From: a plasmid
Sequence record: NZ_LR134454.1
Length of the DNA: 64,000 nt
Strand: one strand, 5' to 3'
Shown one piece after another: positions 1-64,000 of the stretch. The notes beneath the pieces are model-generated. The model was not told where the DNA came from. It did not search any database and was given only the letters and a program-made list of their open reading frames with translations. Position 1 is the stretch's first letter; the number at the start of each line of letters is the position of its first letter. The translations under genes were made by a program, and so were the position numbers.

Positions 1-81
1 TTCCCGGTTCCGCTCCGGCAGCGAGCCGGTGTAGACCCAGGCGAGGTAATGCAGGGGATCGGGGCGGTGGACGGCGTTCAT
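1..81 (-). CDS. Hypothetical protein, N-terminal 27 aa only (MNAVHRPDPLHYLAWVYTGSLPERNRE...). The gene runs off the left edge of the window.
   Basis: Minus-strand ATG at 81..79 overlaps the marR stop in an ATGA arrangement and the frame stays open to position 1. Function unknown. Confidence 0.3.
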   Translation of the reverse strand, partial: MNAVHRPDPLHYLAWVYTGSLPERNRE

Positions 82-536
82 CGGGACTCCTTCAATGCGC
101 CCGCGGCGAGCGCTTTGGCGTTGACGGTGGTGAGCACGCGGTGCAGGTCCTCGAGTTCGTCGAGGCTCGCGCCCAGGGCCTCGATCACGGCGGGCGGCAC
201 GGCGAGGGCCTGTTCGCGCAGGTCCCGGCCGGCCGCGGTGAGCTCGACGTCGATCCGGCGCTCGTCGTCGGCGGCGCGGCCGCGGGTGAGGAGACCCTGT
301 GCCTCGAGCCGCTTGAGCAGCGGGCTCAGCGTGGGCGAATCCAGCTGCAGCGCCTCGGCGATCCCCTTCACCGACCGCGGCGACTCCTCCCACAGGGCCA
401 GCATCACGAGGTACTGGGGGTGGGTGAGGCCCATGGGCGCCAGGATCGGCCGGTACACCGACAGCACCGCGCGGTTGGCGACGGCCAGCGCGAAGCACAC
501 CTGGCGTTCCAGGGAGAGCGGATCGGGATCTGTCAT
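78..536 (-). CDS. MarR family transcriptional regulator
   Basis: 152-aa ORF. A winged-HTH MarR signature is recognisable (…HPQYLVMLALWEESPRSVKGIAEALQLDSPTLSPLLKRLEAQGLLTR…). Confidence 0.85.
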   Translation of the reverse strand: MTDPDPLSLERQVCFALAVANRAVLSVYRPILAPMGLTHPQYLVMLALWEESPRSVKGIAEALQLDSPTLSPLLKRLEAQGLLTRGRAADDERRIDVELTAAGRDLREQALAVPPAVIEALGASLDELEDLHRVLTTVNAKALAAGALKESR

Positions 537-583
537 GCCTCGACGCTAGCAGATTAGTCGTGCACGAATCAATAGTGCACTAA

Positions 584-2962
584 CTATTCCTCGGGGCCCT
601 CCCACGGCGCCTCGTCGGCGGAGGGCAGGTCACCGGGGAGCAGGTCGCGCCGGAAGCCGCGCCAGCTCGGTTGCCGCAGGTGGCCGCCCCGGCGCAGCGA
701 CGAGTAGCGCACGTCGCCGATCACCTTGGGGAGCACCCACACGGCGTCACGGGCCTCGGGATCGTCGATCGGCGCCGTGAACGGGGAGCGGCGCATCCGC
801 AGCGGCTCCAGCTCTTCGGCCAGCGCGGCCAGGTCGCGGTCGCTGAACCCGGAGCCCACCGACCCCAGGTAGACGAGCCCCGTCTCGGCGGGCAGGCCCA
901 CGAGCACCGAGCCGATCCCGCCCCCGCGCGAGCCCTTGCCGGGCTTCCAGCCGCCGATCGCGACCTGCAGGTCGCGCCAGTTCTTGTGCTTGAGCCATGC
1001 GCGCACCCGCTGCCCCGGCAGGTACGGCGAGTCCCGGCGCTTCGCGATGATCCCCTCCCAGCCGAGTTCCGCGCTGAGCGCCGCGGCCTCCGCTCCGGTC
1101 GCCGCGTCGACGAGCGGCGGCACGCTCACCGCCGTGTCGTGTTCGAGCAGCGGCGCAAGGCCTTCCAGCACCTGGCGGCGCACCGTCCACGGGCGCTTCG
1201 TCAGGTCGACGCCGTTGAGCGACAGCACGTCGAAGAGGTACAGCTGCACCGCGCCGGACCGGGTCTCGCCGCCCGCCATCAGGTGGAACGACGGTACGCC
1301 GTTCGGGTCGAGCACCACCGCCTCGCCGTCGAGCACCACGTCCATCCCGTCGAGATCGGCGGCGAGGGACTCGAACTCGGGGAACTCGCCGGTCACCGTG
1401 CGGCCCGAGCGGGTGCGCAGGGAGACGGTGCCGCCGCGCACCGTCGCGATCATGCGGTAGCCGTCCCACTTGCCCTCGAAGGCCCAGTCCGCGGCGGAGA
1501 GCCCGTCGATCGCGGATTCGGTGGGCAGCATGGGATCCGGCGCGAGGCCGGCGGCGGGCTTGGCGGGCGCGGACTTGTCCTTGGTGAGGTGCGCGAGCCA
1601 GTTCTTGTCGCCGGTGCGGATCAGCGCGTACCGCTTGCCCTGCAGCCGATTCCCGTGCAGCGTCACGATCACCTCGTTCGAGCGCCACTTCTCCAGCTCG
1701 TAGGTGCCGTGGTCCCAGATGGTCACGTCGCCGCCGCCGTACTCGCCCCGGGGGATGCTGCCCTCGAAGGCCGCGTAGTCCATCGGGTGGTCCTCGGTGC
1801 GGACGGCGAGGTGGTTGATGTCGGGGTCGTCGGGGAGGTTCTTCGGCACGGCCCAGGAGGCGAGCACCCCGTCGTGCTCCAGGCGGAAGTCGTAGTGCAG
1901 GCGCCGCGCGTGGTGCTCCTGGATGACGAAGATCGGATCGCCCTGCGACGGTGCGCCGCCGAAGGGCTCGGGCGTCTTCCGCGCGTCGCGCTTGGCGCGG
2001 TACTCGCCGAGGTCGACGGGCTCGGGCGGCGGCGCCGACGGTGCCTCGGCGCCGTCCGGCCGGGCGTCGGCACCGTAGAGCCCGGCGAGGAGGTCGCCGT
2101 CGGCCAGGGCGCGCGCGAGGACCTCGCCGAACTCGAGCTGGCGCAGGCCGGGGCGGGCGAGCTCGTCCCAGGTGCGCGGCGCGGCGACCCACGGATGGTC
2201 CCGTCCGCGCAGCGAGTACGGCGCGACGGTGGTCTTGGACGCGCTGTTCTGCGACCAGTCGACGAAGATGCGGCCGCCCCGCTGGACCTTCGCCATCGAC
2301 GCGGTGACCAGCTCGGGCGATTCGACCTCCAGCTGCGAGGCGATGGCGTGCGCGACCGTGCGCGCGCCGTTCGCCGAGATGCCGCCGGGCAGGGGCGCGT
2401 AGACGTGCAGCCCCTTGGAGCCGCTGGTCACGGGGTAGCCCTCCATGTCCATCGCGGCGAGCAGCTCGCGGATGCGCAGGGCGAGCGCGGCGCAGTCGTC
2501 GAGGGTGACGTCGGGGCCGGGATCGAGGTCGAGCACGAGGCGGTTCGGCGGTCCGGGGACCTCCGGGCGGTCGGGGTCGGCACCGTCGGGCACGAACGCC
2601 CACTGCGGGACGTGCAGCTCCAGCGCGGCCTGCTGGCCCAGCCACACCATGCCGGCGGCGTTCTCGATGACCGGGTACTGGGACTCGCCGTCGGAGTGGA
2701 ACTGGCTGCCGCGGCGGATCCACGCCGGCGCGTGGCTCGGCAGCCGCTTCTCGAAGAAGGCGGTCTTGTCCACGCCGTTGGGCCAGCGCTTGCGGGTGAG
2801 GGGCCGGTCGCGCAGGTGGGGGAGGGCGAACGGGGCGATGGCCTGGAAGTAGTCGATGACCTCGGCCTTCGTGGTACCCGTGGCGGGGTAGAGCACCTTG
2901 TCGAGGTTGGTCAGCTGCACACCGACGCCGTCGACCTCGCGGTTCTCCCGGATCTGCGCCAC
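584..2962 (-). CDS. ligD: ATP-dependent DNA ligase D (NHEJ), multidomain Pol-PE-Lig
   Basis: Polymerase/primase domain (…VQLTNLDKVLYP…GGRIFVDWSQN…), phosphoesterase domain (…IFVIQEHHARRLHYDFRLE…) and ligase KxDG motif (EGKWDGYRMIA). The ORF-track start at 3313 runs antisense into ku. I chose GTG at 2962 (VAQIRENREVDG…), where the Pol domain begins. The true start is uncertain. Confidence 0.85.
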   Translation of the reverse strand: MAQIRENREVDGVGVQLTNLDKVLYPATGTTKAEVIDYFQAIAPFALPHLRDRPLTRKRWPNGVDKTAFFEKRLPSHAPAWIRRGSQFHSDGESQYPVIENAAGMVWLGQQAALELHVPQWAFVPDGADPDRPEVPGPPNRLVLDLDPGPDVTLDDCAALALRIRELLAAMDMEGYPVTSGSKGLHVYAPLPGGISANGARTVAHAIASQLEVESPELVTASMAKVQRGGRIFVDWSQNSASKTTVAPYSLRGRDHPWVAAPRTWDELARPGLRQLEFGEVLARALADGDLLAGLYGADARPDGAEAPSAPPPEPVDLGEYRAKRDARKTPEPFGGAPSQGDPIFVIQEHHARRLHYDFRLEHDGVLASWAVPKNLPDDPDINHLAVRTEDHPMDYAAFEGSIPRGEYGGGDVTIWDHGTYELEKWRSNEVIVTLHGNRLQGKRYALIRTGDKNWLAHLTKDKSAPAKPAAGLAPDPMLPTESAIDGLSAADWAFEGKWDGYRMIATVRGGTVSLRTRSGRTVTGEFPEFESLAADLDGMDVVLDGEAVVLDPNGVPSFHLMAGGETRSGAVQLYLFDVLSLNGVDLTKRPWTVRRQVLEGLAPLLEHDTAVSVPPLVDAATGAEAAALSAELGWEGIIAKRRDSPYLPGQRVRAWLKHKNWRDLQVAIGGWKPGKGSRGGGIGSVLVGLPAETGLVYLGSVGSGFSDRDLAALAEELEPLRMRRSPFTAPIDDPEARDAVWVLPKVIGDVRYSSLRRGGHLRQPSWRGFRRDLLPGDLPSADEAPWEGPEE

Positions 2963-3052
2963 GGGCCCATTATCGGGCCCCGCGCCCGCAGCGGGGAGGA
3001 ACGTCCCGTTCGCGCCCTCGCTAAATGACTCCTCACCAGTCACAATGGTCAC

Positions 3053-3865
3053 ATGCGCGCGATATGGACGGGTGAGCTGTCGTTCGGGCTCGTGAACGTG
3101 CCCGTGAAGGTGTACTCCGCGATCGAGAGCCACGACGCGAAGTCGCACCAGGTGGACTCGAAGGACGGGGTCCGCATCCGGTACAAGCGCGTGCGCGAGG
3201 GCACCGACGACGAGGTGGAGTTCGCGAACATCGCGAACGCCTACGAGGCCGACGGCGGCGAGACGGTGGTCGTCTCGAAGGAGGACATCAAGTCGATGCC
3301 GGTGGAGAAGCACCGGGAGATCGCGGTGACGGAGTTCGTGCCGCGCGAGGACGTCGACCCGATCATGTTCGACAAGCCCTACTTCCTGGAGCCCTCGTCG
3401 AAGTCGCCCAAGGCGTACGTGCTGCTGCGGCAGGCGCTGCAGGAGACCGACCGGCTCGCGATCTGCACGTTCACGCTGCGCAACCGCACGCGGCTGTGCG
3501 CGCTGCGCGTGGTCGGCAACGTCATGGTGCTGCAGACCCTGCTCTGGCCCGACGAGGTGCGCACGCCGGAGTTCCCGGCGCTCACCGAGGACGTGAAGAT
3601 CCGCCCGCAGGAGCTCGCGATGGCCGCCTCACTCATCGACTCGATGGCGACCGACTTCGACCCCGAGCAGTACGAGGACGACTACCAGGTGCAGCTGCGC
3701 CAGCTGATCGAGGCGAAGGCCACCGGCGGCACCGCGTTCCCCGAGGCCCCCGAGGAGGAGGCCGAGGACGACGAGGTCGCCGACCTGCTCGCCGCGCTCA
3801 AGGCGTCGGTGAAGAACCGGGAGGCGCAGCCCGAGCGGCCCGCGCGCAAGCGCACCGCGAGCTGA
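3053..3865 (+). CDS. ku: Ku protein (NHEJ DNA end-binding)
   Basis: Begins MRAIWTGELSFGLVNVPVKVYSA…, the typical bacterial Ku N-terminus, and is 270 aa. It is divergent from ligD. Confidence 0.9.
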   Translation: MRAIWTGELSFGLVNVPVKVYSAIESHDAKSHQVDSKDGVRIRYKRVREGTDDEVEFANIANAYEADGGETVVVSKEDIKSMPVEKHREIAVTEFVPREDVDPIMFDKPYFLEPSSKSPKAYVLLRQALQETDRLAICTFTLRNRTRLCALRVVGNVMVLQTLLWPDEVRTPEFPALTEDVKIRPQELAMAASLIDSMATDFDPEQYEDDYQVQLRQLIEAKATGGTAFPEAPEEEAEDDEVADLLAALKASVKNREAQPERPARKRTAS

Positions 3866-4432
3866 TCACCGCCCGCTCGCGACGTCCCGCAGGTCCGCGA
3901 AGGCGCGCCGGGTCACGTCCTCCAGGTCGACGGTGCCCTCCGCCGCGATCCACTCCTCGTACGCCGCGGTGAAGGCGGCGACGCCCGCGCCCGCCGCGAC
4001 CCGGGCCGTCCGCGGCGCGGCGCCGCGGACGGCGAGCGCGGCCGCGAGGGCGCGCGCCAGGGAGTCCATCTTGTGCAGTTCGCGTTCGCGCAGCGCCGGC
4101 GTCGCGTCGATGACGCGCTGGCGCTCGATCGGCAGGGCGCCGCGGCCGGCGATCATCCGCGCCATCGTGCCGAACGCGGCCGCGACGACGTCGATCGGCG
4201 CGGCCTCCGGCTGCGCCTCGGCGGCCTGTGCGGCGAGCATCTCCTCGAGGAGGCCCTGGCCCCAGAACAGGACCTCCTTCTTGTCGGCGTAGTGCCGGAA
4301 GAAGGTCCGCTCGGTGAGCCCCGCGCGCTCGGCGATCTGCGCGACGGTGGTGGCCTCGTAGCCCTGCTCGGCGAACAGCGCGAACGCCGCCGCCTCGAGC
4401 CGCTCCTGTGCGTTCGGCTGCCACCGTGCCAT
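3866..4432 (-). CDS. TetR/AcrR family transcriptional regulator
   Basis: N-terminal HTH …FALFAEQGYEATTVAQIAERAGLTERTFFRHYADKKEVL…. Confidence 0.85.
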   Translation of the reverse strand: MARWQPNAQERLEAAAFALFAEQGYEATTVAQIAERAGLTERTFFRHYADKKEVLFWGQGLLEEMLAAQAAEAQPEAAPIDVVAAAFGTMARMIAGRGALPIERQRVIDATPALRERELHKMDSLARALAAALAVRGAAPRTARVAAGAGVAAFTAAYEEWIAAEGTVDLEDVTRRAFADLRDVASGR

Positions 4433-4441
4433 GCGTCGAGC

Positions 4442-5326
4442 CTACGAAACGGCCGCGGGATCCCAGCGCGCGATGTCGTCGACGAGGCCCGCGCCGTCGG
4501 GCGCCCACCCCAGCGCGGCGCGGGTCAGCTCCGTCGACGCCGTGGTGTCCAGGGCGAGCAGCGGTGCGAGGAAACCGAACCGGGCCTCGGCGTCGCCGGG
4601 CTCGACCACCTCGGTCGGGACGCCCATGAGCCGCCCGACGGCCGCGGCGATGTCGGCCACCGCGACGGCCTCGCCGGCGGCGTGGAAGACGGATCCCGCG
4701 GTTCCGCGCTCGGCGGCCAGGCGGAACAGCCGCGCGGCGTCGCGGCGGTGCACCGCGGGCCAGCGCTGCGCCCCGTCGCCGACGTACCCGGAACGCCCGG
4801 CGTCGCCCGCGATGGCGGCCAGGCGGCCGACGAAACCGGCGGGCACGTCGTCGTGCACCGACGGTGCCAGCCGGACGACGGACGAGCGGACGTCCCGCTC
4901 CGCGAGCGCGAGCGCGGCGGCGAACCCGGCGGTCCGCGGGGACGGGGGCATCGGGTCGGTCTCCAGCGCGTCGCGGCCGCTGGTCAGCCCGAGGAGGCCG
5001 GAGGCGATGACGAGGGGCCGCCCGGATCCGGCGAGCGCGTCGCCCATCGCGTCGATGGCCGCGACCTCGACCTGCGCCGACTCGGCGAACTGCGAGAAGT
5101 CGTGGTTGAACGCGAGATGGATGACCCCGTCCGTGTCCGCGGCGGCCGCGCGGAGCACCGCGGTCTCCTCGATCGTGCCGCGGACAGGCTCGGCGCCCAG
5201 CGCGCGGACGGCGTCGGCACCGCGATCCGACCGGACGAGGCCGGTGACCTCGTGGCCGGCGCCGAGCAACTCAGTGACCACTGCGGAGCCGACGAAGCCG
5301 GACGCGCCCGTGACGAAGAATCGCAT
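4442..5326 (-). CDS. NAD(P)-dependent oxidoreductase (NmrA/SDR-like, epimerase/dehydratase fold)
   Basis: Rossmann motif MRFFVTGASGFVGSAVVTELLGAGHEVTGLVRSD…; 294 aa. Confidence 0.8.
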   Translation of the reverse strand: MRFFVTGASGFVGSAVVTELLGAGHEVTGLVRSDRGADAVRALGAEPVRGTIEETAVLRAAAADTDGVIHLAFNHDFSQFAESAQVEVAAIDAMGDALAGSGRPLVIASGLLGLTSGRDALETDPMPPSPRTAGFAAALALAERDVRSSVVRLAPSVHDDVPAGFVGRLAAIAGDAGRSGYVGDGAQRWPAVHRRDAARLFRLAAERGTAGSVFHAAGEAVAVADIAAAVGRLMGVPTEVVEPGDAEARFGFLAPLLALDTTASTELTRAALGWAPDGAGLVDDIARWDPAAVS

Positions 5327-5417
5327 GGTGAGAACCTCCTGAACGATGTGATGTCAGTTGCTGACATCACTGACCATACGCCTGATGTCAGCAACTGTCA
5401 TCACTGCCGTGTGCGGA

Positions 5418-7178
5418 CTACAGCGTGCGCTTGAGGCCCACGTGTTCGGAGCGGTACCCGAGCCGGGTGTAGAAGGCCCGCGCCCGGTCGCGGGAGACGT
5501 CGGTGGTGAGTTGGGAGAGCACGGCGCCGTGGGTCCGGCCGTGGTGGTGCGCCCACTCGATCATCGCGGTGCCCAGGCCCTGCGACCGGTGGCCGCGGGC
5601 CACCCGGACGCCCTCGATCTGCAGCCGTGTCGACCCGCTGCGGGACAGCCCCGGGATGACGGTGAGGTGCATCGTCCCCACGATCCGGCCGGCGTCGTCC
5701 CGGATCACGGCCAGGTACTGCGAGCGGTCACGGGTCACCAGCTCGAAGGCGCTGTCGTACTCCGCGGCGTCGCCCACCTCGCGCGTCGCGCCGAGTTCGT
5801 CGTCGGCGAGCAGCGCGACGATCGCGGGCACGTCGTCGCGGCGCGCGCGCTCCACCCGGTAGGGGGTGCCGCCGATGCCGCGGAGCACTCCGCCGACCGC
5901 GGCGCGGGCCTGCAACTCGCGGACCACGCCGTCGAGCCAGGCCCCGACGTTCGCGCGCGCCTCGAGGGTGTCGGGGTAGCGGCACCGCAGGTGCAGCCCC
6001 GCCTCGTCGAGGATGAACCAGAGCATCACCCCGTCCGTGCGGATGGTCGCGCCGACGTACTGCGCGTCGAGCCGGGTCGCGTCCACGCGGACGGGCAGGC
6101 GGCGCAGGTCCAGCCACGAGATCGCGAACATGCCGGGGGCCTCCGGCATCCCGCCCCACTGCTCGAGGACGTCGGCGAGCGGCCACGAGCCGAGCCGCAC
6201 CGCCTCCTTCACGGCCTCGGCGGCCGCGGCCGGTTCCGCGGACGGGGAGTCCAGCACCGAGTTGGTGATGAACCAGCCCACCGAGTCGTGCCACGTCTCG
6301 TCGTAGCGGCTGTGCACGGGGAACACGGCGCGCAGCGGCGCGCCGGCGAGGTCCAGGGTCACGCGGGTCAGGGCCGCCACCGTCGCCGACAGGGTGGACA
6401 CGCCCGCCTCCCGGGCGGCCGCGGCGAACGCGGCGACCTCGTCGGTGCCGAAGACGTCGCGGACCTCCACGCGCTCGCGGTGCGCCTCGGGGGTGCCCAG
6501 CGGCAGGGGGAACAGAGGCATGACTCTGCCACTGGCGGTGATGATCTCGGCCCAGCGGCGCCGCACGTCCTCGGGTGCCGCGGGGCGGTCCGCCAGGGCC
6601 CGGGTGTGGTCGACGAACGGCGGGACGACCTCCGTCGACGGTGCCCGCCCCGCGCGGACGTCCTCGAGCGCGGCGAGCAGGTCGCGCGCGATCACGAGCA
6701 TCGACCACATGTCGGTGTGCGAGTGGTCGGCGGCCACGATCACCGTCGGGCCCGCGGCCGTCTCCAGGACGCAGAGCCGGTGCGCGGGACGGCGATAGGG
6801 GGAGCAGGCGTCGTCGAGCACGTCGCGAAGGGCGTCGTTGACGGCCTGACCCGGGCCGATCGCGTGCTCCACCCAGTTCCCCGGCCGCACCGAGATCTCG
6901 TGCAGGGTGGGCCCAGCGGGTCCGGGGAGGAACGCGGTCCGCAGCGTGCCGTGCCGGGCGATCACCGCGAGCCAGGCGGCGGCGAGCTGCTCGCGCGGCA
7001 CCGGGTCGGGCAGCCGGAAGGACAGCGCCATCCACGACCCCGGCCGGTCCCCGCCGCCCACGTGCCGCGCCTGATCGAAGGAGACCGGCAGCGCCGCGGC
7101 GGGCTCCGACGCCGCGACGTCGTAGCCGTACAGCCGGCCGAACGGCAGGCGCAGGTGGGCGACGTTGGTCAGGCGCAT
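5418..7178 (-). CDS. Two-domain acyltransferase: condensation/HxxxD-type domain at the N-terminus fused to a GNAT N-acetyltransferase at the C-terminus
   Basis: HxxxD motif (VIVAADHSHTDMWSM) lies in the N-terminal half. The C-terminal roughly 150 aa is GNAT-like (…RLQIEGVRVARGHRSQGLGTAMIEWAHHHG…AFYTRLGY…). Start chosen at ATG 7178 (MRLTNVAHLRLPFG…) so it does not overlap the divergent hydrolase. Confidence 0.55.
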   Translation of the reverse strand: MRLTNVAHLRLPFGRLYGYDVAASEPAAALPVSFDQARHVGGGDRPGSWMALSFRLPDPVPREQLAAAWLAVIARHGTLRTAFLPGPAGPTLHEISVRPGNWVEHAIGPGQAVNDALRDVLDDACSPYRRPAHRLCVLETAAGPTVIVAADHSHTDMWSMLVIARDLLAALEDVRAGRAPSTEVVPPFVDHTRALADRPAAPEDVRRRWAEIITASGRVMPLFPLPLGTPEAHRERVEVRDVFGTDEVAAFAAAAREAGVSTLSATVAALTRVTLDLAGAPLRAVFPVHSRYDETWHDSVGWFITNSVLDSPSAEPAAAAEAVKEAVRLGSWPLADVLEQWGGMPEAPGMFAISWLDLRRLPVRVDATRLDAQYVGATIRTDGVMLWFILDEAGLHLRCRYPDTLEARANVGAWLDGVVRELQARAAVGGVLRGIGGTPYRVERARRDDVPAIVALLADDELGATREVGDAAEYDSAFELVTRDRSQYLAVIRDDAGRIVGTMHLTVIPGLSRSGSTRLQIEGVRVARGHRSQGLGTAMIEWAHHHGRTHGAVLSQLTTDVSRDRARAFYTRLGYRSEHVGLKRTL

Positions 7179-7230
7179 GGGCGGTACCCTAGCCCTCCAA
7201 CGAACCCTCCGCGCGGCGAGAGAAGGCCGG

Positions 7231-8004
7231 ATGACCAGCTTCGACGTCCCCGGGGCGCGGCTCGCCACCGAGTACAGCGACGAGCACGGACGCCCCGTCG
7301 TGCAGCTCCACGGCCTCACCTCCAGCCGCGCCCGGGACCGCGTGCTGGACCTGGACCTCGGACGCGGCCTCAGCGGGACGCGGCTCCTGCGCTACGACGC
7401 GCGCGGGCACGGCTCCTCGACCGGCTGCGCGGTCCCCGACGACTATCGCTGGCCGAACCTCGCCGACGACCTGCTGCGGCTCCTCGACCACTGGTTCCCC
7501 GGGGAGCGGGTGCACGGCGTCGGGCCGTCGATGGGCACCGGCACGCTGCTGCACGCCGCCGTGCGCGAGCCGGAACGGTTCAGCGGGCTGACCCTCATGG
7601 TGCCGCCGACCGCATGGGCGACGCGTGTCGCGAAGGCCGCCGAATACCGCTCCGCCGCAACGATGATCGAGGAGCGCGGGCTGGAGGCGTTCCTCGCGGC
7701 GGGGGAGGGTGCCGCGCCGCCGCCGGCCACCGTCGAACACCCTCCGACGCGGCCCGACGTCCCCGCATCGCTCCTGCCCTCGCTCTTCCGCGGCGCCGCC
7801 GCGAGCGATCTCCCCGCGCTCGGGGAGATCGCCCGCATCGACGTGCCCGTCACCGTTCTGGCCTGGATCGACGATCCGGCGCACCCGGTCTCGACGGCCG
7901 AGGAGCTCAGCAGGGCGCTCCCGCGGGCGTCGCTGTCGGTCGCTCGGACTCCGCAGGACGTGCAGGAGTGGCCGTCGGTCCTGTGCCGGGACGTCGCGGG
8001 GTGA
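7231..8004 (+). CDS. Alpha/beta hydrolase fold protein
   Basis: MTSFDVPGARLATEYSDEHGRPVVQLHGLTSS…; nucleophile elbow GPSMGTG. The 3' end overlaps the convergent EamA gene by about 98 nt, so one of the two ends may be mis-set. Confidence 0.7.
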   Translation: MTSFDVPGARLATEYSDEHGRPVVQLHGLTSSRARDRVLDLDLGRGLSGTRLLRYDARGHGSSTGCAVPDDYRWPNLADDLLRLLDHWFPGERVHGVGPSMGTGTLLHAAVREPERFSGLTLMVPPTAWATRVAKAAEYRSAATMIEERGLEAFLAAGEGAAPPPATVEHPPTRPDVPASLLPSLFRGAAASDLPALGEIARIDVPVTVLAWIDDPAHPVSTAEELSRALPRASLSVARTPQDVQEWPSVLCRDVAG

Positions 8005-8863
8005 GCCGCGAGACCGCCACGCCGACCAGACACAGGACGCCGCCCAGCAGGCCCCACGCGGTGGGCGTCTCGGCCAGGAACGCCCAGCTCAGCAGGATCG
8101 ACAGGCCCGGCACCGCGTAGGACGACGAGGCGGTGACCCCGGCGGGCGTGTGCGCCAGCGCGTAGGCCCACAGCAGGAAGGCGAGCGCGGTCGGCACGAG
8201 TCCCAGGTAGATCACCCCGACGGTGCTCGACATCGGCGCCGTCGCCAACTCGGCGAAGAGCCGGGGCGCCCAGGGCAGCAGGACGATCGCGCCGACGCCC
8301 GCACCCAGCGCGGTGGCGGTCAGCGGGTCGACGGTGCGCAGCACCAGCTTCTGCGCCACCACGCTGATGCCGTAGAGCAGCGCCGCGGCGACCGCCAGCG
8401 CCACGCCGGCACCGTCGCGCCGGCCGTCGCCGGTGAAGGCGATGATCGCGGCCCCGGCGAAGCTGATCGCGATGCCCACCACCAGCAGCGGCGGGAAGCC
8501 CTCCTGCAGGAAGGCGCCGGCCAGCACCGCGACGATGATCGGTGCGATGTTCACCAGGAGCGCCGTGGTCCCGGCGTCGAGGTGCTGCTCCGCGGCGTTG
8601 ACCAGCACGGTGTACAGCGCGAACCACAGCGCGCCGTAGCCGATGGTCAGCGCGAGGGTGCGGCCGCGGGGCAGCCGGACGCCGCCGTTGTACAGGGCGT
8701 TCATTCCCCAGATCATGCCGAGGACGGCGGCGCCCACCAAGAGGCGTCCCTCCGCCATGGCGATGGGGGAGACGTGCGGGCCGAGCCCGCGGATCACCAC
8801 GAAGGCCGAGGCCCACGCGAACATCACGGCCACGAGTGCCAGGGCGGGGAGTCGATTCGTCAT
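7907..8863 (-). CDS. EamA/DMT family transporter
   Basis: Polytopic membrane protein (MTNRLPALALVAVMFAWASAFVVIRGLG…). Internal ATG at 8863 chosen as start. Confidence 0.75.
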   Translation of the reverse strand: MTNRLPALALVAVMFAWASAFVVIRGLGPHVSPIAMAEGRLLVGAAVLGMIWGMNALYNGGVRLPRGRTLALTIGYGALWFALYTVLVNAAEQHLDAGTTALLVNIAPIIVAVLAGAFLQEGFPPLLVVGIAISFAGAAIIAFTGDGRRDGAGVALAVAAALLYGISVVAQKLVLRTVDPLTATALGAGVGAIVLLPWAPRLFAELATAPMSSTVGVIYLGLVPTALAFLLWAYALAHTPAGVTASSSYAVPGLSILLSWAFLAETPTAWGLLGGVLCLVGVAVSRLTPRRPGTGPTATPARPAESERPTATPAGAPC

Positions 8864-8947
8864 GAGCTCAACTCTGCGATCGGAGCGGAGTAAGCACAAG
8901 CGCATATTTCTGCACTATCATTCAGTAGAACTGAATGGAGGCTTCTC

Positions 8948-9853
8948 ATGCTCGACGCGCACCGGCTCATGATCTTCCGCTCCGTCGCCGCCACGGGTTC
9001 CGTGGCCGCGGCGGCGGCCAGCCTCGGCTACACCCCGTCGGCCGTCTCGCAGCACGTCGCCGCCCTGCAGCGTGAGACGGGGCTCAAGCTCCTGGAACGG
9101 GTCGGACGGGGCGTCGAGCTCACCCCCGCCGGGCGGGTGCTGGCCACCGAGGCCGACGGGGTGCTCAGCAGCCTCAACGACCTCGGCGCCACCGTCGACG
9201 ACCTGCGGGCCGGCAAGGCCAACCGGATCACCATGAACGTCTTCGCCACCGCCGGCACGCACTGGATGCCGTCGGTCGTGCAGACGCTCAGCGCCGAGTT
9301 CCCCGATACCCGCCTGCGCCTGCGGATCGAGGACGAGGTCACCGAGATCGCCGCCCGCCGGCCGGATCTCGCCGTCGCGGTGCGCCAGGAGCACGGGCAG
9401 ACGACCGCGGTGCAGGGCTTCTCCCACGAGGACCTCGTGGTGGAGTCCTACGTCGCCGTCGTGCCCGCGGATCACGCGTTCGCGGGCCGGGAGCTGGTGG
9501 ACATGGCCGAGCTCGAACACGAGCGCTGGATCGACAACGACGTGCGGCGCGGCGCGTGCCGCCAGGCCGTGCTCGATGCTTGCGCCGCAGCGGGGTTCAC
9601 GCCCCGCTTCGTGGTCGAGACCACCGACTACCCGTCGGCGCTGCGGTTCGTCGCCCGGGGCGTCGGCGTCACCGTCCTGCCGCGCCTCGGCGCCACCGAG
9701 CTGCCGCCCGGCACCGTCGCCGTCGACGTGTGCAACCCCGCGCCGCGGCGCACCATCGTCGCCTACGTCAAGGACTCCGAGTGCCGGAACCCCGTGGTGC
9801 GCAGGGCCATGCACCTGCTCCGCGAGGCCGCCGCGAGTTCTAATCGTCCGTGA
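8948..9853 (+). CDS. LysR family transcriptional regulator
   Basis: LysR HTH (…AAAASLGYTPSAVSQHVAALQRETGLKLLER…). GGAGG RBS. Divergent from the EamA transporter. Confidence 0.85.
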   Translation: MLDAHRLMIFRSVAATGSVAAAAASLGYTPSAVSQHVAALQRETGLKLLERVGRGVELTPAGRVLATEADGVLSSLNDLGATVDDLRAGKANRITMNVFATAGTHWMPSVVQTLSAEFPDTRLRLRIEDEVTEIAARRPDLAVAVRQEHGQTTAVQGFSHEDLVVESYVAVVPADHAFAGRELVDMAELEHERWIDNDVRRGACRQAVLDACAAAGFTPRFVVETTDYPSALRFVARGVGVTVLPRLGATELPPGTVAVDVCNPAPRRTIVAYVKDSECRNPVVRRAMHLLREAAASSNRP

Positions 9854-11207
9854 GGCGGGTGGCGACGAGGACCGTCGCCACCGCCGAGGCGAGTGGCACC
9901 AGTAGAGCCATGGCGAATCCCGTGTGCCCCCACGCGAGAGTTTGCGCGAAGATCCCACCGGCGCACGCGATCGCGAGGGCGGTGCCCACCGCTTCGGAGA
10001 GCTTGAGGGCGCTGGAGTTGGCGCCCTGCTGGTCGTCCGCGCTGAGGCCGAGCAGAAGGATCGACAGGGTCGGCAGCGCCAGGCCCATGCCGAACCCGCC
10101 GATCCCCCACGCCACGAAGATCACCGGCCACGGGGCATCGATCGCGAACGCCGACGCGACGGCGGTGAGGGCGAGCGCCAGCAGACCGGACCCGATCAGT
10201 GGGAGGCGCCGGCGGACCGGCCCCGTCGCGGGGATCCGCGCCTGCACCTGCGAGGCGAGCGCCCACAGCAGGGCTGCGCCCGTCATCACCGAGCCCGCGG
10301 CGAACGGCGAGAGCCGGTCGACGTGCACCAGGTACAGCGGAACGTAGATCTCCGCGGCGAAGAAGGCGCCCGCCAGGAGGAGGTTCGCGAGCATGAGCCG
10401 CGGGATACCCGCCCGGCCGGTCAGAGACCCCGCGGGCAACATTCGCCGCGTCGCCACCAGTGCGGCGGCCAGACAGGCCACCGCGACCGCGAGGAGCACG
10501 GCGCCGCCCTTCGGTGCGGCGAACTGCGCGACGGCCATGGTCGTGCCCGCCGCGAGGGCCGCGAGCAACAGCCCGCGATCCGGCGGATCCTCATGGCGGT
10601 AGGCCGATTCGTCGAACCCGGCGGTGGCGCGCAGGGTCGCGGCGAGGGCCAGCAGCGACGGCCCCGCCAGCCCCAGGAAGACCCAGCGCCACCCCACCGT
10701 GTCGACGGCGAGCCCCGCGAGGGCGGGACCGATGAGCGACGGCACGACCCACGCCGTCGAGTACGCGGCGAAGACCCGCGGGCGCCCGTCCTCCGGTACC
10801 AGCCGCCCGACCATGGCGTAGAGCACGACGCTGATCAGGCCGCTCCCCAGGCCCTGCACGCCGCGACCCACCGCCAGCACCCCCATGCCGGGTGCCGCAC
10901 CGACGATCACCAGGCCGACCGCGAACAGCAGTGCGCCCGTGATCAGTGGCGGCTTCACGCCGGCCCGGTCCACCCAGGGACCGACCCACGCGATCGCGAC
11001 GATCATCGCCGCGAAGGCGGCGCCGAACGCCACCGAGTACTCGGCGGTCGCGCCGAACTCGGCCGCGGCGCGCGGCAGCACGGTGCCGACGGCGAGGGTC
11101 TCGAAGGCGGAGAACGCGATCAGCGCGACAGACCCGATCAGGAACCAGCGCAGCCGGGCCCGATCGGGAGCCGTCCGGGCGTCCGCGTCGGTAGTCATCC
11201 TCGGCAC
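9840..11207 (-). CDS. MFS transporter
   Basis: 455 aa. Multiple TM helices and MFS motifs (…GRLVPEDGRPRVFAAYSTAW…). Confidence 0.8.
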   Translation of the reverse strand: MPRMTTDADARTAPDRARLRWFLIGSVALIAFSAFETLAVGTVLPRAAAEFGATAEYSVAFGAAFAAMIVAIAWVGPWVDRAGVKPPLITGALLFAVGLVIVGAAPGMGVLAVGRGVQGLGSGLISVVLYAMVGRLVPEDGRPRVFAAYSTAWVVPSLIGPALAGLAVDTVGWRWVFLGLAGPSLLALAATLRATAGFDESAYRHEDPPDRGLLLAALAAGTTMAVAQFAAPKGGAVLLAVAVACLAAALVATRRMLPAGSLTGRAGIPRLMLANLLLAGAFFAAEIYVPLYLVHVDRLSPFAAGSVMTGAALLWALASQVQARIPATGPVRRRLPLIGSGLLALALTAVASAFAIDAPWPVIFVAWGIGGFGMGLALPTLSILLLGLSADDQQGANSSALKLSEAVGTALAIACAGGIFAQTLAWGHTGFAMALLVPLASAVATVLVATRLTDD

Positions 11208-11284
11208 GCTAATACGTCGACCATGGTTGAGGTCAACCGAGAAAACCGGTTGATCGCACAGTCCCCGAGCGGCATCGTGGAAAG

Positions 11285-12685
11285 GTGCATACCGACCCCA
11301 GCCCCCGCAGCCGCGTGCCCCGCATGCTGCGGCCGCTGCTGCGCCGGGACTACCGCCTCCTCTTCGTGACGTTGCTCTGCGCGCTGACCACCGACGGCAT
11401 GTGGCTGGTCTCCGTCGTGTGGCAGGTGATCGACATGGGCGGCTCCGCCACCAGCGTCTCGCTGGTCTCGGGCGCCGCCTCCATCGGCCTGCTCGTCTCC
11501 ACCCTCGCGGGCGGGGTGCTCGCGGACCGGGTCTCGCAGCAGCGCATCCTGTTCGTGCTGGAGCTGCTCAAGGTCGCGGTCATCGGCGGCATCGGCGCGC
11601 TGATCGTCGCGGACGCCATCACGGTGCCGATCCTCATGGCCGGTTCCCTCGCGCTGGGGCTGGTGTCGGGCTTCTACTTCCCCGCCTACTCCGCGCTGGT
11701 GCCGCGGCTCGTGCCGGCCGCCGAGCTGCTCGCGGTCAACGGCTACGAGTCGGCCGTCCGTCCCGCGGCCGCGATGGCCGTCGGACCGGCGGTCGCGGCG
11801 TGGATCATCGCCGTCGCCGACCCCGGTGCGGCGCTGCTGGTAGCGGGCGGGATCTGCCTGTTCGCCGCGCTCTGGGTGGTCCGCATCCGGGTCCCGGAGG
11901 CCGACGATGCCGACGAGGCCGAGTCCGGCTCGCCGCTGCGCGACCTCTGGGAGGGCATCGGCTACGTGCGGCGGACCCCGTGGCTGCTGGCGACCCTGCT
12001 CTTCGCGAGCCTGATGGTGCTGGTCACCGTGGGCCCGATCGACGTCCTGCTGCCCTTCGCGATCAAGGACCAGGCGCACGGCGCCGCGAGTGAACACTCG
12101 ATGATCCTGGCGGCCTACGGTTTCGGCGGCGTGGCCGGCGCGCTGTTCATGGCCGCCCGGCGGATGCCCCGGCGCTACCTGACCGTGATGATGGGGATCT
12201 GGGGCGTCGCGTCGCTGCCGATGCTGGTGTTCGGCCTGGCCGAGAGCGTCTGGCCCATGGTGGTCGCCGGCTTCGTGCTCGGCGTGCTGTTCGAGGCGCC
12301 GGTGGTGATCTGGGGGACCCTGCTACAGCGCCGGGTACCGCGACGGTTGCTGGGCCGGGTCTCCAGCCTGGACTTCTTCGTCTCACTCGTGTTCATGCCC
12401 CTGTCCTTCGCGGTGGCGGGCCCGGTGAGCCAGGCGATCGGCCTCACCGCGACCTTCGCCCTCGCCGCTCTGATCCCGATCCCGCTCGCGGTGGTCGCCA
12501 TCCTCGCCGCGCGGATGCCGCAGGACGAGCTGGAGCACCCGCTGCGCGAGGACGACGAGGACGCGGGGGACGACGATGGGGACGGCACCGTCGAGCCCGG
12601 GTCCGATGCCCGGGCGGACGCCGCCCGCGACGCGCCGGTTTCGCCGACCGTGAACGCTCCGCCCGGGGAACGCACCGTCGGATAG
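11285..12685 (+). CDS. MFS transporter (EntS/enterobactin-exporter-like subfamily)
   Basis: Begins [41 protein letters not shown]…; 12 predicted TM segments. Confidence 0.8.
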
Positions 12686-12695
12686 GCTGAGACGT

Positions 12696-13013
12696 ATGAC
12701 GAGCGGGGTGGCGAGCATCGAGACGCACGAGTCGGCGGAGGCCGCGCGCCCCGCGCTGCTGCGCGAGGTGTTCGGGCGCGTCCTGCGGCAGGAGCGCACC
12801 CGCCAGGGCCGCACGCTCGCCGAGGTCGCGCGGGACGCCGGCGTCTCCACGCAGTACCTCTCCGAGGTCGAGCGCGGGCGCAAGGAGGCCTCGTCGGAGG
12901 TCCTCGCCAGCGTCTGCGACGCGCTCGGCGGCTCGATGATCGAGTTCGTCGGCGGCGTTCACCGCGAGCTGCTCGGCGCGCGCACGCGCCCGGTGGCGCT
13001 CGCCGCGGCCTGA
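12696..13013 (+). CDS. XRE-family HTH regulator, ClgR-like
   Basis: …[40 protein letters not shown]… closely resembles the ClgR DNA-binding region. Confidence 0.55.
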
Positions 13014-13014
13014 G

Positions 13015-14088
13015 CTACTCCTCGGTCGCGGCGGCCTCCGCTGCGGCCGCTTCCGCCTCGTCGGCTGCCTCGGCCTCCTTCGCCTCGGCCTCCTTCGCGG
13101 CGCGGGTGTCCTTGTCGTACCGCAGCAGGTGCGGGTGCACGGCCCGGAAGCCGCGGGCCCGGTAGGCGCGCAGACTGCGGGTCTCCAGCCCCGGCACGTC
13201 GGCGATCGCCTGCGTGAAGTTGTCGTCGATGAGCACCGTCCCCGGGCGCGCGGCGCTGGTCAGCCGGGCCGCCAGGTTCACGACGCTGCCGAACAGGTCG
13301 CCGTAGCGCTGCAGCACCTCGCCGTAGGCCATGCCCACGCGCAGCTGCGGGAACTCGATCTCGATGACGTCCAGCTCGGGGTACTCGTGGGGCTCCTGCA
13401 GCTCGAGGCCGATCCGGGCCGCGGCCGCGGGGTCCTCGGCCGCGAACATGACCTCGTCGCCGACGCCCTTGATGATCCACCCGCCGCCGCCGTAGATCAC
13501 CGCCTGCATCCGCGCTTCGAACGTCGCGACCAGGGTGTTGAGCTCCTCGACCGCGAGCCCGCGGCTGAGCCGGGTGTAGCCGACCATGTCCGCGAAGCCG
13601 ACGGCCATCATGGCGGTCATCGCGTCGGACGAGTCGTGGGTCACGAGGCGCTGGGTGGCCGTCGACAGGTGCCGCCGCCAGACGTGGGCCTGCAGGTTCT
13701 CCATCTTGTCGATGACCTGCGCGACGCCGGCCGACGGATCCTTCACGCCGGCGTCGTGCGCCGTGTCGAGGTGGGCCTTGACGATGCCGGCCTGCCACTC
13801 GGCGAGCCGGTACATCGCCTGGCCGAGGGACTGCGCGCCGGGCAGCACGGCCTCGCGGTCGATGACGTCCAGCGCGAACAGGTCGGCGAGGTCCTTGACG
13901 ATGGCCACGTCGTCCGCCGTGAAGGCCGGCTGGTCGTCGTCGCGCAGGTCGGCGAACCCCGCGGAGGTCCACCAGACGCGGAGGTCCTCCACGTCGATGC
14001 CGCCCTGCTCGGCGAGCTCGCGGAAGGTGTACTTGCGTTCGCCCGGGAGGAGCAGCCCGTCGATGTCCAGATCTTCGGCGTCGCCCAT
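13015..14088 (-). CDS. Class III adenylate/guanylate cyclase
   Basis: C-terminal cyclase homology domain (…IKGVGDEVMFAAEDP…). Start moved to ATG 14088 (MGDAEDLDIDG…); the track start at 14334 is further upstream. Confidence 0.7.
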   Translation of the reverse strand: MGDAEDLDIDGLLLPGERKYTFRELAEQGGIDVEDLRVWWTSAGFADLRDDDQPAFTADDVAIVKDLADLFALDVIDREAVLPGAQSLGQAMYRLAEWQAGIVKAHLDTAHDAGVKDPSAGVAQVIDKMENLQAHVWRRHLSTATQRLVTHDSSDAMTAMMAVGFADMVGYTRLSRGLAVEELNTLVATFEARMQAVIYGGGGWIIKGVGDEVMFAAEDPAAAARIGLELQEPHEYPELDVIEIEFPQLRVGMAYGEVLQRYGDLFGSVVNLAARLTSAARPGTVLIDDNFTQAIADVPGLETRSLRAYRARGFRAVHPHLLRYDKDTRAAKEAEAKEAEAADEAEAAAAEAAATEE

Positions 14089-14119
14089 GCATCCACTGTA
14101 TGGGGCATAGGCTGGACGG

Positions 14120-15496
14120 GTGACGATCAGTGTGTTCGACCTGTTCTCGGTGGGCATCGGCCCGTCGAGTTCCCACACCGTGGGGCCGATGCGGGCGGGC
14201 GCGGATTTCGCCGATGAGCTGCGGTCTTCTCCCTCGACGGTGCGCGCGGTCGTCGTCGACCTGTACGGCTCTCTCGCCGCGACCGGGCGCGGCCACGGCA
14301 CACAACCTGCTGTGCTGCTGGGCCTGGAGGGCAACCGCCCGGAGACCGTGGACCCCGACTACGTCGAGAAGCGCGGCGCCGAGATCGAGGCCACCCGCAG
14401 GGTGAGCTTCGGCAGACGCGACGAGGTGCCGCTGTGCGCCGAGGACATCGTGCTGCACCCGCTCACGGTGCTGCCGCGGCACACCAACGGCATCCGGTTC
14501 CGGGCGGAGCTCGCCGACGGCACGGTGCACGAGGCCGTCTACTACTCGGTGGGCGGCGGCTTCGTCGAGCGCGAGTCCGGCGCCGACACCGTGAATCCGC
14601 TCGCCGGAACCCCCGGCGTGCCCCACGACTTCGACACCGCCGCCGCGCTCCTGGAGACGTGTCCGCGCACCGGCCGCACGGTCCCTCAGCTGATGCTGGA
14701 GAACGAGATCGCGCTGCACGGCGGACCGTCGGACGTGGCGGAACGGGAGGTCCGCGCCGGGCTGCTGCACATCTGGGAGGTCATGGAGGCCTGCATCGAG
14801 CGGGGCTTCCGCGCCGAGGGCATGCTGCCCGGCGGGCTGGGGGTCAAGCGGCGCGCGCCGGGGCTGTACCGCCGGCTCATCGATTCCGACGGTGCCGACG
14901 CCATGGACTGGCTCAACGTCGCGGCCATGGCCGTCAACGAGGAGAACGCCTGCGGCGGCCGGATCGTCACCGCGCCGACCAACGGCGCGGCGGGGATCGT
15001 GCCGGCGGTGCTGTACTACGCGCTGAAGTTCCGGCCGCACCTCGCCGAGCGCCGCGAGGAGACGGTGTGCGACTACCTGCTGACCGCCGCCGCGATCGCG
15101 GTGCTCTACAAGCGTCGCGCGTCGATCTCGGGCGCCGAGGTGGGCTGCCAGGGCGAAGTCGGCTCCGCGTGCTCGATGGCCGCGGGCGCGCTCGCGCAGG
15201 TCATGGGTGCCACGCCCGCGCAGGTGGAGAACGCCGCCGAGATCGGCATCGAGCACAACCTGGGCCTGACCTGCGACCCCATCGGCGGCCTCGTGCAGAT
15301 CCCCTGCATCGAGCGCAACGCCATCGCCTCGGTGAAGGCCGTGAACGCCGCCCGCATCGCCCTGCACGGCGACGGCACGCACCGCGTCTCGCTGGATCAG
15401 GCCATCGAGACCATGCGCCAGACCGGCGCCGACATGCTGTCGAAGTACAAGGAGACCTCCCTCGGCGGCCTCGCCGTCAACGTGCCGGAGTGTTGA
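14120..15496 (+). CDS. sdaA: L-serine ammonia-lyase (L-serine dehydratase)
   Basis: [27 protein letters not shown]… is the canonical SdaA N-terminus. 458 aa, GTG start. Confidence 0.9.
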
Positions 15497-15521
15497 GGGA
15501 CCGCGATGTAGGGCGTTGGCC

Positions 15522-16151
15522 TCAGTCTTTGCAGATGCCGTTGATTTGACCGGCGAGATTGTCGACCAGGTCGCCTTGGAACTTCACGTCGGCGGCCGGT
15601 TCACGGCGTTCGTAAGAGTCCAGGATGGCTACAAACGCGGTGATCCAGTCCTGCACCGTGCTGCGAATGGGTTCGGCGGCGTTTGGCGAGATGCGTGAGG
15701 CCAGTTGCGAAAGAGACTGGCGCGCCTTAGCGATATCTGCGTCGAGCGTTGGCCGAGAGTAGTCCAACGGCGTCTCGAATTTCGGCAACTGCTGCGACGT
15801 CAGCCCTCCTGCGACGCAAACGCTCGCCTTGGAGGTCATGGTGCCTCGTAAGCGGTAGTCGTAGGCGGAGGTGCCCGCCGCTGACGAACTGGCCGCGGTG
15901 GATGGGGCGGCGGTGCCCGAGGTGTCGCTGGAGCGCGTGAGGGCGAAAGTCAGAGCTGCACCCGCGATGAGCGCGATGACGACCGCGATGACGACGAAGA
16001 TGATCGTCTTGCTCGACCGCTTCGGAGGGGCGGGTGGCGGGAACTGGGGCGGCATCCCCGGCTGCGCGCCTTGGAACGGCGGCCCCTGGAATTGCGAGGG
16101 CGTCCCCGACTGCGGCGTCTGGTCCTCCGGTGGCTGCTGCCCCTGTGTCAT
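15522..16151 (-). CDS. Hypothetical single-pass membrane protein with a Pro/Gln-rich N-terminus
   Basis: Internal ATG at 16151 is preceded by GGGGAGGA. One TM helix (IIFVVIAVVIALIAGAALTFAL) and two Cys in the C-terminal domain. Confidence 0.45.
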   Translation of the reverse strand: MTQGQQPPEDQTPQSGTPSQFQGPPFQGAQPGMPPQFPPPAPPKRSSKTIIFVVIAVVIALIAGAALTFALTRSSDTSGTAAPSTAASSSAAGTSAYDYRLRGTMTSKASVCVAGGLTSQQLPKFETPLDYSRPTLDADIAKARQSLSQLASRISPNAAEPIRSTVQDWITAFVAILDSYERREPAADVKFQGDLVDNLAGQINGICKD

Positions 16152-16313
16152 GCGTTCCTCCCCGTGCGCCGGTGCGGCGAGCACCGCGTCGATGCGGACA
16201 TGGTAGCGGTGCACGACGTGGAACCGGCCGCGCAGCGGCGGCATCCCACCGTCCACCTGCGTCCCCTACCTGCTGCGGCGAAACGTGTCAGTGGCCGTCG
16301 CTAGGGTGGCGGC

Positions 16314-16718
16314 ATGGACGTGCTCACGGTGGCTGCGGTGTGTTTCCGGGACGAGGCCGGGCGGGTGCTCACGGTGCGCAAACGCGGTACCGATGCCTTC
16401 ATGCTGCCCGGCGGCAAGCTGGAGCCGGGGGAGGCCGCGGTCGACTGCGCGGTCCGCGAGATCGACGAGGAGCTCGGCGTCGCGCTGACGACGGAGGACC
16501 TCACCCACCTGGTGTCGTGGCGCGGCCCCGCCGCGAACGAGGCGAACACCGACATCGAGTCCACGGTGTTCGCCACCGCGCTGCGGGTCGAGCCGCGGGC
16601 CGCGGCCGAGATCGCGGAGGCCCGCTGGCTGGACCCGGCCGACCACGGCGACGTCACCATCGCGCCGATGCTGGAGCAGTACCTCTTCCCGCGGCTGGCG
16701 GGCGCCCCCATCGCATGA
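16314..16718 (+). CDS. NUDIX hydrolase
   Basis: Nudix box GGKLEPGEAAVDCAVREIDEELGV. Confidence 0.8.
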   Translation: MDVLTVAAVCFRDEAGRVLTVRKRGTDAFMLPGGKLEPGEAAVDCAVREIDEELGVALTTEDLTHLVSWRGPAANEANTDIESTVFATALRVEPRAAAEIAEARWLDPADHGDVTIAPMLEQYLFPRLAGAPIA

Positions 16719-17872
16719 GGATCACCCAGCCGCAGGCCCGCCGGATCGCCCTCGCCGCCCAGGGCTTCGAGCCGGGCTTCGCCGGCGCCGCGGCGCCGAC
16801 GATGCGGCAGGTGCAGAAGACGATCGACCGGCTCAAGCTCATCCAGATCGACAGCGTCAACGTGGTCGCCCGCAGCCAGTACCTCCCGGTCTTCGCGCGC
16901 CTCGGCGACTACGACACCGCGCTGCTCGACCGCGCCCGCGACAAGAACCCGCGGCGGCTCGTCGAGGCGTGGGCCCACGAGGCCTCGCTGGTCCCGCCCG
17001 AGACCTGGCCGCTGCTGCGGCACCGTCGGACCGCGGACCGGGTGTCGCAGCGGTTCGCGAGCTACGACGATCGGCACCCCGGCCAACTGGACCGGCTGCG
17101 CGGCGCGCTCGCCGAACTGCCGCCGCTGACCGCCCGCGCGCTCGAGGCGCACCTGGAGCACGAGCAGGTGGTGGAGAGGACGCACTGGGGTTGGAACTGG
17201 TCGTCGGTGAAGGAGGGGCTGGAGGTGCTCTTCCACGCCGGAGAGGTCACCAGCGCCGGCCGCACCAGCCAGTTCGAGCGGCTGTACGCCCCCACGTCGA
17301 CGGTGCTCGGCCCGCTCGCGGAGCGGGAGGTATCCGACGAGGAAGCGTTCGTCGAGTTGCTGCGGCAGTCGGCGAAGGCGCACGGCATCGGGACGCTGCG
17401 CTGCCTGCGCGACTACTTCCGGCTGTCCACCGCGCAGGCGGCGCCGGCCGTCGAGAAGCTCGTCGAAACAGGCGAACTCCTCCCGGTGGAGGCCGACTGG
17501 TGGCCCGGCACCGTCTACCTGCACGCGGAGGCCAAGCGGCCGCGGGCGATGTCGGCGCGGGCGCTGCTCTCGCCCTTCGACCCCGTCGTGTGGCAGCGCG
17601 AGCGGGCCGAGGCGCTGTTCGACTTCTTCTACCGGATCGAGATCTACACGCCCAAGGAGAAGCGGGTGCACGGCTACTACGTGCTGCCCTTCCTCTTCGG
17701 CGACCGGATCGTCGCGCGCTGCGACGTGAAGGCCGACCGCGCGGCGGGGGAGCTGCTCGTGCACTCCACCACCTGGGAGCCCGGCGGCCGCGACGCCGCG
17801 TCCGAGGCAGCGCTGGAGCAGACCGTCGCCGAGATGGCCGGCTGGCTGGGGCTCGACGGCTACCGGCTCTGA
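16715..17872 (+). CDS. Winged-helix DNA glycosylase of the YcaQ/AlkZ family (interstrand-crosslink repair)
   Basis: MRITQPQARRIALAAQGFEPGF… is the DUF1006/YcaQ architecture. Its ATG overlaps the NUDIX stop (ATGA). Confidence 0.7.
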   Translation: MRITQPQARRIALAAQGFEPGFAGAAAPTMRQVQKTIDRLKLIQIDSVNVVARSQYLPVFARLGDYDTALLDRARDKNPRRLVEAWAHEASLVPPETWPLLRHRRTADRVSQRFASYDDRHPGQLDRLRGALAELPPLTARALEAHLEHEQVVERTHWGWNWSSVKEGLEVLFHAGEVTSAGRTSQFERLYAPTSTVLGPLAEREVSDEEAFVELLRQSAKAHGIGTLRCLRDYFRLSTAQAAPAVEKLVETGELLPVEADWWPGTVYLHAEAKRPRAMSARALLSPFDPVVWQRERAEALFDFFYRIEIYTPKEKRVHGYYVLPFLFGDRIVARCDVKADRAAGELLVHSTTWEPGGRDAASEAALEQTVAEMAGWLGLDGYRL

Positions 17873-18657
17873 TCCGCGGGCACCGTGATCGCGGTGAAGA
17901 CGCGGAACAGGGCGTGCGCATCCGGGCGGTAGTGCCCGTAGTCGGGGGCGGATCGTCGGGACGCGCCGTCCCACTGCTTCTTGGTCACCGCGGCGAAGTC
18001 GAGGTGGTAGCCGTGCCGCGCCGCCAGGAGCTGCAGCAACGTCTTCGACGAGCGGCCGTTGCCCTCGCGGAACGGGTGCGCGCAGTTGAGATAGGCGTAC
18101 GCCTCGGCGAGGTGGTGCGCGTAGCCGCGGCGGTCGAGGTGGTGGGCGGGCTTGCGGAGGATCCCTGCGGCGTCGCCGAGGTACCGCTCGATCCATGCGG
18201 CGCGGAAGGTCTGGTGGCGCAGGTCCATGTCGTACCGGCGGAAGACGCCCGCCCACGGGTAGACCTCGCCGAACAGGACGCGGTGGATCGCGATGAGGTG
18301 CACGCCGTCGAAGGTCGCCGGGACGTCGATCGCCCCCGTCTCGATACCGAACTGCCGCGCCGTGCCGATCTCGAACTCGAGCTGCTGCACCGCGCCCGCG
18401 TCACGGATCCCGAGGCGGTTCCGCAGGATCCCCGTTCCGGGATACAGCGTGTCGGCGAAGGCGGCGGGGACGTCGGCGCACTCCGGAGGTCCGACCTCGG
18501 CGCCGGCCAGCGCGCGGTCGATCGCGCTGGCGACGTACTCGTCCAGGGTGACAGCGCCGTCCGCCAGTGCGAGCAGTCGCTCGGTGTCCGGGGACGTGGG
18601 CGCCCACCCCTCGAGCACGCTGTTGGCGATCGCGCCCAACACCGTCGCTCGATCCAT
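17860..18657 (-). CDS. Fic/DOC family protein
   Basis: Fic motif HPFREGNGRSSK (HxFx[DE]GNGRxx[R→K]). Confidence 0.8.
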   Translation of the reverse strand: MDRATVLGAIANSVLEGWAPTSPDTERLLALADGAVTLDEYVASAIDRALAGAEVGPPECADVPAAFADTLYPGTGILRNRLGIRDAGAVQQLEFEIGTARQFGIETGAIDVPATFDGVHLIAIHRVLFGEVYPWAGVFRRYDMDLRHQTFRAAWIERYLGDAAGILRKPAHHLDRRGYAHHLAEAYAYLNCAHPFREGNGRSSKTLLQLLAARHGYHLDFAAVTKKQWDGASRRSAPDYGHYRPDAHALFRVFTAITVPADQSR

Positions 18658-18761
18658 CCCCGCAGCTTATCGAGACCGGTCGTCGTGACATCGGCCGAAT
18701 CCTGCGGTACGCGGCCGATATGGGCCTCCTACTACCCGAATCGGCCGATTTCACGACTGGA

Positions 18762-20297
18762 TCAGCGGGTGATCTCGACCTCGCGGGTCAGGCCCAGCAG
18801 GTCGAGGAAGGCGCGGTCGTGCGAGACGACGACGAGCGCGCCCTCCCACGACTTCAGCGCCTCCACCAGCAGCTCCACCGACGGGACATCGAGGTTGTTG
18901 GTCGGCTCGTCCAGCGCCAGCAACGACGGCGCGGGATCCCCGAGCAGGGCGATCGCCAGGGCGAGCCGCAGGCGCTCGCCCCCGCTGAGGGTGCTGACGA
19001 TCCGCTCGGACTGCCGTCCCCGGAACAGCATCCGGGCGAGCGCGGCGTGCGCGTGCTGGGCGTCGAGGTCGGGGTGGGCGTCGCGCACGGCGTCGAGCAG
19101 CGAACCTTCTTCAGCCGCCCCGAAGCGCACGTCCTGCGGGACGTAGCCGATCACCGTCGGCGGCTCCGCGGCCCGGGCGGCATCGATGGCGCGGCGCAGC
19201 ACCGTCGTCTTGCCCGCCCCGTTGGGACCCACGAGCGCGATTCGCTCCGGACCGACGACCTGCAGCGGACCGTCGTCGAGCTGCGTGCGGTGCAGTCCCG
19301 GGCCCGGTTCGGGCATGGCGATCCGGACGGAGCGGTCGTCGCGGACGCCCTCTTTGGCGGCGTCGAGCGCGTCGCGCGCGGAGTCGACGCGGTCCTCGTG
19401 GAGGCCGCGGTGCTTGCCCGCCGAGACCTCGGCGGCGTTCTTCCGCAGGCCCGCGATGATCTTCGGGACCCGCTTCTCGGCCTCGGCCTTCGCGGCGAAC
19501 CGCGCGCGACGATCCAGCTTGATCTGCGCTTCCACCAGGTCGCGGCGCTGCGCCTTGAGGTCGACCTTCGCCGACGTCACGGCCTGTTCCGCGGCGGCCT
19601 GCTCGGCGTCGAGCACCTCGCGGTAGTGCGAGTACGGCCCGCCGAAGACGCGGACGGACCCGCGGTACAGCTCGACGGTCGAGTCCATGCGGTCGAGCAG
19701 CGTGAGGTCGTGGCTGACCACGACGGCCGTCCCGCCGAATCGCTCCAGCGCCTCGGTGAGCAGGCCGCGGGCGCGCTCGTCGAGGTTGTTGGTCGGCTCG
19801 TCGAGGAGCAGGGTGTCGGGGCGGAGCAGCAGCTGACCCGCGATGGCGAGGAGGGTGGCCTCGCCGCCGGACAGCGTGCCGACGGTGCGGTCCAGGGCGC
19901 CGAGTCGCAGGCCGAGGCCGTCGAGGACCGCGGTCGCGCGCTCCTCGACGTCCCAGTCGTCGCCGACGGCCTCGAAGTCCTCGGGCTCGGCCGAGCCGCC
20001 CTCGATGCGGCGCAGGGCGGCGACGGTGCCGCCGATGCCCAGCGCGTCGGCGAGGGTGTCCTCCGGCCGTGCTTGCGGGTGTTGCGGGACGTAGCCGACC
20101 ACGCCGGTGCCGCTCACCGAGCCGGCCGTCGGGGTGATCCGACCTGCGAGGATGCGCAGCATGGTGCTCTTGCCGGCGCCGTTGGCGCCGACCAGGGCGG
20201 CGCGCCCGGCGGGGATGGTGAAGCTCAGGTCGTCGAAGACGACGGTGCCGTCGGGCCAGCGGAGGGAGAGTGCGGAGACAGCGAGAGAGGTAGCCAT
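18762..20297 (-). CDS. ABC-F family ATPase with two ABC domains and no TMD; size fits an ARE/ribosome-protection type
   Basis: Two Walker A sites (GANGAGKST and GPNGAGKTT) separated by a linker of about 80 aa. 511 aa. AAGGAG RBS. Confidence 0.85.
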   Translation of the reverse strand: MATSLAVSALSLRWPDGTVVFDDLSFTIPAGRAALVGANGAGKSTMLRILAGRITPTAGSVSGTGVVGYVPQHPQARPEDTLADALGIGGTVAALRRIEGGSAEPEDFEAVGDDWDVEERATAVLDGLGLRLGALDRTVGTLSGGEATLLAIAGQLLLRPDTLLLDEPTNNLDERARGLLTEALERFGGTAVVVSHDLTLLDRMDSTVELYRGSVRVFGGPYSHYREVLDAEQAAAEQAVTSAKVDLKAQRRDLVEAQIKLDRRARFAAKAEAEKRVPKIIAGLRKNAAEVSAGKHRGLHEDRVDSARDALDAAKEGVRDDRSVRIAMPEPGPGLHRTQLDDGPLQVVGPERIALVGPNGAGKTTVLRRAIDAARAAEPPTVIGYVPQDVRFGAAEEGSLLDAVRDAHPDLDAQHAHAALARMLFRGRQSERIVSTLSGGERLRLALAIALLGDPAPSLLALDEPTNNLDVPSVELLVEALKSWEGALVVVSHDRAFLDLLGLTREVEITR

Positions 20298-20742
20298 GAA
20301 TGCTCCTTGAGGTCGTCAGGAGCCGCGGCCGGTGGAATGGTCACACCAGGGCGTGCGGCAGGGCCGAGGACGTCTCAGGACAGCATGGCGCCGAGTCTAA
20401 TCACAGGTGCTTGCGCTCCGCATCGGAATTTCACGGGGACAGGAGTGTGATCTGCGTCCCACTCCGGCCCGTGGCGCTTGTGCGGCGCGCGGTGTGTGGT
20501 GCTACTTTCAAACCATGTCCGGGAGTCTTGAGGCCCATCTGCGCGTCGGTTATGAGACCGTCGCGCTGGGCTGCCGTCTCCCCATGGTTCGCGTGCACTG
20601 TCGAATGTGTTGCCGCTGAGCGTTCCCGCTCGCACTCTCGCCGGCCCTTCCACCTGGGCTGATCCGTTCGACAACTCCATTTCCACGCCAGCGCCCGGGA
20701 TGATTCCGGAGGTCGCGGCGTACGCACACACTTCGAGGAACC

Positions 20743-22053
20743 ATGACCGTCGTTGATCTCCCCGCCGTTTCCCCCACTCGCGCCCCGCAGGCCCGTCCCG
20801 CGCAGGCCCGCACCGCCCGGCCGCGCAATCCGCTGGCCCGGCCCGCCGCCGCCGAGCGCCAGGTCCGTACGGCCGCCCCCGCCCGCGTCTTCGCCCCGCA
20901 GTTGCGGGTCTCGGAGAAGCCCGCCGCTGCCGTGCTCCGCGTCATCCGGCGCGGCGGCCTGGTGCTCCGCGACGAGATCGTGCGCGAGACCCAGCTGTCC
21001 GCCGCGACCGTGAACCGCCAGGTCACGGCACTCATCGAGGCGGGCCTGGTGCGCGAGCGCGCCGACCGCGCGGCCAGTGGCGTCGTCGGCCGGCCCCGCC
21101 TGCCGCTCGAGGTCGACCCGAACGGCCCCGTCGCCCTCGGCATCCACATCGGCTTCCGCGTGAGCACGGTGACGATGCACGACGTCGCCGGCAAGGTCAT
21201 CGGCGCGATCCAGATCCCCACGCCCGAGAGCGGCGAGCCCGGTGAGGTGCTGTCGGTGATCGCCACCAGCGCGCGGCGGTTCCTCGCCCGTTGGGACGGT
21301 CGTACCGTTCTGGGTGCCGGCGTCGCGATCGGCGGCCGCGTGGACGACCGCGGTGTGGTCGCCGACCATCCGCGCCTCGGCTGGAAGGACGTCGCTCTGG
21401 GCGAACGCCTTTCGGGCGCGATCGGCCTGCCCGTGACGGTGGCCCCGCACGTCGAGGCGATGGCCGCCGCCGAGCTGCATCTGTCCGAGGAGTACGAGTC
21501 GCAGGGCTCCACCCTGTACTTCTACGGCCGCGAGACCGTGGGCGTCGCGCTCGCGCTGCACGGCGCGGTGCATTCGCCGAAGTCGGGCCCGCACACCATC
21601 GGACACCTGCCGACCCGCAACGTCGAGCTGCTCGACCCGAAGCGCACCGGCCGGCTCGAGGACGCCGTCACCGACACCGCTGTCGTGGATGCCGCACGCG
21701 CGCAGAAGCTTCCGGTGCGGACCATCGCGGACCTGCACAAGCTGGCCGACGGCGGCAACGAGACCGCGCGGGCCGTCGTCGCCGAGCGCGGTCGGGTGCT
21801 GGGCGAGGCCGCCGCGCTGGTGGCAGACATCTTCAACCCGGACCGGCTGATCCTGGGCGGCCAGGCCTTCACCGACCACACCGCGATCCTCCCGCACGTC
21901 TCCGCCGCGCTGAAGGCCACCTCGGCCGAGCCGGGCCGGTCGGTGCGGGTCAGCGGGGCCGGTGGGCGCGTGCAGCAGCAGGCCGCCGGTGCCGCCGCGC
22001 TCGACGGTGTCTACACCGACCCGCTCGGTGCCGTCTCCCGCGCGGTCGCCTGA
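20743..22053 (+). CDS. ROK family transcriptional regulator
   Basis: wHTH (…RRGGLVLRDEIVRETQLSAATVNRQVTALIEAGLV…) followed by a ROK sugar-kinase-like fold. It has a Pro/Ala-rich N-terminal extension. Confidence 0.8.
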   Translation: MTVVDLPAVSPTRAPQARPAQARTARPRNPLARPAAAERQVRTAAPARVFAPQLRVSEKPAAAVLRVIRRGGLVLRDEIVRETQLSAATVNRQVTALIEAGLVRERADRAASGVVGRPRLPLEVDPNGPVALGIHIGFRVSTVTMHDVAGKVIGAIQIPTPESGEPGEVLSVIATSARRFLARWDGRTVLGAGVAIGGRVDDRGVVADHPRLGWKDVALGERLSGAIGLPVTVAPHVEAMAAAELHLSEEYESQGSTLYFYGRETVGVALALHGAVHSPKSGPHTIGHLPTRNVELLDPKRTGRLEDAVTDTAVVDAARAQKLPVRTIADLHKLADGGNETARAVVAERGRVLGEAAALVADIFNPDRLILGGQAFTDHTAILPHVSAALKATSAEPGRSVRVSGAGGRVQQQAAGAAALDGVYTDPLGAVSRAVA

Positions 22054-22057
22054 CCGC

Positions 22058-23272
22058 TCACTTCGCGTCCTTGACCATGAGGTAGCTCGCCGACGCCTGC
22101 TGATGTGCCTGCGTGAGGGTGCCCACGCCGCTGGTCGAGACGTAGTACCGGCCCGCCGCGAAACTGCAGCTGTAAGCCTTGCGGGGAGCTCCGTTGGAGC
22201 GAGTGATCGACGACGCGCACCGGGATCCCGGGACGCCCGCCACGGTCGGCTCCTCGCTGGCGTTGCCGGACCCGCCGCCCTCGCCCGTCCGGTAGGCATC
22301 GGCGAGATAGCGCGCACTGGTGGCGCTGCGCGTGCGCGTCACCGTCGAGCCGGCGGCGGCGACCAGGTCGACGCCGGCGCGCTCGTGAAGCGTCTTCGTG
22401 GCGAGCCAGTCGTCGGCCGCCGCGTTCGCCCAGGCCTGGGGAGTGAGGTAGCCGAGGGCGAGCTGCGCCCCGTCGCCCGTACGGATGACGTCCGGCAGTG
22501 TCAGCGACATGATGCCGTCGCGGTCCGGCGGAAGCGTGAGCATCTGATCCGGCGTCGCGGTGAGCGCGCGCATCGCCACCGTCTGCCGGTCGAACCAGGA
22601 CGTCGCGAGGGCCTCGGCGACCGCATCGGCGACCTCGCTGAAGCCGATGACGAGCAGGTAGTCCTGGAACGGCATCCACCACACCGTGGTGAGGGAGCGG
22701 TTCGCCAGGCTGGTCCCCAGGAAGGCGTCGGTGTGGCCGGAGATGGGTGGGGATGGGTTGGAACCCACAGCCGCACGGATGGCCCGTGCCGCGGAGACCG
22801 CGTTGTCACTGGTCCGGTACCGGATGACGCCGGTCGTCATGCGCGCGGTGTTCGGCTGGGCACGCTCGACGAGCGCCGTCTGCCGCGCCGAGACGGCGCC
22901 GCCGACGTAGCTCCCGTTCTGTGATAGGCCGGAGATCAGCGGGATTCCGAAGACCATCCCCAGCGCGACGTCGGAGGGGAGGACCGGCGTCGTCGACGGC
23001 GCGGGCCAGTTGAAGGTCCGGTCCAATTCGGGTGGCGCGATGAGGTGGCCCGACAGCTCGTAGCTCGCCTGGACGCGCCGGTCATTGGAGTCCGTCCGCT
23101 CCGGCACCTGGCGCGGGGCCGTCGGGTAGCCGCCGGTGTCGAGGCGGCTCGTCGCGCTCGGGTCGGGCTGGGCGGTCCCGTCCACGACGGTCGCGCAGCC
23201 AGTGGCCGCCAGTGCTGTGGTCAGCATCACAGCGATGCCGTGCCGCCGGAATCCCCTCATAGCGGACAGCAT
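22058..23272 (-). CDS. Putative secreted lipoprotein
   Basis: Signal peptide plus lipobox (…LTTALAATGCAT…). Cys pairs in the C-terminal domain. Function unknown. Confidence 0.5.
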   Translation of the reverse strand: MLSAMRGFRRHGIAVMLTTALAATGCATVVDGTAQPDPSATSRLDTGGYPTAPRQVPERTDSNDRRVQASYELSGHLIAPPELDRTFNWPAPSTTPVLPSDVALGMVFGIPLISGLSQNGSYVGGAVSARQTALVERAQPNTARMTTGVIRYRTSDNAVSAARAIRAAVGSNPSPPISGHTDAFLGTSLANRSLTTVWWMPFQDYLLVIGFSEVADAVAEALATSWFDRQTVAMRALTATPDQMLTLPPDRDGIMSLTLPDVIRTGDGAQLALGYLTPQAWANAAADDWLATKTLHERAGVDLVAAAGSTVTRTRSATSARYLADAYRTGEGGGSGNASEEPTVAGVPGSRCASSITRSNGAPRKAYSCSFAAGRYYVSTSGVGTLTQAHQQASASYLMVKDAK

Positions 23273-23578
23273 TGCACGGATGTGTTGCTGCGGCGTTGAC
23301 GGGCCGGGGGTGTGCGGGGGCTGCGAATAGTCGGGCGAAAGTTACTGAAATGAATTCTCGTAGTCGATGTAGATGCTTACGAAACTTTGGTGCGCCGCGA
23401 TTGTCGCGCCGCGGATCCCTGGAGCCTGAGTCCGTGAATCCGGTTCTCACCAGGTCGCTCGTTGCAAACCCGCATACGGTGCAACATGTTCTCGTCGGCC
23501 GGTGTCGGCCGCGCCTGCGGGCGCGCGTCGTGGGGGCTCGCGCGGTGCGCGACCGACGCCCGTGACCGTGCACAACGT

Positions 23579-23602
23579 GATCGACAACCGGAATTGTCGA
23601 TC
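23579..23602. promoter_or_regulatory. Perfect inverted repeat GATCGACAA-N6-TTGTCGATC in the intergenic region upstream of the ESX locus
   Basis: Read directly from the sequence. It is about 150 bp upstream of the first ESX-side ORF. The flanking region is relatively AT-rich and also contains direct repeats TTGCAAT(C/G)CGG at about 23631 and 23671. Confidence 0.35.
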
Positions 23603-23756
23603 GCGATCCTGTGGGGTCTGACCTGGTCGTCTTGCAATCGGACAACGGTGGCTTCAAAGAAGTGCAGTTGCAATGCGGGTGGTACATTCTTTTGCGACAA
23701 CGAATTCAGTCGGTACGTATGTGCCGCCTGGCTGGGCAGACGGGAGGGTGGCATTG

Positions 23757-24056
23757 AGTTCCGACAAGGACGCCGGTGCGAACCTCGGCCAGAGCGCCGG
23801 TGCGCGCGCCATCGAGGCGCGCGCGGCGATAGCGACGGCGCAGTTGCGGTCGACCGTGACGTCGATCAGTTCCTCGGTGGGCTGCACCAGCTCGCACGGC
23901 GAGCGGATCGTCGAGACGATCGACGACCTCATCGACGACGTCATGCCCGAACTCGAGGCCGCCGAGGCCCTCACCGCCGGCCGGGGAGCCTCGGGCCCCG
24001 CGTCGCGTCCCTCGGTGTGGGTCGAGGCCCCGTCGACCGCGAGCGCTTCGTCGTGA
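23757..24056 (+). CDS. Small hypothetical protein at the head of the ESX locus
   Basis: Roughly 100-aa ORF. TTG/GTG start with GGGAGG upstream. No recognisable motif. Confidence 0.25.
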   Translation, partial: SSDKDAGANLGQSAGARAIEARAAIATAQLRSTVTSISSSVGCTSSHGERIVETIDDLIDDVMPELEAAEALTAGRGASGPASRPSVWVEAPSTASASS

Positions 24057-24110
24057 CCCCGTCGATCGTCGCGGCGGTGTCGCCGCGCCCGGCTTGAATG
24101 AGGTGTCGAA

Positions 24111-27100
24111 GTGATCGATCGCCCTGATACCCCCCACGCCGACGTCCTCCTCGAAGGGATCTGGGAGGACGAGGTGACGCCCGACGACCTCGCGTCTCGG
24201 GCGCTGTCCGCCGCCCAGGCGTCGTCGTACGCCTTCCGCGTCGCCAGCGAGGGCACCACTGCGACCGCCCAGCTGGGCGAGGTCGACGTCGCCGAGTTCC
24301 TCGAGTCCGAGACGGGCAAGTGGGCGCAGAGCTTCATCGGCATCGTCCGCGTGGGCGAGTCGCTCGTCCACGTCTCGCACGCGCTCGGCGAGCTCGCCCG
24401 CAGTCTGCAGCAGGTGAACCTCGAGCAGTCGGAGATCGTCTACCAGGTGGAGGCCGAGATCGAGGCCGCGGAGCGGCAGTCCGCTCAGGCGGGCGTCGAC
24501 CCGGCGGACCGGATCGCCGAGCTGATCGCCGGAGCCCGGGCGCGCGCCGCCGAGGTGGCGGAGAAGATGGTGACGCCCGAGACCTCCAGTGAGACGAAGA
24601 AGCCCGCCGCGGGCCTGGTGAGCGGGTTCATGGCGTTCGGACGGGTGCCGGGCGCGAGCGCCGAGGCGACCGAGCGCAACGGTCGCGTCGCCCGGAACGG
24701 TCACGCCCGCAACGGTTACGCGATCCGCAACACCCGCGCTGAGCAGAACGGCCGCGGCGCCACGAACGGTCACGACGCGGTGAACGGCCGTGCGGCCACG
24801 AACGGTCACGAGGCCGCCACCGGGCAGGCCGCGAACGGCCACGACACCGTCGAACCGCCGGCGATCGCGGAGACGAACGCCGCCGCGGCGGCGCAGGACG
24901 CCTTCGCGAACTCCGCCGACGACACTGCGATGGACCCCGGGTTCATGGGCTTCGGCCGCACGCCGTCGACCCCTGTTCCCCGCACCGACGAGGTCGCGAC
25001 AGAGTCCGTCGTCGCGGACGAGGCCGTCACGGATTCCCCGATCGAGGACGCCGCGCCGGAGACCGTCGACGAGCCCGTCACGGACGACGCCGCCGTGGAC
25101 GACGCAGCCGCGGACGACGCAGCCGCGGAGGAGAACTCCGAAGCCGACGCGCCTGTGCTCAGGAACGGGTTCCTCGGCCTGGGGCCGGCCCCGTCGCTGG
25201 GCATGCCCGCCGACGATGTCGCGGTGCCCGCGCTGCCCCAGCCGCTGGTGAACGGCTTCATGGCGTTCGGTCGCACGCCGGGTGCGGACCAGCCCACGAT
25301 CCAGGGCCCCAGCAGCGGACCGATCCCGGTCGCCGCGCCCACGCAGTTCCTTCCGATCCCGACGACGCCCGCGGAGATCGTGGCCGGCGATCTCGGGGCG
25401 ACCGACGGCCTCGAACTCGGCTCGCCGATGACGTTGTCCGGATCCGCCGACGGCCCGTCGCCCGATCGCGCGCCGCACGGCCGGGCGGACGCGATGGATG
25501 ACGGATTCCTGTCGTTCGGGCGCGTCCCCACCGGCGGGGCGTGGGGTGGCTCGGGCGTCCTTCCGACGGTGCCCGCCACCGCCGGTGTGACTCCCGCTGG
25601 AGTCCACGACGCTGATGCTGACGAGCCCGCCGTCGAGGTCGACGACCTCGACGAAGTCCAGGACGTGGCGGAGGAGAGCGACGACGTGGTGGAGACGGAG
25701 GCACTCGACGACGCGGTGGAGGACACCAGGCCCGACGAGCCTGCGGACGACGCCCTGTCGGGCGACGCCGTCGACGACGAGGCCGTCGACGATGTCGCGG
25801 ACCTCGATGACGAGGCCATCGATGACGAGGCCATCGATGACGAGGCCATTGACGATGGTCCGGACGACGTCGATTTCGCCGACGAGCTGGATACCGAGGC
25901 GGACGAGCTCGGAGAGCCCGACGAGCCGGCGCACGACGAGCCCGACGAGGACGTGCTCGACGACGTTCTCGACGAGACGGAATCCGACCTCGATGACGCC
26001 GACGGAACCCCGTCCGAGGGCGACGCCGACGACGCCGCTGAAGACGTTGCGGCGGAGGCGGAGCCGGCCGATGGCTCGGAGGCCGAAGCTGACGACACCG
26101 GGATCGTCGATACATCTGAGTCCGAGCCCGAGCCCGAGCCCGAGCCAGACGGGGCGGAGGCGGACGAGGCGAGCGATGATCCCGAGGTCGAGGTCGACCC
26201 GACCGAGGACGCCACGGCCGAGATCGAGGAGTCCGCGGCCGATTCCGACGACGTCGAGGTTGCGGAGGCCGACGAACACACCGCCGACGAGCATGCCGAC
26301 GAACAGGTCCAGGAGACGGACGCGGTACCGGCCGACAGTGCGCTCGAGAAGGACGAGCAGTCCGAGACCACACCGGAGGCAACGGAATCCGGACAGCCGG
26401 AGCCGGCGGACGCACCCGCCGCGGCTCCCGCAGCCGGGGAGAACAAGACCGCGTTCGCCGCGCCGAAGCCGGTGCGCAAGTCCGGCCCGGTCAAGTTCTC
26501 CGACCTGCTCAAGGCTGCGAACGCCAACAAGGTGGACCCCGCGCACATCGCGCCGGCGGTGCTCGTGGCGTCGGCGGAGATGCCCGTCGCGACCCCGGAA
26601 CCCGACCCCGAGGCATCCGCAGCCGACGAGACAGGGCCTGCAGCAGCAGTATCCGACATCCCCGCGGACGCGGCGGAGCAGCCGGAGGCCCCTGCCAAGC
26701 AGGCCCCCGTGCTCGCCACGGGGCCCGCGATCCTGGGCCGCACGGAACCGCTGGTGCTGCGCAAGAAGGTATCGCCGGCCGTGCAGCAGGTGCACGACGC
26801 GGTCGCCTCGATCCTCGGATCCCTGCGCGGCGGCCCCCACGGGCCCGAGTCCGGGTTGCACTGGGCCGCTGGCCTGTTGGTGAAGGACTTGGAGACGATC
26901 ATGGCCGTCACCACGTCGGATGCCGGCTGGCTCCCGCCCGGCGTGGTGATCCCCGCCGGCGTGCGGGTGCTGTGGAACATGCCCACCGGCTACCGCTGGG
27001 CATCGGTCGACGACCCGGTGCGCCAGCTGATCGAGTACGCCGAGCAGGAGGGCTACACGCTCACCGCTGTCGCCACCACGCACCCGAGCCGCGCGTACGC

Positions 27101-27620
27101 CCCCGTCGTGGGGGAGGAGAACATCGTCGGCGTGCTCCGGCCCGGCGCGGTGCTCCCCGGCGGCCGCAGCCGATTCGAGGCGACGGTGTCTCCGGCGCGC
27201 CTGCAGCACATCCGGTCGCTCGACCGCGAGCAGGCCGAGCGGCAGGCGCGCGCCCTGATCCGGGACCTGGAGACGCAGCCGATCGCGCCCGAACACGCCA
27301 TCGGGATCGAGGCCGCGCGCATCGACGCACGGTGCTTCCTCGACGAGCGCGACGAGGTGCCGCCCCCGGTCCTCGACCAATTGCACACCGACGAGCGGGC
27401 CCTGGGGGATGCCCTGAGCCTGGACCGGACGCCGGCCTCGGCCGAGGACCTCACGGCGCCCGCACCGGACGCGGCCCGCTTGCGCGACCGGATGTTGGAG
27501 CGGGCGATCCTCGTCGCCACGCTCGCCGCGGCGTACCACGACATCGAGTCGGCGGTGTACGCCTGGACGTACGCTCGGTTCCTCTCGAGCCAGGATCAGG
27601 ACGCCCCGCAAGCACGATGA
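24111..27620 (+). CDS. Large ESX secretion-associated (Esp-like) protein
   Basis: 1169 aa, GTG start. An N-terminal domain of about 150 aa is followed by roughly 600 aa of acidic/Pro/Ala low-complexity sequence carrying five GF[ML]x[FL]G[RP]xP motifs, then a globular C-terminal domain of about 350 aa. The stop overlaps the eccA start (ATGA). Confidence 0.6.
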   Translation: MIDRPDTPHADVLLEGIWEDEVTPDDLASRALSAAQASSYAFRVASEGTTATAQLGEVDVAEFLESETGKWAQSFIGIVRVGESLVHVSHALGELARSLQQVNLEQSEIVYQVEAEIEAAERQSAQAGVDPADRIAELIAGARARAAEVAEKMVTPETSSETKKPAAGLVSGFMAFGRVPGASAEATERNGRVARNGHARNGYAIRNTRAEQNGRGATNGHDAVNGRAATNGHEAATGQAANGHDTVEPPAIAETNAAAAAQDAFANSADDTAMDPGFMGFGRTPSTPVPRTDEVATESVVADEAVTDSPIEDAAPETVDEPVTDDAAVDDAAADDAAAEENSEADAPVLRNGFLGLGPAPSLGMPADDVAVPALPQPLVNGFMAFGRTPGADQPTIQGPSSGPIPVAAPTQFLPIPTTPAEIVAGDLGATDGLELGSPMTLSGSADGPSPDRAPHGRADAMDDGFLSFGRVPTGGAWGGSGVLPTVPATAGVTPAGVHDADADEPAVEVDDLDEVQDVAEESDDVVETEALDDAVEDTRPDEPADDALSGDAVDDEAVDDVADLDDEAIDDEAIDDEAIDDGPDDVDFADELDTEADELGEPDEPAHDEPDEDVLDDVLDETESDLDDADGTPSEGDADDAAEDVAAEAEPADGSEAEADDTGIVDTSESEPEPEPEPDGAEADEASDDPEVEVDPTEDATAEIEESAADSDDVEVAEADEHTADEHADEQVQETDAVPADSALEKDEQSETTPEATESGQPEPADAPAAAPAAGENKTAFAAPKPVRKSGPVKFSDLLKAANANKVDPAHIAPAVLVASAEMPVATPEPDPEASAADETGPAAAVSDIPADAAEQPEAPAKQAPVLATGPAILGRTEPLVLRKKVSPAVQQVHDAVASILGSLRGGPHGPESGLHWAAGLLVKDLETIMAVTTSDAGWLPPGVVIPAGVRVLWNMPTGYRWASVDDPVRQLIEYAEQEGYTLTAVATTHPSRAYAPVVGEENIVGVLRPGAVLPGGRSRFEATVSPARLQHIRSLDREQAERQARALIRDLETQPIAPEHAIGIEAARIDARCFLDERDEVPPPVLDQLHTDERALGDALSLDRTPASAEDLTAPAPDAARLRDRMLERAILVATLAAAYHDIESAVYAWTYARFLSSQDQDAPQAR

Positions 27621-29551
27621 CGACTTCGAATCCCACTGCCCAGCGGTACTTCTCGCTCGGGCTGCGATCGCTCGCGGCGCGGACAGACACCCGTGAGCCG
27701 GCCCAGGCGTTCCGCCTCGCCGTTGAGGCCGACCCCACGATGTGCGACGCGTGGATCGGCCTGATGGCCGTCGACCGGACCCAGCTCAGTGACCCGTCCG
27801 CCGCGCGCGGACTGCTGAGCTCGGCCCGGAACTTCGGCGCCGAGCTGCGCCGCAACGGCATGGTCGTCGACCCCGCCGAGGGCGCGCTCGGGCTGAAGAT
27901 CCCCGTCCAGATGGGCGTCGTCGAGCTCGGGATGCCCGTCACCGACGTGGTCTACGCCCGCGCCGGCGCCGCGGTGATCCTGGCGCAGACCGGTCATCTC
28001 GCCGAGGCCGCCGAGGAGTTGACCCGGCTTCAGCGCGAGGTGAGTCCGGACTCGCCGGCGCAGCGGAACTACCTGCGCTACCTGTGGATCTGTCTGCTCG
28101 GCCTCGCGCACCGCTGGCCCGAGGTGCTCTCGACGGTCGCCGACAGCCGCGAGCCCCTCTGGGTGTCCGCCGAGACAGACGGCGCCGTCCGCTTCTGGCA
28201 GCTGGGCGTCACCGCGCTGACCGCGCGCGCCCTCGTCGGCACCGGCGACGCCCACCAGGCACTCTCGGCGACCAAGACCGCACTCGCCTCCGAGGACTTC
28301 AAGCTGGTCCAGGCCAGCCTTCTGGTGACGCAGGCCTATGCGCTGCGGGCGACGGGCGAGGAGGAGGCCGCCGCCAAACTGCTCCGCGACGCGCGCGCGT
28401 GGATCTCGGCGCGCGCCGACCTCGACCACGCCGCCGCCGGCGGCGCGCTCGAGGTGGTCACCGCGCAGTCGATGAACACCCGCACCGACCCGTGGGACCC
28501 CGCCTCGGGCACGACGGCGCAGGAGATCGAGCAGCAGAGCCTCGACCGGCAGCGCGACGTGGTTCTCGCCGACGCGTGGCGCGAGCTGGACGCCCTCGTC
28601 GGGAGCCCGGACGTCAAGTCGCAGATCCGCCGGCTGGCCTCGAAGGTCGAGATGGACCGCGAGCGCAAGGAACTCAGCGAGGAGCTCGGCGAGGAGTACA
28701 GCGAGGAGGAGATGCGCCTCTCCGCGATCATCACGGGCCCGCCCGGCACCGGCAAGACCACGGGCGTGCGGATCCTCGCGAAGCTGTACTACGGCCTCGG
28801 CGTGGTCGCCAAGCCCGAGGTGTACGAGCACCAGCCCAGCGACATGATGACCGGCTACGTGGGCCAGGCGGGCATCCGCACCAACAAGCTGGTCGACGAG
28901 TCGCGGGGCGGCCTCTTCTTCCTCGACGAGGCCTACGGACTCGTCGCCGGCGACGGCGAGGACCAGGCGTCCCGGTTCGGCCGGGAGGCGCTCGAGGCGC
29001 TGCTCGCCCGGATCGAGAACGAGGGCGACAAGCCCCTGCGCGACAAGGTCGTCGTGGTCCTCGCGGGCTACGACGACGACATGAACCGCCTCCTCCAAGT
29101 GAACGCCGGTCTCCCGCTGCGCTTCCCGACGCGCATCTCGTTCAGCTCCTTCACCGCGGAGGAACTGGTGGAGATCGCGGAGTCCGTCGCCGCCAAGAGT
29201 CGCGAGCACCTGGGCGTCGGCGTGCGCGGCTACCTGGAGGAGCACAACAAGCGGCTCGCCGAGGTGAGCGCCCTCGATCTCAAGGGGCGGCTCTGCTCCG
29301 GCATCGACCTCATGTCGAACGCCCGGTTCATGCGCACCGTCATCTCGTCCGCGCGCGGCTTCCGCGACTTCCGGGTCAGCGCGATCGACCGTTCGGCGCT
29401 GTCGTCCGAGGAGAAGCGGACGCTGCTGCGGACCCTCGAGCTCGATGACGTGCGCCTGGCCTACGAGGAGACCCTGCGCGTGTCGCCGAACTTCCCGTGG
29501 TCGCAGTGGCACCTCTTGGAGACGAGTTGGGAGGAGGAATCGAATGGCTGA
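27617..29551 (+). CDS. eccA: ESX secretion system ATPase EccA
   Basis: …CDAWIGLMAV… TPR-like N-terminus and CbxX-type AAA+ C-terminus (ITGPPGTGKTTGVRILAKLYYGLGVV). Confidence 0.9.
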   Translation: MTTSNPTAQRYFSLGLRSLAARTDTREPAQAFRLAVEADPTMCDAWIGLMAVDRTQLSDPSAARGLLSSARNFGAELRRNGMVVDPAEGALGLKIPVQMGVVELGMPVTDVVYARAGAAVILAQTGHLAEAAEELTRLQREVSPDSPAQRNYLRYLWICLLGLAHRWPEVLSTVADSREPLWVSAETDGAVRFWQLGVTALTARALVGTGDAHQALSATKTALASEDFKLVQASLLVTQAYALRATGEEEAAAKLLRDARAWISARADLDHAAAGGALEVVTAQSMNTRTDPWDPASGTTAQEIEQQSLDRQRDVVLADAWRELDALVGSPDVKSQIRRLASKVEMDRERKELSEELGEEYSEEEMRLSAIITGPPGTGKTTGVRILAKLYYGLGVVAKPEVYEHQPSDMMTGYVGQAGIRTNKLVDESRGGLFFLDEAYGLVAGDGEDQASRFGREALEALLARIENEGDKPLRDKVVVVLAGYDDDMNRLLQVNAGLPLRFPTRISFSSFTAEELVEIAESVAAKSREHLGVGVRGYLEEHNKRLAEVSALDLKGRLCSGIDLMSNARFMRTVISSARGFRDFRVSAIDRSALSSEEKRTLLRTLELDDVRLAYEETLRVSPNFPWSQWHLLETSWEEESNG

Positions 29552-31139
29552 GACTCCGGACCCGTCGAATCCGAAATCGGGTCTGCAAGAGCGGGTCCGC
29601 GGATTCCGCCTGACCTCGAAGTACCAGAAGTCGGGCGAGGCCTATCTGCAGCGGCGCAACGAGGAGGCACTGGTCCGCCGCGACACGCGCTGGATCGACG
29701 ACGTCAAGAAGTTCCAGGGATCGCCGCTGTACATCGGTCTGGCCGTCGGCCTGGTGGTGATGCTCGGGTGCGTGATCGCCGCCGTGATCTTCCCGGCGGG
29801 CAAGGTCGGCGACGGCGACATCATCCAGGACAGCCAGACCGGCGCCCTGTACGTCAAGGTCGGCGACGCACTCAGCCCGATTCCCAACGTGGTCTCCGGC
29901 CAGCTCATCATCGGCTCGCCCGCGAAGCCGGTGCTGGCGAAGTCGGGTGAGATCGAGAAGCTCCCCCGTGGCCCGATGGTGGGTATCCCGTACGCCCCCA
30001 CGGTGATCCGCAACTCCACGAGCCGGCTGTCGCAGTGGGCGGTATGCGACACCACCGCCACCGGCTCGGCGGTGCCGCTCGACCCGACGACGGGTCTGCC
30101 GACCACCGCGACCTCCGCGGTGAAGGTCACCGTCGTCGGCGGCGCGCTCACGCCCGCCGAGGGCACGGACGAACTGACCGGTGATCGCGCCCGCGTCGTG
30201 GCGTTCGACAACCAGACCTGGCTCGTCTACTCGGACGACGGGGTGGTGGCCCGCTCGCGGCTCGACCTGGGCAACTCCGCGATCCGCGAGGCGTTGGGCA
30301 TCTCCATCGACCAGCGCGTGATCCCGATGTCGACGGGCCTGTTCAACGCGCTCGCCGCGCGCGAGCCGATCGACGTTCCGCAGATCACGGATCTCGGTAA
30401 GCCCGTGCGCTTCCCCAACACCGAGAAGCTGCTCATCGGCACGACGCTGCGCGTCGCGACCGTCGACGGGGGCTGGACCTACTACGTGGTGGCCGCCGAC
30501 GGCATCCAGCAGATCAGCCAGACCGCCGCGGCGATCCTGCAGACCGTCTCGCCCGTGAAGAGCGGCGTCGTCGAGACGGAGGCGTCGAAGGCGAACCAGT
30601 GGCCCAAGGTGGGCGGACGGATCGCCGTCGACCACCTGCCGACGGGCAAAGTGCGGATCGAGGACGCCACCAGCGATCCCGTGACCTGCATGACGTGGTC
30701 GCACGACGGTGACGCGCCGACCGCCGAACAGAAGGTGCTGGTCGCGGGCACGCTGCCGCTCACCACGGAGCAGAGCGCCGCCCGGATCGCACTGATCGGC
30801 GCGCCGGGATCGGCGGGCACCATCGCCGACGACGTGTATCTGCCGGCGAACAGCGGGCGCTACGTCTACGCCACCGGCTCCGCGAAGGACTCGCGTGAGC
30901 ACAGCGGCGAGTTCTGGATCGCCGACACCGGCATCCGGTACGGCATCGACGACCAGGGCTCGAACGAGCCGGGCTCGTCCGCGAAGGCGCTCGGGCTGAG
31001 CAACCCGGTGCCCGCGCCGTGGACGATCATCAGCCTGTTCGCGCAGGGCCCGACGCTGTCGCGGGCCAGCGCCTCCATCAAGCACGACGGTGGCGCGCAG
31101 GACCCCGTCGTCGCGAAGTTCGACCCGAAGGGGAAGTAG
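29544..31139 (+). CDS. eccB: ESX secretion system protein EccB
   Basis: …FRLTSKYQKSGEAYLQRRNEEALVRRDTRWIDDV… followed by a single TM helix. GGAGGAGGAA RBS. Overlaps the eccA stop by 8 nt. Confidence 0.9.
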   Translation: MAETPDPSNPKSGLQERVRGFRLTSKYQKSGEAYLQRRNEEALVRRDTRWIDDVKKFQGSPLYIGLAVGLVVMLGCVIAAVIFPAGKVGDGDIIQDSQTGALYVKVGDALSPIPNVVSGQLIIGSPAKPVLAKSGEIEKLPRGPMVGIPYAPTVIRNSTSRLSQWAVCDTTATGSAVPLDPTTGLPTTATSAVKVTVVGGALTPAEGTDELTGDRARVVAFDNQTWLVYSDDGVVARSRLDLGNSAIREALGISIDQRVIPMSTGLFNALAAREPIDVPQITDLGKPVRFPNTEKLLIGTTLRVATVDGGWTYYVVAADGIQQISQTAAAILQTVSPVKSGVVETEASKANQWPKVGGRIAVDHLPTGKVRIEDATSDPVTCMTWSHDGDAPTAEQKVLVAGTLPLTTEQSAARIALIGAPGSAGTIADDVYLPANSGRYVYATGSAKDSREHSGEFWIADTGIRYGIDDQGSNEPGSSAKALGLSNPVPAPWTIISLFAQGPTLSRASASIKHDGGAQDPVVAKFDPKGK

Positions 31140-34100
31140 TGAGTAGGCAGGTCTTCGAGCCCCCGCTCCACCCGAAGAAGGAGCCCCGGGTCGTCAAGAA
31201 GGAGGTGGAGGTCCGCACGCCGGACACCATCGACGAGGTCGACCCTCCGGGCAAGTGGCGCACGGTGATGATGCCCGTCATCATGGTGGTCGCCGTGCTC
31301 GGCATGCTGTTCATGATGATCCGCATGAACCGGGGCTTCAACCCGGTCATGCTGCTCATGCCGATGATGCTGTTGTTCGGCATGTTCGCGTACATGGGCG
31401 GTGGGCCCGGCGGCAGCGGCAGCAAGTCCAAGGCGCAGCTGCTGCACGACCGCAAGCAGGCCAGCCGCTCGATCGGCGCCTCCCGCGAGAAGGCGCTCTC
31501 CCGTGGGCGCAACTACTTCGACGCGCTCGCCCATGCCTACCCCGATCCCTCCGTCGCGGCGTCGCTCGTCGGAACCGAGCGGATGTGGGAGGTGAACGGC
31601 GGCGACTCCGAGCGCAAGACCCGGTTCACCGCAGCGCGGTACGGCCGCGGCCGCATCGTGCCGAAGGCGAAGCTGCTCACTCCGGAGGCGCCCGACGGCG
31701 AGTTCCTCGACCCCGTGCAGTGGACCGAGACCGTGAAGTTCCTGCACACCCACTCGACCATCGCGGACATGCCGCTGGCCCTGACCCTGCGCAACCTGCC
31801 GGTGCTCGGCGTGGGCGGCGACGCCGAACGATCGGCGGGCATGGTGCGCGCCATGCTCAACCACCTCGCCATCACGCACGGACCCGACCGGCTGCGCGTC
31901 GCGGTCGTCGCGGACACGCCCGACGGCGGCCGATGGGAGTACCTGAAATGGCTTCCGCAGGTGCAGCATCCGTCGCTGATCGACGCGCTCGGCTCACGCC
32001 GCATGATCTACGGCAACTGGACCGAGTTCCTCGACGAGCTCGCCGGCAGCGAGGAGCAGCCCGCCGCCGAGGCCGATCGCATCGTCGACTACTCGCGGCC
32101 CTTCACCACCGAGTCCGAGGTGAACGGGCGCACCCGCCATACCGTCGTGATCGTGGAATCCGCTGAGCGCGCGCGGATGACGGACCAGGCGATCGCCTCG
32201 CTCGCCGACGTCACGTGGATCCTGATGTCGCCGCCCGACGGCGTGATCGACTCCTTCCCGCACGCGGTCCTGCTCGACGTGGACCGGGCGGGCATCGTCA
32301 CCCGCTGGGACTCGGACCTCCCGCTGGAGGCGCCCAAGGAGATCGCGCGGGCCGACTACCTCGACCTCGTCGACGCGCACACCACCGCCCGCAAGCTCGC
32401 GCGCTGGGAGCTGGAGACCACGGCCTCGCTGCTGTCCAAGGAGCGCAAGGACACCGGGCGCGATTGGGCCGACCTCGTGCAGGTCGACGACCCCGGCGCC
32501 ATCGACGTGGTCGACTTCTGGCAGCGCATCAAGCGGTTCGACGATCCGCGGCGCCTCAACTTCCCGATCGGCTTCGCGCCGGACGGGACCCGCATCTTCC
32601 TCAACATGCGCGAGGCGAGCCAGGGCGGCACCGGTCCGCACGGCGAGATGATCGGCACGTCGGGATCGGGCAAGTCGGAGTTCCTCCGCTGCCTCGTGTT
32701 GGACGCCTGCCTGTTCCACCCGCCGTCGATGCTCAACCTGCTGCTCGTGGACTTCAAGGGCGGCGCGACCTATCAGGGCATGGAGGACATCCCGCACGTC
32801 GCGGCGGTGGTCACCAACCTCGAGAAGTCCGAGAGCATGGTCGACCGCATGATGGAGGTCATCACCGGCGAGCTCAAGCGGCGCCAGCAGCTCTTCGACA
32901 GCGCCGCCGCCCGGTACCCGTCGTTCAACATCATCGGCCTGACCGAGTACGAGAAGGCCCGCGAGTCCGGTCACTGCCCCGACCTCGAGCCCATGCCGGC
33001 GCTGCTGGTGCTCATCGACGAGTACACCGAGCTCCTCGAGGCCAAGCCGGAATTCGTCAACATCTTCAGCCAGATCGGCCGCGTCGGTCGGTCCGTGGGC
33101 GTGCACCTGCTGCTCGCCTCGCAGAACGCGGAGATGGCGCGCTCGCGCGGCCTGGAGTCGAACATCCACTACCACATCGCGCTTCGCACCGGCACCGCCG
33201 GCGACTCGCGCGCGGTGATCGGCGTCCCCGATGCCAAGAACCTTCCCGGCAAGCCCGGCAACGGCCTCATCAAGACGCTCCACGAGGACGACCTGATCCG
33301 GTTCTACGCCGGTTTCACGGGCAAGCCCTACTTCGCGCCGGAGACGGCGCCGGAGCCCGTCGTGCGAGAGGTCGTGCAGCCCACCGCCGACGACCTCTCC
33401 TCCCGCGGCTTCACCGCGCGCCGGGTCGACATCCCGGACCTCGAGGCCGAGATCGTCGAGGACGACGAGATCGTGCGCACCGAGGAGGAACTGCTCGCCG
33501 CGCCCACCGTCTTCACCGTGGTCAAGGAGCTGCTCACGTCGGCGCCGGCGCGCCCCGCGTACAAGCCGTGGCTCCCGGAGCTCACGTCGACCACGCTGGA
33601 CGTCCTGGCACCGTCGCTCGCGGCGGACGCGTGGGTCGCGCCGAAGGTGACCACCCCCGCCACGCTGAAGCTGCCCTTCGGCGTCTTCGACGACCCGGCC
33701 AAGCACCAGCAGCCGGTGTGGGAGCTGGACCTCTCGGGCGGCCAGGGCAACGTGCTCATCTACGGCGCACCGCAGAAGGGCAAGACGACCGCCGCGATGA
33801 CGCTGGTGACCTCGTTGGCGCTCACCCACTCGCCCGAGCAGGTGCAGTTCTTCGTCGTGGACTACACCGGCGGCGGCTGGATGCGGCTCGAGGACCTGCC
33901 GCACGTGTCCCGGATCGCGACCCGGTCCGAGGAGGACGCGATCAACCGGATCGTCTCCCAGATGTCCGACCTGATCGACCAGCGCGTCAAGCTCTTCCGC
34001 AAGTACCGGGTCAACTCGATGGCCGAGTACCGGCGGCTGCGCAGCGACCCCGGCGCGGAGGTCATCACCGAGGACGCCTTCGGTGACGTCTTCATCGTGA

Positions 34101-35359
34101 TCGACGGCTTCGACGCCGCCGTCACCGAGGGCGGGGTCTTCGAGGACAAGGTGGCCGTGCTCGAGGCGCTCGCGTCGGGCGCCCTGAACTACGGCATCCA
34201 CTTCGTCATCACCACGGCCCGCAACACCGTGCTCCGCGGCCTCGCGAGCCACATGCACACGATCATCGAGGGCCGCGTCTCGACGGCCAGCTACGACATG
34301 TCCGTCGTGAACTCGCAGCGGAACAAGGCGGTGCCCGACAAGGCCGGCCACGTCATCACCACGGACCGGGAGCTGCTCGCCCTCGTCGCGCTGCCCCGCG
34401 CCGACGGCGACGTCTCGCCCGAGACGCTCAGCGTCGGCATCGAGGAGGTCGTGGATCGCATCCGCCGCGCCAACACGTCCGGCGCGGAGGCGCCGAAGCT
34501 GCTGGCGCTGCCCGAATCGGTCCTGCAGAGCGACCTGTTCTCGGTGCTGCCCGCCGAGGCCAGTGCCCGCGAGCGCGTCCGGCTGCCGTTCGGCGTCCGC
34601 GAGACCGACGGCGGACCCGCGATGGCGGACTTCGGCCGCGAGGCGCACATGTACGTGGTCGGCGAGAGCGGGTCCGGTCGGTCCGCGTTCGTGCACACCC
34701 TCATCGAGGCGATCAGCCGCCGGTACCCGTCCATCGACGACGGTGCCATCGCCCTCCTCGACCCCAAGCGCGTGCACCGCGGTGCCTTCGCCCCCAACCC
34801 GAAGAACCTCGGGCTGCACGGCTCCGACCTCTACGATTTCCTGCGCCGCTGGCAGGACAAGCTCGTGGACTGGATGGGCGAGGGGGAGACCGACCCGGAC
34901 AAGGTGACCTATCGCCGGGTGCCCGACACCGCCGACAGCGCCGCCCTCGCGCGCCGCGACTGGTGGACCGGGCCCGAGGTCTTCCTCATCATCGACGATT
35001 ACGACGCCGTCGTCGCCCGCGGGGACCGCACCAACCCGCTCACCCAGACGGTGAAGCTGATGAACGACGGTGTCATTCGCGGCTTCCACGTCATCGTGGT
35101 GCTCAACGACTCCGAGTACCTCTACAAGGCCAGCTCGGACCCGCTGATCCAGTACCTCGACACCCACAGTTCGATGGCGCTGGCCATGTCCGCGGACAAG
35201 TTCAACGTGAACATCGCAGGTGAACGCGGCCAGCGCTTCGGCATCCCCGGCCGCGGCCGATTCCACCCCGGACGCGGGGCGCCGTCGGACATCGTCCAGG
35301 TCGCCTGGAACGGCGTACGCAGGGACGAAGCGGAGTCCGACGAGGAGGTTTGGGGTTGA
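31139..35359 (+). CDS. eccC: ESX secretion system FtsK/SpoIIIE-type ATPase EccC as a single fused polypeptide
   Basis: Two N-terminal TM helices and three P-loop domains (GSGKSE, GKTT, GSGRS). GTG start shares one nt with the eccB stop. Confidence 0.9.
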   Translation: MSRQVFEPPLHPKKEPRVVKKEVEVRTPDTIDEVDPPGKWRTVMMPVIMVVAVLGMLFMMIRMNRGFNPVMLLMPMMLLFGMFAYMGGGPGGSGSKSKAQLLHDRKQASRSIGASREKALSRGRNYFDALAHAYPDPSVAASLVGTERMWEVNGGDSERKTRFTAARYGRGRIVPKAKLLTPEAPDGEFLDPVQWTETVKFLHTHSTIADMPLALTLRNLPVLGVGGDAERSAGMVRAMLNHLAITHGPDRLRVAVVADTPDGGRWEYLKWLPQVQHPSLIDALGSRRMIYGNWTEFLDELAGSEEQPAAEADRIVDYSRPFTTESEVNGRTRHTVVIVESAERARMTDQAIASLADVTWILMSPPDGVIDSFPHAVLLDVDRAGIVTRWDSDLPLEAPKEIARADYLDLVDAHTTARKLARWELETTASLLSKERKDTGRDWADLVQVDDPGAIDVVDFWQRIKRFDDPRRLNFPIGFAPDGTRIFLNMREASQGGTGPHGEMIGTSGSGKSEFLRCLVLDACLFHPPSMLNLLLVDFKGGATYQGMEDIPHVAAVVTNLEKSESMVDRMMEVITGELKRRQQLFDSAAARYPSFNIIGLTEYEKARESGHCPDLEPMPALLVLIDEYTELLEAKPEFVNIFSQIGRVGRSVGVHLLLASQNAEMARSRGLESNIHYHIALRTGTAGDSRAVIGVPDAKNLPGKPGNGLIKTLHEDDLIRFYAGFTGKPYFAPETAPEPVVREVVQPTADDLSSRGFTARRVDIPDLEAEIVEDDEIVRTEEELLAAPTVFTVVKELLTSAPARPAYKPWLPELTSTTLDVLAPSLAADAWVAPKVTTPATLKLPFGVFDDPAKHQQPVWELDLSGGQGNVLIYGAPQKGKTTAAMTLVTSLALTHSPEQVQFFVVDYTGGGWMRLEDLPHVSRIATRSEEDAINRIVSQMSDLIDQRVKLFRKYRVNSMAEYRRLRSDPGAEVITEDAFGDVFIVIDGFDAAVTEGGVFEDKVAVLEALASGALNYGIHFVITTARNTVLRGLASHMHTIIEGRVSTASYDMSVVNSQRNKAVPDKAGHVITTDRELLALVALPRADGDVSPETLSVGIEEVVDRIRRANTSGAEAPKLLALPESVLQSDLFSVLPAEASARERVRLPFGVRETDGGPAMADFGREAHMYVVGESGSGRSAFVHTLIEAISRRYPSIDDGAIALLDPKRVHRGAFAPNPKNLGLHGSDLYDFLRRWQDKLVDWMGEGETDPDKVTYRRVPDTADSAALARRDWWTGPEVFLIIDDYDAVVARGDRTNPLTQTVKLMNDGVIRGFHVIVVLNDSEYLYKASSDPLIQYLDTHSSMALAMSADKFNVNIAGERGQRFGIPGRGRFHPGRGAPSDIVQVAWNGVRRDEAESDEEVWG

Positions 35360-35441
35360 GAAATTCGGACAACCAGGGATTGACGAAATTTGACAATTCT
35401 GTTTTAGTTGCAACTTGAAAATCAAGTAAAGGGGATAGCAG
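35360..35441. promoter_or_regulatory. AT-rich promoter-like island between eccC and PE
   Basis: …ttgacgaaatttgacaattctgttttagttgcaacttgaaaatcaagtaaagggg… sits in an otherwise 70%-GC context. It contains TTGACA-like hexamers and an RBS. Confidence 0.4.
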
Positions 35442-35729
35442 GTGGGCCTGAACGTGGCGCCTATTCAACTCTTGGCAGGAACCAACGAGGTCATGGCGAA
35501 TGTCGCCACCACCTCGGGCTTGATCGGTGGCGCGGCCGGCGCCATCGGCGCCGTCGTACCGGCGGGCATCGACGACGTCTCGCTGCTGGTCTCGGCCAGT
35601 TCCGCGGCGCACGCGGCGAACTTCTTGGCCACCTCGGTCGTCGATCACGCCGAGGTCGCGCAGTACGCGGTGAGCCTCTCGGCGGTGGCCTCGACGTACA
35701 TCATGGCCGACAACGCCGTGCAGTTCTGA
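35442..35729 (+). CDS. PE family protein
   Basis: 95 aa, GTG start. PE35-like core (…AVVPAGIDDVSLLVSASSAAHAANFL…). Confidence 0.7.
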   Translation: MGLNVAPIQLLAGTNEVMANVATTSGLIGGAAGAIGAVVPAGIDDVSLLVSASSAAHAANFLATSVVDHAEVAQYAVSLSAVASTYIMADNAVQF

Positions 35730-35742
35730 CGAGCGTGACGTC

Positions 35743-37119
35743 GTGACTTTCCCAGCGCTTCCCCCCGAGGTGAACGTGGGGCGCCTCATGTCGGGCGCCG
35801 GCCCCGCGCCGGCGACGGCCGCGGCCGCCGCGTGGGCCTCGGTCGCGGCCTCCGTCAGCGCGCGGTCGGTCTTCCTGCAGTCGCTACTGCCGCGCCTCGC
35901 CGCGTCCTGGCAGGCGCCGGAGACGGCGTTGATGACACGCAACGTCGCGATCTACCTCGCGCACAACGAGGCGCTCCGGACGCAGGCGCTGCTCGCGTCC
36001 ACCCGGCACACCAAGCAGGCGGCCGACTACTCGGCCGCGCTGGCGGGCATGGCCCAACTGCCCGAGATCGCGACGAACCACGTGACGCACGCCGTCCTGC
36101 AGGCGACCAACTTCCTGGGCGTCAACACCGCGGCGATCGCCGCGAACGAGGCGCAGTACACGGCGATGTGGGCGCAGAACGCCGCGATGATGCTGACCTA
36201 CCTCGCGAACTCGACGGCGAACATGACGTTCGAACCCTTCATCCCGCCGAAGCCCATGGCCACCGCGATCGGCGTGCCGATCCCCGCCGCAGCCGCGGGC
36301 GCCGCCTCGGTCGGCGACGCGGTGGTGACCAAGATGACCCTCGCCGCACAGGGCGCGCAGGCCGTCGCCAGCATGCTGTGGATGCGCACCGCCGGCGGCG
36401 TGCTCTCCACCACGAAGCTCGGCCAGACTCTGCTCGTTCAGGCGCAGCGGTTCGAGCAGGCCGCGTCCAACGCCGCCACCGCGGCGTCCCAGTCGCGCGA
36501 GAACAGCCTCGCGCGCCCGACGACGGGGCAACAGCTCGGCCAGAGCCTCGTCCAACAGATCGGCGGGGCCGGCGGGGTGGCCGCCGGGGTCGGCGGCGGC
36601 GTGGTCGGAGTGGCCCTGGCCGGCGGCGGGCAGGCCCTGCAGACCGGGACCGGCGTGGGCACGGCCGTGACCGGCGGCGGCGTGGTCTACCAGCCGATGA
36701 GCGCACTGCTCGCGAACGTCAACCCCGAGAACCGCACCGGCACCGTCGGCTACTTCGGCGCCCGCCCGGGCTCGCCCGCCCTGGAGCGGATGTCCCGCGG
36801 CGAGCCCGCGCAGCGCTCCGCGTCCGCGCTCCGCGTCGAGCCCGGGACGGCCGCGCTGCCGCAGGTCGCCGCCCCCGCGAACTGGGCGACCGACGGCCTG
36901 ACGGTCGCGCCGCCGCCCCCGCCGGTCCCGCGCGTCGCCGCCGAGCCGCTGCGCCCGGTCCTCCCGACCGGGACGAGTGCGCCGGTCACGCGGTCGAAGG
37001 GCAAGCAGCGCGAGCGCATCGTCGTGCCCGATACCGCGGCGATGCCCATCTACCAGGACTCGGAGCCCGTGTACGAGTCCGTTCCCGTCGACGTCCCGTC
37101 GAGTGGGGAGGGGCGCTGA
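35743..37119 (+). CDS. PPE family protein
   Basis: VTFPALPPEVNVGRLMSGAGP…, with a Gly/Ala-rich region and a Pro-rich C-terminus. GTG start. Confidence 0.85.
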   Translation: MTFPALPPEVNVGRLMSGAGPAPATAAAAAWASVAASVSARSVFLQSLLPRLAASWQAPETALMTRNVAIYLAHNEALRTQALLASTRHTKQAADYSAALAGMAQLPEIATNHVTHAVLQATNFLGVNTAAIAANEAQYTAMWAQNAAMMLTYLANSTANMTFEPFIPPKPMATAIGVPIPAAAAGAASVGDAVVTKMTLAAQGAQAVASMLWMRTAGGVLSTTKLGQTLLVQAQRFEQAASNAATAASQSRENSLARPTTGQQLGQSLVQQIGGAGGVAAGVGGGVVGVALAGGGQALQTGTGVGTAVTGGGVVYQPMSALLANVNPENRTGTVGYFGARPGSPALERMSRGEPAQRSASALRVEPGTAALPQVAAPANWATDGLTVAPPPPPVPRVAAEPLRPVLPTGTSAPVTRSKGKQRERIVVPDTAAMPIYQDSEPVYESVPVDVPSSGEGR

Positions 37120-37172
37120 TCCCCACCATCCGCTCGGCCCACTACGACCACCTTTGAACTGGAGGAACCCTC

Positions 37173-37478
37173 ATGCCCCCGCAGATCTACGATCTCAACA
37201 CCGTGTCGCACGCGGCCGGTACCGCGAAGACCCACGACGTCGCTGCGACGACCCTCGCCAACATCAAGTTCGTCCGCACCACGGCGGAGGCCTACCGCGC
37301 CGCCAACAACGGTGACACCGCGAACAAGGCCACCGCGCACATGGAGGAGCTCATCGCCGTGTGCAACGCCGAGCAGCAGAAGCTCGAGGCAGTGGCCGAG
37401 GCGCTGGGCCGCAACGGCGGCCTCATCACCAGCACCGACGGCGACGCCGGCGGACTGTTCACCGGCTACGTCGTCTAG
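37173..37478 (+). CDS. WXG100-family protein, EsxB (CFP-10)-like partner; non-canonical with no Trp
   Basis: About 100 aa of helical-hairpin size, lying immediately 5' of the EsxA-like gene. GGAGGA RBS. Confidence 0.55.
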   Translation: MPPQIYDLNTVSHAAGTAKTHDVAATTLANIKFVRTTAEAYRAANNGDTANKATAHMEELIAVCNAEQQKLEAVAEALGRNGGLITSTDGDAGGLFTGYVV

Positions 37479-37507
37479 ACCGCAGATCACACCGAAGGGG
37501 AACCAGC

Positions 37508-37813
37508 ATGACTTCCGCTGAGCGCATCACAGTCACCTATGCCAGCTACGACGCGACCTCGGCCGGTCTCGCCAAGGCCTCGGCCATCGCCGATGCGAAC
37601 ATCGCCGAGCTGACCGCCAACAACACCGCGAACCTCAACGCGTGCAACTGGGTGGGCGTCGACCAGGAGAGCTACCAGCACGTCCACGAGATCTGCCTGA
37701 AGGCCAACGAGAACCTGGCCATGGCGATCCGTAAGACCGGCGTGAACCTGCAGACGGCTGCCGCGATCCACCAGGCCGGCCAGGCGCAGGCCGCGGGCCT
37801 CTACGGGATCTAG
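37508..37813 (+). CDS. WXG100-family protein, EsxA (ESAT-6)-like
   Basis: …NACNWVGVDQESYQHV… is a WxG motif. 101 aa. Confidence 0.7.
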   Translation: MTSAERITVTYASYDATSAGLAKASAIADANIAELTANNTANLNACNWVGVDQESYQHVHEICLKANENLAMAIRKTGVNLQTAAAIHQAGQAQAAGLYGI

Positions 37814-37827
37814 AACGACGAGGACGA

Positions 37828-37859
37828 GGCCCGGCCACCGCGCGTGCGGAGGCCGGGCC
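37828..37859 (+). terminator. Stem-loop downstream of the esxA-like gene; possible partial terminator or processing site
   Basis: GGCCCGGCC (37828-37836), a 14-nt loop, then GGCCGGGCC (37851-37859), a 9-bp perfect stem. No clear U-tract. Confidence 0.3.
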
Positions 37860-37880
37860 GCGTCGGAAGAGGAGGGGCGC

Positions 37881-45831: not shown

Positions 45832-47910
45832 GTGTTCGTGGCGTCGGAACCCGGTGAATCGATCGCGGGGTACGTGATCGAGTCGGTCCTCGGTACCGGA
45901 GGCATGGGCACGGTGTACCGCGTGCGGCACCGCACGCTGCCGCGGTCCGTCGCGCTCAAGGTACTGCAGAGCCAGCTCTCCGCCGATCCGTCGGTGCGCG
46001 CGCGGTTCGACCGCGAGGCCGACCTGATCGCCGGGCTCAAGCACCCGCACATCGTCGACGTCTACGACCGCGGCGAGTCCGACGGGCACCTCTGGATCGC
46101 GATGGAGCTGGTGGAGGGCGGCAACCTCGCCGAGAGCGTGCAGCGGGAGGGGCCGTTCAGCCTGGACCGCACCGTCGGCGTCGTCGAGCAGGTCGCCGAC
46201 GCCCTCGACTACGCCCACCAGCACGGCATCCTCCACCGCGACGTCAAGCCCGCCAACTTCCTCGTCGACCGCGGCCGCCGCGGCGAACAGGTCAAGCTCG
46301 CCGACTTCGGGATCGGCGCCGCCCAGACCGACGTCGGGCAGAACACGCAGGCGGGCACCGTCGTCGGCACGCTCGCCTACACCGCGCCCGAGGCGCTGCT
46401 CGGGCACCCCGTCGACCACCGCGCCGACGTGTACTCGCTCGCCTGCGCCACCGTGGTGCTGCTGACCGGAGCGCCGCCGTTCGCCACCACAATCTCGGGC
46501 CAGCTCATGCTGGCGCACATCAGCCAGAACCCGCCCAGCATCCGGCTCAAGCGGCCCGACCTGTCGCCGGAGATCGACCACGTCCTCGCCCGGGCGATGG
46601 CGAAGAACCCCGCGGACCGGTTCAACAGTGCGGGCGAGTTCGCCGATGCGCTGGCCGCGGCCGCGCGCCGCATGTCGGGCGCCGCGGGTATCGCGCCGCC
46701 CACGGCGCCGCAGGGCGTCAATTGGCAGGGGACGCCGTCGAATCCGGCGCTCGCCACCGGATACAACCAGCCCCTGCCCGGGCAGCAGAGCCTGCCGCCC
46801 GGCGCGCCGACGGGGCTGCTCGGCCCCGTCGGGCAGATGGGCCCGCCGCGCGGCCCCGGAGGACCGGCCGGTCCGGGTGGCCCGATGGGGCCGAGCTCGC
46901 CGTCGATGCCGGTGCAGGGCGGGCCGGCGTCGTCGAACCGGAAGAAGCTGCTGATCGGCGGAGCCGCCGCGCTCGTCGTGATCCTGGCGGCGGTCCTGGG
47001 CATCGTCGTCTTCGGCGGCGGTGGCGATGACGACGGCCCTCCCGCGCTCGACGCGTGGAGCGCCCGCACCGTCACGGACGTCAACGGCACCACGGAGCTC
47101 ACCGACCGGCCGCAGCGCATCGTCGCCCTCGGCGCGGGTGACGCCGAGCTCGTCGCCGCGCTCGGCTTCGAGGTGGTCGCCGGCGCGAACGGCCCGAAAT
47201 CCGAACTGCCGTCGTGGGTGCCCGCGCTGTCGGGGGTGACCAGCGCCGGCACGTCGACCAACCCGGACACGTCCGTGATCCAGAAGGCCAAGCCCGACCT
47301 GATCCTCGACACCGACCCGGACGCGGCCGACAAGGTCAAGGAACTCAAGTCGCTCGCGGGCGGCCGCGCGATCGCGGTCTCCGAGGAGGGGAAATCCGGC
47401 TGGACGTGGCAGCAGCAGCTCGCCTTCATCGCGGAGGCGCTCGGCGCGAAGGACCGCGCCGCGGCCGTGACGAAGACCTACGAGGGCCGCATCACCGCCC
47501 TGCGATCCGCGCACCCCGAGTTCTCGGGCAAGAAGATCGATGTCGTCCACTACGACGGCACGTCGACGAAACTCGCCTCGCGCTCGTCGAACGCGCTCCA
47601 ACTGCTGGGACTGCTGGGCTTCTCGACGCAGACCCCCGTCGACGGCAGCGGTTCCTGGCTGAACCTGGCGTCCGGCGACATCTACAAGGCGGTCAACTCG
47701 AGCGAGGTGGACCGGACGGTCGTCGCGCGCACCGACCCGGCGGGCGGCAACGGCGGCTTCGACGGCGTCCCGTCGTCGTTGACCTACGGCGTGCCGATCA
47801 TCATCCTGGACAAGACGAACGGCGTGGACGCGCTCCTCTACGGCGGGCCGCTCGCCATCGACACGATCGAGCAGTCGGTGGTGCCCGCCCTGACGAAGGG
47901 AGTCAAGTGA
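45832..47910 (+). CDS. Ser/Thr protein kinase with an extracellular ABC-type periplasmic-binding-protein (siderophore/B12 cluster-A-like) domain
   Basis: Hanks kinase motifs (GGMGTVYRV…HRDVKPANFLV…DFGIG) and a TM helix. The ectodomain …PQRIVALGAGDAELVAALGFEVVAG… is Peripla_BP_2-like. Confidence 0.85.
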   Translation: MFVASEPGESIAGYVIESVLGTGGMGTVYRVRHRTLPRSVALKVLQSQLSADPSVRARFDREADLIAGLKHPHIVDVYDRGESDGHLWIAMELVEGGNLAESVQREGPFSLDRTVGVVEQVADALDYAHQHGILHRDVKPANFLVDRGRRGEQVKLADFGIGAAQTDVGQNTQAGTVVGTLAYTAPEALLGHPVDHRADVYSLACATVVLLTGAPPFATTISGQLMLAHISQNPPSIRLKRPDLSPEIDHVLARAMAKNPADRFNSAGEFADALAAAARRMSGAAGIAPPTAPQGVNWQGTPSNPALATGYNQPLPGQQSLPPGAPTGLLGPVGQMGPPRGPGGPAGPGGPMGPSSPSMPVQGGPASSNRKKLLIGGAAALVVILAAVLGIVVFGGGGDDDGPPALDAWSARTVTDVNGTTELTDRPQRIVALGAGDAELVAALGFEVVAGANGPKSELPSWVPALSGVTSAGTSTNPDTSVIQKAKPDLILDTDPDAADKVKELKSLAGGRAIAVSEEGKSGWTWQQQLAFIAEALGAKDRAAAVTKTYEGRITALRSAHPEFSGKKIDVVHYDGTSTKLASRSSNALQLLGLLGFSTQTPVDGSGSWLNLASGDIYKAVNSSEVDRTVVARTDPAGGNGGFDGVPSSLTYGVPIIILDKTNGVDALLYGGPLAIDTIEQSVVPALTKGVK

Positions 47911-48548
47911 TGGCCGAGCAGACCCTGACCGCGGAGGACCTCGCGCGCTACGCCGCGGCGCTCGCCGAGGGCAAGAAGCCGCTGGTCTACCTCGTCGAGG
48001 GCGTCCCGAGCCTGGGGCTGGACGCCGGGGCGTCCGCCCGGGTCGTCGAGGTCGACGGTGCCGTCGTCACCGTCAAGCCGACGGGTGTCGACGACCAGTT
48101 GCCCTACGACGCACGGGAACTGCGCGCCACCAAGCAGCCGAAGCCGGTGAAGCGGGCGCCGAAGCAGGCGGCCGCGAAGCCCGCGCCCAAGCCCGCCGCG
48201 AACACCGCACCGGCGGCGAAGGCGGCGGCCGGGGCGCCGGCCCGCGCGGCCCGGTCCGTCGCGATCACGGTGTACGTGGGCGCCGACAACACCGCTTCGC
48301 TCAAGGTGACGCGAAACGCCCAGAAACCCGCGGGTGCGCAGGAGATCCCGTTGCCCGCCCTGCACAAGGCGCTGGCCGGGCTCGGCGACAAGGAGGCGCA
48401 GGGCGCCGTCGACGAGGTGCTTTCCGCGGCCCGCGACGCCGCCGCCGACCGCGTCGCGGCGCTGCAGGCCGAGCTCGCCGCAGCGAAGAAGTCGCTCGCG
48501 ACGCTCGACCGCGCGAAGCGGGGGAGCGGCTCGGCCCGCGCCCGTTAG
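47910..48548 (+). CDS. Hypothetical protein with a basic AKP/PKP-rich linker, start-overlapping the kinase stop
   Basis: MAEQTLTAEDLARYAAALAEGKK…KQPKPVKRAPKQAAAKPAPKPAANTAPAAKAAAG… The ATG overlaps the kinase stop. Confidence 0.5.
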   Translation: MAEQTLTAEDLARYAAALAEGKKPLVYLVEGVPSLGLDAGASARVVEVDGAVVTVKPTGVDDQLPYDARELRATKQPKPVKRAPKQAAAKPAPKPAANTAPAAKAAAGAPARAARSVAITVYVGADNTASLKVTRNAQKPAGAQEIPLPALHKALAGLGDKEAQGAVDEVLSAARDAAADRVAALQAELAAAKKSLATLDRAKRGSGSARAR

Positions 48549-48570
48549 CCCGGCTCGCTAGGGTCGAAGC

Positions 48571-49227
48571 ATGGCACTCGACTTCCCGCACCTGGACCTG
48601 TCCGCCGACGAGGTACTGACCTCCACCCGGTCGGTGCGCAAGCGCCTCGACCTCGAGAAGCCCGTGCCGCTCGAGGTGATCACCGACGCGCTCGAGGTGG
48701 CGCTGCAGGCACCGTCGGGCAGCAACGCGCAGGGCTGGCACTGGATCGTGCTCACCGATCCCGAGCCCAAGAAGATCGTCGCCGAGTACTACCGCAAGTC
48801 CTACTTCGCCTACGCCGAGGCGGGCGCCGCCGCGCGCGCCGCGAAGCCGCCGAAGGATCTCGAGACCGCCGAGAAGGTGGCCTCCAGCGCCACCTACCTC
48901 GCCGAGGTCATGGAGCAGGTCCCCGCGCTCGTCATCGGCGCGATCCACGTGCCCGGCGGCGAACTGCCGCAGGGCAACCAGGCCGGGCTGTGGGGCTCGC
49001 TGCTCCCCGCGGCGTGGAGCCTCGCACTCGCGCTGCGCGAGCGCGGCCTCGGGTCCGCGTGGACGACGCTGCACCTCGAGTACGAGCGCGAGGTCGCGGA
49101 GGCGCTGGGCATCCCCGCCACCGTCCGGCAGGGCGTGCTGCTGCCCGTCGCCTACACCAAGGGCACCGACTTCAAGCCCGCCAAGCGCGCCCCGCTGGAG
49201 ACGGTCCTGCACGTCAACGGCTGGTAG
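48571..49227 (+). CDS. Nitroreductase family protein
   Basis: …RSVRKRLDLEKPVPLEVITDALEVALQAPSGSNAQGWHWIVL…. Confidence 0.8.
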   Translation: MALDFPHLDLSADEVLTSTRSVRKRLDLEKPVPLEVITDALEVALQAPSGSNAQGWHWIVLTDPEPKKIVAEYYRKSYFAYAEAGAAARAAKPPKDLETAEKVASSATYLAEVMEQVPALVIGAIHVPGGELPQGNQAGLWGSLLPAAWSLALALRERGLGSAWTTLHLEYEREVAEALGIPATVRQGVLLPVAYTKGTDFKPAKRAPLETVLHVNGW

Positions 49228-49235
49228 CCCGACGG

Positions 49236-49252
49236 TCCGCCGCTCGGACCTT
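49236..49252. terminator. Short hairpin GGTCCG-ccgct-CGGACC between convergent genes
   Basis: 6-bp perfect stem read from the sequence. A second hairpin, GTGTCG-tcgc-CGACAC, lies at about 49281-49298. Confidence 0.25.
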
Positions 49253-49314
49253 CGGTGGATTCCTGCGGCCGGCCGTCGGCGTGTCGTCGCCGACACGCAC
49301 CGAAGATCGGAGGG

Positions 49315-50511
49315 TCAGAGGCCGAGGGCGGCGTCGACGAGGTGGACGAGCTCGTCGTGGAAGCGCGGGCGGCCGCGGAGGCGGCGGGTGCGGGCGAAGT
49401 CGTTGGCGATGGTCATCGCGGCGCCGACGGCGATGCGGGCGCCGGCGGCGTCGAGGGCACCGTCGGACCCGGCGGAGAGCAGGGCCACCCAGCGCGCCAC
49501 GTAGGCCTTCTGCGCGGCGAGCAGCGCCTCGCCGCCGGATTCGATGACCACCTCGCGGCCGACCGTGAAGGCGACGGCGAGGTCGGTCGACGTGACCAGG
49601 TTGGCGGCGTAGGAGCGCACCAGCGCGCGCAACTCGGCGAGGGGGTCGCCGTCGGACACCCCGGCCGCGCCGACGACGCCGATCTCCAGCGCCGCGCGCG
49701 CCCGGGCGACGATGCCCACCAGGATCGACCCCTTCGACGGGAAGTGCCCGTACACGCTGGGGCCCGAGATGCCCACGGCCGCACCGATGTCGTCCATGCT
49801 GACGGTGCTGTAGCCGCGCGAGAAGAAGAGCTCCGAGGCGGCGTCGAGGATCTCGTCGCTGCGCACGACGGGCGCCCGACGGGGCGGGGGTGCGGGCAGC
49901 TCCGGCGCGGTCGACGGTGCCGCGCGCAGCACCCGCCGGGCGATCACCTCGAGGTCGGCGCGGTAGCGGCGGATGCCGATGCGGCCGCGGCTGGGCGGCA
50001 CCGAGCCGCCGACGGCGAGCACCGCCCACGTGAGGACGCGGGCGTCGTCGTCGGTGAGCTCGGGGTGATCGCGGCGCAGCACCTCGGTCCACGAGCCGAG
50101 GACCCCCTCGCTGGCGGCGATCATCTCGCGCGCCTGCTCGGCCGTCAGGTGCCGGCGGTTCCACCGCCACAGGGCCAGCGGGCCGGGGCGGGAGACGGCC
50201 ATCGCGAAGACGGCGGACGAGAGGTCCTCGAAGGTGGCGCCGGGGCGGGCGAGCACCCGCGCGGTCGTCTCGGCCATCTCGTCGACAGCGGAGCGCATGG
50301 CAGCGGCGAGGATGGCCTCCTTGTCCGGGAAGTGCCGGTACACGCTGGGGCCACTGATACCGGCGGCGCGCGCGATGTCGGCGACGGAGACCTTGCCGTA
50401 GCCCTGCTCCAGGAACAGCTCGGTGGCGGCGTCGACCAGTTGTCGGCGCCGCTCGGCGGGGCGCAGGCGTGTGCCCGCGGTACGTGGTGCTGTTGCCATG
50501 ATTAACGTCAC
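49315..50511 (-). CDS. TetR-family regulator with two tandem TetR modules
   Basis: Two HTH regions (…[25 protein letters not shown]… and …[25 protein letters not shown]…). Confidence 0.8.
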
Positions 50512-50656
50512 AATAGCCCATCACGGGCGTTTTGAACCAGGATCTACCTGGCGGTCTTTCCAAATAAGCTACACGCGGTTAGCCTGTAGAGGTGACGGGC
50601 TCCGTGGTATCCGCGGGGACCGGGAACACCTTCTTCGAAAGGACGGGAAGACCGAA

Positions 50657-51868
50657 GTGTCTGACGCATTCATCTACGAGGCGATCCGCACGCCCCGTGG
50701 CAAGCTCAAGGGCGGCTCGCTGACCGCCATCAAGCCCACCGACCTCGTGGTCGGTCTGATCGACGAGATCAAGGACCGCAACCCGGAGCTCGATCCCGCG
50801 TCCGTCGACGACATCGTGCTCGGCGTCGTCTCGCCCGTGGGCGAGCAGGGCGCCGACATCGCCCGCACCGCTTCGATCGTGGCCGGCCTGCCGGACACCG
50901 TCGCGGGCGTGCAGATCAACCGCTTCTGCGCCTCGGGCCTCGAGGCCACCAACATCGCCGCGCAGAAGGTCGGCTCGGCCCTGGGCGACGACCTGGTCCT
51001 CGCCGGTGGCGTGGAGTCGATGTCCCGCGTGCCGATGGGCTCCGACTTCGGCGCCCTGTTCTACGACCCGCAGTACAGCTACGACAACTACATCGCGCCC
51101 CAGGGCATCGGTGCCGACCTGATCGCGACGATCGAGGGCTTCTCCCGCGACGACGTCGACCAGTACTCCGCCGAGTCGCAGGACCTCGCCGCGAAGGCGT
51201 GGGACGAGGGCCGCTTCGCGAAGTCCGTCGTGCCCGTCAAGGACCAGAACGGCCTCGTCGTGCTCGACAACGACGAGCACCGTCGCCCCGGCACCACCGC
51301 CGCGGACCTCGGCAAGCTGCGTCCCGCGTTCACCGTGGTCGGCGAGATGGGCGGCTTCGACGCCGTCGCGCTGCAGCGCTACAACACCGTCGAGAAGATC
51401 GACCACGTCCACACCGGTGGCAACAGCTCGGGCATCGTCGACGGTGCCGCGCTGGTCCTGGTGGGCAACGAGGCCGGCGGCAAGAAGGCCGGCCTGACCC
51501 CGCGCGGCCGCATCGTCGCCACCGCGTCGACCGGCGCCGACCCGACGATCATGCTGACCGGCCCCACGCCGGCCACCGAGAAGGTGCTCGCCAAGGCCGG
51601 CCTGACCAAGGACGACATCGACGTCTGGGAGCTCAACGAGGCCTTCGCCTCCGTGGTCCTCAAGTGGATGAAGGACTTCAAGCTCGATCGCGAGCAGGTC
51701 AACGTCAACGGCGGCGCCATCGCGCTGGGCCACCCCCTCGGCGCCACCGGCGCCATGCTGGTGGGCACCGTGCTCGACGAGCTGGAGCGCACGGGCGGCC
51801 GCTACGGCCTCATCACGCTGTGCATCGCCGGCGGCATGGGCTCGGCCACCATCATCGAGCGCGTCTGA
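50657..51868 (+). CDS. fadA: Acetyl-CoA C-acyltransferase (3-ketoacyl-CoA thiolase)
   Basis: [22 protein letters not shown]…; thiolase active-site region [13 protein letters not shown] start. Confidence 0.9.
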
Positions 51869-51898
51869 CCCGCCGGAACAACAGGAGACTGAAGAAAC

Positions 51899-54091
51899 AT
51901 GTCTGACAACATGATCCGCTGGGAGCAGGACGCCGACGGCATCGTCACGCTGACGATGGACGACCCGACCAGCTCCGCGAACACCATGAACGAGCTGTAC
52001 GGCACGTCCATGCGCGCCACCGTCGACCGCCTCGAGGCCGAGGTCGAGTCCATCACCGGTGTCGTCATCACCTCCGCGAAGAAGACCTTCTTCGCCGGCG
52101 GCAACCTGACCGAGATCCGCAAGGCCACCAAGGCCGACGCGCAGCAGGTCTTCGACAACGTCCAGGAGATCAAGCGCGACCTGCGCCGCCTGGAGAAGCT
52201 GCCCAAGCCCGTCGTGGCCGCCATCAACGGCGCCGCGCTCGGCGGCGGCCTCGAGATCGCCCTCGCCGCGAACCACCGCATCGCCGCGGACGCCAAGGGC
52301 AGCAAGATCGGCCTCCCCGAGGTCAGCCTCGGCCTGCTCCCCGGCGGAGGCGGCGTCACCCGCACCGTCCGGATGCTCGGCCTGCAGGGCGCGCTCATGG
52401 GCGTGCTGCTCCAGGGCACCCAGATGAACCCGATCAAGGCGCAGCAGACCGGCCTGGTCAACGAGGTCGTCGGCACCGTCGACGAGCTGCTCCCCGCCGC
52501 GAAGGCGTGGATCAAGGCCAACCCCGAGGGCGGCGTGCAGCCCTGGGACGTCAAGGGGCACCGCATCCCCGGCGGCTCGCCGATCGACAAGACGCTGGCC
52601 CCCAACGCCCCCGCCTTCCCGGCCAACCTGCGCAAGCAGCTCAAGGGCGCGCCGATGCCGGCGCCGGAGGCCATCATGGCCGCCGCGTTCGAGGGCACCT
52701 ACGTCGACTTCGACACCGCCCTCGAGATCGAGTCGCGCTACTTCACCAAGCTGGCCACCGGCCAGGTCTCGAAGAACATGATCAAGGCGTTCTTCTTCGA
52801 CCTGCAGCACATCAACGGCGGCGGCAGCCGGCCCGAGGGCTACGACAAGTACACGGCCAAGAAGGTCGGCGTCATCGGCGCCGGCATGATGGGCGCGGCG
52901 ATCGCGTACGTCTCGGCCAAGGCCGGCATCGAGGTCGTCCTCAAGGACATCGACCTCGACGCCGCCAAGCGGGGCAAGGCGTACTCCGAGCAGCTCGAGG
53001 CGAAGGCGCTGGCCAAGGGCCGCACCACGCAGGAGAAGTCCGACGCGCTGCTCGCCCGGATCACCCCCACGATCGACCCGCAGGACTTCGCGGGCGTCGA
53101 CCTGGTGATCGAGGCCGCGTTCGAGTCCGTCGAGGTCAAGAACAAGGTCTTCCAGGAGATCGAGGACATCGTCGAGCCCGACGCCATCCTGGGCTCGAAC
53201 ACCTCGACGCTGCCGATCACCATCCTCGCGGAGGGTGTGAAGCGCCAGGAGGACTTCATCGGCATCCACTTCTTCTCGCCGGTCGACAAGATGCCGCTGG
53301 TGGAGATCATCCGTGGCGCCAAGACCTCGGATGCGGTGCTGGCCAAGGTCATCGACTACACGCTGCAGATCAAGAAGACCCCGATCGTCGTCCACGACAG
53401 CCGCGGCTTCTTCACCTCGCGGGTCATCGGCACGTTCATCAACGAGGCCCTCGCGGCCATCGGTGAGGGCGTCGACCCGGTGTACCTGGAGCAGGCGGGC
53501 CAGCAGGCCGGCTACCCGGCGGCGCCGCTGCAGCTGGCGGACGAGCTGACGCTCACCCTGATGCAGAAGATCCGCCTCGCCACCGAGACCGCGCTCAAGG
53601 CCGAGGGCAAGGACGTGCCGCAGCACGGCGCCTTCGCCGTGGTCGACTGGATGGTCGAGAACGGCCGCCCGTCCAAGAAGGACGGCGCGGGCTTCTACGA
53701 CTACGCCGAGGGCAAGCGCACCGGCCTCTCGAAGGGCTTCCAGGAGCACTTCAAGTCGGGTTCGACGAAGCCGGACTTCGCCGAGCTGCAGGAGCGCATG
53801 CTCTTCATCGAGTCGATCGAGACCGTGCGCTGCTTCGACGAGGGCGTCATGGACTCCGTCGCCGACGCCAACATCGGCTCGATCTTCGGCATCGGCTTCC
53901 CCGCCTGGACCGGTGGCGTGCTGCAGTACATCAACGGCTACGAGGGCCGCCCGGGCACGCCGGCCGAGGGCATCACCGGCCCGAAGGCCTTCGTCGCGCA
54001 GGCGAACGCCCTGGCCGCGAAGTACGGCGAGCAGTTCACCCCGCCCGCCTCGCTGGTCGCCAAGGCCGAGGCCGGCGAGACCTACGAGTAG
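51899..54091 (+). CDS. fadB: Fused enoyl-CoA hydratase / 3-hydroxyacyl-CoA dehydrogenase
   Basis: N-terminal crotonase fold, then the NAD-binding GVIGAGMMGAAIA. 730 aa. Directly downstream of fadA. Confidence 0.9.
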   Translation: MSDNMIRWEQDADGIVTLTMDDPTSSANTMNELYGTSMRATVDRLEAEVESITGVVITSAKKTFFAGGNLTEIRKATKADAQQVFDNVQEIKRDLRRLEKLPKPVVAAINGAALGGGLEIALAANHRIAADAKGSKIGLPEVSLGLLPGGGGVTRTVRMLGLQGALMGVLLQGTQMNPIKAQQTGLVNEVVGTVDELLPAAKAWIKANPEGGVQPWDVKGHRIPGGSPIDKTLAPNAPAFPANLRKQLKGAPMPAPEAIMAAAFEGTYVDFDTALEIESRYFTKLATGQVSKNMIKAFFFDLQHINGGGSRPEGYDKYTAKKVGVIGAGMMGAAIAYVSAKAGIEVVLKDIDLDAAKRGKAYSEQLEAKALAKGRTTQEKSDALLARITPTIDPQDFAGVDLVIEAAFESVEVKNKVFQEIEDIVEPDAILGSNTSTLPITILAEGVKRQEDFIGIHFFSPVDKMPLVEIIRGAKTSDAVLAKVIDYTLQIKKTPIVVHDSRGFFTSRVIGTFINEALAAIGEGVDPVYLEQAGQQAGYPAAPLQLADELTLTLMQKIRLATETALKAEGKDVPQHGAFAVVDWMVENGRPSKKDGAGFYDYAEGKRTGLSKGFQEHFKSGSTKPDFAELQERMLFIESIETVRCFDEGVMDSVADANIGSIFGIGFPAWTGGVLQYINGYEGRPGTPAEGITGPKAFVAQANALAAKYGEQFTPPASLVAKAEAGETYE

Positions 54092-54118
54092 GACTCACCG
54101 CCACCCGGCGTGAACACC

Positions 54119-54159
54119 GAAAGGGCCGGCACCGTCGAGAAGACGGTGCCGGCCCTTTC
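54119..54159. terminator. Bidirectional intrinsic terminator hairpin between convergent fadB and the DUF308 gene
   Basis: GAAAGGGCCGGCACCGTC-gagaa-GACGGTGCCGGCCCTTTC: a perfect 18-bp stem with a 5-nt loop and A/T flanks. Confidence 0.7.
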
Positions 54160-54198
54160 GTCTGCCGGGAGCGAGGCCGGCTGCTCCGCGGGTCCGGA

Positions 54199-54846
54199 CT
54201 AGACCTGCGGGCGGATGCGGTTGATGGTGGAGCGGATCTGGATGCCGTGGAAGATCTCGACCAGGCCGAGCACGATCAGCACGATGCCGGTGGCCAGCAC
54301 CAGCGACGGGATCGAGTCGTACGGGTAGATGACCACGAAGGCGCCGGCGGCGATGGAGATGATCGACAGGATGATGCCCCACACCTTGCCGGGGGCGCCC
54401 TTCGGGAAGTCGGTGTACAGCGACAGGCCCGCGATGCCGCGGAAGATCCAGCCCACACCGATCCAGATGGCGAGCATCACCAGCGACTCGACCACGTTAC
54501 GGAAGGCGACGACGGCCAGCACGATCGAGACCGCACCGGTCAGGAAGGTCAGAAGGCGCCACCAGAAGCTCTGCGAGGAGAGCACGCCGAAGGTCGCGAC
54601 GATCTGCAGCACACCGGTGATGAGCAGGTAGAGCGCGAACAGGATCGCCACGACGTGCAGCGTCGGCTGCGGCCAGGCGAGCAGAACGATGCCGAGGATC
54701 GCGGCCACGGCGCCGACGCCGATCGCCGTCTGCCAGGAGCGCTTGGCGACGTCGGCGGCGAAACCGCGCACCTCGTCGAAGATCGACTGCCCGGGCCCGA
54801 GCGGGCCGCCCTGGGCATTGGGGTTGTTCGTGGGACTGGTGGACAT
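54199..54846 (-). CDS. HdeD/DUF308 family membrane protein
   Basis: Six TM helices with an …WWRLLTFLTGAVSIVLAVVAF… pattern. Confidence 0.75.
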   Translation of the reverse strand: MSTSPTNNPNAQGGPLGPGQSIFDEVRGFAADVAKRSWQTAIGVGAVAAILGIVLLAWPQPTLHVVAILFALYLLITGVLQIVATFGVLSSQSFWWRLLTFLTGAVSIVLAVVAFRNVVESLVMLAIWIGVGWIFRGIAGLSLYTDFPKGAPGKVWGIILSIISIAAGAFVVIYPYDSIPSLVLATGIVLIVLGLVEIFHGIQIRSTINRIRPQV

Positions 54847-55103
54847 GATCTCCCTCTTCTCGTGAGACGTTCCCGGCGATGAATCGAGGTGAACCCGTGT
54901 TCGTCTCTACGCCGACGACAGACAATCACACCAGACGAGGTTTTGCGATATGAACAGCGGGTGGGAATCGTCGCAATTCGAACCCGGAACCACCCCGTGC
55001 GGGCCACCCGGCGGGGGGGGGCGCAGATGCGCGCGAGCGCATTCCCCTGGCGGCGCTCACGGCGAGCCGACCACGGACCTCCCGTCCCCGGCGGACCGTC
55101 GGG

Positions 55104-55892
55104 CTACTCGGGCCCGGCCTCGATGACCTGCTCGGCGACCTCGGCGAGGCGGACGTTGCTGTCCTGCGAGAGGCGGGCGAGGAGGCGGAAGGCGGCGTCG
55201 GAGTCGAGCTTGTACCGCTCCATGATCATGCCCTTGGCCTGGCCGATCACGTCGCGCGTGGTCAGGGCGGCGCGGATCTGCTCCTTCTCCCGCACCGCGG
55301 AGAAGGCGACCGCAGCGTGCACGGCGTAGAGCGACCCGATCGAGATGGACTCGGCGTCGAAGGCGTGCGCCTCGCGCGCCATGAGGTCGAGCGTGCCGTA
55401 GGCGTCGTTCTGCACGTACAGGCAGAACGAGAGGATCGATCCGACGCCGGCGGACTTCGCGGCCGCGGCGAAGCGCGGCCAGCGGTCGTCGGTGGCGGTG
55501 TCCTCGAGCAGCAGGATCGTCGTCGACTCGAAGGTCGCGCCCACGCTGGGGCCCTCCTCCAGGTCGCGCTGCACATCGGCGACGCGCTGCGCCTCCTCGC
55601 CGATCACCACGGGGTGCGAGATGCCGCCCTTGGGATCGACGAGCGTCACGCAGGCGAAGTCCGCGCCCGGCACCTGGTCGACCGCGAACTGCGTGGCGGC
55701 CGTCAGCAGCGATTCCGAGTCCCCGGACTGCTCCCGCAGCAGCCTCGCGATCTCGCCCATCCGCTCGCTCAGGGTCAGTTCCTCGAGCGGGACCTCGGGT
55801 GATTCGTGGACGACGCCGAGGACGGAGGGGAGTTGTTCACCGGACTGTTTGCGTGAGTGCACGGCCACCCGTTCTCCGTGCCGTTTCGACAC
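55104..55892 (-). CDS. GAF plus ANTAR domain RNA-binding regulator
   Basis: C-terminal ANTAR (…QAKGMIMERYKLDSDAAFRLLARLSQDSNVRLAEVAEQVI…) and an N-terminal GAF-like region. Start uncertain. Confidence 0.7.
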   Translation of the reverse strand: MSKRHGERVAVHSRKQSGEQLPSVLGVVHESPEVPLEELTLSERMGEIARLLREQSGDSESLLTAATQFAVDQVPGADFACVTLVDPKGGISHPVVIGEEAQRVADVQRDLEEGPSVGATFESTTILLLEDTATDDRWPRFAAAAKSAGVGSILSFCLYVQNDAYGTLDLMAREAHAFDAESISIGSLYAVHAAVAFSAVREKEQIRAALTTRDVIGQAKGMIMERYKLDSDAAFRLLARLSQDSNVRLAEVAEQVIEAGPE

Positions 55893-55958
55893 GGGGTCAC
55901 ATCATGGGTATCCGCCGGTTGCTGGACGGGTCGTTCGAAAGTCGTTACTGATCGGTTC

Positions 55959-64000: not shown

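Follow-up and report, generated by a model that had tools for sequence, protein, structure and literature searches.

In the amino-acid-sensing GlnH-GlnX-PknG system of mycobacteria and corynebacteria, an extracytoplasmic solute-binding protein (SBP) acts as the sensor that feeds a Ser/Thr kinase pathway; this system divides binding protein, membrane transducer and soluble kinase among three proteins and uses an amino-acid-class SBP, whereas at the locus analysed here sensor and kinase are one polypeptide. PknF (Rv1746) of M. tuberculosis has a short extracellular segment only, is not known to carry an SBP domain, and has the FHA-ABC transporter Rv1747 as its partner. Rv1747-like genes (FHA and ABC domains) are found nearby in several loci of the kinase family treated below, and none was found in the window, by which we mean the whole stretch of 64,000 nucleotides analysed. 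Free class-III SBPs (FhuD2, YfiY, PiaA, SirA, CeuE, MhuP, FecB/Rv3044) have in common a two-lobe fold with a long connecting helix. The closest described system is PknQ (MUP011), encoded on plasmid pMUM001 of M. ulcerans and characterized biochemically by Arora et al. 2014 (PMC4238996), with an extracytoplasmic domain termed a 'FepB-like' periplasmic-binding domain and Mn2+-dependent autophosphorylation on activation-loop Ser/Thr.

Within the window, the kinase gene (Table 1) encodes a Hanks kinase domain, a low-complexity Pro/Gly-rich linker, one transmembrane (TM) helix and an SBP-fold ectodomain, in this order. The first-pass annotation had proposed a Hanks kinase, a TM helix and, behind it, an SBP ectodomain of the cluster-A, siderophore type, and Pfam, NCBIfam, AlphaFold2 and Foldseek agree on this architecture. 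The catalytic motifs, as read from the translation, are intact (K43, E62, H135-R136-D137, N142, D158-F159-G160). The best PDB sequence match of the kinase domain, and thus its closest solved relative, is 7NAA with 235 bits, which we take to be the kinase domain of Mtb PknF, followed by PknE (203), PknB (195) and PknI (186); judged by sequence, the domain belongs to the PknF/PknI clade. The TM helix is flanked by RKK on its N-terminal and DDD on its C-terminal side, which by the positive-inside rule would place the former in the cytoplasm and the latter on the outer side. A second GTG two codons downstream (45838) is better spaced from the GGAGG Shine-Dalgarno motif and may be the real start of the kinase in place of GTG 45832.

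Table 1. Features of the kinase locus and its surroundings, in window coordinates
Feature	Coordinates	Strand	Evidence or remark
DUF7373 lipoprotein gene	22061..23272	-	Pfam PF24088 and PF24092
Block between ROK regulator gene and kinase, T. paurometabola group	22061..45771		~23.7 kb
eccE, last ESX gene, 739 aa	43552..45771	+	Pfam EccE, E 1.9e-23
Conserved region upstream of kinase	45762..45831	+	Alignment of 12 Tsukamurella sequences
PknQ-family receptor Ser/Thr kinase gene	45832..47910	+	ORF, 692 aa; Pfam Pkinase and Peripla_BP_2
Hanks kinase domain, residues 14-265	45871..46626	+	Pfam Pkinase, E 5e-51
Single TM helix, L373-F394	46948..47013	+	Hydrophobic stretch in translation
Class-III (cluster A) SBP-fold ectodomain, extracytoplasmic	47014..47907	+	PF01497, AlphaFold2, Foldseek
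DUF6319-family protein gene, 212 aa	47910..48548	+	Homology to PF19844 carriers; start overlaps kinase stop
Nitroreductase-family gene	48571..49227	+	Pfam PF00881, E 8e-20; 22 nt after DUF6319 gene

The window kinase and PknQ align colinearly from end to end (38% identity over 694 columns, E 8e-105; ~31% in the ectodomain) and have the identical succession of PknF/PknI-clade kinase, linker, single TM helix and periplasmic-binding domain. Both carry the ectodomain motif RTDxAAGxGGFxGLP, and three of the four activation-loop phosphosites of PknQ are conserved as Thr in the window kinase, with T172, T176 and T180 aligning to PknQ T166, S170 and T174. By sequence, the window kinase is thus a Tsukamurella-lineage member of the PknQ family, and its architecture has been known since 2014. 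The two differ in their setting. PknQ is plasmid-borne, whereas the window gene resides on a chromosome (its T. paurometabola counterpart, in a syntenic locus, is part of a 4.7-Mb record); the window kinase has no neighbouring MupFHA-type and DivIVA genes and no DUF7373 gene directly upstream, and is instead translationally coupled to a DUF6319 protein and placed after an ESX locus.

The ectodomain was searched against SBP family profiles and matched Pfam Peripla_BP_2 (PF01497) at kinase residues 430-619, with 39.6 bits, above the gathering score of 27.5, alongside weak NCBIfam matches to FepB, FhuD and FecB. Its AlphaFold2 model (mean pLDDT 88) retrieved YfiY, PiaA, Rv0265c/MhuP, FecB, SirA, FhuD2 and CeuE from the PDB with Foldseek at TM scores of 0.6-0.74, and the model indicates that the complete two-lobe class-III siderophore/heme SBP fold is kept. 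The ectodomain is ~17% identical to the solved class-III SBP structures and 26-34% identical to its closest free SBPs and, in contrast to a free lipoprotein, is joined to a kinase through a TM helix. In an exhaustive search its closest relatives were other kinase-fused proteins, which ranked above the ordinary free SBPs and have in common a family-specific, invariant loop motif, RTDxxAGxGGxxGLP. Aromatic positions of the nearest free SBPs, within the segments GW[GS]DAE, DWLxFGG, GFGAY and PLWQ, are replaced in the kinase-linked group in the alignment. As these aromatics are a conserved trait of the free siderophore SBPs closest to the ectodomain, their loss makes it less than certain that the ectodomain binds a metal chelate. 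FecCD-type permease or ABC ATPase genes that could serve an SBP were found neither among the window genes scanned nor in the related loci.

As stated in the first-pass annotation, the architecture is uncommon: a search of 1.84 billion library representatives gave, among its top 150 hits, only ~15 clusters at 50% identity, all of them from Mycobacteriales where named. Among plasmid genes, 22 matches were obtained at E<=1e-12, all from Mycobacterium or Mycolicibacterium and annotated as Ser/Thr kinase (19), ABC transporter substrate-binding protein (2) or hypothetical (1); the plasmids include the mycolactone plasmids pMUM001 and pMUM002, pRAW, and plasmids of M. avium and M. intracellulare. The family is typically plasmid- or island-borne. 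The FHA/DivIVA neighbourhood characterizes the surroundings of the kinase in the plasmid loci rather than the kinase protein itself, and the kinase copy on the M. rufum plasmid is followed by a WXG100-family gene.

In 11 of 13 loci compared from outside Tsukamurella, the kinase is immediately preceded on its own strand by one or two genes for DUF7373 lipoproteins, often overlapping it or lying within ~10 nt, and 8 of the 13 have an FHA protein gene nearby. The window contained no homologue of FHA/MSMEG_6518_N (MupFHA-type) at E<=1e-8; the kinase has no DivIVA gene as neighbour either, and the DUF6319 protein is unrelated to MupDivIVA. The DUF7373 neighbourhood bears on a reading in which the ectodomain is a protein-protein module that contacts an extracytoplasmic lipoprotein (DUF7373 being the prime candidate) or an envelope component, and in which the kinase reports on that partner. 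It would fit the recurrent upstream position of DUF7373, which extends to Tsukamurella sp. PLM1, the lipoprotein-type N-termini read from the DUF7373 translations, and the kinase-linked ectodomains having lost the aromatics of free SBPs while holding an invariant loop motif of their own. However, the only DUF7373 gene of the window lies ~22.5 kb from the kinase on the opposite strand, the T. soli locus has none, gene neighbourhood does not demonstrate physical interaction, and the fully kept, cleft-forming two-lobe fold would suit a small ligand as well. We regard this reading as a tentative one, on the unlikely side.

The kinase ORF is intact in 10 Tsukamurella species (673-698 aa). Pairwise dN/dS was 0.07-0.12 for the kinase domain and 0.15-0.38 for the ectodomain in 9 of 10 comparisons each, with 0.20 and 0.76, respectively, against T. 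soli, and 0.14-0.27 for the downstream DUF6319 gene in 8 of 9 comparisons, with 0.34 against T. soli; at the sequence level, all three are under purifying selection. These values, well under 1 in every domain once the most distant comparison (T. soli) is set aside, speak together with the full-length ORFs and intact catalytic motifs against another reading, in which a PknQ module of plasmid origin entered the chromosome together with ESX genes and is now decaying and without function. Such decay would be in line with the plasmids and islands on which the family usually resides, with the absence of its usual FHA and DUF7373 partners from the adjacent positions, and with the PLM1 copy, which is annotated as two overlapping ORFs. 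The frameshift in PLM1 is probably a sequencing artefact, because the same assembly also splits other genes, among them those for the thiolase and the TetR regulator, and we consider decay highly improbable.

Upstream of the kinase, a domain scan confirmed a complete ESX locus with EccB, EccC, PE/PPE, Esx, EspG, EccD, MycP and EccE, the last of which, unusually long, carries a Pro-rich C-terminal tail. The intergenic distance was indeed 60 nt (eccE stop at 45769-45771, kinase GTG at 45832), and at least eight Tsukamurella lineages keep the order EccD-MycP-EccE-kinase. Between the ROK regulator gene and the kinase, the T. paurometabola group carries a block made up of the DUF7373 gene on the minus strand, a gene whose product has 1169 aa, and the ESX locus, EccB through EccE. 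This block is missing at the kinase locus of T. soli, where the kinase follows ROK after ~120 nt (locus L021: ROK stop 1230, kinase ATG 1347), and of PLM1, where the gene order is ABC-F, ROK, DUF7373-like gene, kinase; both retain the kinase-DUF6319 unit. In T. asaccharolytica, two genes on the opposite strand are located between eccE and the kinase. Outside Tsukamurella, ESX core genes adjoin the kinase in 1 of 13 loci, a distant relative (L024) with the kinase just downstream of EccD-MycP-EccE-EccA, and none were found within 9-14 kb in the other 12. From this comparison of gene orders, the adjacency of eccE and kinase is attributed to lineage-specific gain or loss of the ~23.7-kb ESX block and not to a conserved functional operon.

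A region of ~65 nt upstream of the kinase is conserved in all 12 Tsukamurella sequences aligned, including the three in which eccE is not adjacent. It contains the elements CCAAC(C/T)T...TTAAG...CAACCT, the invariant segment GGTAGATT with a -10-like TAGATT at 45795-45800, and the Shine-Dalgarno segment GGAGCGGAGG; the final codons and the stop of eccE fall inside it, and its motif occurs only once in the window. Conservation of this kind suggests that the kinase has a promoter-like regulatory region of its own. No terminator was found between eccE and the kinase, where the predicted RNA fold was unremarkable, and some read-through from eccE into the kinase may occur.

The first-pass annotation had gone further, proposing co-regulation of the kinase with the ESX system or control over it, by analogy to the iron- and zinc-responsive ESX-3 of mycobacteria. 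In its full form, this would be an iron- or siderophore-sensing kinase that shares a transcript with the ESX operon and controls ESX expression or secretion, with the basic downstream protein as a DNA-binding effector. The short gap free of a terminator, the gene order kept in at least eight lineages, the ESX-adjacent L024 together with the M. rufum plasmid copy ahead of its WXG100-family gene, the siderophore/heme-binding fold of the ectodomain, and the effect of Fe3+ and hemin on PknQ in vitro (PMC4238996) can all be cited in its favour. The link to ESX is nevertheless weak, as T. soli and PLM1 are devoid of the block, T. asaccharolytica has two opposite-strand genes ahead of the kinase, all three keep the upstream region, and 12 of the 13 outside loci lack ESX core genes within 9-14 kb. 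The inhibition of PknQ by Fe3+ and hemin in vitro also hits the isolated kinase domain (PMC4238996) and is therefore independent of the ectodomain and uninformative about it.

The ESX-3 analogy does not appear to hold for this locus either. Searches with IdeR and Zur consensus sequences, allowing up to 3 mismatches, detected no box of either kind in the window. The Ecc proteins and their companions are not clearly of the ESX-3 type: MycP is closest to MycP1, EccB is about equally close to EccB3 and EccB5, and EspG is marginally nearer to EspG3. Upstream of eccB, the place of eccA in ESX-3 loci, the one ORF tested (454 aa) gave no Pfam match, and the stretch at 27.6-29.3 kb contains no clear coding ORF. 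For T. paurometabola, the published ESX repertoire consists of ESX-4EVOL and an ancestral ESX-1-like cluster, with no ESX-3 (Newton-Foot et al. 2016). Taken with the downstream protein, which is not similar to HU or Lsr2 (below), these points make the iron-sensing ESX regulator distinctly unlikely. The adjacency of kinase and ESX locus appears to be a lineage-specific juxtaposition that gives no evidence of a common function, although some functional connection may exist, given the missing terminator, the at least eight lineages that keep the adjacency, and the likewise ESX-adjacent L024.

Kinase and downstream gene overlap as reported, with the kinase TGA (47908-47910) sharing one base with the following ATG (47910-47912) in TGATG, and this overlap or an abutment is kept across Tsukamurella except for a 29-nt gap in T. 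soli. The 212-aa product had been likened to HU/Lsr2-type DNA-binding proteins for its basic linker; this likeness was not borne out, as the protein has no Pfam or NCBIfam match to HU or Lsr2 and its Ala/Lys/Pro linker is disordered and variable. Against PF19844 itself it falls short of E 0.01, but it has homologues bearing this domain (E 5e-29 and 3e-27), and 15 of its 22 aligned homologues match the model, so that it probably belongs to the DUF6319 family. Its N-terminal part consists of a helix and a KOW/SH3-like barrel (weak fold-search matches), its middle of the disordered linker (approximately residues 82-110), which varies between species in length and sequence, and its C-terminal part of a three-stranded sheet followed by a long, coiled-coil helix. 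Translational coupling suggests the DUF6319 protein as a candidate kinase substrate. Its linkage to the kinase is limited to Tsukamurella, with no such linkage in Rhodococcus or Actinosynnema and no DUF6319 gene in any of the mycobacterial PknQ loci examined, so that the substrate role rests on synteny in one genus. Apart from T. soli, all Tsukamurella species examined have the nitroreductase gene after DUF6319, and it is probably the third gene of the unit.

The reading we favour, with a probability of about 0.65, is that of a chromosomal PknQ-family sensor kinase that has its own upstream region, is coupled to DUF6319, and owes its position next to the ESX locus to lineage-specific gain or loss of the block. 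The SBP-like domain would then act as a sensor, having lost cargo delivery to a transporter, because no permease or ATPase genes lie nearby. Binding of an extracytoplasmic ligand or partner to the ectodomain would shift the oligomeric state or conformation of the receptor, and the shift would alter trans-autophosphorylation of T172, T176 and T180. The kinase would in turn phosphorylate cytoplasmic targets; for Tsukamurella, the first candidate to consider is the DUF6319 protein, and in the mycobacterial relatives, the known or likely partners are the FHA protein and the DivIVA protein.

Two extensions of the sensor-kinase reading are more speculative. The T. paurometabola-group kinase might have been rewired, with loss of FHA and DUF7373 and gain of DUF6319, and might couple an extracytoplasmic cue to ESX expression or secretion, because it is sited at the 3' end of the chromosomal ESX locus; we think this rather doubtful. 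More widely, PknQ-family ectodomains and DUF7373 lipoproteins may form a two-part extracytoplasmic sensor on ESX-bearing mycobacterial plasmids.

To our knowledge, PknQ-type kinases are the only bacterial Hanks kinases with a siderophore-type binding-protein fold as their outer domain. For studies of ESX systems, the locus is a cautionary case, as the adjacency of eccE probably stems from a block gained or lost at a recombination-prone junction and is no demonstration of a regulatory link. For the PknQ family, which is found on medically relevant mycobacterial plasmids, the locus comparison brings out DUF7373 as a strongly conserved partner gene that published work on PknQ does not address, and the conserved chromosomal copy in Tsukamurella offers a second, plasmid-independent setting in which the family can be studied.

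The window has a G+C content of 72%, and its proteins match Tsukamurella, at 84-97% identity to T. paurometabola LR131273.1 and 100% to one Logan contig. In the kinase under study, residues 14-265 form a protein kinase domain (Pfam, E 5e-51) with complete catalytic motifs (K43, E62, HRD135-137, N142, DFG158-160), and residues 430-619 match the substrate-binding protein (SBP) family Peripla_BP_2 at 39.6 bits, above the gathering score of 27.5, with weak NCBIfam matches to FepB, FhuD and FecB in the same region. The two domains are separated by a Pro/Gly-rich linker and one hydrophobic helix, L373-F394; as the helix carries RKK on its N side and DDD on its C side, the kinase domain is cytoplasmic and the SBP-like domain lies outside. 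AlphaFold2 modelled the ectodomain (residues 395-692; mean pLDDT 88, pTM 0.88) as a complete SBP fold with two alpha/beta lobes and a long connecting helix. A Foldseek search of the PDB with this model gave no hits other than siderophore and heme binding proteins (YfiY, PiaA, Rv0265c/MhuP, FecB/Rv3044, SirA, FhuD2, CeuE and FepB), with E 1e-15 to 1e-12, TM-scores of 0.6-0.74 and about 17% identity. The first-pass annotation, which had described a Hanks-type kinase with a TM helix and an ectodomain of the cluster-A SBP type, was thus correct in its domain assignment. The best solved relative of the kinase domain is 7NAA (235 bits), which we take to be the kinase domain of M. tuberculosis PknF; PknE, PknB and PknI score lower. 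StpK7/MSMEG_1200, an NCBIfam match of the window kinase, was rejected, as the likeness is limited to the kinase domain and StpK7 belongs to a BREX-like island.

When the ectodomain and the family alignment served as queries in word-indexed homology searches, free SBPs and a single 341-aa fragment from Tsukamurella sp. PLM1 were all that came back. The unique fusion that these searches suggested was overturned by exhaustive HMMER comparison of the ectodomain with 1.84 billion cluster representatives and by tblastn against plasmids. Nearly all HMMER matches better than E 1e-18 were proteins of 550-700 aa with the match at the C-terminus, or fragments thereof, and ordinary siderophore SBPs ranked below the kinase-fused proteins. 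A kinase domain was present in 12 of the matched representatives, and three more clusters had full-length kinase members; named sources are Tsukamurella soli, Mycobacteroides abscessus, a Mycobacterium sp. MAG, Mycolicibacterium insubricum and Gordonia amarae. When the full window kinase was searched against the PLSDB plasmids with tblastn, both domains were matched in mycobacterial plasmids. The ectodomain alone (E ≤ 1e-12) matched 22 plasmids, all from Mycobacterium or Mycolicibacterium, where the gene is annotated as Ser/Thr kinase (19), ABC transporter substrate-binding protein (2) or hypothetical (1). The matched plasmids include pMUM001 (M. ulcerans Agy99), pMUM002 (M. liflandii), pRAW (M. 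marinum E11) and plasmids of M. avium and M. intracellulare.

A literature search for the combination of Peripla_BP_2 with a kinase found nothing, and a broader one for kinases and binding proteins nothing relevant. PknQ, the product of MUP011 on pMUM001, is a kinase of 660 aa placed in the PknF/PknI clade, and its TM region is accompanied by an extracellular periplasmic-binding domain described as 'FepB-like'; the enzyme depends on Mn2+, autophosphorylates at T166, S170, T174 and other sites, has the adjacent FHA protein MupFHA and MupDivIVA as partners, and is inhibited in vitro by Fe3+ and hemin, as is its isolated kinase domain (Arora et al., PMC4238996). PknQ and the window kinase are colinear from residue 8 to the last residue (38% identity, E 8e-105) and have the ectodomain signature in common, and the three named PknQ phosphosites occupy the positions of T172, T176 and T180 in the window kinase. 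Based on these sequence features, together with PknF as best solved relative, the window gene was assigned to the PknQ family, as a new, chromosomal member of a family that is known but poorly understood. The architecture is uncommon, as the first reading had it, but not new, having already been described as PknQ/MUP011 (PMC4238996). Among the invariant positions specific to kinase-linked ectodomains, the C-lobe loop RTDxxAGxGGxxGLP stands out. Several of the aromatic positions in GW[GS]DAE, DWLxFGG, GFGAY and PLWQ, which are conserved in the nearest free SBPs (from Geodermatophilaceae and Streptomyces), are missing from the kinase-linked ectodomains, which argues that the binding site has probably been remodelled relative to free SBPs.

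Full-length kinase ORFs of 673-698 aa were found in ten species. With the window as reference, pairwise Nei-Gojobori dN/dS was 0.07-0.12 (kinase domain), 0.15-0.38 (ectodomain) and 0.14-0.27 (downstream DUF6319 gene) in all comparisons but that with T. soli; on the nine closer comparisons, all three are judged to be maintained by purifying selection. In the most distant comparison, with T. soli, the values were 0.20, 0.76 and 0.34, respectively; as the ectodomains are only 50% identical, this comparison is probably affected by synonymous-site saturation. In PLM1, the kinase is split within the low-complexity linker into two overlapping ORFs of 366 and 341 aa. Since a thiolase (154 + 282 aa) and a TetR regulator (in two frames) are also broken in this complete genome (AP025688.1), the split is probably an artefact. 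The PLM1 ROK gene is fused to a DUF7373-like ORF, and the set of split and fused genes, judged against their orthologues, suggests frameshift errors in the assembly.

A complete ESX locus (EccB, EccC, PE/PPE, Esx, EspG, a 586-aa protein, EccD, MycP, EccE) lies 5' of the kinase and ends 60 nt before its start, in agreement with the spacing of 60 bp reported from the first inspection. A scan of GTDB species genomes with a three-sequence Tsukamurella alignment located the kinase gene in 10 Tsukamurella genomes. The order EccD-MycP-EccE-kinase-DUF6319-nitroreductase is found in T. paurometabola, T. ocularis, T. conjunctivitidis, NPDC003166, strain 1534 and a MAG; the contigs of strains M9C and CIP111612T start inside eccE, and T. 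asaccharolytica has two minus-strand genes between eccE and the kinase. In T. soli, the kinase follows a MarR/ROK gene by about 120 nt with no ESX genes between (ROK stop at L021 1230, kinase ATG at 1347), and the PLM1 order is ABC-F, ROK, a DUF7373-like gene (+) and kinase, an arrangement typical of the PknQ family. In the window, ROK precedes a DUF7373 gene (-), a gene for a 1169-aa protein and the ESX locus, so that a block of about 23.7 kb stands between ROK and kinase in the T. paurometabola group that is missing from this locus in T. soli and PLM1. Direct repeats flanking the block were looked for and none found. The ESX neighbourhood of the kinase appears to be a lineage-specific juxtaposition.

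Irrespective of the upstream gene, about 65 nt 5' of the kinase are conserved in 12 of 12 sequences; the last codons and the stop of eccE fall within this region. It holds an invariant GGTAGATT, with TAGATT conforming to the TANNNT pattern of mycobacterial -10 elements, as well as CCAACCT...TTAAG...CAACCT motifs and a Shine-Dalgarno sequence, GGAGG. From this conservation, and from the single occurrence of the GGTAGATT motif in the 64-kb window, we conclude that the kinase carries its own, putative regulatory region. A consensus promoter and terminator scan found nothing; there is no terminator-like structure between eccE and the kinase, and the RNA fold of their junction is not significant (z -0.5). 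Read-through from eccE into the kinase is possible but not needed. Co-regulation with ESX, which had been proposed from adjacency, is weakened by this conserved upstream region and by the absence of ESX from the locus in T. soli and PLM1.

The analogy drawn with iron- and zinc-responsive ESX-3 fared no better. With up to three mismatches to the consensus sequences allowed, the 64-kb window yielded no IdeR or Zur box. By sequence comparison the Ecc proteins do not point to any single ESX paralogue: the window MycP is nearest to MycP1, EccB has similar scores with EccB3 and EccB5, and EspG is marginally closer to EspG3. Newton-Foot et al. (2016) credit T. paurometabola with ESX-4EVOL and with an ancestral ESX-1-like cluster, ESX-3 not being listed, and argue that such clusters entered genomes from plasmids, which fits the block-wise presence and absence seen here.

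The 1169-aa protein at the head of the ESX block matches DUF5632 only weakly (23.9 bits, short of the gathering score) and nothing in NCBIfam; its N-terminal ~150 residues are resembled (39% identity) by the products of the genes inserted in T. asaccharolytica, which are paralogous. The ~1.6 kb between this gene and eccB contain shadow-like ORFs only, none with the codon-position G+C pattern typical of the other genes, and may represent a frameshifted or atypical gene or a stretch without coding function. EccE is unusually long (739 aa), with a Pfam EccE match to residues 201-296 only and a Pro/Gln/Ala-rich low-complexity tail of about 200 residues. Neither Pfam nor NCBIfam gives a match for the 586-aa protein encoded between espG and eccD, whose slot is that of the EspI/Rv3888c-like gene in ESX-2-type gene orders.

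Downstream, the final A of the kinase stop TGA (47908-47910) also opens the ATG of a 212-aa ORF, which confirms the overlap noted earlier; a GAAGGGAG Shine-Dalgarno sequence lies 8 nt 5' of this ATG, and a nitroreductase gene follows 22 nt 3' of the ORF. Homologues of the 212-aa protein occur throughout Tsukamurella (62-100% identity), and distant ones in Rhodococcus, Actinosynnema and Kibdelosporangium (29-44%) carry Pfam DUF6319, a model matched by 15 of 22 aligned homologues, the window protein itself not reaching E 0.01. Alignment and AlphaFold2 model (pLDDT 79.5) divide the protein into a conserved N-terminal helix with a small beta-barrel, a disordered Lys/Ala/Pro-rich linker (about residues 82-110) that differs widely in length and sequence between species, a three-stranded sheet and a long C-terminal helix. 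Fold searches gave no match at E 0.001 and none to HU or Lsr2, the only ones being weak KOW/SH3-like matches (Spt5 KOW2, E 0.025); the supposed HU/Lsr2-type DNA-binding tail is therefore abandoned. No similarity to MupDivIVA was detected, and a literature search for DUF6319 found nothing. A TGATG or ATGA overlap joins kinase and DUF6319 genes in the window and in seven other genomes, eight sequences in all; two further sequences have abutting genes, and the T. soli gap is 29 nt. In Rhodococcus and Actinosynnema, the DUF6319 gene does not adjoin a kinase, and the gene downstream of Rhodococcus DUF6319 shows no similarity to the window nitroreductase. Given this tight coupling within Tsukamurella and its absence from those two genera, DUF6319 is, on synteny, a reasonable candidate partner or substrate of the kinase in this genus only.

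For the family at large, 13 loci outside Tsukamurella were surveyed, each with flanks of 9-14 kb as far as its contig reached. DUF6319 was not found at any of them. One or two DUF7373 lipoprotein genes (PF24088/PF24092) stand directly upstream of the kinase, in its orientation, at 11 of the 13, often overlapping its start or stopping within about 10 nt of it. The pMUM001 copy, N-terminally truncated or split, is not discussed in the PknQ paper (PMC4238996). Searches of PDB and NCBIfam with DUF7373 gave no match, and a literature search found nothing. A MupFHA-type FHA protein (MSMEG_6518_N domain) lies within about 5 kb of the kinase at 8 of the 13 loci; other frequent neighbours are PknH_C 'sensor domain' lipoproteins, Rv1747-like FHA-ABC genes and plasmid partition or transposase genes. 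ESX core genes adjoin the kinase at only one locus (L024, Logan ERR650995), in the order EccD-MycP-EccE-EccA, toxin-antitoxin pair, kinase. This contig, which looks like a plasmid with several ESX loci, has a distant PknQ-family kinase flanked by two ESX gene sets, the upstream one including a CbiA-like gene and a PhdYeFM/YoeB pair, and the downstream one EccE, EccB and EccD on mixed strands with a second kinase bearing a PknH_C domain. On the M. rufum plasmid, a gene for a 538-aa 'WXG100 family type VII secretion target' lies directly 3' of the PknQ-like kinase.

Elsewhere in the window, LigD (primase-polymerase, phosphoesterase and ligase domains) and Ku are encoded divergently as an NHEJ pair; since the LigD ORF at its longest runs into the start of Ku, LigD probably begins further downstream. 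In a 633-aa protein, an NRPS-type condensation domain is joined to a GNAT acetyltransferase domain at the C-terminus, and a 265-aa ORF with a VbhA antitoxin domain (residues 4-48) and a Fic/DOC domain appears to encode a fused toxin-antitoxin-type Fic protein.

Coordinates of features in the window and at related loci
Feature	Sequence	Position	Strand	Remark
LigD	window	587-3313	-	
Ku	window	3053-3862	+	
Condensation-GNAT protein	window	5421-7319	-	633 aa
Fic protein	window	17863-18657	-	265 aa
ABC-F + ROK genes	window	18765-22053		counterparts of PLM1 genes
MarR/ROK regulator gene	window	20743-22053		
ESX block	window	22061-45771		
1169-aa protein	window	24111-27617	+	
Interval before eccB	window	27620-29268		
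586-aa protein	window	38781-40541	+	
EccE	window	43552-45771		739 aa
Kinase gene	window	45832-47910	+	692-aa ORF
212-aa ORF	window	47910-48548	+	
Locus without ESX block	L021 (T. soli)	37-1353		
Locus without ESX block	L001 (PLM1)	6336-8970		
Inserted genes	L013 (T. asaccharolytica)	625-2342	-	
Kinase with ESX sets	L024	93-20412		
WXG100 family gene	L032 (M. rufum)	11083-12699		
DUF7373 upstream of kinase	L010	8676-9932	as kinase	
DUF7373 upstream of kinase	L012	7557-9991	as kinase	
DUF7373 upstream of kinase	L023	8799-10004	as kinase	
DUF7373 upstream of kinase	L025	8071-9273	as kinase	
DUF7373 upstream of kinase	L028	641-2104	as kinase	
DUF7373 upstream of kinase	L029	7260-8421	as kinase	
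DUF7373 upstream of kinase	L030	6460-8978	as kinase	
DUF7373 upstream of kinase	L031	7794-8945	as kinase	
DUF7373 upstream of kinase	L032	7710-8990	as kinase	
DUF7373 upstream of kinase	L033	10287-12865	as kinase	
DUF7373 upstream of kinase	L034	7585-8826	as kinase	

No transporter genes were found near the kinase. The SBP-like ectodomain would act as a sensor, in which a bound ligand or partner would modulate dimerisation and trans-autophosphorylation of the activation loop, and the signal would pass to cytoplasmic substrates, DUF6319 in Tsukamurella and the FHA and DivIVA proteins in mycobacteria. Going by the fold, the ligand may be a metal chelate; the probably remodelled pocket and a DUF7373 neighbour that is nearly universal point to a protein partner instead. 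The conserved DUF7373-PknQ gene pair, the Tsukamurella-specific coupling to DUF6319 and the precisely bounded ESX block are the most useful by-products of the analysis.
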